32,241 bases of DNA, from positions 1-32,241 of the forward strand of contig JBDLKA010000034.1 in the NCBI GenBank assembly GCA_039714075.1, in the 5' to 3' direction. Shown in pieces: positions 1 through 32,241 of this stretch (positions within the stretch are counted from its first letter, which is position 1; every line of letters starts with the position of its first letter). The notes under the pieces were generated by a model. The model searched no databases and was not told the DNA's origin. It saw only the letters and a program-made list of their open reading frames with translations. The stretch comes from Candidatus Krumholzibacteriota bacterium (GTDB lineage: Bacteria; Krumholzibacteriota; Krumholzibacteriia; LZORAL124-64-63). Position numbers and translations under genes: made by a program.

Positions 1-75
1 AGCGTCGGCGTCGGCGGGCATCAGCGGACGGATATGGATGGACCGGCCGTCCTTGAGAACGATGTTGCGCTCCAT
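1..75 (-). CDS. 5' part of a probable GNAT-family N-acetyltransferase (runs off window)
   Basis: Manual translation MERNIVLKDGRSIHIRPLMPADADA resembles the 'LKDGRxxxIRPLxPxD' GNAT N-terminus; AGGAAAGG RBS upstream of ATG at 75. Confidence 0.6.
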   Translation of the reverse strand, partial: MERNIVLKDGRSIHIRPLMPADADA

Positions 76-105
76 GATTTCCTTTCCTGTTGACCGGCTC
101 CGGGT

Positions 106-609
106 TCAGGCGACCGGGGCCGGCGAGGCGTCGAGCAGGGATTTCAATCCCCGCAGCACCCGGTGGAGGCAGGCGGGGTACGCCCGCGCTACCGGGGGAG
201 TCAGGCCCTTGCCGAAAGTCAGGTCGTCGACGATTTCCACCGCGAAAACATGGATGTCGGAATCCCGGGGAAGCTTCATGCCCAGGCTCCGTCCCAATGC
301 CAGGGCGGTGGCGAAGTTGGCATCGTGTACGTTACACAGATTGGCTGTCTCCCGCAGGTCGGCGGCGGTGAACCGGTAACACGTTCCCGGCTTGCCGCCC
401 CTGGTGTGGATGGCGTCCAGGACGACGGCCTGCTCGAAACCCTCCAGGTAATCCAGAAGGTTCAGCCCGCCTACGCTGCACTCCTCGACAACCACCACGT
501 CCGGCCGGTCGCACAGGGCCAGGTTGACGTCTCGCGCCAGGCGCACTCCCACCGAATCGTCGCTGAGGATGGGATTGCCCATACCGATAATGGTGGTGGT
601 TGCCCGCAC
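106..609 (-). CDS. [NiFe]-hydrogenase maturation endopeptidase (HycI/HyaD family)
   Basis: GMGNPILSDDSVG, VVLDAI and NVHD motifs; directly downstream of the large-subunit gene; GTG start with GGAGG RBS. Confidence 0.92.
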   Translation of the reverse strand: MRATTTIIGMGNPILSDDSVGVRLARDVNLALCDRPDVVVVEECSVGGLNLLDYLEGFEQAVVLDAIHTRGGKPGTCYRFTAADLRETANLCNVHDANFATALALGRSLGMKLPRDSDIHVFAVEIVDDLTFGKGLTPPVARAYPACLHRVLRGLKSLLDASPAPVA

Positions 610-618
610 ACCCGCCTC

Positions 619-2088
619 CTAACCGATGCCCCGCTGGAATGTCCGCACCGTTTCGCCGCCCTGCACGATGTCCACCTGGAGCGGCATTTTGCCGGGCAGA
701 CTGTGGGTGGCGCAGCTGTAGCAGGGATCGAAGCTGCGGAACGCCATTTCCACCAGGTTCAGCACGCCCTGGTCGGGTTCGACCCCCGGCTTGATCATGG
801 TGGCGGCCACCTTTTTCGTGACCATGTGGATCGCCGCGTTGTTGTTCGTCGTGCCGACGATGAGATTGGCGCTGGTGCAAATCCCGTTGTCGTCGCAGGT
901 GTAGTGGTGGGTCAGGGTGCCGCGCATGGCCTCGACGATGCCCACGCCCTCACCGGTAATATTGTCGGGCACCACACGGAACTCATCGCCGGTGATTTCC
1001 GGGTCGTCGCAGTAACGTTGCAGCATCTCGGCGTTCTGTACCATTTCCACCAACCGCGCCCAGTGCGAGGCCAAAAGGGCCTTGCAGGGACGGCCGCCCA
1101 GCGTGGCGAACATTTCCTCGTAGGCTTCCTGGGCCTTCGGTGTGGCCATGCGCTCGGCCACGTTCAGGCGGCTGAGCGGGGTGGCGGTGTAGAGGGGGCT
1201 GTCCTTGCCCTCGACGAAGCCCTGCCAGCCGCGCTGTTTCAGGTAGGGGAACTTCAGGTAGGTCCAGGGTTCCACGTGCTCGGCCACGTGGTCGGCGTAC
1301 TCGTGCTCGTTGTACCGGCAGATCTCCTGGCCCTCGCAGTCCACGACGCGCACCTGGCCGTCGTAGAAGTTCGGCGCCAGGTTCTCGTCGACCAGGCCCA
1401 TGTTGTGGACGTTCAGGGTGTAGGGCCCGTTCAGGATGAGATCCACGTACCCCTCGTTGCCCAGGACGACATCCTTGAACAACTGCAGAGAGAACTGGGT
1501 GAATTCGTAGAGGTTGGCCACCAGGGGTTTGATCTCTTCCAGTTCCTCGGTTTTCAGTCCCTTGGACACGCCCCCGGGAATGCACCACACCAGGTGGGTC
1601 GTGCGTCCGCCGATGATCTGCTGGATCCGCTGTGCCTGGCTGCGGGCCTCGATGACCTTGCCGCCGATTTCCAGACCGACCTTGGCCACCACGCCCAGGA
1701 TGTTGCGCTGGGCCGGATCGGAATCCGGACCGCACACGAAATCGGGGGCGGCCAGGGCGTAGAAGTGGGCCGTGTGGCTGTGGATGTAGTGGGCGTGGTA
1801 GTACATGTCCCGCAGCTTGTGGGCCAGGGGCGCCACCTGCCAGCCGAAGCATCCGTCGACCGCCTTGGCGCTGGCCATGTGATGGCTGGCCGGACAGACC
1901 CCGCAGATGCGCGTGACGATTCGCGGCAGCTCCTCGATGGGCCGTCCCTCGACGAAACGTTCGAAACCGCGCAACTCGGGAATCTGGAAGTAGCAGTCCT
2001 CGACCGCGCCGTCGTCGTCCAGGAAGATCTGGATCTTGCCGTGGCCCTCGAGACGGGTGATGGGATCGATGGCGATTTCCCTGCTCAT
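619..2088 (-). CDS. mvhA: Group 3c (Mvh/Vhu-type) [NiFe]-hydrogenase large subunit
   Basis: Start reassigned to MSREIAIDPITRLEGHG (ATG 2088, AGGAG RBS); L1 RICGVCP and L2 FDPCYSCATH followed by a cleavable C-terminal extension; EAMRGTLTHHY. Confidence 0.93.
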   Translation of the reverse strand: MSREIAIDPITRLEGHGKIQIFLDDDGAVEDCYFQIPELRGFERFVEGRPIEELPRIVTRICGVCPASHHMASAKAVDGCFGWQVAPLAHKLRDMYYHAHYIHSHTAHFYALAAPDFVCGPDSDPAQRNILGVVAKVGLEIGGKVIEARSQAQRIQQIIGGRTTHLVWCIPGGVSKGLKTEELEEIKPLVANLYEFTQFSLQLFKDVVLGNEGYVDLILNGPYTLNVHNMGLVDENLAPNFYDGQVRVVDCEGQEICRYNEHEYADHVAEHVEPWTYLKFPYLKQRGWQGFVEGKDSPLYTATPLSRLNVAERMATPKAQEAYEEMFATLGGRPCKALLASHWARLVEMVQNAEMLQRYCDDPEITGDEFRVVPDNITGEGVGIVEAMRGTLTHHYTCDDNGICTSANLIVGTTNNNAAIHMVTKKVAATMIKPGVEPDQGVLNLVEMAFRSFDPCYSCATHSLPGKMPLQVDIVQGGETVRTFQRGIG

Positions 2089-3068
2089 CACTGGCTCCTT
2101 GTGCTGCGCTGAAGGGTGGATGCCGGCAGACCGAAACGGTAGGCGTAGCCCATCACGTCGGGGATCTCGTCCAGAACGCGCTCCATTTCCCCGGCGTTGC
2201 GGCTTTCGACGATCGAACTGACGGCGCTGATGAACTTGGCGCCCTGGTCCTTGACGTTGGGGGGCGGGCCGTAGCAGCCGCGGCAGGGCATGCCGCTGTC
2301 GGGGCAGCGCACGCCGCAGCCGGCCCGGGTCACCGAGCCCGCACAGATGATGCCCTGCTCCAGGAGGCACTTTTCAGGATCCTGGATGATCTGCCAGGGG
2401 CGCCGGAACTGCGTGACTTTCTTCTCGTCCTTGCGGCGCTCGCACTCGTCGCACAGGGCGCGGTCGCTTGCGCCCACCACCGACCCGGGCCGCGGCAGGT
2501 CGCCGGTCGCCACCGCCAACAGGACCGCCTTGATCTGTGCGGGAGCCGGAGGGCATCCGGGCACGAAATATTCCACCTGGACGACGTCGGACAGCCGGCG
2601 CACCGCACCGTGGAAATGGGGAATCTCCAGGGTGCCGGACGCCACCTTCTTCTCGGCCACCGGCAGCACCACGTTGTCCTCTTCGATGGACGGATTATCC
2701 AGGTAGGCGCGGTTGAAGATCTCCTCGCGGCTGCACTCGTTGGCCAGACCGGGGATGCCTCCCAGATGGGCGCAGCTGCCGAGGGCCACCATGACCTTGG
2801 TCTTGCGCCGCAGCAATTCGGCGATTTTCCGGTTCTCGCTGTTGCGCACCGCGCCGTTGAACAGCACAAGGTCCAGTTCGCCGTCGTCCATGGCCTCGAC
2901 ATCGGCGTATTTGCCGTCCACGGCGATGGGCCACAGGCGGATGTCCGCCAGTTCCGCCACGTCGAGAATGAAGGCGTCGGTGTCGAGCACGGCCACGTCG
3001 CAGCCGCCGCAGGCCGCGCCCCAGTAGATGGCGATCTGCAGCTTCTTCTTTTCCGTTGTTTCAGCCAT
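2088..3068 (-). CDS. mvhG: Mvh-type hydrogenase small Fe-S subunit
   Basis: ACGGCD, GSCAHLGG, VPGCPP, CDEC, CLLEQGIICAG..GCGVRCP..PCRGCYG; no Tat signal; TGATG coupling to mvhA. Confidence 0.92.
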   Translation of the reverse strand: MAETTEKKKLQIAIYWGAACGGCDVAVLDTDAFILDVAELADIRLWPIAVDGKYADVEAMDDGELDLVLFNGAVRNSENRKIAELLRRKTKVMVALGSCAHLGGIPGLANECSREEIFNRAYLDNPSIEEDNVVLPVAEKKVASGTLEIPHFHGAVRRLSDVVQVEYFVPGCPPAPAQIKAVLLAVATGDLPRPGSVVGASDRALCDECERRKDEKKVTQFRRPWQIIQDPEKCLLEQGIICAGSVTRAGCGVRCPDSGMPCRGCYGPPPNVKDQGAKFISAVSSIVESRNAGEMERVLDEIPDVMGYAYRFGLPASTLQRSTRSQ

Positions 3069-3531
3069 GGGTCACCTCCCGGACGACGGGGGCGTCGGGA
3101 TGGGTTCCCGGCTCGAGCGAAAGATCCGGCGGAAGTTCCAGCGGCCCGAGTTCCTTCAGTTCGGCCGTCATGGTGTCCACCAGCCGGGCGAAACGCTCGC
3201 CCTCGCTGGCGCTGACCCACTCCAGGCGCAGCCGCTGTTTTTCGATCCCGTAAGAAACCATCAGTCTCTTGAGCAACTGGAAGCGCCGGTAGGCCTTGTC
3301 GTTGCCTTCCAGGTAATGGCAGTCTCCGGGATGGCAGCCGCAGATCATCACCCCGTCCGCGCCCGAGGCGAAGGCCTGCATGACGAAGGTCGGATCGACA
3401 CGGCCCGAACACATGACGCGGATCACCCGCAGGTTCGGCCGGTGTTTGATACGCGCGGTTCCCGCCAGGTCGGCGCCCGTGTACGAGCACCAGTTGCAGA
3501 GAAAACCGACTATGGTTGGCTCGAACTCCAT
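3061..3531 (-). CDS. mvhD: MvhD/FlpD [2Fe-2S] adaptor subunit
   Basis: FLCNWCSYTGAD, VMCSGRVD, GCHPGDCHY, WVSASEG motifs. Confidence 0.95.
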   Translation of the reverse strand: MEFEPTIVGFLCNWCSYTGADLAGTARIKHRPNLRVIRVMCSGRVDPTFVMQAFASGADGVMICGCHPGDCHYLEGNDKAYRRFQLLKRLMVSYGIEKQRLRLEWVSASEGERFARLVDTMTAELKELGPLELPPDLSLEPGTHPDAPVVREVTHG

Positions 3532-5243
3532 GCCAGGACTCCTTCGATCTGTTCAAGGATCTGCTCGTCGGTGAAATGGCGCGCGGCGATGGCCCCGCTG
3601 GGGCAAGCGGCGACACACGTGCCGCAGGCTTTGCAGAGCGCGCTTTGCACATCACTGCGGCCCTCGTCGGGGTCGTAGGCGATGGCGGTGTAGGGACACA
3701 GTTCGTTGCATACGCGGCACCCGGAGCACAGGTCGCCGTCGATCTGGGCGTAACGGGCGTCGACCTCGACCTTGCCCTGGGCGATGTAGCCCAGCACCAT
3801 GGCCGCCGCGGCGCGGGCCTGGGCCACGGTATCGGGGATGTCCTTGGGCGACTGGCAGCAACCGGCGATGAACACGCCCTCGGTCGGCGTCGAGACCGGC
3901 GCCAGCTTGGGGTGGCTTTCAATGAACCAGCCTTCGACATCCTGGCTGATGCCCACCGTGCGCGCGACCTGATCGCTGTCGGCGCGGGCCTGCATGCCCA
4001 CCATCAGCACCACCAGGTCGGCCGGGACATCGATGGTTTCTCCCGACAGCCTTTCCCGCACCTGAACCAGCAGGCCGCAGTCGTCGCCCGCCTCGGCGGC
4101 CCTGACCACGGGGTAGTCCTCCTTCTCGTACATCAGGAACATGGTCTTCAGTTCGGAAGTGCGGCGGTACAGATCCTCGCCGCCCTTGCCGAAACTGAGC
4201 ATGTCGACGTACAGGTCGGTGACCATGGCCTCGGGCAGGGCGGACTTGATCTCGTGACCGTATTTCAAGGCCGTCATGCAGCAGACCCGCGAGCAGTAGG
4301 TGTGATACTTCACGTTGCGGGAGCCCACGCAGTGAACGATGGAGACATAACGCGGCACCCGGCCGTCGGCGGTTTCCAGCCGGCCCGAACGCAGCCGCTG
4401 CTCGAGTTCGAAGCTGGTGATCACGTCCAGATGCTTGCCGTAGCCCAATCGCTCGACGCGGGTGGCGTCGAACTCGTGGTATCCCGTACAGACGACCACG
4501 CTTCCCACCGGAAACTCCGTATCGGAGCCGTCCTGGTGGGTGACCGTGCCGGTGAAATTTCCCACGAATCCCTGCAGGTCCGTCAGGGTCGAACGAAGAT
4601 GGACATCGATGCGGGGGTTGGTCTCGGCCTGGACGATTTTTTCGGCCAGCAGATCACGCGCCGAATCGAGATACGGGGCCGTCAGATCGACGCGGCCCAC
4701 GTTGCCGCCCAGCCGGCCTTCCTGTTCGATCAGGTGCACGTGCTGCCCGGCGTCGGCCAGCTCCACCGCGACGGTCAATCCGGCGATGCCGCCTCCCAGG
4801 ACCATGGTCGCCGGGGTGTAGGGGGCCTCCTGTTTCTCCAGTGGCTGGTGCCGGGCAACGCGGCGGACGGCGGCGTGGGTCAGGTCCGCCGCCTTGGCCG
4901 TGGCCTTGGCTGGGTCGTCGTGCACCCAGCTGCACTGCTCGCGGATATTGGCCATCTCCAGCATGAAGGGATTCAGTCCGGCGGCTTCGAGCGCCTTGCG
5001 GAAGGTCGGCTCATGCATGCGGGGGCTGCAGGCGGCGACCACCACGCGGTCCAGACCGTGCTCCTTGATGTCCTGGGTGATCATGTCCTGTCCGGGATTG
5101 GAGCACATGTACTTGTAGGTGCGGGCGCAGGCTACTTCGGGCAGGTCGGCCACCCGGTGGCAGACCCTTTCGGCATTGACCACCTTGGCGATATTCGTCC
5201 CGCAGTTGCAGATGTAGACGCCGATGCGGCACTCGTCGTTCAT
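3510..5243 (-). CDS. hdrA: HdrA-family FAD/Fe-S protein (paralogue 2: intact N-terminal Cys domain and C-terminal ferredoxin, no inserted ferredoxin)
   Basis: RIGVYICNCG, YMCS, AACSP, EQCSW; GGGIAG FAD motif; HCVGSR..YCSRVCCMTALK; GCCQSPKDIP; C-terminal CxxCxxCxxxCP twice. Confidence 0.92.
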   Translation of the reverse strand: MNDECRIGVYICNCGTNIAKVVNAERVCHRVADLPEVACARTYKYMCSNPGQDMITQDIKEHGLDRVVVAACSPRMHEPTFRKALEAAGLNPFMLEMANIREQCSWVHDDPAKATAKAADLTHAAVRRVARHQPLEKQEAPYTPATMVLGGGIAGLTVAVELADAGQHVHLIEQEGRLGGNVGRVDLTAPYLDSARDLLAEKIVQAETNPRIDVHLRSTLTDLQGFVGNFTGTVTHQDGSDTEFPVGSVVVCTGYHEFDATRVERLGYGKHLDVITSFELEQRLRSGRLETADGRVPRYVSIVHCVGSRNVKYHTYCSRVCCMTALKYGHEIKSALPEAMVTDLYVDMLSFGKGGEDLYRRTSELKTMFLMYEKEDYPVVRAAEAGDDCGLLVQVRERLSGETIDVPADLVVLMVGMQARADSDQVARTVGISQDVEGWFIESHPKLAPVSTPTEGVFIAGCCQSPKDIPDTVAQARAAAAMVLGYIAQGKVEVDARYAQIDGDLCSGCRVCNELCPYTAIAYDPDEGRSDVQSALCKACGTCVAACPSGAIAARHFTDEQILEQIEGVLAWSSSQP

Positions 5244-5253
5244 GTCGCCCTCC

Positions 5254-6402
5254 TCAGGCGGTCTGGGCGGCCGGCTGTGGCCGCTCTTCGGTTTCTTCTT
5301 CGGCCAGCAGGGCCTTCTCGCGCATGGTCGAGAAGTACATCGCCAGCGGCCGGTAGGCCATGTGGGACCATTTGCTGAACGGCACCTCGAGCACCAGCAT
5401 GGGCACCACGCCCATCATGTGGGCGATGTAGACGACGTTGGCCGCCGTGGTCCACCCGCCACGGTGAAGAACGTGCTGGATGATGCCTGTCACCGACACC
5501 ACCAGCAGTAGCACCAGGAAGATCCAGTCCGTTTCATGGCTGTGCTGATAGTGGGTCCAGGTCTTTCGCACCCGGCCGGCCAGGGCGTAGATCGTCGTTC
5601 CCACCAACCCGGCCGCGGCGAGGTAGCCGAAGGCGTGGGCCTTCCAGTCGATGGCCGGCCCGTGCTGCACCCGGTGCAGGAAGAACATGATCAGGATCAG
5701 CATGGTCAGATAGCTGAGCATCAGCACCAGATGCACCGCCCAGGGTTGTTTGCGGTCGCACTGGCTGTAGCGGTGCTGGGTGATGAAGTGCCAGGGCACC
5801 AGGAACAGCTGTTTGATGTATTCGCCCGGCGGAATCCTGACCTCCTTGTCGGCACCGACGGTGTACCACCACATGCGCACGCAGTTGATGCCCAGCAGGA
5901 CCACCAGCACGCCCGCCATGACCCAGTCGAAGACGTGGATTTTTTCCGCCGGCAAAAACGCGCCCGGGCCGTCGTAGATGTTGATGTCGCCCTGCGCCAT
6001 TCCGAACAGCGTCAACCCCAGCCCGGTCAGCAGCGCCACCAGCACGATGGCCAGCAGTTCCGCCTTCGCGCTGCGGTAGAACAGACCGGAGATGCCGGTG
6101 AAATCGTAGCGGGCGGTCAGCCAGCGCCGCATGCTCATCATCGTCTCGCCGGGTTCCGCGCCGCGGGGGCATTCCTCCGAACATTCGCCGCAGTAGTAGC
6201 ACAGCCACGGCTCGAGGTTGCCCTGCAGCCGGGACGACAGCCCGAGCTGCAGGTAGCGCATGGATTTGCGGGGGAAGACGAATACGTCTCCGGAGAACGG
6301 ACAGGTGGCGCTGCAGTTGCCGCAGTGGTAGCACTTCACCACGTCCTGGGCGCCGTACTTCTCCAGCTCGTCGATCAGGTGTGGGTTGGCTCGGATGGCC
6401 AT
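5254..6402 (-). CDS. qmoC: QmoC-like protein: HdrC-like 2x[4Fe-4S] domain plus heme-b membrane anchor
   Basis: Start reassigned to MAIRANP (ATG 6402, GGAGGAG RBS); CYHCGNCSATCP and CYYCGECSEECP; about six hydrophobic helices with His residues; VPFSKWSHMAYRP NarI/HdrE-type end. Confidence 0.85.
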   Translation of the reverse strand: MAIRANPHLIDELEKYGAQDVVKCYHCGNCSATCPFSGDVFVFPRKSMRYLQLGLSSRLQGNLEPWLCYYCGECSEECPRGAEPGETMMSMRRWLTARYDFTGISGLFYRSAKAELLAIVLVALLTGLGLTLFGMAQGDINIYDGPGAFLPAEKIHVFDWVMAGVLVVLLGINCVRMWWYTVGADKEVRIPPGEYIKQLFLVPWHFITQHRYSQCDRKQPWAVHLVLMLSYLTMLILIMFFLHRVQHGPAIDWKAHAFGYLAAAGLVGTTIYALAGRVRKTWTHYQHSHETDWIFLVLLLVVSVTGIIQHVLHRGGWTTAANVVYIAHMMGVVPMLVLEVPFSKWSHMAYRPLAMYFSTMREKALLAEEETEERPQPAAQTA

Positions 6403-8246
6403 GGCTCCTCCTGTGTTTTGATGCTCGCCAGACGGGCCGCGGTGTCGGCCGCCTCCTCCGGCGAAACCGAATCGCGGCCCACGCGGACCGAACCGCTGAT
6501 GATGCTGCCCAGCACCCTTGCGGCCACGGCCGAGGCCTGGGCCACGGTATCGGGAATGTCCTTGGGCCCCTGGCAGACGCCCGCCACGTGGATGCCCCCG
6601 CGGTTGGTGGCCGTGGGGTCGGTGTTGTAGTTGAGTTCGGTGAACCAGCCGTCGCAGCCGGGATGGATGTCCAGCACCTTGGCCAGTCTCTGGGCGCCCC
6701 GGGCGGGCTCGAGGCCCACCGCCAGCAGCACCATATCCACCGGGAATTCCCGGATGCGGTCGTGGACGACGTCTTCGCCACGGATGACCATGCCGTCGGT
6801 GCCGGCCTCGATACGCGCGGTGCGGCCCCGGACCACGAACACGCCCTCGTCCTTGATGCGTTCGAAGAACTCCTCGTAGCCTTTGCCGAAGGCGCGCATG
6901 TCGATGTAGAACTGGTAACAGGCGGCGTCGGGAAGCTTTTCCTTCACCAGATGCGCGAACTTCAGCGAATACATGCAACAGACGCGCGAACAGTAGGGGT
7001 TGTGGTTCTGGTCCCGCGAACCCACGCAGTGGATGATGGCCACGCTGCGCGGCGCCGGGGCCTCGGTGTCGAACACCCACTCCTCCTGTTTGGTCTTGCG
7101 TTTGCGACGTGCGGTGCGGGTCACGATGCGTCCGCCGGTGGGGCCGGAGGCGTTGGTCAACCGCTCGAATTCGAGGGCGGTCAGCACGTTGGGCAGCTTG
7201 CCGTACCCGTAGCGCTCGATGAGCTCTGCGTCAAAGGTGTCGAAACCGGTGGCCACCACGATGTTGCCCACCGTCAATTCCTCCGAATGCGGCTCTTCAT
7301 CCAGGTGGATGGCGTCCTTGGGACACTTTTTCACGCAGGCCCCGCACTTTTTGCCTTCGGATTTGACCCACAGACAGTTTTCCCCGTCGACCACGTAGGA
7401 ATTCGGGATGGCCTGGGGAAAAGCCATGTAGATGGCCTTGCGCTCGACGATGCCTTCGTCGAATTCGCTGGGCACCCGCACCGGGCAGACGTCGCGGCAG
7501 GCGTGGCAGGCGACGCAGGCCTCGGGATCGACACGGCGCGCCCTCCGCAACACCCGCACCTTGTATTCACCCGCCACACCGCCGACGTCCTGCACCTCGG
7601 AGCAGTTCAGGATGTCGATGTTCTCGTGCTGCCCCGCCGCCACCATTTTCGGGGTCAGGATGCAGGCCGCGCAGTCGAGGGTAGGAAAGGTCTTGTCGAA
7701 CATGGCCATGTGGCCGCCGATGGTGGCGGCTCGTTCGACCAGGTGCACCTTGTGGCCGGCGCCGGCGATGCGCAGGGCCGTTTCGATGCCGGCGACCCCG
7801 GCGCCAATGACCAGGGTATCGGGATGGACCGGCACGCGGGCCGGTGTCACCGCCAGCCCGAACGGTACTCCGTGGACGGCGCAGGCGACCGCCGCCAGAG
7901 CGGAGTTTTCGGCCGCGCCCGTGGCGGCCCCGACCTCTCCGAAGGAAGCCAGCCGGACAAGCTCGGGATCTCCGCCGGCCATGACCATGGCCCGGGTGAA
8001 GACAGGCTTGTGTCCTCCGGGAGTGTCGCCCGCGATGACGACCTCGGTCAGTTGGAGACGCTGGATGGTTTCAGCCAGGATTTTCGGATCGGGTCTGGCC
8101 TCGGGGTCGAGCTCTTCCACGGCCGCCACGTCCGGGAGCTCACGGGCGAAGGCCATGATCCGGGGGATATCCAGTCCGTCAAGGCGGCCGGTGTCGGCGT
8201 GTGAAAAGAAGATGCCGATTTTTTTGGGGGACGCGGTGGGGGCCAT
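6375..8246 (-). CDS. hdrA: HdrA-family FAD/Fe-S protein (paralogue 1: Cys-free N-terminal domain, inserted ferredoxin, no C-terminal ferredoxin)
   Basis: Start reassigned to MAPTASPKK (ATG 8246, AAAGGA RBS); GAGVAG, DKTFPTLDCAACIL, CVACHACRDVCP, CGACVKKCP, CVGSRD..YCSRVCCMYSLK, DMRAFGKGYEEF, GVCQGPKDIP. Confidence 0.92.
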   Translation of the reverse strand: MAPTASPKKIGIFFSHADTGRLDGLDIPRIMAFARELPDVAAVEELDPEARPDPKILAETIQRLQLTEVVIAGDTPGGHKPVFTRAMVMAGGDPELVRLASFGEVGAATGAAENSALAAVACAVHGVPFGLAVTPARVPVHPDTLVIGAGVAGIETALRIAGAGHKVHLVERAATIGGHMAMFDKTFPTLDCAACILTPKMVAAGQHENIDILNCSEVQDVGGVAGEYKVRVLRRARRVDPEACVACHACRDVCPVRVPSEFDEGIVERKAIYMAFPQAIPNSYVVDGENCLWVKSEGKKCGACVKKCPKDAIHLDEEPHSEELTVGNIVVATGFDTFDAELIERYGYGKLPNVLTALEFERLTNASGPTGGRIVTRTARRKRKTKQEEWVFDTEAPAPRSVAIIHCVGSRDQNHNPYCSRVCCMYSLKFAHLVKEKLPDAACYQFYIDMRAFGKGYEEFFERIKDEGVFVVRGRTARIEAGTDGMVIRGEDVVHDRIREFPVDMVLLAVGLEPARGAQRLAKVLDIHPGCDGWFTELNYNTDPTATNRGGIHVAGVCQGPKDIPDTVAQASAVAARVLGSIISGSVRVGRDSVSPEEAADTAARLASIKTQEEPWPSEPTHT

Positions 8247-8551
8247 GATGGTCGCGGTCCTTTCTCGGGCGTGCCCATGACCGGGCGTGTGCCGGTGCCG
8301 CGAGAATCCGCTCCCTGCTTTGTCGTGGTGGCGTCCTTCGCTGTCGGGTGATCCTTCTAGGTTGTCGACCTTCATCAGTTGGGGCGCGAACCCTCGGGAT
8401 TACTTGAATCCTTACTGAAAAGCCTACTGAAAGGTTGTTAATTATTCAAGCAAAAATAATAAAAAATTAACGAACAAAAGGACGAAAAACCGACCTTTGG
8501 GTGGGAAATTGGAAAAACACACCTCAAAATAGGGTTTTTTTGGGGATATTT

Positions 8552-8569
8552 TTGTTAAAGAGTTAACAT
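8552..8569. promoter_or_regulatory. Rex-like operator palindrome TTGTTAA-AGAG-TTAACAT
   Basis: One mismatch to the TTGTTAA-N4-TTAACAA Rex-box variant; in the AT-rich region upstream of the hdrA operon. Confidence 0.6.
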
Positions 8570-8595
8570 TTTATATTAAACACCAAATTGTTCAA
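8568..8595 (-). promoter_or_regulatory. Putative sigma70 promoter of the hdrA-qmoC-mvh operon
   Basis: Minus strand TTGAAC-16 nt-TAAAAT, oriented toward hdrA, inside an AT-rich island. Confidence 0.45.
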
Positions 8596-8731
8596 AACGT
8601 TGTGAACCCTTATTTTGCGGGATCGGTGGGAAATTTGTCCCCAAAATCTTCCTTTGGGCAATTCCTGGTATAATTCCACGATGTGCCCTGGGGTCCGGTG
8701 GGGCCGGAAAACATCCCCTCGCCTTGCCGAT

Positions 8732-9433
8732 CTAGCCGAACACCTTCCGCAAAAGCTCCGTGGTGCGCGCCGCGGGGTCGTCGCGGATCTTTTTCTCTTC
8801 CCCTTCGAGGATCAGAAAGATTCCGTCCACCGTGCGCTCGGTAATGTAGTCGTCAAGATCGACGGCTTCGGGTTTGGCGATCGGCAGCATGTTGTAGCGG
8901 GCGACCAGGTCTTCGTGGATCCGGTAGACCCCGACCTCTTTCATCGAGGAAATGACGATCGGCTGAAATCGCGCCATGAGCTCGGAGCTGGTCTGGCGGC
9001 GGAAGTATTCGGTGGCGGCGTTGTCCTCGCCGTTGAGGATGCCGAAGGCGTCGGAAATACTCATCCTGGTGATCGAATCCCAGAACACCTCGACGGCCTC
9101 GGCCGAGGCCTTTTCCGCCGCCCGGTTCATGCTGAGTTCAAACTGATCCACCTGCGACCCCAGGCCGATGTCGCGGATGGCCTTGGCCACGCTGTCGTAT
9201 TGTTCGGGCAGGGCGACGCGAATGGCGGCGTTGCCGTAGAACCCGTCCACGGCCGAGGTGGTATTCGTGGAGCGCTCGGTGCCGATGCGCAGCGCTTCCT
9301 TGAGGCCGGCGGCCACGGTCTCGCTGTCCAGGGGCTTGTTCAGAATCCGGTCCAGGGATTCGGCGTTGAACCCGGCGCAACCGGAGACCAGTAGGCAGGC
9401 GATGGCCAGGGCGAGGATCCGTCGTGTCTTCAT
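8732..9433 (-). CDS. DUF4197-family lipoprotein
   Basis: Start MKTRRILA (ATG 9433); lipobox LVSGC; GLKEALRIG, MNRAAEKA, NAATEYF, IRDDPAARTTELLRKVFG. Confidence 0.88.
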   Translation of the reverse strand: MKTRRILALAIACLLVSGCAGFNAESLDRILNKPLDSETVAAGLKEALRIGTERSTNTTSAVDGFYGNAAIRVALPEQYDSVAKAIRDIGLGSQVDQFELSMNRAAEKASAEAVEVFWDSITRMSISDAFGILNGEDNAATEYFRRQTSSELMARFQPIVISSMKEVGVYRIHEDLVARYNMLPIAKPEAVDLDDYITERTVDGIFLILEGEEKKIRDDPAARTTELLRKVFG

Positions 9434-9653
9434 TTTGGTCCGTCCTTTCGGGAAGGGTGGAATTGTGCCCTTCATTTTTCGGGTTGTCCATTCATATGCA
9501 CGAAAGGATGGTTTCGGCGGGGGCATTTTTATCATCCAGGGCCCCGGATGTTCCACGCTCGGCCACTCTCGGGAATAGACGATCAATTGAGTTCACTTCT
9601 TGCTGGGGGAATATGGTTTTTCAACGATCATTCCCAGCACAGGAAAGGCTGAC

Positions 9654-10322
9654 ATGAACTTCCCGAAGAGACGAACCGTCCTTTTGATCACCTTGGCCGT
9701 TCTCGTTCCCTTGTCCGCAAATGCCGGGCCTTTTTACGGGGGACTCAACTTGGGATACACCGGAGGCTTGGGCATCCAGGCCACCGGCAGTTTCATGGAT
9801 TTCACCCGCGACCTTCCCTTGTCCGCGCGGTTCACCCTGGGCTACAACTCGGCCAGTCCCGGCGACCCGTACGCTGCGCGGCAAATATTCATCAACGACA
9901 ATACCAACGGCGACCCGGAAAAAAGCGCCAGCACCTGGCAGTTCCGTTTCGATCTGATGTTTCCCGCTTTCGAACTCGGGCCCCAGACCCTCTATCTGTT
10001 CGCCGGGCCCCGCCATGCCAAGTATACGGCCAACTTCAATTATATAGGCGGCAACGAGAACTTCGACGTGACCAGCAACACCTGGGGCGCCGGACTGGGA
10101 TTCGAAAGCTGGTTCGCGGTGGGCGGCACGTCGGATTTCGTTCTGCAGGTAGGTGCGGATTGGTATGCCGAATCCGAACTGTCCGGCCACGATACCACCT
10201 ATCTTCCGAGTGGCGACCACGTCAATCCCCGGGACGGATATGACTACAATTCGGCCGACGACGCAATCGACCAGCCGAGCCTGGAATTGCTGGCGATGAT
10301 GGGGATGCGCTTCGGGTTTTGA
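9654..10322 (+). CDS. Putative outer-membrane beta-barrel protein
   Basis: Start MNFPKRR (ATG 9654, AGGAAAGG RBS); signal peptide ending ANA; alternating aromatic/Gly strands; C-terminal MRFGF. Confidence 0.65.
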   Translation: MNFPKRRTVLLITLAVLVPLSANAGPFYGGLNLGYTGGLGIQATGSFMDFTRDLPLSARFTLGYNSASPGDPYAARQIFINDNTNGDPEKSASTWQFRFDLMFPAFELGPQTLYLFAGPRHAKYTANFNYIGGNENFDVTSNTWGAGLGFESWFAVGGTSDFVLQVGADWYAESELSGHDTTYLPSGDHVNPRDGYDYNSADDAIDQPSLELLAMMGMRFGF

Positions 10323-10429
10323 TAGCCGCCGATTTCCCACCATTATCCTGGGTTGAAGTGGCCGTCATTCGCGAGTAGATTGGTCGGATTCGGCCTTGGT
10401 ATTGGACTCAAACCCGGAGATGACGAGCC

Positions 10430-11464
10430 ATGAATAATGCGATCAGGCCCTTGTTGGTTCTTGCGGCCCTGTCCCTTCTCGTTCTTGCCGGCTGCGGCGG
10501 CGGAGAACCGGCCGATACGGCGGCCGGCGGACCGCCCACCCCGCAGCACAAGAACATGTTCGGCGGCATGCCGAAGGTCATGGAGTCGGCCGACAATCCC
10601 CTGACCGACGCCAAGATCGAGCTGGGCCGCATCCTCTATTACGAGCCCCGCATGTCGGTCAGCAATGACATTTCCTGCAACAGCTGCCACGTGCTGGATG
10701 AGTTCGGCGTGGACGGGTTGGCCACCTCGCCCGGCCACGACGGCACCCTCGGCGCCCGCAACAGCCCGACGGTCTACAACGCCGCCAATCACATCGCCCA
10801 GTTCTGGGACGGCCGCGAACCCACGGTCGAAGCCCAGGCCAAGGGCCCGATCCTCAACCCGGTCGAGCACGGCATGGCCTCAGCCGAGGCTGTTGAAGAG
10901 GTTCTGCGAGGCATTCCCGAGTACGCCCCCTTGTTCGAGGCGGCATTTCCGGGCGAGGAAGAGCCGGTCACCTTCGACAACGTGGCGATGGCCATCGGCG
11001 CCTTCGAGCGCAAGCTGACCACCCGCGGCGACTGGGACCGCTGGCTGGCGGGCGACGGCAACGCCATCACCGTTCAGGAGCGCCGCGGCCTGGACACCTT
11101 CACGGAAATCGGCTGCACGACCTGCCACATGGGTCCCAACCTGGGCGGATCGTTGTACCAGAAAATGGGATTGGTGGAGGCCTATCCTTCCGAGGACAAG
11201 GGTCGCTCGGAGGTAACCGGCAACGCGGCCGAGGAGTACTTCTTCAAGGTGCCGTCCCTGCGAAACATCGCCGAGACCGGTCCCTATATGCATGACGGCT
11301 CGCTCGAGTCCCTGGAAGAGGTCGTGCGGATCATGGCCAAGCACCAGCTCGGCAAGCCCGTGACCGAGGCGCAGGTCGCCGACATGGTGGCCTTCATGAA
11401 GAAGCTCACGGGCAAGTTGCCGGCGGAGTACATTACCGAGCCGAAGTTGCCGGGGATGTCGTAG
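10430..11464 (+). CDS. Di-heme cytochrome c peroxidase (CCP/MauG family), lipoprotein
   Basis: CNSCH and CTTCH heme motifs; RNSPTVYNA, QFWDGR, PILNPVEH, FKVPSLRNI, PYMHDG; lipobox LAGC. Confidence 0.93.
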   Translation: MNNAIRPLLVLAALSLLVLAGCGGGEPADTAAGGPPTPQHKNMFGGMPKVMESADNPLTDAKIELGRILYYEPRMSVSNDISCNSCHVLDEFGVDGLATSPGHDGTLGARNSPTVYNAANHIAQFWDGREPTVEAQAKGPILNPVEHGMASAEAVEEVLRGIPEYAPLFEAAFPGEEEPVTFDNVAMAIGAFERKLTTRGDWDRWLAGDGNAITVQERRGLDTFTEIGCTTCHMGPNLGGSLYQKMGLVEAYPSEDKGRSEVTGNAAEEYFFKVPSLRNIAETGPYMHDGSLESLEEVVRIMAKHQLGKPVTEAQVADMVAFMKKLTGKLPAEYITEPKLPGMS

Positions 11465-11503
11465 GTGAAATCCTGAGGCGGAGCGTTCGAAGAGCCAAAC
11501 ATC

Positions 11504-11535
11504 AAAATGAGGTGTCCCCGGGGGCACCTCATTTT
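11504..11535. repeat. Palindrome/terminator-like hairpin AAAATGAGGTGTCCCCGGGGGCACCTCATTTT
   Basis: Near-perfect inverted repeat 40 bp after the peroxidase stop, followed by a T-tract; core shared with 30661 and 31458. Confidence 0.75.
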
Positions 11536-11658
11536 TTCATATCATCATGGTGGCCGGCGTTTCTTTCTGCCGGACCAGTGAAACCATGATAGGATTTTGG
11601 GGTAAACGTCCCACGGGAATTGGGAAATCACAAAACGAGTGAAAAATTGAAATCCCCC

Positions 11659-13164
11659 ATGATACAGAATGTCAGATGGTCAAGTGGTTCACGAATCCCA
11701 CTGTGGCTCCAGTCCGCCCTGATGGTTCTTTTATTTTTTCCATCCAACAAAGCGGCCGCGGCCCCATTGGAAACGGAAAGGGCGGCCGCATTCCTTCAGG
11801 GTATGCTTGATCACCCGGACTCCATGAATGCGTTCATCAGCGACGAAGATCAGATAACATCCCGACGTTTGGGCATCAGTTATCCCGAAGCCCCCTGCAA
11901 GCCGTTGATCTCCTGGGGTCTTTCTGTGGAGGACCACGCCCGATTGCTTCGGGACGGTTTGGACGGCCAGTTCAACATCGAGGAACTTGATGGCCGGTTT
12001 TCCCGTCTGGTCCTTTTCCCCGGCGACAGCACCGCGACCCGGAGCTGGGATTTTCAGGACGGCATGGTGGTTTCCTCGATCCTCCATCGGACGCGGGAAT
12101 GGAAGCAGATCGACTCGCCCCACTTCCGTTTCTTCATCAGCGACACCGCGCTGTTCCATCCCGCCAACATTGAGGCGCTCGAATCATTTCTGACAGACAC
12201 GGCCTCGCTGCTGGGCATGTCGGACGCCGACCTGGACCGGCTTTCCCGGGAGAAGATCTACTACTGTTTCTGCAGCAGCCAGGAGGAGATTCGCGAGCTC
12301 ACCGGGTATGTCGCACGGGGCATGTATGTGGTTTCCCACGACATCATCGTGTCGACCTATAGCGCCCACTTTCATGAGCTGGCGCACCTTTTGATGAACT
12401 ACAAGCTCCAGCGGCCTCACCTGTATACGCACCCCCTGTTTTTGGAGGGGTTCGCCGTCGCGGTCGGCGGGCGGGGCGGCAGGTCGCCGGATATTATGCA
12501 CCAGTTAGGCCTGTCCATTCATCGGGAGGGGTGGGTGTCGCTGGAAGAATTGTTGGATGCCCAAGGGTTCTATTCGTTGAATGCATCAATGTCCTATCCC
12601 GGCAGCGCACCCTTCAATCGGTTCCTCCTGGAAGAGCTGGAGTCCACGGACTATTTGGTGCTTTATGAACGATACGGGGGAGACGCCCCATCGGTCATGC
12701 GAATGAAGATCGACCAAGCGGAGTTGCCGACAGAAAAGTCCTGGCGAAAATATCTGGAGGAACAGCCGGCTGAAGGCGCGATCGGACCCGGAGCCGTCGG
12801 GCTTGAGACGAGAAGCGGCCCGGTGGCGTTCCATCCGCTTTCCGACGGCGCGCACTTCGGATTCGCGGTTTTCGGCACGACGCTGGCGATTGCAGGACCA
12901 CCTTCCGCGGAGTACCGCAGCTTTCTTTACGAGGATTTTTTTGAAAACGCACCCTATGCCGGACAGCGGTATCTGATCAGGGCCTCGGCGGGAGAAGTCG
13001 GTGTGTATGACCTCTTTACGAACACGATGATCGCGCACTACGCATCGGGATTCTCGGATGACCTTTCGGAAATCCCGGTTGTCGACGGCCGGTTCCTTTT
13101 TCACGTTGACCGGTCGGTATTTCCCGATGACCTGGGAGCTGTCGAGTGTCGGTTCATTGAATAA
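11659..13164 (+). CDS. Secreted hypothetical protein with gluzincin (peptidase MA-like) motif
   Basis: Signal-like N-terminus; SPHFRFF, FHELAH followed by FLEGFAV (HExxH..E); start uncertain. Confidence 0.6.
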   Translation: MIQNVRWSSGSRIPLWLQSALMVLLFFPSNKAAAAPLETERAAAFLQGMLDHPDSMNAFISDEDQITSRRLGISYPEAPCKPLISWGLSVEDHARLLRDGLDGQFNIEELDGRFSRLVLFPGDSTATRSWDFQDGMVVSSILHRTREWKQIDSPHFRFFISDTALFHPANIEALESFLTDTASLLGMSDADLDRLSREKIYYCFCSSQEEIRELTGYVARGMYVVSHDIIVSTYSAHFHELAHLLMNYKLQRPHLYTHPLFLEGFAVAVGGRGGRSPDIMHQLGLSIHREGWVSLEELLDAQGFYSLNASMSYPGSAPFNRFLLEELESTDYLVLYERYGGDAPSVMRMKIDQAELPTEKSWRKYLEEQPAEGAIGPGAVGLETRSGPVAFHPLSDGAHFGFAVFGTTLAIAGPPSAEYRSFLYEDFFENAPYAGQRYLIRASAGEVGVYDLFTNTMIAHYASGFSDDLSEIPVVDGRFLFHVDRSVFPDDLGAVECRFIE

Positions 13165-13183
13165 TGACCGGGGCGATGAAGGT

Positions 13184-14830
13184 CTAGTTGACCACATCCA
13201 TCCTGAGGCGCCTGCCTGCGACGCGGCGCGATTGCCAAGCACGCACTCCCAGCAGCAACAGGGGCATCGATACCCAGACCGCGATCCTGGCGGCCGCGAA
13301 CTCCGCGTACATAAAATTCATGAGCACGAAAACAAGCGCGACGGCGCCCGAGAGAAGACCCAAACCGATGCGTTTGGCGGTCTGTTCGTTGGTATAGGCC
13401 AGCGAAAAGGGCATGATCATCACGAAGGGCTGAAGGAATGAAACGATGATTTCCACCTGAAAGCCGAGCACCAGGCAGTCGAGGGCGATGATGTGGGGCG
13501 CCACCCCCATGAAAGCGGCCTTGGCAATGTACAGGGCCAGGACGGGGGCCAGGATCAGTCCCCGGATCATTCCACGCTGGGCCTTGAGAAGCCCGCCGGT
13601 TTCAAGGTCGGACAGGCCCACGATCCACAGGGCCTTGGGCGTGCTGCTGAAGGAGGCCAGGAATATCACCGTGGCGGCCATCAACGTGAGGAAGTGCGTG
13701 TTGCGGATGGCCAGCAGGGCGGTGAAGCGTACGTCTTCGGGGTTTAAATCCAGGGGCACGATCTTATCCATGCCGAAGAACATGAACCCCATCATCAAGG
13801 GCATGGTGGCCATGCCGCCGATGAACCGCCAGTCTTCGCGCAGGTGGCTTTCCAGGAGGCGGCGGACCACCCAGCCCTCACGCCCGGGCATCAGGGGCCG
13901 GACCAACCAGGAAACGACGGCCGAATAGTGCCAGCGTGAGGGTCGTTTCTCCACCGGTTGGACTTCCTGCCCGGCTCCGGATGGGGCCATCAGGCGGAAC
14001 CCCGCGGTGATCATCACCAAGGTCACGGTCACGCCAAGGGCGGCCATCGACCAGGAAAAGGCATCGACCTGCAGGTCGCCGAAGGCGGCGAACCACGTCA
14101 GGGGCAGGGCGTAGAGAACCCGGGAATGCTCCATGAACCAGGGATGCAGGCGCTGTAACATGAACCCCAGCAGCCACAGGACCAGGAAGGTGTTTCCGTC
14201 GGCGACCAGGGCGGCCAGACGCTGGGCGCGGCGGCGGCCCCGGAGTCGTACGACCAGAGCCAGGGCGGTTCCCACGCCGAAGGTCACCCCGAGGGTCTGG
14301 ATCGTCAACCCGGCGGCCAGGGTCACGGCGGAAATCAACGGTGGGCGGCCGGTGATGGCATAGACCAGCAGGGGAACGGTCCCCAGGGCCAGGGTAATCT
14401 GCAGTGCCGGCTTGAGGATGGTGCCGAGCCGGGCCAGGAGCAGTTCCCGCGCGGTGACCGGCCACCATCCGATGGCCAGGAAGTCGTCGTCCACCAGCAG
14501 GGACGGGCCGGCCAGGCTGACCACCATGTTCACCACCAGCAGCCAGTGCGCTCCGACAAGGATCAGGACTCCCCAATGGGGATGATGGTCGGCCGGGTCG
14601 ATCAACATGGTCAGCGACAGGAAAACCGAACCAAGCGCCGTAATCACGATGAAGATCGTGCGCCAGGCCGAGGCCGACATGGCCTGTTTGCGCCGACTGC
14701 TCTGGCGCAGGATTTCGTAGCTGCCTTCGGCGGCCTTTTCGATGCCGTGGTAAAGAGGCAGGACCACTTCGGGCCGTCCGCCCGCCGTTTTCACCAGGCG
14801 GGCGAAGATTCGGCTGATCAACCGGCTCAC
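13184..14830 (-). CDS. Polytopic ABC exporter permease
   Basis: More than 10 hydrophobic segments; WWPVTARELLLARL; GTGA overlap with the upstream ATPase. Confidence 0.7.
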   Translation of the reverse strand: MSRLISRIFARLVKTAGGRPEVVLPLYHGIEKAAEGSYEILRQSSRRKQAMSASAWRTIFIVITALGSVFLSLTMLIDPADHHPHWGVLILVGAHWLLVVNMVVSLAGPSLLVDDDFLAIGWWPVTARELLLARLGTILKPALQITLALGTVPLLVYAITGRPPLISAVTLAAGLTIQTLGVTFGVGTALALVVRLRGRRRAQRLAALVADGNTFLVLWLLGFMLQRLHPWFMEHSRVLYALPLTWFAAFGDLQVDAFSWSMAALGVTVTLVMITAGFRLMAPSGAGQEVQPVEKRPSRWHYSAVVSWLVRPLMPGREGWVVRRLLESHLREDWRFIGGMATMPLMMGFMFFGMDKIVPLDLNPEDVRFTALLAIRNTHFLTLMAATVIFLASFSSTPKALWIVGLSDLETGGLLKAQRGMIRGLILAPVLALYIAKAAFMGVAPHIIALDCLVLGFQVEIIVSFLQPFVMIMPFSLAYTNEQTAKRIGLGLLSGAVALVFVLMNFMYAEFAAARIAVWVSMPLLLLGVRAWQSRRVAGRRLRMDVVN

Positions 14831-15561
14831 GAGGCGGCCTCTTCCTGGCCGTCGGTCAGTTCGAGGAAGATGTCCCGCAGGCCGGCGCCCGCGTGACTGT
14901 CGCGCAGATCGCTCAACGGTCCTTCGTAACGCAGGCAGCCCTCGTGGATCAGGATCACGTGCTCACACAACTCCTCGACCTGCTGCAGGATGTGGCTGGA
15001 GTAGACCACGGTGCGCCCGGCGGCGGCTTCCTTCTTCAGCAGGGCACCCAGGCGCTTCTGGCTCTTGACGTCCAGTCCGTCCATGGGTTCGTCCAGGAAC
15101 AGGACATCCGGTTTGTGAAGCAGGGCCGCGGTCACCAGGATCTTGCGCCGCATGCCCTTGCTGAAGGTGCCGAGACGGTTGTTGCGGGCCTCGGCCACTT
15201 CGAAGTGTTCCATGTATTCGGTGGCGCGCCGGGAAATGACCGCATCGTCCAGGCCACGGATCTTGCCGGCCAGCTCGAGATATTCGTCCGCGGTCAGGCC
15301 CTCGTAGAGGGAGCCGTGTTCGGGGACGTAGCCCAGGCTGCGGCGCACGTCCTGGCCCTGGGTGAGAATGTCGTAACCGGCCACCGTGGCGGTGCCGCTG
15401 GTGGGAGCCAGCAGGGTGGTCAGCATGTTCAGGGTGGTGGTTTTGCCGGCGCCGTTGGGACCCAGCAGGGCGATGATTTTCCCGGCGGGGATGGTCACCG
15501 TGAGGTTGTCGACGGCGGTTAGGGAATCGAAGGTTCTCGTGAGGCCTTGAAGCTGGATCAT
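14827..15561 (-). CDS. ABC transporter ATP-binding protein (ABC-2/multidrug type)
   Basis: Walker A GPNGAGKTT, signature FSKGM, Walker B LFLDEP, SSH. Confidence 0.95.
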   Translation of the reverse strand: MIQLQGLTRTFDSLTAVDNLTVTIPAGKIIALLGPNGAGKTTTLNMLTTLLAPTSGTATVAGYDILTQGQDVRRSLGYVPEHGSLYEGLTADEYLELAGKIRGLDDAVISRRATEYMEHFEVAEARNNRLGTFSKGMRRKILVTAALLHKPDVLFLDEPMDGLDVKSQKRLGALLKKEAAAGRTVVYSSHILQQVEELCEHVILIHEGCLRYEGPLSDLRDSHAGAGLRDIFLELTDGQEEAAS

Positions 15562-15640
15562 GGAAGTTTATTTCTCCTGAAATATTTGAGGACGCGGTAC
15601 AATCAGGGTAAATCATATACCCGGCAAAGGAAAAAATATT

Positions 15641-16072
15641 GTGATACGTCCTTCAACTCCAAATGATTGGGAACCTCTTTTCATTTTGTACAGTACCATC
15701 TTCCGGTCGTATATCGAGGAAATTTGGGGTTGGGACGAAGACTGGCAGCGCGCCCGCTTCACGCAGGATATGGAGTCATCGGTCACATCGGTTGTGGAGT
15801 TTGCGGGAGAAACGGTCGGATATGTGCAGACCGAAACGGACACGAAGCGACTTTACCTCAGGAACATCGGGCTGTTTCCCCATGTCCAGGGGAAGGGAAT
15901 CGGAACCGGTCTGGTTAAAGGGCTTCAGCGGCAGGCCGCGGATTTGGGGGTTCCGGTTGCGTTGTCGGTATTTCGCACGAACCTGCGAGCCCGGGAATTT
16001 TACGATCGGCTTGGTTTTGAGAAGACCGGGGAAACCGAAACCCATATCGAGATGGAATGGCGCCCGGCCTGA
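15641..16072 (+). CDS. GNAT-family N-acetyltransferase
   Basis: QGKGIGT acetyl-CoA motif; NLRAREFYDRLGF; IEEIWGWDE. Confidence 0.88.
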   Translation: MIRPSTPNDWEPLFILYSTIFRSYIEEIWGWDEDWQRARFTQDMESSVTSVVEFAGETVGYVQTETDTKRLYLRNIGLFPHVQGKGIGTGLVKGLQRQAADLGVPVALSVFRTNLRAREFYDRLGFEKTGETETHIEMEWRPA

Positions 16073-16124
16073 AAGTTCCTGTACATAGAGGGTTTTTAAT
16101 TTATGTCACAAGGGGGGAGTAATT

Positions 16125-16511
16125 TTGTTTCGGTCAACGGCGATCCTCATCTGTACTTTTTCGACAATAATTTTTTTATCCGGATGTTCAGTGTTTTGGG
16201 ACCAATTGATTTGTGAAGATCCGGAAATTGTCTATTCAAGCCTTTACCAGGATCCACCCGACAACACCGTCTGGGTATTTCAGGAACTCTCGGGTGGAGT
16301 TCAATGCGATGGGGAAAAGGAGCAACCCCCGGACACTGTGCGCTTGTTTTTGGACAATGGAATTGCTGTTTATGATTTCTATTCCGGTGGCCCGGGGGTG
16401 GTTTGCTTGGCCTGCAGTTGTCCAGACTATGTTACCTGGCACTACGTTCTGATCGCCGAAGTAGATGTCCCGTTCGTGGCCGAATTCGGGTACGTGCCGG
16501 AGTCAATGTAG
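16125..16511 (+). CDS. Small Cys-rich lipoprotein, unknown function
   Basis: TTG start after AGGGGGAG; lipobox FLSGC; GVQC and VCLACSCP motifs. Confidence 0.6.
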   Translation: MFRSTAILICTFSTIIFLSGCSVFWDQLICEDPEIVYSSLYQDPPDNTVWVFQELSGGVQCDGEKEQPPDTVRLFLDNGIAVYDFYSGGPGVVCLACSCPDYVTWHYVLIAEVDVPFVAEFGYVPESM

Positions 16512-16538
16512 TTTGAGTTCCTTAATGGAAGGAATCCA

Positions 16539-18806
16539 ATGAGACATCGGGTATATCCAATCTTCGTTTTTTCTCTTCTGTTCTTCATCTGCACCACAAC
16601 GTTGGCCTGGGAAACTGAATTCGAAGAGGTTCTTCGGTTCGAGGGTCACCAGAAGGGCGAAAACCTGCGTGGCTGGGGCGGGGGGCCACGTGCGACGATT
16701 CACGTCGACACAACGGTGGTTCATGGAGGGGACTTCGCGGTTCGGCTGGAGCGCAACGCCCAAAGCGAAAACAGTTTCACCACGATAACCAAGACTATTC
16801 CCCTCGATTTCACCGGCAAGTGGATCGAACTGCGTGGCTTCCTTCGCACCGAAGGCGTCACCGGGTTTGCCGGCCTCTGGATGCGGGAAGACGGTCCGGG
16901 CGGCATGGTCCAGTTCGACAACATGCAGGGGAAAAACCTCAAGGGTACTACCGAATGGACGGAATACGCGATTCGGCTGAAACTGGACAGCAAAGCCACC
17001 GACCTTTTCTTCGGTGTCCTGGTTTCGGGCGAGGGCTCGGCCTGGGCGGACGATTTGGAACTGATCGTCGACGGCAAGCCCTTTCACCAGGCACCAAAAC
17101 GGGTCATTAAAAAAACCATTCTGGACACTGATCAAGAGTTTTCCGTCGGTTCCGGAATTTCGGTTTCACAGCTTACGGAAACACAAATTGAAAATGTGGC
17201 ACTGTTGGGTCAGGTGTGGGGATTTCTGAAGTACCACCATCCTCGGGTCGCAGCAGGCGAAATTCACTGGGACTTCGAGCTGTTCCGGGTGCTTCCCAAA
17301 GTCCTGGATGCCACCGATCGCCAGACCTGCAATTCTGTCCTGGGGGAATGGGTGGAAAAGATCGGTGTGCCCGACAGTTGCGACCCCTGTGCTCAGGCCC
17401 CCGAGAACGCACACCTGTCGTCTGACCTGGGCTGGATTAAGGACGCCGAATTACTTGGCACGGAGTTGTCGGGCCAGTTGCAAGGCATTTTCAAGAACCG
17501 GTTAGCGGGTGGCGAACAGTTTTATTTGTCCACCGCCCCCCGGGTCGGCAACCCCATCTTCGATCGGGAGCTCACCTACTACAATCGGGAGTTGCCCGAC
17601 TCCGGTTATCGTATTCTGGCGTTGTTGAGATTGTGGAACATCATCGAGTACTGGTTTCCGTACCGGGACCAGATAGACACGGATTGGGAAGCACTCCTCC
17701 CGGAGTTTATTCCGCTATTTGTTGCCGCGGATTCCTGGGACGCCTACCGGCTTGAACTTTTCGCATTTACCGCCCACATCCGGGATTCCCATGCCAATCT
17801 CTGGCCGGAAATCGGCCTCCGGCCCCCGAGAGGCAAATGCAACTGGCCCGTCGAGGTACGGTTCATCGAAGGAAAGGCCACCGTTGCCGCCTTTACAGAT
17901 TCGGTTCAGGGGCCGGGTTCAGGCCTGGAGATTGGGGATATCATCGAAAACATTGACGACCGGCCAATCAATTCTCTAGTCGAGGAATGGTCTCCTTATT
18001 ATTGCGCCTCGAACAAGGCGACCATGCTGAAGGATATCGCCCGGTTCATGTCTCGCGGCGAGTGCGGCGAATGCACGGTGGGAATCGACCGACGTGGGAA
18101 AAAGAAAGTCATCGCCGTAGACCGGGTTACGAGTCAACGAATGAATTGGGTCCCTCACGACAGGGAAGGGGAAACGTTTCAGCTTCTTTCCGACGAGGTG
18201 GCCTACATGAAATTGTCGAGCATTCGGATTGAAGACGTCGCGGGATATATCGAACAAGCCGCAGGCACTCGTGGCCTGGTAATCGATATCCGCAACTACC
18301 CGGGTGAATTCGTGGTCTTCGCCCTGGGTTCGCGACTGGTCAAGGAACCTACGGCGTTTACGCGCTTCACCAGGTGTGACCCTGTCAACCCGGGGGCCTT
18401 TATCTGGAGCGACCCCCTGTTGCTCCAACCGGAATCACCCGGGTATGGGGGAAAGGTGGCGATCCTGGTCAACGAGGTTTCGATGAGCCAGTCCGAATAC
18501 ACAGCGATGGCGCTTCGGGCAGGCCCCCAGGCCGTTGTTGTCGGAAGCACGACCGCGGGGGCGGACGGAAACGTGTCGCGGATTCCCCTGCCGAGTGGCC
18601 TGAAGGTGATGATGAGCGGCATCGGCGTCTTCTATCCCGACAAAACCCCGACCCAGCGGGTGGGCATCGTTCCGGATATTCTCGCAACCCCGACAATCGA
18701 GGGTGTCCGCGAAGGCCGGGACGAGGTTTTGGAAGCGGCGCTGCGGCATATCATCGGCGACGAAGCTGACGAAAACATGATCCGCGGAATGGCCGGGGGA
18801 TTTTGA
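16539..18806 (+). CDS. Secreted S41-family peptidase with N-terminal jelly-roll-like domain
   Basis: Signal peptide; VWGFLKYHHP, YWFPYR, IDIRNYP, SMSQSEYTAM, TAGADGNV, TQRVGIVPD. Confidence 0.88.
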   Translation: MRHRVYPIFVFSLLFFICTTTLAWETEFEEVLRFEGHQKGENLRGWGGGPRATIHVDTTVVHGGDFAVRLERNAQSENSFTTITKTIPLDFTGKWIELRGFLRTEGVTGFAGLWMREDGPGGMVQFDNMQGKNLKGTTEWTEYAIRLKLDSKATDLFFGVLVSGEGSAWADDLELIVDGKPFHQAPKRVIKKTILDTDQEFSVGSGISVSQLTETQIENVALLGQVWGFLKYHHPRVAAGEIHWDFELFRVLPKVLDATDRQTCNSVLGEWVEKIGVPDSCDPCAQAPENAHLSSDLGWIKDAELLGTELSGQLQGIFKNRLAGGEQFYLSTAPRVGNPIFDRELTYYNRELPDSGYRILALLRLWNIIEYWFPYRDQIDTDWEALLPEFIPLFVAADSWDAYRLELFAFTAHIRDSHANLWPEIGLRPPRGKCNWPVEVRFIEGKATVAAFTDSVQGPGSGLEIGDIIENIDDRPINSLVEEWSPYYCASNKATMLKDIARFMSRGECGECTVGIDRRGKKKVIAVDRVTSQRMNWVPHDREGETFQLLSDEVAYMKLSSIRIEDVAGYIEQAAGTRGLVIDIRNYPGEFVVFALGSRLVKEPTAFTRFTRCDPVNPGAFIWSDPLLLQPESPGYGGKVAILVNEVSMSQSEYTAMALRAGPQAVVVGSTTAGADGNVSRIPLPSGLKVMMSGIGVFYPDKTPTQRVGIVPDILATPTIEGVREGRDEVLEAALRHIIGDEADENMIRGMAGGF

Positions 18807-19465
18807 TCTGGCTCAATTACCAATCGGGGTTGCTGCGGCTGTTTCTGGTAAACCTGTTCCGCGCGGTGGTGGTGTTTTTTTCAGTTTATGTCCTCTTGGC
18901 CTTTATGGGATCAGATGATGATTTGCAGCAAATATCGTGGTCGGTTGCGGGAATGTTTGTCCTGGTCGTCCTGGATTCCGTTTTGCCGTGGTCCCTTTTG
19001 GTGGCGACTCTATTCACCGTGGGGCCGAGAGCGCATTTCAAGGAATTATCGGCATTGAACTCCGTGGGGTTTTCGATGCTCCAGATAATGTGGCCCATGT
19101 TGGGCGTGGGGGTTCTGGCAACGGTTTCTTCCGCAGTGCTGCGACTGTCGGGTGTCTTGCCCGGTGGCCCGCCCCTGCTGTCAACAGCAGCGGAACAAAC
19201 CGCCTTTCACGCCAAGATGGCCTACCCGCTGGTCAACCTGTTTGCGGTCGTCGCGGGGGTCATCCTGGCGTCTTCGCCCATCCGGAAATCGATTTACGGA
19301 GGATTCCTGCGGGCCCTGTTGTTTGTTTTTGCGTTCAACGTGGTTGCGGGCGTGGCCCAGGCGCTGGGACGGCAAGGAGTGTGGCATCCGGTATTGGCCG
19401 GATGGTTGGGAAGCATAACTGCTGCCGCGTTGTTGCTTGCCTTATGGTACAGGGCGCGATTGTAG
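18803..19465 (+). CDS. Shortened LptF/LptG-like membrane protein
   Basis: LPWSLLVATLFTV..ELSALNSVGFS, FHAKMAYP, LGRQGVWHPVLAGW resemble YjgP/YjgQ motifs; TTGA overlap with the S41 gene. Confidence 0.65.
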   Translation: MIWLNYQSGLLRLFLVNLFRAVVVFFSVYVLLAFMGSDDDLQQISWSVAGMFVLVVLDSVLPWSLLVATLFTVGPRAHFKELSALNSVGFSMLQIMWPMLGVGVLATVSSAVLRLSGVLPGGPPLLSTAAEQTAFHAKMAYPLVNLFAVVAGVILASSPIRKSIYGGFLRALLFVFAFNVVAGVAQALGRQGVWHPVLAGWLGSITAAALLLALWYRARL

Positions 19466-19486
19466 TCGAGAATACCAACGTTCCTG

Positions 19487-21025
19487 CTATTCCCCCGCAC
19501 CCTCCACCAACGATTTCCCCAGCTCGAAATCATACAACGTCTGCCGCCGCAGGTCGGCCCCCGACAGGCGGTAGCTCACGAAGGCCGCCAGATAACTGCG
19601 CCGGGCCTGCACCAGGCGGTCCCGGTTGTCGGCCAGCGCCTGGCTGGTGATGTCGCCCGCTTCGAACCGCTGCCGGCTGATGCCGTAGCTGCGCAGGGCG
19701 ATGTCCAGCGAGCGGCCCAGCACATCCAGCCGGCGCTTGGCGCCTTCGAACTCGGCCAACGTGGCCTGCACCTGGCGGGCGATGTCCCGGTGCAGGTCTT
19801 CTTCATCGAGCAACCGACGCCGAACGGCGACTTCGGCCGAGGCCACTTCCTGCTTGTTCACACCCGAATCCCACAAGGGGACACTGAGGCTGAAACGCAC
19901 GCCGCGGTTGCCGGGCCGCCGCTTCAGGTCTTCCCAACTCGACTCGACCAGGTCGCCCATGCCCGTGTCTTCAAGAAGCGGATCACTGATGCCCGTCAGG
20001 TTGTAGAACGCGCTCAGCTCGCCCTTCAGGTGGCTGCGGGCGTTGGTTTCGGTCACCGTGATTTCCGAGCTCCGGATCCGGTCCTGGATGTCGTTGATTT
20101 CCGTGCGATGGGCCAGGGCGTGGGACAGGGCCAGACCGTGGTCCACCTCGAAGATCCCGGGGGTGAGATTGGCCTCGGCGCGGATCGGCTGCACCATGGG
20201 CAGTCCCACCAGCAGGCGGAAGCGGTCGGCGGACAGGATCAGGTCCGATTCGCGACCCAGAAGGTCGTTGCTGGCGCCGGCCAGATCGACCTCCATCTGC
20301 AGGGCTTCCACCTCGGGGATGAGCCCGGCATTGTACTTGCGCTTGGCCAGATCGAAGTTCTGTTGCTGGCGCTCCAGGGCGTCGCGGGCGATGGCCAATT
20401 CCTCCTGGGCCTCCACCAACATGTAGAAGGCCGCGGTCACCTGGAAGGAGAGGTCGAGTTGTCCCCTCTGATAGGCGCGCCGGGCCAACCGGTGGCCGAT
20501 TTCCGCCTTTTCCAGACCCAGCTTCAATTCGTTGGGTGTGAACAACGGTTGGCGAAGGCTGACCTCGTAGCTGTTGAAAAACGTACGCTGTTCCTGGGTC
20601 TGCTCCGAAGCCTGATCGTAATACGAATCATCCTGCTGGTAGAGATGCCCGGAAAGGCTGACCTCTCCATCGGTGGGCAGCGGCTGGCTGAGCTGGAGGA
20701 TGGCGCTCACCTCGCGGCTGCCGTAGCTGTCGTATCGCGGCAGATCGCCGGGCACCTGCACCCGCTGCACGCCTTCCTCCAGTTCGGGCAGGGAAAACCG
20801 GGCGTCGGCGCGGGCTCCGAACCGCCCCTTGGCCGCGGCCACATCGTGTTCGGCTCCCGCCAGACTCAGGTCCAGCACCTGGGCCGAATGACTTTCGTCC
20901 AGGGCCAGGAGAATGGCCTGGGAAAGGTCGAGCGTCAGGGTGTCGCCGGACGCGGACGCGGACGCGGCCAGCAGCGGAATCAACAGGGTCGTGCTTGCAA
21001 TAATCATCATTCGTACCTGAGACAT
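19487..21025 (-). CDS. TolC-family outer-membrane efflux protein
   Basis: Signal peptide; LSQAILLAL, LRQPLF, YNAGLI, LSVPLWD, RFEAGDIT repeats. Confidence 0.9.
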   Translation of the reverse strand: MSQVRMMIIASTTLLIPLLAASASASGDTLTLDLSQAILLALDESHSAQVLDLSLAGAEHDVAAAKGRFGARADARFSLPELEEGVQRVQVPGDLPRYDSYGSREVSAILQLSQPLPTDGEVSLSGHLYQQDDSYYDQASEQTQEQRTFFNSYEVSLRQPLFTPNELKLGLEKAEIGHRLARRAYQRGQLDLSFQVTAAFYMLVEAQEELAIARDALERQQQNFDLAKRKYNAGLIPEVEALQMEVDLAGASNDLLGRESDLILSADRFRLLVGLPMVQPIRAEANLTPGIFEVDHGLALSHALAHRTEINDIQDRIRSSEITVTETNARSHLKGELSAFYNLTGISDPLLEDTGMGDLVESSWEDLKRRPGNRGVRFSLSVPLWDSGVNKQEVASAEVAVRRRLLDEEDLHRDIARQVQATLAEFEGAKRRLDVLGRSLDIALRSYGISRQRFEAGDITSQALADNRDRLVQARRSYLAAFVSYRLSGADLRRQTLYDFELGKSLVEGAGE

Positions 21026-22230
21026 TCGATGGGGTTCAAGGAAGCCGCCCGGCGGGCCGGGACATACCCGAAGGTGATGCCCACGGCAGCCGATACGCCG
21101 AACGCGAGGATGATCGAAAAGGGAGAAACAACCGTGACCCAGCCGGCGGCCGCGCTGATGACCCAGGCCAGGCTCACACCCAGCACGATGCCCATCAGCC
21201 CGCCGATGATGCTGACCGCCGCGGCCTCCACCAGGAACTGCCGCATGATGTTGCTGCGGGTGGCGCCCATGGCCAGCCGGATGCCGATTTCACGGGTTCT
21301 TTCCAGCACGCTGGCCAGCATGATGTTCATGATGCCGATGCCGCCGACGAGCAGCGAGATGCCGGCGATCGCCCCCATGATCAGCGAAAAGATCCGCTGG
21401 GTGGCCTGGCGCTGCCGGATAAGCTCCAACGGGACGACAACCTGATAGTCGGGTGCATCCTGATGCCGACGTTTGAGCAGCCGGCCGGCCAGTTCGGCGA
21501 CCGGTTCCAGCATGGCGATGTCCGGCACCTGGATGATCATGCGGTCCAGCTCCCGTTCCCACCGCTTGCGATCGGTGCGGACCAGGGCGCAGCTCAGGGG
21601 GATGCAGATGTCGCGGTTGGTGGCACGCACCAGTCCGTCCTGATCGTCATCACCGGCACCGCCGCCGGCGAACACTCCGATGATCTCATACCATACGCCG
21701 GAAATTTTCACGAAGCTGCCGATCGGTTCGTCCAGCCCGCACAACTCCCGCGTCAATCCCGACCCGATGACCGCCACGCGCACGGCTTCCTGGTTTTCGA
21801 AAGCCGTGAAAAACCGGCCGGACAACAGGCGTTCGCGCCTGACCAGGGGCAGGTCGGGGGTCGTTCCCACCACTGAAATGCGAAGCTGCTGTTTGCCCTG
21901 CACGGTTTGTTCGGACACGGCCATGGGTACGACCGCGGTAATGGCAGGGGTGAGCTTCCGCAAGGCCGCGGCATCACCGAGCGACAATCCCCGGCTATTG
22001 GGGGGCGAGTCTTCCGTGCCCGGGGAATCAGGCAGGTCCTGGTGCATGACCACGATGTTGTCGATGCCCAGGGATTCGAACTGGGAAAGGGCTTCGCTCT
22101 TGGCGCCTTCGCTGATCGAAAGCATGGAAATGACAGCGGCCACGCCGAAGACCACGCCCAGGGTGGTCAGGAATGTGCGCACCCGATGGTCCTTCAAGCC
22201 GGAAACGGCAAGTTGGACTTCCTGGATCAT
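21007..22230 (-). CDS. MacB/FtsX-type ABC permease (no fused NBD)
   Basis: RTFLTTLGVVFGVAAV, GGIGIMNIMLASVLERTREIGIRLAMGA, FGYVPARRAASLNPI. Confidence 0.92.
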   Translation of the reverse strand: MIQEVQLAVSGLKDHRVRTFLTTLGVVFGVAAVISMLSISEGAKSEALSQFESLGIDNIVVMHQDLPDSPGTEDSPPNSRGLSLGDAAALRKLTPAITAVVPMAVSEQTVQGKQQLRISVVGTTPDLPLVRRERLLSGRFFTAFENQEAVRVAVIGSGLTRELCGLDEPIGSFVKISGVWYEIIGVFAGGGAGDDDQDGLVRATNRDICIPLSCALVRTDRKRWERELDRMIIQVPDIAMLEPVAELAGRLLKRRHQDAPDYQVVVPLELIRQRQATQRIFSLIMGAIAGISLLVGGIGIMNIMLASVLERTREIGIRLAMGATRSNIMRQFLVEAAAVSIIGGLMGIVLGVSLAWVISAAAGWVTVVSPFSIILAFGVSAAVGITFGYVPARRAASLNPIECLRYE

Positions 22231-23477
22231 GAGCCGGCGCCGTTCTCGTCGCCGGGACGGACCAGCAGCAGCACATCGCCGGCATCCACCCCGGTTTCGA
22301 TGATCACGTCGTCCTCGCCCACGGGACCCAACTGCACCGACTGCGATTTTCCGCCCTGGCGATACACGACGGGACCGTCCTCTTCCTGGAAAACGGCCTC
22401 CAGCGGCACGTGGGTAACGTCGTCAAATTCCTGATGGATGATCCGGCACTGGGCGGTCATGCCGGGCAGCAGCGAGGTCACATCCCCCTCGAGCAGGATG
22501 TCCACGTCGAACACCTTGATCTTGTCCTTGTCCTCATCGCCTTCCTGGCGGGCCAGGGGCGAGATGCGGGTGACCTTGCCCGTGAGCGTGCGGTCCTGGA
22601 GGGCGTCGATGGTCACTTCAGTGGGCTGGTCCAGGGCCAGGCGATGGATGTCCACCTCGTTCACCCAGGTGTTGACCAGGAAGGAGGAAAGATCCGGCAG
22701 TTCCATGATGCTCAGGCCGTTCCACACCCGGTCCCCGACCCGGATTTTCCGGCTGCCGGACTGGGTCCAGATCTTCTTGTGCACCACCATTCCCGAATCC
22801 GGGGCCAACACGGTCATTTTCAGGAGGTTTTCCTGGGACTCTTCCAGGTCCAGCCGTTCCTTGCGTGCCTTGACTTCCTTTTCAGTGAGCATGGCGGCCG
22901 CGATGTCTTTCTGGGCCGCCAGGTCTTCGCGTGCTTCCTGCAGGTCCAGTTCCGAGCGGCGCAGATCCAGTTCCTGCTGCCGCTGTCGCGATTTGCTTTC
23001 GAACTTCATGGCCTCGGCCTGCAGCTTGGCTTTTTCCAACGACAGTTCCTGCCGCTGCAGGGCGGCCTTCTTTTCGGCCAGGGTCTTGATGTTCGTCACG
23101 CGCTGGTTTTCGAGCTCGGCCATGGCGCCTTCGTAGGCGGCCTGACGTTCTTCGACCCTTTTTTCGAGTTGGTCGGTGTCGAAACGCGCCAATTCGTCGC
23201 CGGGTGAAACAATGGTGCCTTCGTCGATCAGGCTGGTGACATTGTTGTTCCACCCCGGAGGCGCAGGGATATGCTTGCTGTTTACGGCGGCCAGTTCGCC
23301 GACGGTTGTTGTCGTCACGACAAAGTGTCCCTGTTCGGCGGTGGCAACCGGAAGCGATGGCGAAGCGCCGCCGCCGGTCAACCAGATGAGCAGCATGGCC
23401 ACCGCCACAGCGCCGGCCGTTCCCAGAATAAGGCGGTTGCGTGGGAAACCTGAATTGGCGCCGTCGCCCTTGTTCAC
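22227..23477 (-). CDS. MacA/HlyD-family periplasmic adaptor
   Basis: N-terminal TM; EGTIVSPGDELARFD, coiled coil, APDSGMV, VNEVDI, LLPGMTA. Confidence 0.9.
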   Translation of the reverse strand: MNKGDGANSGFPRNRLILGTAGAVAVAMLLIWLTGGGASPSLPVATAEQGHFVVTTTTVGELAAVNSKHIPAPPGWNNNVTSLIDEGTIVSPGDELARFDTDQLEKRVEERQAAYEGAMAELENQRVTNIKTLAEKKAALQRQELSLEKAKLQAEAMKFESKSRQRQQELDLRRSELDLQEAREDLAAQKDIAAAMLTEKEVKARKERLDLEESQENLLKMTVLAPDSGMVVHKKIWTQSGSRKIRVGDRVWNGLSIMELPDLSSFLVNTWVNEVDIHRLALDQPTEVTIDALQDRTLTGKVTRISPLARQEGDEDKDKIKVFDVDILLEGDVTSLLPGMTAQCRIIHQEFDDVTHVPLEAVFQEEDGPVVYRQGGKSQSVQLGPVGEDDVIIETGVDAGDVLLLVRPGDENGAGS

Positions 23478-24472
23478 GGGGAACCTCCCAGTTCGATGAT
23501 CACACGGGCGGACATGCCCGATTTCAGGCGGGGATCGTCGTCGTCAATAGTGGCGGTCGCTTCGAAACGGCGCGCGACGCTGCCCTCCACCGCGGCCAGG
23601 GGCAATCGTCCGACATTATCCACTACCCCGGTGAAGGTCGCATCGGTGTAGGCGTCGAGAATGATCTGAACCTTCTGTCCGCGCCGCATGCGCCAACGGT
23701 CTTTCTCGTGCACGGTGAAGGTCACCTTCATGCCCGAAGTGTCGGAAATTTCCAGAACCGGGGCCTGCCGGGAAACCTCGTCTCCGGCCCGGTAGACCTT
23801 GACGCCTTCTTCGGTATATTCGCGATGGTAGACGACCATGCCGGCGGTCGGCGAGGTGACGAACAATTGGTCGAGATAGGTTTGCAGGCGGCGTACGCGG
23901 GCTTCCTGTTTGGTCGCCTTGAGGGTGGCCTGGGCGATTTCCAGGCTGTCGAGGGTGGCCTGCGCCAGGCTGCCGCGCCGGGCCTGCAGCAGGTCGATTT
24001 CCGCCTGCTTGCCCGCAAGCTCCGCTTTCGCGAGCACGGTCCGGGATTCGTACTGCTTGTTTTTCAAATCCAGCTGGGCCATCTCGCTGGCCAGCTGGGC
24101 CTTGTCGATACTGTTGCGGGTGCGAGTCTGGTTGGCCGCCCCTTGAGCTCGGGAACTGGCGACCGCCAGACGCATGACGTCGAGTTCATCGGAGTTTTGC
24201 TGGATGTATTTATCGAAATCGGAAGTGTCGAAGCGGATGAGGGTGTCGCCGTGGACAACCCGGGTGCCTTCGGGGATGAGCCAGTTGATCCTCTGACCGC
24301 CACCCCAGCCGGGGCCGTTCATGGTGACGGTGTTTGCCGCCGCGATCGTGCCGGCCTCGTTGAGATGGGTGACGGGGGTGGTGGCGTCGGGGTGGCGGAT
24401 GGAGTCGGGTTCCTTGCAACCGGGAGTGAGCAGCAGGCAGATAATCACGGTCTGCAGGGTTTTTGGCGACAT
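23474..24472 (-). CDS. Second HlyD-family periplasmic adaptor (probable lipoprotein)
   Basis: LLTPGC lipobox-like; EGTRVVHGDTLIRFD, SPTAGMV, LKSGMSA. Confidence 0.85.
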   Translation of the reverse strand: MSPKTLQTVIICLLLTPGCKEPDSIRHPDATTPVTHLNEAGTIAAANTVTMNGPGWGGGQRINWLIPEGTRVVHGDTLIRFDTSDFDKYIQQNSDELDVMRLAVASSRAQGAANQTRTRNSIDKAQLASEMAQLDLKNKQYESRTVLAKAELAGKQAEIDLLQARRGSLAQATLDSLEIAQATLKATKQEARVRRLQTYLDQLFVTSPTAGMVVYHREYTEEGVKVYRAGDEVSRQAPVLEISDTSGMKVTFTVHEKDRWRMRRGQKVQIILDAYTDATFTGVVDNVGRLPLAAVEGSVARRFEATATIDDDDPRLKSGMSARVIIELGGSP

Positions 24473-24799
24473 CGTGATCCTGGTTGGAATCGTACAGGAA
24501 TCGATTGGTCCTTATGGGTGCGAGGAATTCAGGTGGCTATCGATACCCCGCGAAGGGTTGTGGAGTTCCATTAGGTGGTGCAAATTCTATTGTATTGGAA
24601 ATCAAGCCACATAGGATACACGCCCGCACCGGTGAAGAACGCATTCTACAGTAATCGGATTTTTGTTGTCAACGGACTCGCCAGATCTTCGAAACCATGC
24701 ACCGGCCACGGCATGGACAGGTCATTTTAAACACACTATGATCACCCACCATTAGTTCAAGAAACCAGCTCCCAGCCAGGCCGGCTAGAAACGGGGCCC

Positions 24800-25432
24800 A
24801 TGCACGCCGACGCGAAATATCCCGATGAGGCAGCTTTCTACGCGGCGGCGATCGCGGCGTACGTTGCGGGAGATTCCATCGCGGGTGACGAACTCAGTAC
24901 CGCCCTGGCCGGCCCCCTGCGCCTGGAGGTGCGGATTTTCTTGGGCGACGACAATGCGGACGTGGACGATGTCGTCCAGGATTCCATCATGGCCGTCCTG
25001 CATTACCTGCGGAAGAACGAAGGCTTCACCGGAAACCTGGTCAAGTTCGCCGTCACCGTGGCGCGGAACCGTTGCCGCAATCTGCTGAATTGGCGTCAAC
25101 GATTACCTCATGTGCAGGTCGACCCCATGTTGACGTGGCTCGAGAATTCGGACCGCAGTCCCCTGGACGCGTTGCTCGATCGGGAAATCACCGAAATCCT
25201 GCAAGAAGCCCTCGATCGGCTGTCCGAGGATTGCCAGGTCATTCTGCGTGCTTTCTATCTTGAAGATGTGCCCGTAGAGGAAATCAGGCGCCGTACCGGC
25301 CTGAAGACCGTTCAGGGGATCTACTACCGCAAGATGATCTGCCTGGAACAGGCATTTTGTCGCTTGAAAAACCGGCTGAATATTTGTTCGTCCGGAGGGA
25401 ACAGGGGGAGCATGAACGATGACAGCATTTAA
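24800..25432 (+). CDS. ECF-type RNA polymerase sigma factor
   Basis: DDVVQD, VARNRCRN (region 2); ALDRLSEDCQVIL..YLED..VEEI (region 4). Confidence 0.85.
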   Translation: MHADAKYPDEAAFYAAAIAAYVAGDSIAGDELSTALAGPLRLEVRIFLGDDNADVDDVVQDSIMAVLHYLRKNEGFTGNLVKFAVTVARNRCRNLLNWRQRLPHVQVDPMLTWLENSDRSPLDALLDREITEILQEALDRLSEDCQVILRAFYLEDVPVEEIRRRTGLKTVQGIYYRKMICLEQAFCRLKNRLNICSSGGNRGSMNDDSI

Positions 25433-25441
25433 GGATCCATC

Positions 25442-26188
25442 ATGGATGAGTTGAACGTGGATCGGAACGATTTCGAATGTGTGGAGCCCGCCCTCGGCGA
25501 CGAAATGTGGCGCTTCGAAGCTCCCGACCTGGACGCCTCCCTGCGCCGCAGGCTCGAGAATCACTTGATGATCTGTGATGCGTGCCGTCTGCGTCAGGCC
25601 ATGGATCGGCGTGTCGCTTCAGGCCTGGAGGACGGCACCCTCGAACTGCAATCCGGTCGGGCCGTCCATCCCCGCCGGCTGGCGATCCATGCCTTGGGCT
25701 GGAGCGGTGGTCTGGCCGTGGCCGCCAGCCTGGTCCTGATGCTGCTGGTACCGCCGCAGGCGAGGAATGGCGGCAGGCTTGTCCGCTCCGCAGACGATAC
25801 ACGATTCTTGCGTCCCGTGGAGGGAGAGGTGATCAACGGGGGCCAACCCCGCCTGTCCTGGGAGCCCGTCCCCGGAGCAACAAACTACCGCCTTACCGTC
25901 AGCGAGGTCGGCGGAGACCATGAGTGGCACGGTGAGACCACCGCCCTCAGTCTTGTCGTTCCCGCAGCCGCGGAACTGCCTCCTTCGCGATCCTTCCGCG
26001 CCTCCCTGGAGCCCGTACCCGCCGACCTGGCCCAACCCGGCGGCGTCAGCGTCTCTTTCAGCACGGGCGATCTGTCCGAGTTCCTGGCCTATCGTCTTGC
26101 CGCATCCTCAACCATCCTCAGACTTCTCGGCCTGGCGGGCTTGTTCATGCTGGTCAACTTCATCGTGCTGCGCGTCACCCGCCGATAA
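25442..26188 (+). CDS. Zinc-finger (ZAS/zf-HC2) anti-sigma factor
   Basis: HLMICDAC (HxxxCxxC); TM LAVAASLVLMLLV; extracytoplasmic LSWEPVPGATNYRLTV domain; adjacent to the ECF gene. Confidence 0.8.
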   Translation: MDELNVDRNDFECVEPALGDEMWRFEAPDLDASLRRRLENHLMICDACRLRQAMDRRVASGLEDGTLELQSGRAVHPRRLAIHALGWSGGLAVAASLVLMLLVPPQARNGGRLVRSADDTRFLRPVEGEVINGGQPRLSWEPVPGATNYRLTVSEVGGDHEWHGETTALSLVVPAAAELPPSRSFRASLEPVPADLAQPGGVSVSFSTGDLSEFLAYRLAASSTILRLLGLAGLFMLVNFIVLRVTRR

Positions 26189-26213
26189 CGGATAACCATC
26201 CGGAACCAGGAAA

Positions 26214-26250
26214 GCCCGGCTGTCGATCCCTCGGGATTCGACAACCGGGC
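26214..26250 (-). terminator. Hairpin between convergent genes, probable terminator of the dockerin gene
   Basis: GCCCGGCTGTCGATCC-CTCG-GGATTCGACAACCGGGC imperfect inverted repeat with a short T-run on the minus strand. Confidence 0.55.
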
Positions 26251-26279
26251 CGATTGCCCTTGGCGGGCGGGGAAACCTC

Positions 26280-27731
26280 CTATTTGATGAGCATCATCTT
26301 TCGGGTCTGCACGAATCCGTCCGCGGTGACCGAATAGAGATAGACACCGGCGCTGACGGTCGTGCCGGCGGCATCGGTACCGTCCCAGATCACGGTGTGG
26401 TCGCCGGGACCATAGGTTCCGTCCACCAGCGTCCGAATCTTCTTCCCGGCAAGATCGAAGATCTCAAGCCGTACGGCCGAACCGGTCGGCAGGCTGAAAC
26501 TTATCTCTGTCTTCGGGTTGAAGGGATTCGGATGGTTCTGGGAAAGTCCGTATTTACTGGGTAAATCCTTGTCGCCCAACAGACCCTCGAGATCCAGGTT
26601 CCTCGACTTGTTCTGATCGCACTGGCCGACGGCAGGAGCACCGCACATGCAATCCATCGGCGCCGGGCCGCCATTGAACATGTAGTCGACCAGATAGTCG
26701 ATATCGCCCATGTCGATGATGCAGTCGGCGTTGACGTCGCCGTTGCCCAGGGTGCTGGGCTCCGGTCCGCCGTTGCAGAGGAAATCGATCAGGAAGGTGA
26801 GATCGACGATATCGATCCCGCCGCTGTTGTCGAGATCGCCGGGAACCACGCCGTCGCAGTCGAAGGCGCACTCACCGATGGTCGGCGCGCCACACTCGCA
26901 ATCCATGGGCGCGGGTCCGCCGTTGAACATGTAGTCCACCAGATAGTAGACGTCGTCCCCGTCGATGATGCAGTCGGCGTTGACGTCGCCGTTACCCAGG
27001 GGGCTGGGCGGAGGACCGCCCTTGCAGAGCATGTTGATCAGGTAAACGAGGTCACTGATGTCGACTTGGCCGTCGGTGTTGGCGTCACCGTTGACCACGT
27101 AGTCGCAGGACGCTTCACACCCGCCGATGGTCGGTGCGCCACACACGCAGTCCATGGGCGCGGGGCCGCCGTTGAACATGTAGTCGACCAGATAGTAGAC
27201 GTCGTCCAGGTTGATGATGCAGTCGGCGTTGACGTCGCCGTTGCCCAAGGGGCTGGGCGGCGGACCGCCGTGGCAGAGCATGTTGATGATGAAGGTGAGG
27301 TCGCCGATGTCGAGCTGGCCGTCGCCGTTGGCGTCGCCCGGTAACACGACATCACAGGACGCTTCGCACGGACCGATGACGGGTGTACCACACACGCAAT
27401 CCAATGGTGCGGGGCCGCCCTTGAACATGTAGTCGACCAGATAGTAGGCATCGTCCAGGTTGATCTCGCAGTCGGCGTTGACGTCGCCGTTACCCAAAGG
27501 GAAGGGCGGCGGACCGTCGTGGCAGACAAAGTTGATAATGGACACGAGGTCGCTGATGTCGATTTGGCCGTCATTGTTGAAGTCGCCGGGCGTCACGCCA
27601 CGGCACGTATCAGGTGGAGGCAGAATGCCGCCCCCGCCACCAGGCAGGGAATCGGTCCCGCCGATGGCCAGAGTGGGACAGAGCAGAGCGGTCACCATCA
27701 GACAGATAGACAGGCGGACAAATGTTCGCAT
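26280..27731 (-). CDS. Secreted protein with four tandem Cys-rich dockerin-like domains and C-terminal FlgD-Ig/sorting domain
   Basis: Start MRTFVRLS (ATG 27731, AGGAGG RBS); signal peptide; 4x GDxNxDGxxDIxDL...GDVNADCxIxxxD; QNHPNPFNPKTEISFSL..WDGTD..GVYLY..TRKMMLIK. Confidence 0.88.
   Translation of the reverse strand: MRTFVRLSICLMVTALLCPTLAIGGTDSLPGGGGGILPPPDTCRGVTPGDFNNDGQIDISDLVSIINFVCHDGPPPFPLGNGDVNADCEINLDDAYYLVDYMFKGGPAPLDCVCGTPVIGPCEASCDVVLPGDANGDGQLDIGDLTFIINMLCHGGPPPSPLGNGDVNADCIINLDDVYYLVDYMFNGGPAPMDCVCGAPTIGGCEASCDYVVNGDANTDGQVDISDLVYLINMLCKGGPPPSPLGNGDVNADCIIDGDDVYYLVDYMFNGGPAPMDCECGAPTIGECAFDCDGVVPGDLDNSGGIDIVDLTFLIDFLCNGGPEPSTLGNGDVNADCIIDMGDIDYLVDYMFNGGPAPMDCMCGAPAVGQCDQNKSRNLDLEGLLGDKDLPSKYGLSQNHPNPFNPKTEISFSLPTGSAVRLEIFDLAGKKIRTLVDGTYGPGDHTVIWDGTDAAGTTVSAGVYLYSVTADGFVQTRKMMLIK
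26610..27605 (-). repeat. Four 249-bp (83-aa) intragenic tandem repeats
   Basis: CAGTCGGCGTTGACGTCGCCGTT recurs at 26722, 26971, 27220 and 27469 (period 249). Confidence 0.92.
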
Positions 27732-27867
27732 AATCGGGACCTCCTGAGGGAGTGAAAGGTTGTACCGGAGATCGTGTCCAGGTTGTTGGGAGAAAAATCC
27801 TGGCGACGATTCCGGAACCAGCGTCCCCGAACAAAGAGTTTGGCCGATTTTCAAGGGATTATTCGCG

Positions 27868-28392
27868 TCAGGGTGAGTCGGTCGAATCCGGGGGAGCGAA
27901 CTCCAATTCCAGCCGGGCGGCATCTGCTTCCTGGATTGTGATATACGACCGCGTGTCCCTGACCATGGTCTCGAGATCCAACCCGAGTTTCCTTTCCCCG
28001 GTCCACCGCGCGTGCCGCAAAGAATGATCATGCAGCCGCATTGCCCCGACAGGCCGGTCGGTAAATGCCTTCAAATGCGCCGCCGCGCACTGAATGACCG
28101 CCTGCAGCACATGCCCGGCATCGCTGCCGACCCCCGCCGCCAGCCACAATCCTTCCAGCACCTCGTGGCACTCCCACCAGTACCCTTCGTTGAACAGATC
28201 GATGCCGTACAGGTATTCTTCGCTCTTCCGCCAGTCCTCGTGGTTCAGGTCCGGCAGGTCGGGTTCGGGGCGACCGTAGGAGTGCCCCTCGGGGTTCCGC
28301 GTGGGGTGCGGCGTCTTTCCCGGAAGGTGGCGGTAGTCCGGAAGGGGCCTGTCGGTGTATCTTTTGCCGTCGGAGCCGGTCATGTTCGCCAT
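27868..28392 (-). CDS. DUF309-domain protein
   Basis: YLYGIDLFNEGYWWECHEVLEGLW..IQCAAAH; N-terminal PGKTPHP. Confidence 0.85.
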   Translation of the reverse strand: MANMTGSDGKRYTDRPLPDYRHLPGKTPHPTRNPEGHSYGRPEPDLPDLNHEDWRKSEEYLYGIDLFNEGYWWECHEVLEGLWLAAGVGSDAGHVLQAVIQCAAAHLKAFTDRPVGAMRLHDHSLRHARWTGERKLGLDLETMVRDTRSYITIQEADAARLELEFAPPDSTDSP

Positions 28393-28418
28393 CCTGCATC
28401 CTGGTTCGGGGGCCTCAT

Positions 28419-29153
28419 ATGATCAAGACCATCAACTGCGCGCACCGCGGGGCCTCGGGCCATGCGCCGGAGAATACCATCGCCGCTCTGGAAAAGGCCA
28501 TCGCCCTTGGCGCGGTCATGGCCGAGATCGACATCCAGCAGACGGCCGACGACCGGTTTGCGGTGTTCCACGACGATCTCCTCAACCGCACCACCAACGG
28601 GACCGGCCCTTTGTGGGAAAGGACCCTGCACGAATTGCAGGCCCTCGACGCCGGCTCCTGGTTCGGTTCCGAATTCGCCGCGCAACGCATTCCGTCCCTT
28701 GAAGAAATCCTCGATTTGACCCGCGGCCGCCTGCCATTGAACATCGAATTGAAGCTTCACGGACACGAAAGAGACGTTGTGGATTTGGTGATTCGGACAC
28801 TTCATGATAATAATATTGAGGATCATTGCCCCGTCAGAGGCCTGGTCACCTGTTTCGATCACCGAATCGCCGCGGAGATCAAACAGGCCGACGCCACCCT
28901 GATCGTGGGCGCCATCCTGGGCAAACAGCAGTTTTCCCCCGGCATTTTCGCAGCGCCGGTCGATGTCCTGAGCGCGGAAAAATCCCTGGTCGACGAAGAC
29001 TTCATGGCCGCCGCCCGAGGCGCCGGCAAGCAGGTCCACGTCTGGACCGTAAATGATCCTGAAGAGATGCACCGCCTGATCGACCTCGGCGTCGACGCGG
29101 TGATCACCAACTACCCGGACCGTTTTCCGGACCCGCAGAAAGGCACAGCGTGA
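28419..29153 (+). CDS. Glycerophosphodiester phosphodiesterase
   Basis: AHRGASGHAPENT, EIDIQ, FHDD, NIELK, WTVND, ITNYP. Confidence 0.95.
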   Translation: MIKTINCAHRGASGHAPENTIAALEKAIALGAVMAEIDIQQTADDRFAVFHDDLLNRTTNGTGPLWERTLHELQALDAGSWFGSEFAAQRIPSLEEILDLTRGRLPLNIELKLHGHERDVVDLVIRTLHDNNIEDHCPVRGLVTCFDHRIAAEIKQADATLIVGAILGKQQFSPGIFAAPVDVLSAEKSLVDEDFMAAARGAGKQVHVWTVNDPEEMHRLIDLGVDAVITNYPDRFPDPQKGTA

Positions 29154-30658
29154 CAGAAGCCAGCACCGACATTTCCGGCCGCCGCAAGATCATGGGCTTC
29201 ACCATCGGCTACTGGATGCTGAACATCATCGAGATGTTCGAGCGCCTGGCCTACTACTCGGTGCGCAGCGTGGTCGCGCTCTACATCATGCAGGCCGACG
29301 ACCCCCACGGCCTGCACTTCACCGCCGCGGACAAGGGCACCATCTATGCCTTCTGGTTCGCCTTCCAGTCGATCCTGCCCACGTTTACCGGCGGCTTCGC
29401 CGACCGCTACGGCTACAAGAAGTCGCTATTCGTGTCGATTACGCTGAACATCATCGGCTACATCATGATGGGCACGCTGACCTCGTACACGGGCTTCCTG
29501 TTGGGCGTGATTGTGCTGGCCACCGGAACGGCATTCTTCAAGCCGAGCATCCAGGGCTCGCTGGCCCACAACCTGACCAAGGACAACTCGTCGCTGGGTT
29601 GGGGCATCTTCTACTGGATCGTGAACGTGGGCGCCGCCAGCGCCCCGGTGCTGGCCAACTTCATCCGCACCGACATCAGCTGGCAGGCGCTGTTCTTCAC
29701 CGCCGCGGGCATCATGAGCCTGAACTATCTGATGCTGTTCACCTTCCGCGACTTCGAATCCGGCGCCGACAAGACGCAAGGTCCCATCCGGGTGCTGTTC
29801 CGCACCCTGCGCAACCTGGGCGACATGCGCCTGGTCACCTGGCTGCTGATCATGAGCTGCTTCTGGCTGATGATGTACGCGCTGTGGGATCTGCAGCCCA
29901 ACTTCGTGACCGACTGGAACGACTCGAGTGATGTGGCGGGCCTGATCCGCAGCGTGCCGTTCCTGCCTGAGGGCTGGGTGGTCGAAACCGACCGCGGGCC
30001 GCAGGTGCCGCAGGAATTGCTGATCAACCTGAACGCGGTGCTGATCGTGCTGCTGGTGATCCCGATATCCTACCTGGTCAGGAAAATGCGCACGCTCGAA
30101 TCGATGGTCATCGGCATGACCATGGCCACCGCCGGCGTCCTGATCGCGGGCCTGACCAACGTGGGCTCGGTGTTCCTGCTGGGCGTGGCCGGATTCTCGT
30201 TCGGCGAAATGCTGACCGGCCCCAAGAAGAGCGAGTACCTGGGCCTGATTTCACCACCAGGCAAGAAGGGCCTGTACCTGGGCTACGTGAACATTCCGGT
30301 GGGCATCGGCGGCCTGGTGGGCGCCAAGCTGCAGGGCTATTTCTACGGCAACTTCGGCGAGAAGGCGGTCCTGGCTCAGAAATACCTGGCCGAGCATACC
30401 GAATTCCTGAAGGGCGCGGTCTGGGACGGCAAGGTGTCCTCGCTGGACGCGACTTTGGGCATCCCGCGCACCGACGCTTTTCTGAAGATGCAGGAAATCA
30501 CCGGCCTGGACGCGGTGGAAGCCACCGACATGTTGTGGAACACCTACAGCCCCGGGCCCAACGTCTGGTACCCGTTTGCGGGCATCGGCGTGGCGGCGAT
30601 CATCGCGCTGGTCGTGTTCGCGCGCCTGGCGCGGCGATGGAAGGACATGGACGCGTAG
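29150..30658 (+). CDS. MFS transporter (POT/PTR peptide-transporter-like)
   Basis: EMFERLAYY (ExxERxxYY), GGFADRYG, FFKP, FYWIVNVGA; GTGA overlap with the GDPD gene. Confidence 0.88.
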   Translation: MTEASTDISGRRKIMGFTIGYWMLNIIEMFERLAYYSVRSVVALYIMQADDPHGLHFTAADKGTIYAFWFAFQSILPTFTGGFADRYGYKKSLFVSITLNIIGYIMMGTLTSYTGFLLGVIVLATGTAFFKPSIQGSLAHNLTKDNSSLGWGIFYWIVNVGAASAPVLANFIRTDISWQALFFTAAGIMSLNYLMLFTFRDFESGADKTQGPIRVLFRTLRNLGDMRLVTWLLIMSCFWLMMYALWDLQPNFVTDWNDSSDVAGLIRSVPFLPEGWVVETDRGPQVPQELLINLNAVLIVLLVIPISYLVRKMRTLESMVIGMTMATAGVLIAGLTNVGSVFLLGVAGFSFGEMLTGPKKSEYLGLISPPGKKGLYLGYVNIPVGIGGLVGAKLQGYFYGNFGEKAVLAQKYLAEHTEFLKGAVWDGKVSSLDATLGIPRTDAFLKMQEITGLDAVEATDMLWNTYSPGPNVWYPFAGIGVAAIIALVVFARLARRWKDMDA

Positions 30659-30660
30659 GG

Positions 30661-30710
30661 AAAAGTGTCCCCGGGGACACTTTTTGCGCGGATATCCGAT
30701 ATCCGCGCAA
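30661..30710. repeat. Two abutting palindromes (bidirectional terminator/REP-like)
   Basis: AAAAGTGTCCCCGGGGACACTTTT (30661-30684) and TTGCGCGGATATC-C-GATATCCGCGCAA (30684-30710) between convergent stops. Confidence 0.8.
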
Positions 30711-30712
30711 CG

Positions 30713-31189
30713 TCAGGCGTCGTTGCCGAATTTCTTGATCAAGGTCTCGGTGTGGGGGATGAATCCCTCGCCCCGGAAAAGCCGTTGCGACGCTTCGTTT
30801 GCCACGTCGATCTTGACCTCGATGTGCGGCACCCCTGTCGAGAGCAGCCACTCCTCGGCCGCCTCGAACAGGCGACGAGCGATTCCCTGCCGGCGGAACC
30901 GATCGGCCACGGCGATCTCCTGGACGAAGCCGAACTTCTCGATTGTCCTGATAGGAGGATATTCCTGAACGATGGCCACCACATACCCGGCAATTGTATC
31001 TCCATCATGCGCCACGAGGATTCGGTACGTATCGTCGTCGAGCTTCCCGGTGATGTAATCGGTCCACCTCGCTGAAGCTCCCTTCGACCTGACGAAATCG
31101 GGATCCAGAGAGCTGTGGAAGTCCATGAATTCGACCCAAAGGTCGACGAGGCCCCGGATATCACTCAGTTCGGCTCTACGGATTTCCAC
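30713..31189 (-). CDS. GNAT-family N-acetyltransferase
   Basis: EIRRAELSD, VADRFRRQGIARRL, NEASQRLF..EGF; GTG start at 31189 favoured (alternative ATG at 31207). Confidence 0.88.
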   Translation of the reverse strand: MEIRRAELSDIRGLVDLWVEFMDFHSSLDPDFVRSKGASARWTDYITGKLDDDTYRILVAHDGDTIAGYVVAIVQEYPPIRTIEKFGFVQEIAVADRFRRQGIARRLFEAAEEWLLSTGVPHIEVKIDVANEASQRLFRGEGFIPHTETLIKKFGNDA

Positions 31190-31395
31190 TTCGCGTCCTC
31201 GCTTCATGTCCAGCGTCTGTTTCACCGTCGATTCGTTGAGAATCGAACGCCGCCTCCAGCTCACGCTTGACCTTTTTGGCTGTCTGAATTCCACGCCCGC
31301 AGTACCAGATTACGGCGGCCACAAGTAGTCCACAGCAAAAGCGGGATGGCCAACGCGATCATGATCAATCCAATTAACCAGAAAAGGAGGACCAT
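31176..31395 (-). pseudogene. Possible frameshifted small membrane protein
   Basis: MVLLFWLIGLIMIALAIPLLL continues after a +1 shift as GLLVAAVIWYCGRGIQTAKKVKRELEAAF...P*. Confidence 0.3.
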
Positions 31396-31457
31396 CGTTT
31401 ACTCGCTTAAAAATCCAAACGGTGACTAATGTGGCTGGGATATTGGATATCCCTGCG

Positions 31458-31486
31458 GAAGAGGTACCCCCCGGGGGGCACTTTTC
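31458..31486. repeat. Degenerate copy of the CCCCGGGG palindrome
   Basis: GAAGAGGTACCCCCCGGGGGGCACTTTTC, intergenic. Confidence 0.55.
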
Positions 31487-31526
31487 GGCTTTTGGGGCAA
31501 ATATTCACCCCAAAGATCATGGGTTC

Positions 31527-32241
31527 CTACGCAGATCCCTTCCGGCTGCGGAAACGCCAAGCCCCAAAAACCAGCAGCGCAAGGACCAGGATCCCCCCGG
31601 CCACCAACTGGGCCAATCGCCAGACAAGATGATCGATCAGCGACCGCGTCCGCTCAAGCGATCGGTCCACCGTCCGCCCGGCCGACGCCTCGACCTCCTG
31701 CAAAATAAGCGCGCGTTCGGCCGCAAGCAGGGCGAAGGTCTCGGCCTGGATCGCCGCCATGCGGGCGAACAGAGTATCTCGCTCGACCGCCCACATTTCA
31801 CGTGCCAGTTCCATTTCCCGCTCGGCCAGTTCACCGCCGGTGATCATCAGCGCGGCGACCTGCCGCGCCAGGATGGGTTCCAGGTCATCCAGCGTGAGAC
31901 GGATGCGGTCGATGTTCACTTCGATGGAGTCGACCCGGGCCAGGAACTCCCCGAATTCCCCATCGGCCATGGCTTCGCCCATCAGCAGTTGGGTTTCCCA
32001 GCGGGCCTGCTTGCGCAGGTTTTCCGACAGGATGTCCACGCGGGCGAGGAGATCGTGCAGGGAGACTTCCATGCGTCCCACCATGGCAAATCCGCCGCCG
32101 CTTTCGGAAGCGTATTCCGCCCATAAGGGCGTGGTCGATTCCCGGATGAACCCCAGGTCCTTGAGCGGATGATTCCCCACCCAGTTTTCCAGTTTGTTTT
32201 CCAGTTTGGAGACGTCGCCGGATACCGATCCCAACTGGCCC
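31527..32241 (-). CDS. Hypothetical helical protein with C-terminal TM anchor (5' end outside window)
   Basis: Open frame running to the window edge; coiled-coil-like body; LVAGGILVLALLVFGAW followed by RFRSRK. Confidence 0.7.
   Translation of the reverse strand, partial: GQLGSVSGDVSKLENKLENWVGNHPLKDLGFIRESTTPLWAEYASESGGGFAMVGRMEVSLHDLLARVDILSENLRKQARWETQLLMGEAMADGEFGEFLARVDSIEVNIDRIRLTLDDLEPILARQVAALMITGGELAEREMELAREMWAVERDTLFARMAAIQAETFALLAAERALILQEVEASAGRTVDRSLERTRSLIDHLVWRLAQLVAGGILVLALLVFGAWRFRSRKGSA

Follow-up and report, generated by a model that had tools for sequence, protein, structure and literature searches.

A bacterial operon joining a Qmo-type quinone module to an Mvh-type hydrogenase as a candidate H2:menaquinone/ferredoxin bifurcating complex

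We describe a seven-gene operon, hdrA'-qmoC-hdrA''-mvhD-mvhG-mvhA-protease, in a 32,241-nucleotide stretch of DNA from a Candidatus Krumholzibacteriota bacterium (hereafter, the window). Judged by its domain and cysteine layout, the operon encodes, somewhat more probably than otherwise, a single membrane-attached complex of the Qmo type, with a group-3c-like [NiFe] hydrogenase on its MvhD arm, which bifurcates H2 electrons to menaquinone and ferredoxin. We propose a Qmo-type complex with the hydrogenase on its MvhD arm because HdrA' corresponds to QmoA, and HdrA'' together with MvhD to a split QmoB. Reversible H2:menaquinone/ferredoxin electron bifurcation would be its most likely function. 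A preliminary description had proposed H2-driven ferredoxin/quinone bifurcation for this operon. Gene composition, synteny and Fe-S layout agree with that proposal, while the physical association of the subunits, the paralog contacted by QmoC, heme and quinone binding, both acceptors and the direction of flow are what we infer from them.

The window is bacterial, encoding LptFG, TolC-type and MacB genes. All seven operon genes are present in the order first proposed and are read from 8246 down to 106 on the minus strand (Table 1). Their tight coupling is borne out by overlaps and gaps of no more than 28 nt between neighbours: from hdrA' to the protease, the junctions are a 28-nt overlap, a 10-nt gap, overlaps of 22, 8 and 1 nt, and a 9-nt gap. 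The hdrA' ORF extends to an upstream ATG at 8375; the start at 8246 is preferred because ortholog lengths of 597-622 aa fit it. No hdrB (CCG domain), aprAB or dsrAB was found in the operon or in the 26 other window ORFs scanned, in agreement with the earlier statement that the operon contains neither hdrB nor aprAB. The operon also contains no ferredoxin gene. A promoter of its own had been claimed as well; the AT-rich leader with its sigma-70-like site weakly favours this, whereas the two such sites in the 8.8 kb scanned, against 1.2 expected by chance, are not above chance. The leader gave no match to an Rfam family.

Table 1. Features of the operon and its upstream leader in the window
Feature	Coordinates	Strand	Size	Remark
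hdrA'	8246..6375	-	623 aa	
qmoC	6402..5254	-	382 aa	
hdrA''	5243..3510	-	577 aa	
mvhD	3531..3061	-	156 aa	
mvhG	3068..2088	-	326 aa	
mvhA	2088..619	-	489 aa	
maturation protease	609..106	-	167 aa	
AT-rich intergenic leader upstream of hdrA'	8376..8731	-	355 nt	one sigma-70-like site, 8595..8568

The two HdrA paralogs differ in what they retain. Based on Pfam, NCBIfam and PDB alignment, HdrA' has a QmoA-like architecture, with an FAD-binding thioredoxin-reductase domain, a two-cluster inserted ferredoxin domain, a CX12CX3CC motif and a cysteine pair, C192/C195, where methanogen HdrA has Cys197. It keeps the N-terminal domain without the cluster cysteines and has no C-terminal ferredoxin domain. 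HdrA'' equals the HdrA part of QmoB: it retains the N-terminal cluster cysteines (C12, C14, C47 and C72), the FAD domain, CX12CX3CC and a two-cluster C-terminal ferredoxin domain. It has neither an inserted ferredoxin domain nor a Cys197-type pair, DSARD standing where DCxxC is expected. Against PDB HdrA, HdrA' aligns with 8rvu_a at E 3.6e-129, and HdrA'' aligns at E 1.2e-147 as two blocks, one on either side of the inserted domain. The name HdrA2, used in the preliminary description, fits only in part. It is the best-scoring NCBIfam model for both paralogs, but HdrA' (527 bits, model positions 1-567 of 777) and HdrA'' (577 bits) fall below its cut-off of 1100 as well as below that of the HdrA model, and by architecture they are QmoA-like and QmoB-like, respectively.

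This complementarity of cysteine patterns holds in 39/39 HdrA' and 39/39 HdrA'' sequences, the window included. A column-by-column comparison of cysteines and domains with 10 QmoA and 11 QmoB sequences from aprBA-linked loci gave the QmoA layout for HdrA' and the QmoB layout for HdrA'' plus MvhD. The inserted domain departs from this correspondence, with 8/8 cysteines in HdrA' versus only 5/8 in most QmoA sequences. A published description assigns FAD', HA4' and HA5'/HA6 to the partner subunit, and these features are shared out between HdrA'' and HdrA' in just this way. GxGxxG, invariant in 27/27 HdrA' sequences, and CX12CX3CC are present in both paralogs, and the FAD bifurcation site or the QmoC contact could therefore be placed on either one.

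QmoC combines an N-terminal HdrC-like domain, which contains two CxxCxxCxxxC motifs, with about six hydrophobic helices bearing conserved histidines. It matches the NCBIfam qmoC model NF038018 end to end (positions 5-360 of 360), at 183 bits under an equivalog cut-off of 300, and its best PDB matches are HdrC chains (E 6.4e-11). Across 76 sequences, the eight Fe-S cysteines are kept in 74-76, His224, His328 and His347 in all 76, His289 in 74 and His310 in 72, with similar conservation in Mvh-linked and Apr-linked loci. The membrane part is consistent with a predicted cytochrome b and quinone-site domain. We draw this assignment from sequence features because the AF2 model is mediocre (pLDDT 65.3) and its fold search returned 0 matches at E <= 0.001, with NarI at rank 10 (probability 0.69).

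The remaining genes belong to the hydrogenase. MvhD is the [2Fe-2S] adaptor subunit (PF02662 FlpD, E 2.8e-53); its best NCBIfam model is VhuD, under the cut-off, and it aligns with positions 647-774 of the HdrA2 model, corresponding to the C-terminal domain of both QmoB and HdrA2. MvhG is the small subunit (PF01058, E 1e-22; best NCBIfam match VhuG, 199 bits against a cut-off of 450) and MvhA the large subunit (PF00374; best NCBIfam match VhuA, 368 bits against a cut-off of 800). The closest solved relative of the window's MvhA is MvhA 5odc_F, aligned over the full length at E 9.3e-118. The window's MvhA translation carries the motifs RICGVCPASH and DPCYSCATH, and its C-terminus is extended for processing by the protease. 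NiFe-binding motifs of this type we take to be markers of group 3c. With MvhA/VhuA as nearest relatives, an MvhD partner and both motifs, the enzyme classifies by sequence as a group-3c-like [NiFe] hydrogenase. The last gene encodes a hydrogenase maturation endopeptidase (TIGR00072, 90.8 bits, above the cut-off of 47; PF01750).

The hdrA-qmoC-hdrA-mvhDGA block recurs well outside the window. From 457 genome stretches encoding a QmoC relative, 80 loci were retained, and in 46 of these an HdrA' and/or HdrA'' of the long type adjoins qmoC. Among the 46, mvhA lies within 8 kb on the same strand in 35, contig ends cut 8, and another Fe-S module is present in 3. The 35 Mvh loci represent 35 bacterial species-level genomes, with mvhDGA downstream in 23 and upstream in 12. 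Record labels place 19 in Bacteroidota, eight in Acidobacteriota and one each in Actinomycetota, Latescibacterota, Chrysiogenota and Ignavibacteriota, with four having no assigned phylum, so the block spans at least six phyla. Its recurrence in 35/80 related loci puts the gene set far beyond chance, and the conservation of this arrangement is an argument for all seven genes functioning together. Additionally, Crp/Fnr-type regulators neighbour five of the related loci and Rex-type regulators three.

We propose the following electron path. HdrA' and HdrA'' would form a heterodimer holding one complete bifurcation unit, against two in the methanogen homodimer. Their Fe-S architecture fits a single entry point, where MvhD feeds the HdrA'' C-terminal ferredoxin domain, and two exits: one by way of the inserted ferredoxin domain in HdrA', the other by way of QmoC with its HdrC-like domain and cytochrome b. 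MvhA would oxidise H2, and electrons would pass through MvhG and the MvhD [2Fe-2S] cluster to the HdrA'' C-terminal ferredoxin domain, arriving at the HdrA' FAD, where they would bifurcate. The high-potential electron would then travel through the cluster of the HdrA' thioredoxin-reductase domain, the two QmoC [4Fe-4S] clusters and hemes b to menaquinone. The low-potential electron would pass a shared cluster, predicted to be ligated by the N-terminal cysteines of HdrA'' and one cysteine of the HdrA' C192/C195 pair, and the two-cluster inserted domain of HdrA' to reach ferredoxin. The sum would be 2 H2 + MQ + 2 Fd(ox) -> MQH2 + 2 Fd(red) + 2 H+, with reversal expected at low H2.

If quinone is bound at the outer face, electrons moving from H2 to quinone would follow the membrane potential, which makes the direction ambiguous. 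The outer-face position is a topology reasoned from the hydrophobic windows of QmoC.

The same complex might instead run in reverse, confurcating electrons from menaquinol and reduced ferredoxin to H2, so that fermenters could shed quinol-level electrons when they have no terminal acceptor. We consider this unlikely as the main role, although it is the alternative that fares best. Most hosts belong, by record label, to Bacteroidales, Acidobacteriota, Aminicenantes and Latescibacterota, which are generally known as fermenters or facultative anaerobes, and the nearby Crp/Fnr-type (five loci) and Rex-type (three loci) regulators suggest redox-state control. HdrA-type bifurcation is reversible in principle, and confurcation of quinol with a second donor has been proposed for QmoABC (PMC3333476 and PMC10553843, in their available parts). 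However, standard potentials make this direction feasible only at very low H2, and it would be harder still if quinol electrons had to cross the membrane against the potential, as argued in the accessible part of Ramos 2012. The Hyp genes and the maturation protease are uninformative on direction.

It is more doubtful again that HdrA' passes electrons to an unlinked protein partner instead of free ferredoxin, much as QmoA serves AprAB, such as APS or sulfite reductase, DsrC, a polyferredoxin or another reductase, driven by H2 and quinol or by H2 alone. HdrA' is QmoA-like, QmoA contacts AprAB directly according to the available part of PMC3333476, the inserted ferredoxin domain of methanogens docks polyferredoxin or FmdF (PMC12350162), and the QmoC proteins of Apr-linked Myxococcota loci fall inside the clade of the window's QmoC. 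Against such a partner, aprBA occurs in 0/35 Mvh loci versus 11/33 other loci. No CCG/HdrB, Apr or Dsr match was found in the 196 of 245 flank ORFs scanned around related loci, where matches were listed at E <= 1e-12 and 14 match-less ORFs were rescanned at 1e-6; this lack of another acceptor module in the neighbourhood also counts in favour of the main reading. The full two-cluster inserted domain of HdrA' also sets it apart from most QmoA sequences, and many of the host lineages are not known to reduce sulfate.

A plain H2:menaquinone oxidoreductase or quinol-driven hydrogenase anchored in the membrane, with the HdrA paralogs as wires and the inserted domain vestigial or regulatory, is improbable: H2 oxidation by menaquinone is strongly exergonic on its own by standard potentials, the operon has no ferredoxin gene and one heterodimer half-site already seems vestigial, but all eight inserted-domain cysteines and the shared-cluster cysteines are kept in 39/39 sequences across phyla, which argues for selection on the low-potential branch, and a seven-gene flavoprotein machine would be costly where the simpler quinone-reducing hydrogenases of group 1 exist.

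If H2-driven bifurcation to menaquinone and ferredoxin is the true mechanism, quinone would stand alongside heterodisulfide among the high-potential acceptors of HdrA-type bifurcation, and a 'soluble' group 3c hydrogenase would belong to the respiratory chain. The role of many bacterial Mvh-type hydrogenases without HdrBC would be explained, and lineages common in soils, sediments and digesters would have a way of getting from H2 to low-potential ferredoxin, or from quinol to H2. The orphan MvhD domain of QmoB would likewise gain a concrete partner, which is relevant to the long-standing question of what enables QmoABC to drive the reduction of APS. Furthermore, the split, asymmetric HdrA pair would be a natural single-unit version of the enzyme that could ease dissection of the bifurcation mechanism.

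A broader proposal, which we advance tentatively and with less than even confidence, is that this is a widespread, overlooked bacterial respiratory enzyme: a membrane-anchored flavin-bifurcating hydrogenase with an obligately asymmetric HdrA heterodimer, in which a single bifurcation unit works, and which links H2 with both the quinone pool and ferredoxin in phyla rich in anaerobes, Bacteroidota and Acidobacteriota among them. QmoC would then be an interchangeable quinone module, exchanged among HdrA systems that include those tied to APS reductase and those tied to hydrogenase. The QmoC and HdrA' trees are incongruent; in the QmoC tree, proteins of Mvh-linked and Apr-linked systems are interleaved.

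The idea itself is already in print, and the novelty suggested in the preliminary description was overstated, although its caveat that genomic surveys might list such a complex was right. An 'Mvh-Qmo-Hdr' cluster has been described in Ca. Methanoglobus nevadensis and Ca. M. hypatiae of the Archaeoglobi (bioRxiv 10.1101/2022.12.01.518715; 10.1101/2023.09.08.556235; PMC10945360). According to the available parts of these papers, it comprises MvhAGD, a QmoC/HdrC fusion that includes cytochrome b, and two HdrA homologs, of which DiSCo assigned one to QmoB, and the authors propose that H2 electrons are bifurcated to menaquinone and ferredoxin. By description, its gene content is the same as in the window's operon; the genomes are without AprAB, HdrB is reported absent in M. 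hypatiae, and the homologous gene set of the latter is expressed at 995-2,431 RPKM. The hosts differ, being thermophilic methanogenic archaea, and no Methanoglobus sequence is among our 80 loci. The same texts call the cluster 'unique', whereas 35 bacterial species-level genomes carry the block here. A hydrogenase partner for QmoB was proposed as early as 2012. Our literature search found no biochemistry on the complex and no description of its bacterial distribution.

Compared with QmoABC of sulfate reducers such as Desulfovibrio and its relatives, the window shares the QmoC architecture in a full-length alignment, albeit below the qmoC equivalog cut-off, and the QmoA and QmoB layouts described above. 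The differences lie in the missing aprBA linkage, the A-C-B gene order, the hydrogenase attached to the MvhD module and the division of QmoB into two genes, with mvhD separate and overlapping hdrA'' by 22 nt here and lying upstream with mvhGA in 12/35 Mvh loci. HdrA' is also about 200 aa longer than QmoA, owing to a cysteine-less N-terminal domain and the full two-cluster inserted domain.

MvhAGD-HdrABC, the H2:heterodisulfide/ferredoxin reductase of hydrogenotrophic methanogens (PDB 5odc, 8rvu, 9sw2), provides the best solved relatives of MvhA, MvhG and MvhD; alignments to its HdrA domains give E values of 1e-129 to 1e-147, and the input and output logic is the same. In contrast, the window lacks HdrB and with it the heterodisulfide site, a membrane cytochrome b is joined to HdrC, and quinone is predicted to accept the high-potential electron. 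Instead of a homodimer of one HdrA with all four domains and six clusters, there are two paralogs, each degenerate and complementary to the other. Such pairs have precedents: Chadwick et al. 2022 (PMC9012536, in its available part) report tandem or fused complementary HdrA pairs in ANME archaea and Moorella, and inferred the ANME heterodimers from the complementarity of Cys197 with the N-terminal domain and C-terminal ferredoxin. As in the window, one HdrA has Cys197 and lacks the partner's N-terminal and C-terminal features. QmoC has 0 occurrences in that paper, and the partners it describes are others (HdrBC, FrhB, MetFV and so on), whereas in the window the HdrA pair stands beside QmoC and an Mvh-type hydrogenase.

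The operon consists of seven co-directional genes whose junctions are overlaps of 1-28 nt or gaps of 9-10 nt. They encode two HdrA paralogs (HdrA', QmoA-like, and HdrA'', QmoB-like without its MvhD domain), QmoC, the three subunits of an Mvh-type [NiFe] hydrogenase and a maturation protease. The gene order and the span 106-8246 of the preliminary description are correct in the ORF list and in the Pfam and NCBIfam scans, when read along the minus strand. As described there, hdrB and aprAB are absent from the operon, and neither these genes nor dsrAB were found among the 26 ORFs scanned from the remainder of the window. The claim that the operon has its own promoter is weakly supported: a 355-nt AT-rich leader upstream contains one sigma-70-like site, but the promoter scan does not exceed chance (2 sites against 1.2 expected). 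Rfam families and tRNAs were absent from the window in both scans. The G+C content is 0.64-0.66 across positions 1..8000 and 0.54-0.64 past 8000, falling to 57% immediately past the operon; horizontal acquisition, or the AT-rich leader by itself, may account for this contrast.

Among the products of these 26 ORFs are a DUF4197 protein, a di-haem cytochrome c peroxidase, ABC/MacB/HlyD/TolC-type transport proteins, LptF/G, an S41 peptidase, a dockerin/FlgD-Ig protein, GDPD, an MFS transporter and GNAT acetyltransferases. The host bacterium is didermic. A possible role of the peroxidase is peroxide defence in a hydrogenase-bearing anaerobe.

Positions of the features discussed, in the window and in related genome loci (L numbers) encoding a relative of QmoC
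Feature	Sequence	Position	Strand	Basis
hdrA'	window	8246..6375	-	ORF list + Pfam/NCBIfam scans
qmoC	window	6402..5254	-	ORF list + Pfam/NCBIfam scans
hdrA''	window	5243..3510	-	ORF list + Pfam/NCBIfam scans
mvhD	window	3531..3061	-	ORF list + Pfam/NCBIfam scans
mvhG	window	3068..2088	-	ORF list + Pfam/NCBIfam scans
mvhA	window	2088..619	-	ORF list + Pfam/NCBIfam scans
Hydrogenase maturation protease	window	609..106	-	ORF list + Pfam/NCBIfam scans
Di-haem cytochrome c peroxidase	window	10430..11464	+	
583-aa protein, three dockerin repeats and C-terminal FlgD-Ig domain	window	26280..28031	-	
Crp/Fnr-type regulator	L052	7323-8030		
Crp/Fnr-type regulator	L055	1753-2484		
Crp/Fnr-type regulator	L058	370-753		
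Crp/Fnr-type regulator	L072	7305-8042		
Crp/Fnr-type regulator	L077	7691-8443		
Rex-type repressor	L037	3999-4697		
Rex-type repressor	L038	4023-4679		
Rex-type repressor	L059	7286-7912		
hdrA'-qmoC(-hdrA'') core, Fe-S variant	L011	3094-9980		
hdrA'-qmoC(-hdrA'') core, Fe-S variant	L013	3307-8134		
hdrA'-qmoC(-hdrA'') core, Fe-S variant	L016	4683-7678		
TusA/DsrE gene set with qmoC	L007	3867-11143		
TusA/DsrE gene set with qmoC	L018	4390-11131		
Second, divergent mvhDGA set	L002	6-5954	-	
qmoC with HdrA-like and MvhD genes	L078	10001-17198		

Among solved structures, MvhA is nearest to a methanogen MvhA (5odc_F; E 9.3e-118, full length), with RICGVCPASH close to the N-terminus and DPCYSCATH ahead of a C-terminal extension, and MvhD is a clean FlpD domain (Pfam, E 2.8e-53). 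QmoC matches the NCBIfam qmoC model end to end at 183 bits, under the curated cut-off of 300; its residues 1-95 align with solved HdrC chains, and its nearest relatives in the protein database share 92% identity with it. Across 76 QmoC sequences, the eight Fe-S cysteines are conserved in 74-76, His224, His328 and His347 in all 76, His289 in 74 and His310 in 72, with about six hydrophobic helices beyond the Fe-S domain. The AF2 model of QmoC is mediocre (pLDDT 65.3, pTM 0.67), and a Foldseek search of it against the PDB returned 0 matches at E <= 0.001, with NarI chains at ranks 10, 29 and 45 (probability 0.41-0.69, none significant). Given this outcome of the fold search, it is the sequence features that support a predicted cytochrome b in the membrane part.

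Compared with solved HdrA, HdrA' includes the N-terminal domain, the thioredoxin-reductase domain and the inserted ferredoxin domain and ends short of the C-terminal ferredoxin domain. The cysteines of its N-terminal cluster are substituted (SHAD for CHCG, DTP for CSP) and its DCAAC is retained; in HdrA'' the inserted domain is missing and DSARD stands where DCxxC is expected. Orthologs from related loci, 38 per paralog (identity of at least 45%, over 540 aa), were added to the window proteins, and this complementary cysteine pattern is kept in 39/39 HdrA' and 39/39 HdrA'' sequences, one position of HdrA' excepted. That position, residue 15 (window 8246..8202), is the first of the N-terminal cluster and is Cys in 31 of the 39 and Ser in the window, while the remaining three are Cys in none; where present, the cysteine looks like a relic of a lost cluster. 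According to the accessible text of Chadwick et al. (PMC9012536), one HdrA supplies Cys197 to complete the N-terminal cluster of its partner, and tandem ANME HdrA genes show exactly this complementarity, from which heterodimers were inferred. The published HdrA electron route, in the portions available, has FAD', HA4' (high-potential route) and HA5'/HA6 (inserted domain, exit) all in the partner; no statement on the HdrA cluster ligands was found in PMC5861303 or PMC12054007. Because GxGxxG and CX12CX3CC are conserved in both paralogs, the bifurcating FAD is not distinguishable from sequence.

The preliminary description called for a synteny survey, and such a survey indicates that the block is recurrent. 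A profile built from 24 QmoC sequences found 457 genome stretches with a relative, and the best 80 of the 457 were sorted by tblastn with the seven window proteins as queries. A long HdrA'/HdrA'' pair adjoining qmoC, with mvhA on the same strand no more than 8 kb away, is present in 35 of these 80 loci; in 23 of the 35 mvhDGA lies downstream, in the other 12 upstream. In eight loci the pair adjoining qmoC is ended by the contig boundary, three have the same core with MvhD and two Fe-S proteins (Fer4_8 and Fer4_22 types) upstream rather than MvhGA, and one is too short for classification (1.3 kb). The other 33 include classical aprBA-qmoABC (aprBA detected in 11), TusA/DsrE-associated sets from Chloroflexota and Actinomycetota, and one Methanoperedens locus. 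By record title, the 35 Mvh-linked loci belong to Bacteroidota (19), Acidobacteriota (8) and Actinomycetota, Latescibacterota, Chrysiogenota and Ignavibacteriota (one each), with four lacking an assigned phylum, and aprBA occurs in none of them. Within 4.5 kb of these operons, CCG/HdrB, Apr and Dsr domains were absent from all 196 flank ORFs scanned out of 245 (122 at E <= 1e-12 and 74 at 1e-6, plus 14 re-tests), the omitted 49 being hand-picked and mostly the most distant from the operon. Recurrent neighbours are two-component systems and Hyp maturation genes and, in one case, Nqr genes. A Crp/Fnr-type regulator lies directly 5' of hdrA' in five loci (four Bacteroidota, one Ignavibacteriota), and a Rex-type repressor (CoA_binding + Put_DNA-bind_N) lies nearby in three; these neighbours hint at redox-dependent control.

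Several loci depart from this arrangement. The three Fe-S variants come from Anaeromyxobacter, an uncultured deltaproteobacterium and an Acidobacteriota MAG, and two of them also have a sigma-54 two-component pair still further upstream. Two Actinomycetota loci (L007 and L018) encode a QmoC 62-65% identical to that of the window, together with TusA, (MvhD), a roughly 900-aa HdrL/GltD-like flavoprotein, an HdrA'' type protein and DsrE, which looks like a sulfur-trafficking context. Another Actinomycetota locus (L002) has two Mvh systems side by side: the second mvhDGA set, upstream of the hdrA'-qmoC operon, adjoins a long HdrA (825-aa ORF) and a small HdrC-like Fe-S protein. In Ca. Methanoperedens (L078), three HdrA-like and two MvhD genes come after qmoC, and the DNA examined there contains no hydrogenase gene.

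A quick IQ-TREE analysis of 76 QmoC rows separates two deep clades, with SH-aLRT support of 100%. The first, clade I, contains the window and 27 other Mvh-linked QmoC, the three alternative-module loci, three contig-truncated core loci, three Apr-linked Myxococcota and two Actinomycetota loci. Clade II contains eight Mvh-linked Bacteroidota/Ignavibacteriota QmoC, one truncated core locus, classical Desulfobacterota QmoC, Chloroflexota loci and Methanoperedens. Mvh-linked and Apr-linked QmoC are thus interleaved in this tree, and the idea of a separate Mvh-linked subfamily was rejected on that ground. In the HdrA'/QmoA tree (74 rows), by comparison, all 42 long HdrA' fall on one side of a 100%-support branch. 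This incongruence points to exchange of QmoC, which appears to be a module swapped between systems. Such exchange argues for one shared role of QmoC in all these systems, namely contact with the quinone pool.

Taken at the level of sequence, the operon product is plausibly a reversible H2:menaquinone/ferredoxin bifurcating oxidoreductase. HdrA'' and MvhDGA would form an arm, HdrA' would be the bifurcating core with the ferredoxin exit, and the HdrC-like domain of QmoC would occupy the place of HdrC on HdrA', a placement that we infer with the sole help of the 28-nt hdrA'/qmoC overlap. Standard potentials are -414 mV for H2, about -75 mV for menaquinone and about -450 to -500 mV for ferredoxin, so that the forward reaction would be exergonic and the reverse feasible at low H2 only.

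Our literature search found no biochemistry of the module and neither a description of its bacterial distribution nor a paper joining QmoC, group 3c and hydrogenase. Appel et al. 2021, reportedly a review of HdrA modules cited by several papers on these systems, may list the module, as may supplementary material. The same gene set is reported in two Archaeoglobi studies, here cited from partial text. Buessecker et al. (bioRxiv 10.1101/2022.12.01.518715) found it "tempting to speculate" on electron flow among H2, ferredoxin and menaquinone, and Lynes et al. (bioRxiv 10.1101/2023.09.08.556235) named the cluster Mvh-Qmo-Hdr, gave 995-2,431 RPKM for it and hypothesized H2 bifurcation to menaquinone and ferredoxin. 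A suggested "QmoC/HdrA/Mvh-hydrogenase complex" is mentioned in PMC12008871, and the available parts of PMC10553843 and PMC11237513 contain nothing further on the cluster. The bifurcation reading of the preliminary description is therefore already in print and not original, but it is now better grounded in architecture, and the operon is plausibly a bacterial member of a predicted, uncharacterised kind. A "HdrAC2"-MvhAGD cluster in Dissulfuribacter thermophilus might be related to it. Our analysis adds the breadth of distribution among bacteria, the evidence for QmoC as a swappable module, the conserved pattern of a putative asymmetric heterodimer, and the equivalence of HdrA' and HdrA''+MvhD to QmoA and QmoB.

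This equivalence comes from 10 QmoA and 11 QmoB sequences at loci with qmoC after aprBA. In QmoA, of about 420-455 aa, the thioredoxin-reductase Cys pair and a portion of the inserted domain are present and the N-terminal and C-terminal domains are missing. QmoB, of about 714-747 aa, lacks the Cys pair and the inserted domain but carries the N-terminal cysteines, the C-terminal ferredoxin domain and an MvhD fusion. By these domain and cysteine layouts, HdrA' corresponds to a long QmoA and HdrA''+MvhD to a split QmoB. In the sections available of Ramos et al. 2012 (PMC3333476), QmoA contacts AprAB, and the role of QmoB is termed enigmatic, with a hydrogenase among the possible partners named. 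The operon would be best described as encoding a Qmo-type complex with MvhGA carried on its MvhD module.

Follow-up and report, generated by a model that had tools for sequence, protein, structure and literature searches.

The window is a 32,241-nucleotide stretch of contig JBDLKA010000034.1, from a Candidatus Krumholzibacteriota genome assembly. It displays a seven-gene operon that encodes, in order, HdrA', a QmoC-like subunit, HdrA'', MvhD, MvhG, MvhA and a protease. The genes overlap or are separated by 5–10 nt; the last 28 nt of HdrA' are shared with the start of the QmoC-like gene, and the last 22 nt of HdrA'' with the start of MvhD. The features are:

8247–8640, minus strand: A+T-rich intergenic region upstream of the operon, with one sigma-70-like match at 8595–8568
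6375–8246, minus strand: HdrA', QmoA-like subunit by domain pattern and orthologue alignments, 623 aa
7842–8246, minus strand: degenerate N-terminal domain of HdrA' (approximately aa 1–135), by alignment to the HdrA N-terminal domain
7662–7676, minus strand: DCAAC motif of HdrA' (D191–C195), both Cys kept in 73/73 orthologues
7293–7538, minus strand: inserted 2x[4Fe-4S] ferredoxin domain of HdrA' (approximately aa 237–318), eight Cys, each in 73/73 orthologues
5254–6402, minus strand: QmoC-like membrane subunit, 382 aa; its N-terminus is HdrC-like (2x[4Fe-4S]), and it has a histidine-rich domain of several helices
3510–5243, minus strand: HdrA'', QmoB-like subunit by domain pattern and orthologue alignments, 577 aa
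4653–4667, minus strand: DSARD of HdrA'' (D193–D197), which replaces DCxxC; Cys in either column in 0/59 orthologues
3564–3755, minus strand: C-terminal 2x[4Fe-4S] ferredoxin domain of HdrA'' (approximately aa 497–560), eight Cys, each in 59/59 orthologues
3061–3531, minus strand: MvhD, FlpD family, 156 aa (PF02662, E-value 2.8e-53)
2088–3068, minus strand: MvhG-like [NiFe]-hydrogenase small subunit, 326 aa
619–2082, minus strand: MvhA-like [NiFe]-hydrogenase large subunit, 487 aa, with RICGVCPASHH and DPCYSCATH motifs
106–609, minus strand: HycI-type hydrogenase maturation protease

The region at 8247–8640 is likely to be the operon promoter region. Two sigma-70-like matches were observed against 1.2 expected, a comparison based on consensus matching alone. 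The HdrA' start at position 8246 agrees with the orthologue alignments, although translation may instead begin at an in-frame ATG upstream, at position 8375. Scores with all family models are under their curated cut-offs; the QmoC-like subunit, for example, gives 182.9 bits with the qmoC model, where the cut-off is 300.

The HdrA'' sequence aligns with the methanogen HdrA chain 8rvu_a (E-value = 1.2e-147) in two blocks, query positions 3–231 with chain positions 10–239, and 232–571 with 314–654. The match leaves out approximately positions 240–313 of the chain, thus the inserted ferredoxin is absent from HdrA''. Its N-terminal domain is present, as is the ferredoxin at the C-terminus, and the site of DCxxC reads YLDSARD. 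HdrA' aligns with the same chain as one block (positions 6–589 with chain positions 10–579, E-value = 3.6e-129) and shows the mirror image. It has the inserted ferredoxin, with cysteines at positions 244, 247, 250, 254, 291, 301, 304 and 308, and reads TLDCAAC at the DCxxC site, but has no C-terminal ferredoxin. Its C195 falls in the same alignment column as Cys/Sec197 of methanogen HdrA. In HdrA' the N-terminal domain is alignable, but is without any of the cluster cysteines (IGIFFSHAD, IAGDTP and FGEVG); invariant non-Cys residues are retained. Common to both proteins are GxGxxG, the CVGSR...CSRVCC cluster and the Lys after CCM (K429 in HdrA', K327 in HdrA''), and these motifs are invariant in 37-sequence alignments. 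The domain pattern of the two proteins and their shared FAD, cluster and CCMxxxK motifs are thus as originally predicted.

The reciprocal cysteine and domain pattern is real and strongly conserved. It was followed in 73 HdrA' and 59 HdrA'' orthologues from Acidobacteriota, Actinomycetota, Bacteroidota, Myxococcota, Thermodesulfobacteriota, Krumholzibacteriota and other phyla, and the loss is complementary in 73/73 and 59/59 of these, respectively, as the original prediction would have it. C12, C14, C47, C72 and C104 of HdrA'' are retained in all 59 sequences together with the eight C-terminal ferredoxin cysteines, and the insert is absent from every one. Among the HdrA' orthologues, the column of C104 (HdrA'' numbering) has Cys in only 1/73, the commonest residues listed in three further N-terminal Cys columns are not Cys, and nearly all sequences have gaps or residues other than Cys in the columns of the C-terminal ferredoxin. 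One Cys persists in the C12 column in 55/73, although not in the HdrA' of the window. HdrA' has in addition an extra cysteine, C122, which is invariant (73/73).

The gene order is also conserved. HdrA', QmoC-like and HdrA'' follow each other in 65 of the 67 loci that have enough flanking sequence; the remaining two (L066 and L075) show the same order with frameshifted matches. Where the flanks on both sides are long enough (50 loci), MvhA adjoins in 47. In the QmoC-like subunit the eight Fe-S cysteines are kept in 68/68 sequences, and His224, His328, His347 and Cys215 are invariant.

A double HdrA is found in the same genome, where two complementary halves are joined in one polypeptide. The gene was pieced together across two contig ends that share 99 identical bases. 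One half has DCxx(TGA) and the inserted ferredoxin and is without the N- and C-terminal domains; the other keeps N-terminal cysteines and a ferredoxin at its C-terminus, and is without DCxxC and the insert. An MvhD gene comes after this second half.

From these comparisons we infer an asymmetric HdrA'/HdrA'' heterodimer of broken two-fold symmetry, together with its electron path, its substrates and bifurcation. The HdrA' FAD alone would have three redox branches, and the dimer would be part of a membrane-anchored, H2-bifurcating complex of HdrA', QmoC-like, HdrA'', MvhD, MvhG and MvhA, encoded by one operon. The probability of this reading is put at roughly 0.6. The N-/C-terminal arm would come from HdrA'', and HdrA' would bring the flavin, DCxxC and the way out to ferredoxin, as in the original prediction. 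The heterodimer is supported by the reciprocal loss across phyla, the gene linkage, the fused double HdrA and a published structural feature, the ligation of one HdrA protomer's N-terminal cluster by Cys197 from its partner, on the way to the inserted ferredoxin (Chadwick 2022, PMC9012536). A later account describes the HdrA N-terminal domain as mobile, places a Cys-Sec197 pair between the N-terminal cluster and FAD, and reads Cys/Sec197 as half of a redox-active pair and not simply as a cluster ligand (Nature 2026, PMC13518236).

In the proposed path MvhAG would oxidize H2 and electrons would pass by the MvhD [2Fe-2S] cluster to the N-/C-terminal arm of HdrA'', and from there to the FAD of HdrA'. 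The low-potential branch would run from the N-terminal [4Fe-4S] cluster of HdrA'', set against DCxxC of HdrA', to the inserted ferredoxin of HdrA' and then to ferredoxin. The high-potential branch would run by a CVGSR...CSRVCC cluster into the QmoC-like subunit, through its two [4Fe-4S] clusters and its hemes b, and end at menaquinone. The net reaction would be reduction of quinone and ferredoxin by H2 through flavin-based bifurcation. The pair probably connects the hydrogenase with the quinone pool of the membrane, and perhaps also with ferredoxin. A point against the reading is that menA had no match in the genome, whose completeness is 92%. The HdrA'' FAD is probably still bound, since its motifs are invariant. 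With FAD motifs and the flavin-domain cluster retained in both subunits, this second flavin may do something that lies outside the model. The Cys-less N-terminal domain of HdrA', its invariant C122 and the single N-terminal Cys of the 55 orthologues are also outside the model.

The same heterodimer could work as a linear H2:quinone oxidoreductase that does not bifurcate. Its flavins and inserted ferredoxin would then be mere wires, or two-electron/one-electron converters, on the way from the hydrogenase to the QmoC-like cytochrome, and ferredoxin would stay unreduced. From H2 to menaquinone electrons run strongly downhill without any need for coupling, the operon has no ferredoxin gene, and bifurcation has, according to Ramos 2012, never been demonstrated for a Qmo-type complex. 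However the whole HdrA low-potential branch (the N-terminal cluster cysteines, DCxxC and the eight cysteines of the inserted ferredoxin) is invariant in the orthologues, and such selection is not expected on a dead-end branch. The pair also branches with canonical Mvh-linked HdrA, which is part of bifurcating complexes. A linear enzyme is considered unlikely. A service to APS reductase, in which menaquinol and H2 electrons are delivered together to AprAB (confurcation), as proposed for QmoABC of sulfate reducers, is less probable again. The same genome bin does contain an aprA fragment (570.6 bits, model positions 1–353), but it is on a 1-kb contig that could be a binning error; there is no apr or sat gene in the window, dsrA was not found in the genome, and aprA is present in only 1 of 10 other cluster-carrying genomes, which are incomplete MAGs. 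This reading draws on the occurrence of type II Qmo in V. moutnovskia and A. degensii, which reduce sulfate (Neukirchen 2023, PMC10504309), and on the naming of a hydrogenase as a possible Qmo co-donor (Ramos 2012).

Here again, the retention of FAD motifs and the flavin-domain cluster by both proteins can be read otherwise, as a sign of two separate enzymes. HdrA'' would form a homodimer with MvhDGA (a soluble hydrogenase), HdrA' a homodimer with the QmoC-like subunit (a ferredoxin:quinone enzyme), and the reciprocal loss would be independent trimming. In the Bacteroidota loci mvhDGA is indeed upstream of HdrA' and not beside HdrA''. An HdrA'' homodimer would however have an N-terminal cluster site with neither its Cys197 partner nor an exit, and an HdrA' homodimer would have DCxxC and no N-terminal cluster to serve. 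Both HdrA genes flank the QmoC-like gene in 65 of the 67 loci, another protein of the genome carries the same halves in covalent fusion, and QmoABC is described as one complex in which QmoA and QmoB are the cytoplasmic subunits (Ramos 2012). Separate enzymes are improbable, and the heterodimer is the preferred reading.

The original prediction held that this split differs from that of QmoA and QmoB, and this part of it is not sustained. In bona fide loci of qmoABC, the canonical (type I) complex of sulfate reducers and sulfur oxidizers, the HdrA parts are divided identically. [quoted passage not shown] By sequence comparison HdrA' is QmoA-like and HdrA'' is QmoB-like. The QmoC-type membrane subunit is also common to both, with the same eight Fe-S cysteines, and its His224, His328, His347 and Cys215 are likewise unchanged throughout 28 QmoC proteins encoded at qmoAB-linked loci, although the subunit of the window reaches 183 bits of the 300 set for the canonical QmoC model. 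Two FAD and two hemes b are reported for the canonical complex, and quinols reduce the hemes (Ramos 2012). As judged from the sequences, the actual differences are in ancestry, in the Cys-less N-terminal domain that HdrA' retains and canonical QmoA is without altogether, and in MvhD, which is fused to canonical QmoB and is a separate gene here. The locus is linked to a hydrogenase, and aprAB is not nearby. In the core trees the pair falls with canonical HdrA and away from canonical Qmo, whose clade excludes both proteins (split SH-aLRT 100). A single clade of HdrA' and QmoA was rejected (AU test, p 0.001).

The tree placement fits the published "type II Qmo". Chernyh in 2020 is reportedly a source on type II QmoAB(C). 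These systems have two HdrA-derived subunits beside a QmoC-type subunit, as here, and both subunits are described as nearer to typical HdrA than to canonical QmoA and QmoB (Neukirchen 2023, PMC10504309; DiSCo, PMC8477390), with which the present trees and BLAST scores agree. The likeness rests on that description, for which V. moutnovskia and A. degensii are the references. The module of the window differs in being hard-wired to mvhDGA, with the gene order A, C, B.

The nearest solved relatives are the MvhADG-HdrABC complexes of methanogens (PDB 5odc, 8rvu and 7bkb; E-values 1e-147 and 1e-129). The hydrogenase module MvhDGA is of the same type, and HdrC is matched by the N-terminus of the QmoC-like subunit. 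In methanogens, however, HdrA is a homodimer whose protomers each have all four domains, whereas here the domains are divided between two proteins. The methanogen complex has heterodisulfide as its high-potential acceptor by way of HdrBC; here there is no HdrB, and a membrane cytochrome takes its place.

The idea of a complementary HdrA heterodimer is already published. Tandem or fused complementary HdrA proteins of ANME and Moorella (HdrA5/6, 12/13, 3 and 4) are also proposed to form a symmetry-breaking heterodimer (Chadwick 2022, PMC9012536). As described there, their partners are HdrBC-type or other soluble modules, unlike the QmoC cytochrome of the present locus, and HdrA' differs from them in keeping its N-terminal domain in a Cys-less form. 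Bifurcation from H2 to menaquinone and ferredoxin has likewise been proposed for the same gene set, the "Mvh-Qmo-Hdr" cluster of Ca. Methanoglobus nevadensis and Ca. M. hypatiae, which is highly expressed in Ca. Methanoglobus (Lynes 2024, PMC10945360). The complementary cysteine and domain pattern is absent from the discussion in the available part of that report. The host there is archaeal (Archaeoglobi), and the two clusters are likened by gene set.

HdrA' and HdrA'' are encoded in a tight minus-strand operon (DNA of 64–66% G+C) in which adjacent genes either overlap by 8–28 nt or are separated by gaps of 5–10 nt. The genes are:

6375–8246, minus strand, HdrA' (QmoA-like flavoprotein), 623 aa
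5254–6402, minus strand, QmoC-like membrane protein, 382 aa
3510–5243, minus strand, HdrA'' (QmoB-like flavoprotein), 577 aa
3061–3531, minus strand, MvhD, 156 aa
2088–3068, minus strand, MvhG, 326 aa
619–2082, minus strand, MvhA, 487 aa
106–609, minus strand, HycI-type protease, 167 aa

An in-frame ATG at position 8375 would lengthen HdrA' by 43 residues (8247–8375). The shorter start at 8246 is preferred because the orthologue alignments begin near this position.

Pfam searches show FAD and ferredoxin domains in both HdrA' and HdrA'', the FlpD domain in MvhD, and hydrogenase subunit families in MvhG and MvhA. For both flavoproteins the highest-scoring NCBIfam model is HdrA2 (528 and 577 bits, cut-off 1100), and the best models for the hydrogenase genes are VhuA (368 bits, cut-off 800), VhuG (199 bits, cut-off 450) and VhuD (122 bits, cut-off 215); none of the operon's best models reaches its curated cut-off. 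The MvhA translation displays the N- and C-terminal CxxC motifs of the nickel site, i.e. RICGVCPASHH and DPCYSCATH. A large subunit with both motifs, a small subunit and MvhD, which mark the Mvh-type [NiFe]-hydrogenase, are all encoded here, and we take the enzyme to belong to group 3c. No HdrB was found in the operon with Pfam or NCBIfam, and an HdrC-like domain is present solely as the N-terminus of the QmoC-like protein. The remaining genes of the window are unrelated to the operon, e.g. those for a DUF4197 protein, a cytochrome c peroxidase and efflux systems. Among the matches listed, the closest records are Krumholzibacteriia MAGs with about 90% protein identity. The window also encodes a 583 aa protein (26280–28031, minus strand) with three dockerin type I repeats and a FlgD Ig-like domain. 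Dockerin type I repeats are unusual outside of cellulosome-forming bacteria.

Alignment with a solved methanogen HdrA chain (8rvu_a) shows how the two flavoproteins differ. HdrA' aligns as a single block from chain position 10 to 579, which includes the inserted 2x[4Fe-4S] ferredoxin and ends ahead of the C-terminal ferredoxin. HdrA'' aligns as two blocks that skip the insert (chain positions ~240–313) and reach the end of the C-terminal ferredoxin. The DCxxC region reads TLDCAAC in HdrA' and YLDSARD in HdrA''. Thus the four modules of a canonical HdrA (N-terminal Cys domain, DCxxC, insert and C-terminal ferredoxin) are divided two and two in a complementary manner. Both proteins have the FAD-binding thioredoxin-reductase-like domain with the CxGSR...CSRxCC [4Fe-4S] site, and the two are 38% identical across the C-terminal 274 flavin-domain residues and 28% identical across the N-terminal 225.

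The reciprocal loss of domains and cysteines, which was the core of the original prediction, is confirmed by these alignments and is equally complementary in orthologues. From the best 80 of at least 499 confirmed related loci, 72 HdrA' and 58 HdrA'' sequences with a full-length match and at least 55% identity were taken; with the window copies added (n = 73 and n = 59), every Cys column was counted. All 73 HdrA' sequences have the two DCxxC cysteines and the eight insert cysteines. Of the five N-terminal Cys columns this group has lost four, the remaining one persisting in 55 of the 73, and the C-terminal ferredoxin is gone. In the HdrA'' group each of the five N-terminal cysteines and eight C-terminal ferredoxin cysteines is found in 59/59 sequences, neither DCxxC column has a Cys in any of the 59, and the insert is missing throughout (59/59). 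The observation is statistically solid. HdrA' also displays an additional cysteine, C122, in 73/73 sequences, which HdrA'' does not have.

Retention of the FAD motif, the flavin-domain cluster and the Lys after CCM in both proteins, also claimed originally, holds as well. All four cluster cysteines are kept in both groups. Alignments of 37 sequences (the window pair and 36 of the 58 orthologue pairs, the others being dropped because of stop codons in the reference; span 125–595 of HdrA' and 1–500 of HdrA'') show the GxGxxG glycines and this Lys to be invariant, as are the CxGSR...CSRxCC cysteines (C407, C419, C423 and C424 of HdrA'; C305, C317, C321 and C322 of HdrA''). Relative to methanogen HdrA, HdrA' has a basic insertion, RTARRKRKTKQEEWVFDTEAPAP, at aa positions 376–398 (window 7053–7121). 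The insertion is kept by orthologues, with W390 invariant, and may be a docking element.

The QmoC-like protein is encoded between the two flavoproteins. Its best NCBIfam model is qmoC, at 182.9 bits against an equivalog cut-off of 300, and its N-terminus matches the HdrC chains of solved Hdr complexes (7bkb_C, E-value 1.4e-10). Eight Fe-S cysteines are conserved in 68/68 sequences. A di-heme cytochrome b of the QmoC/HdrE type would be expected to bind its hemes through four histidines of the transmembrane helices. His224, His328, His347 and one Cys are invariant both in these 68 and in the 28 QmoC sequences of qmoAB-linked loci, and further histidines are conserved in the cluster type only, i.e. 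H156 and H289 (67 of 68 each) and H256 (65 of 68). This conservation supports the proposed membrane branch. A search of the window's own genome gave no second qmoC-like gene apart from an HdrC-like match, and five deltaproteobacterial MAGs that carry the cluster gave no match above the qmoC cut-off.

The gene order HdrA', QmoC-like, HdrA'' was found by an automatic rule in 65 of 67 loci that have at least 1.8 kb downstream of HdrA' (from the best 80 of at least 499); in the remaining two (L066 and L075) this order is also seen, with frameshifted matches. Of the 50 loci where there is room on both sides, 35 have MvhA downstream, 12 (Bacteroidota) have it directly upstream and 3 have it on neither side. 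Species-representative genomes contain at least 499 confirmed HdrA' relatives, and uncultured bacteria of soil, sediment and groundwater commonly carry the operon. Hosts of the related loci listed are Acidobacteriota, Actinomycetota (Thermoleophilia), Bacteroidota, Myxococcota, Thermodesulfobacteriota, Chrysiogenota, Aminicenantes, Sumerlaeota and Krumholzibacteriota.

A second cluster adjoins the module upstream of the HdrA' match in seven of the loci compared (L007, L014, L024, L026, L027, L029 and L035), from several Acidobacteriota, Thermoleophilia and Myxococcota. It encodes a canonical HdrA and a separate set of MvhD, MvhG and MvhA. In one Bacteroidales MAG (L063) the module is present twice, as divergent back-to-back copies: the copy at 27–6698 (minus strand) has HdrA', the QmoC-like gene, HdrA'' and MvhDGA, and that at 8001–12708 (plus strand) has HdrA', the QmoC-like gene and HdrA'', after which no Mvh genes were matched.

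Two HdrA genes besides HdrA' and HdrA'' are present in the window's own genome (G000). One (L083, G000:C61:15940–19632, minus strand) encodes a canonical four-domain HdrA fused to MvhD and lies downstream of an HdrC/HdrB-like fusion gene. Where DCxxC has its second Cys, the frame contains a TGA (TMDCSI-TGA-IL), so that this HdrA is probably a selenoprotein whose Sec occupies the Cys197 position. Sec197 of Methanococcus HdrA occupies this same second-Cys position (Nature 2026, PMC13518236). The canonical HdrA also bears on C104 of HdrA'', which lies in the motif REQC where methanogen HdrA has REHD and was considered as an HdrA''-specific replacement in cis for Cys197. This was rejected, since the canonical protein combines the fifth N-terminal Cys (REHC) with an intact DCxx(Sec).

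The other gene encodes a double HdrA (about 1030 aa) and begins in L087 (G000:C172:1914–4907, plus strand) and continues in L084 (G000:C61:18284–20929, minus strand). An assembly break divides it, with 99 identical bases overlapping between the two contig ends. In the first half, DCxx(TGA), whose TGA is again at the Cys197 position, and the insert are present and the terminal domains are absent. The second half has the N-terminal cysteines and the C-terminal ferredoxin and is without DCxxC and the insert; an MvhD gene follows it. Here the same complementary halves are covalently joined in a paralogue, and this is the strongest indirect support in the present data for the pairing of HdrA' with HdrA''.

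A heterodimer of HdrA' and HdrA'' is the best available reading of these sequence patterns. H2 would be oxidised by MvhAG, and MvhD together with the HdrA'' arm would pass electrons to the FAD of HdrA'. One branch would then run from this FAD via the HdrA'' N-terminal cluster to the HdrA' DCxxC, the inserted ferredoxin and on to ferredoxin, and the other via a flavin-domain cluster to the Fe-S clusters of the QmoC-like protein, the hemes and quinone. On this model HdrA' would hold three [4Fe-4S] clusters (one in the flavin domain, two in the insert), and HdrA'' would hold one in its flavin domain, two in its C-terminal ferredoxin and a shared N-terminal one that depends on HdrA'. DCxxC may act as a cluster ligand or as a redox-active pair, Cys/Sec197 being read as part of such a pair in Nature 2026 (PMC13518236). 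A search for menA gave no match in the window's own genome, which is 92% complete. That the flavoproteins form two separate homodimeric enzymes is quite improbable and fits the data most poorly, the fused double HdrA in particular pointing to a pair.

A linear H2:quinone enzyme that reduces no ferredoxin is rather unlikely and leaves the invariant low-potential branch unexplained. A module that serves APS reductase in the manner of Qmo is less likely still, although an aprA fragment is present in the genome bin (G000:C259:9–1025, on a ~1-kb contig; 570.6 bits for model positions 1–353). The fragment could be from a real APS reductase or be a binning error. Against such a role, there are no apr or sat genes in the 32-kb window around the operon, dsrA was not found in the 92% complete genome, and aprA was found in one of ten other genomes with the cluster, these being incomplete MAGs.

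The original prediction also held that the split between HdrA' and HdrA'' differs from that between QmoA and QmoB. As to architecture this is wrong. A bona fide qmoABC locus was found in another genome, G008 (QmoC 423.8 bits, above the cut-off), and 80 further QmoB loci, including Archaeoglobus, Desulfofundulus, Desulforadius and Desulfacinum, were collected. In a four-group alignment, QmoA (n = 68) has Cys at the Cys197 column in 68/68 sequences and has the insert, and is without N-terminal domain or C-terminal ferredoxin; the insert's first motif keeps three of its cysteines in 68/68 and the fourth in 57/68, and the second motif is partly degenerate. QmoB (n = 72) has the N-terminal cysteines, no Cys197 (0/72), no insert, all eight C-terminal ferredoxin cysteines (72/72) and a fused MvhD-like domain. 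Thus the parts of HdrA are partitioned in canonical QmoA and QmoB as they are in HdrA' and HdrA''. Unlike type I Qmo, HdrA' retains an N-terminal domain, devoid of its cysteines, and MvhD is unfused in the window operon. In some type I qmo loci (L107, L108, L112 and L116, with Zixibacteria among the hosts, and L110 of Krumholzibacteriia) qmoC is upstream of qmoA/qmoB instead of downstream, and in L110 it is on the opposite strand.

As to ancestry the claimed difference stands. Two trees were made from 328 shared flavin-domain columns: a FastTree of 87 rows (about 18–22 from each of the four groups, picked at random plus named rows, with 6 canonical HdrA and 2 fused halves) and a quick IQ-TREE (LG+C20) of a 44-row subsample. 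Both are unrooted and without bootstraps, and the second half of the fused HdrA sits on a very long branch. HdrA', HdrA'', QmoA and QmoB each form one side of a branch in both trees, with IQ-TREE supports of 99, 100, 87 and 99, respectively. The split of QmoA and QmoB from HdrA', HdrA'', canonical HdrA and the fused halves, on which the two trees agree, has an SH-aLRT of 100 in IQ-TREE, and there the group of HdrA', HdrA'' and five Mvh-linked canonical HdrA has a support of 97. The closest relatives of HdrA' in the tree are the canonical HdrA of the neighbouring second clusters. A single clade of HdrA' and QmoA, a grouping named after the tree was seen, is rejected by the AU test (log-likelihood 115 lower, p 0.001). 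By BLAST, HdrA' displays 43–47% identity to Mvh-linked canonical HdrA versus 34% to QmoA. For HdrA'', identity to canonical HdrA is 48–53% in the N-terminal 230 residues, and identity of the whole protein to QmoB is 28–29%. The trees, the AU test and the BLAST identities together make HdrA' and HdrA'' look like a separate duplication inside HdrA that arrived at the same partition as Qmo.

Tentatively, the complementary partition (Cys197 and insert versus N-terminal cluster and C-terminal ferredoxin) may have evolved independently at least twice and probably three times, i.e. in QmoA/QmoB, in HdrA'/HdrA'' within the Mvh-linked canonical HdrA and in the fused double HdrA; a probability of about 0.45, a little short of even odds, is given to this reading. 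If it is true, that HdrA dimers converged repeatedly on a single complete path would point to half-of-the-sites reactivity, a single bifurcating flavin per dimer being enough or even favoured, and the widespread bacterial complex would be a natural single-path model of HdrA bifurcation with quinone as acceptor.

Through the operon its hosts would have a cytoplasmic hydrogenase feeding into the quinone pool and, if bifurcating, reduced ferredoxin from H2 with no need of membrane potential. A natural heterodimer with one complete set of branches would remove the ambiguity of the symmetric HdrA dimer and would suit spectroscopy. No report of purification or biochemistry of the complex was found in the literature searched; its value is that of a widespread natural single-path HdrA system, and purification would be rewarding. 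For annotation, HdrA' and HdrA'' should be read as QmoA- and QmoB-like subunits of one complex, and not as two heterodisulfide reductases.

A statement of the complementary pattern for canonical QmoA/QmoB was not found in the available text of the literature searched, Chernyh 2020 and Appel 2021 excepted. The Buckel and Thauer 2018 review contains none of the structural terms looked for, a bioRxiv preprint on HdrA evolution mentions neither Qmo nor heterodimers, and the supplement of Neukirchen 2023 gave no match for type II, Mvh or Krumholzibacteri. Type II QmoABC is reported, with citation of Chernyh 2020, in Neukirchen 2023 (PMC10504309) and DiSCo (PMC8477390). The type is described there as having QmoA- and QmoB-like subunits nearer to typical HdrA and a QmoC-type subunit, and by this description HdrA' and HdrA'' match it. 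The same gene set (MvhAGD, two HdrA, and QmoC fused to HdrC) is found in Ca. Methanoglobus, where the cluster is reported to be highly expressed and a bifurcation from H2 to menaquinone and ferredoxin is proposed (Lynes 2024, PMC10945360). Chadwick 2022 (PMC9012536) describes tandem or fused HdrA of ANME and Moorella that are complementary in Cys197 versus the N-terminal domain and in the C-terminal ferredoxin; heterodimers in which the two-fold symmetry is broken are proposed there. HdrA' and HdrA'' show the same complementarity, and the QmoC-like gene alone separates their genes. The heterodimer idea is therefore already in print, and the operon is a new bacterial example of a complex type described from genes.
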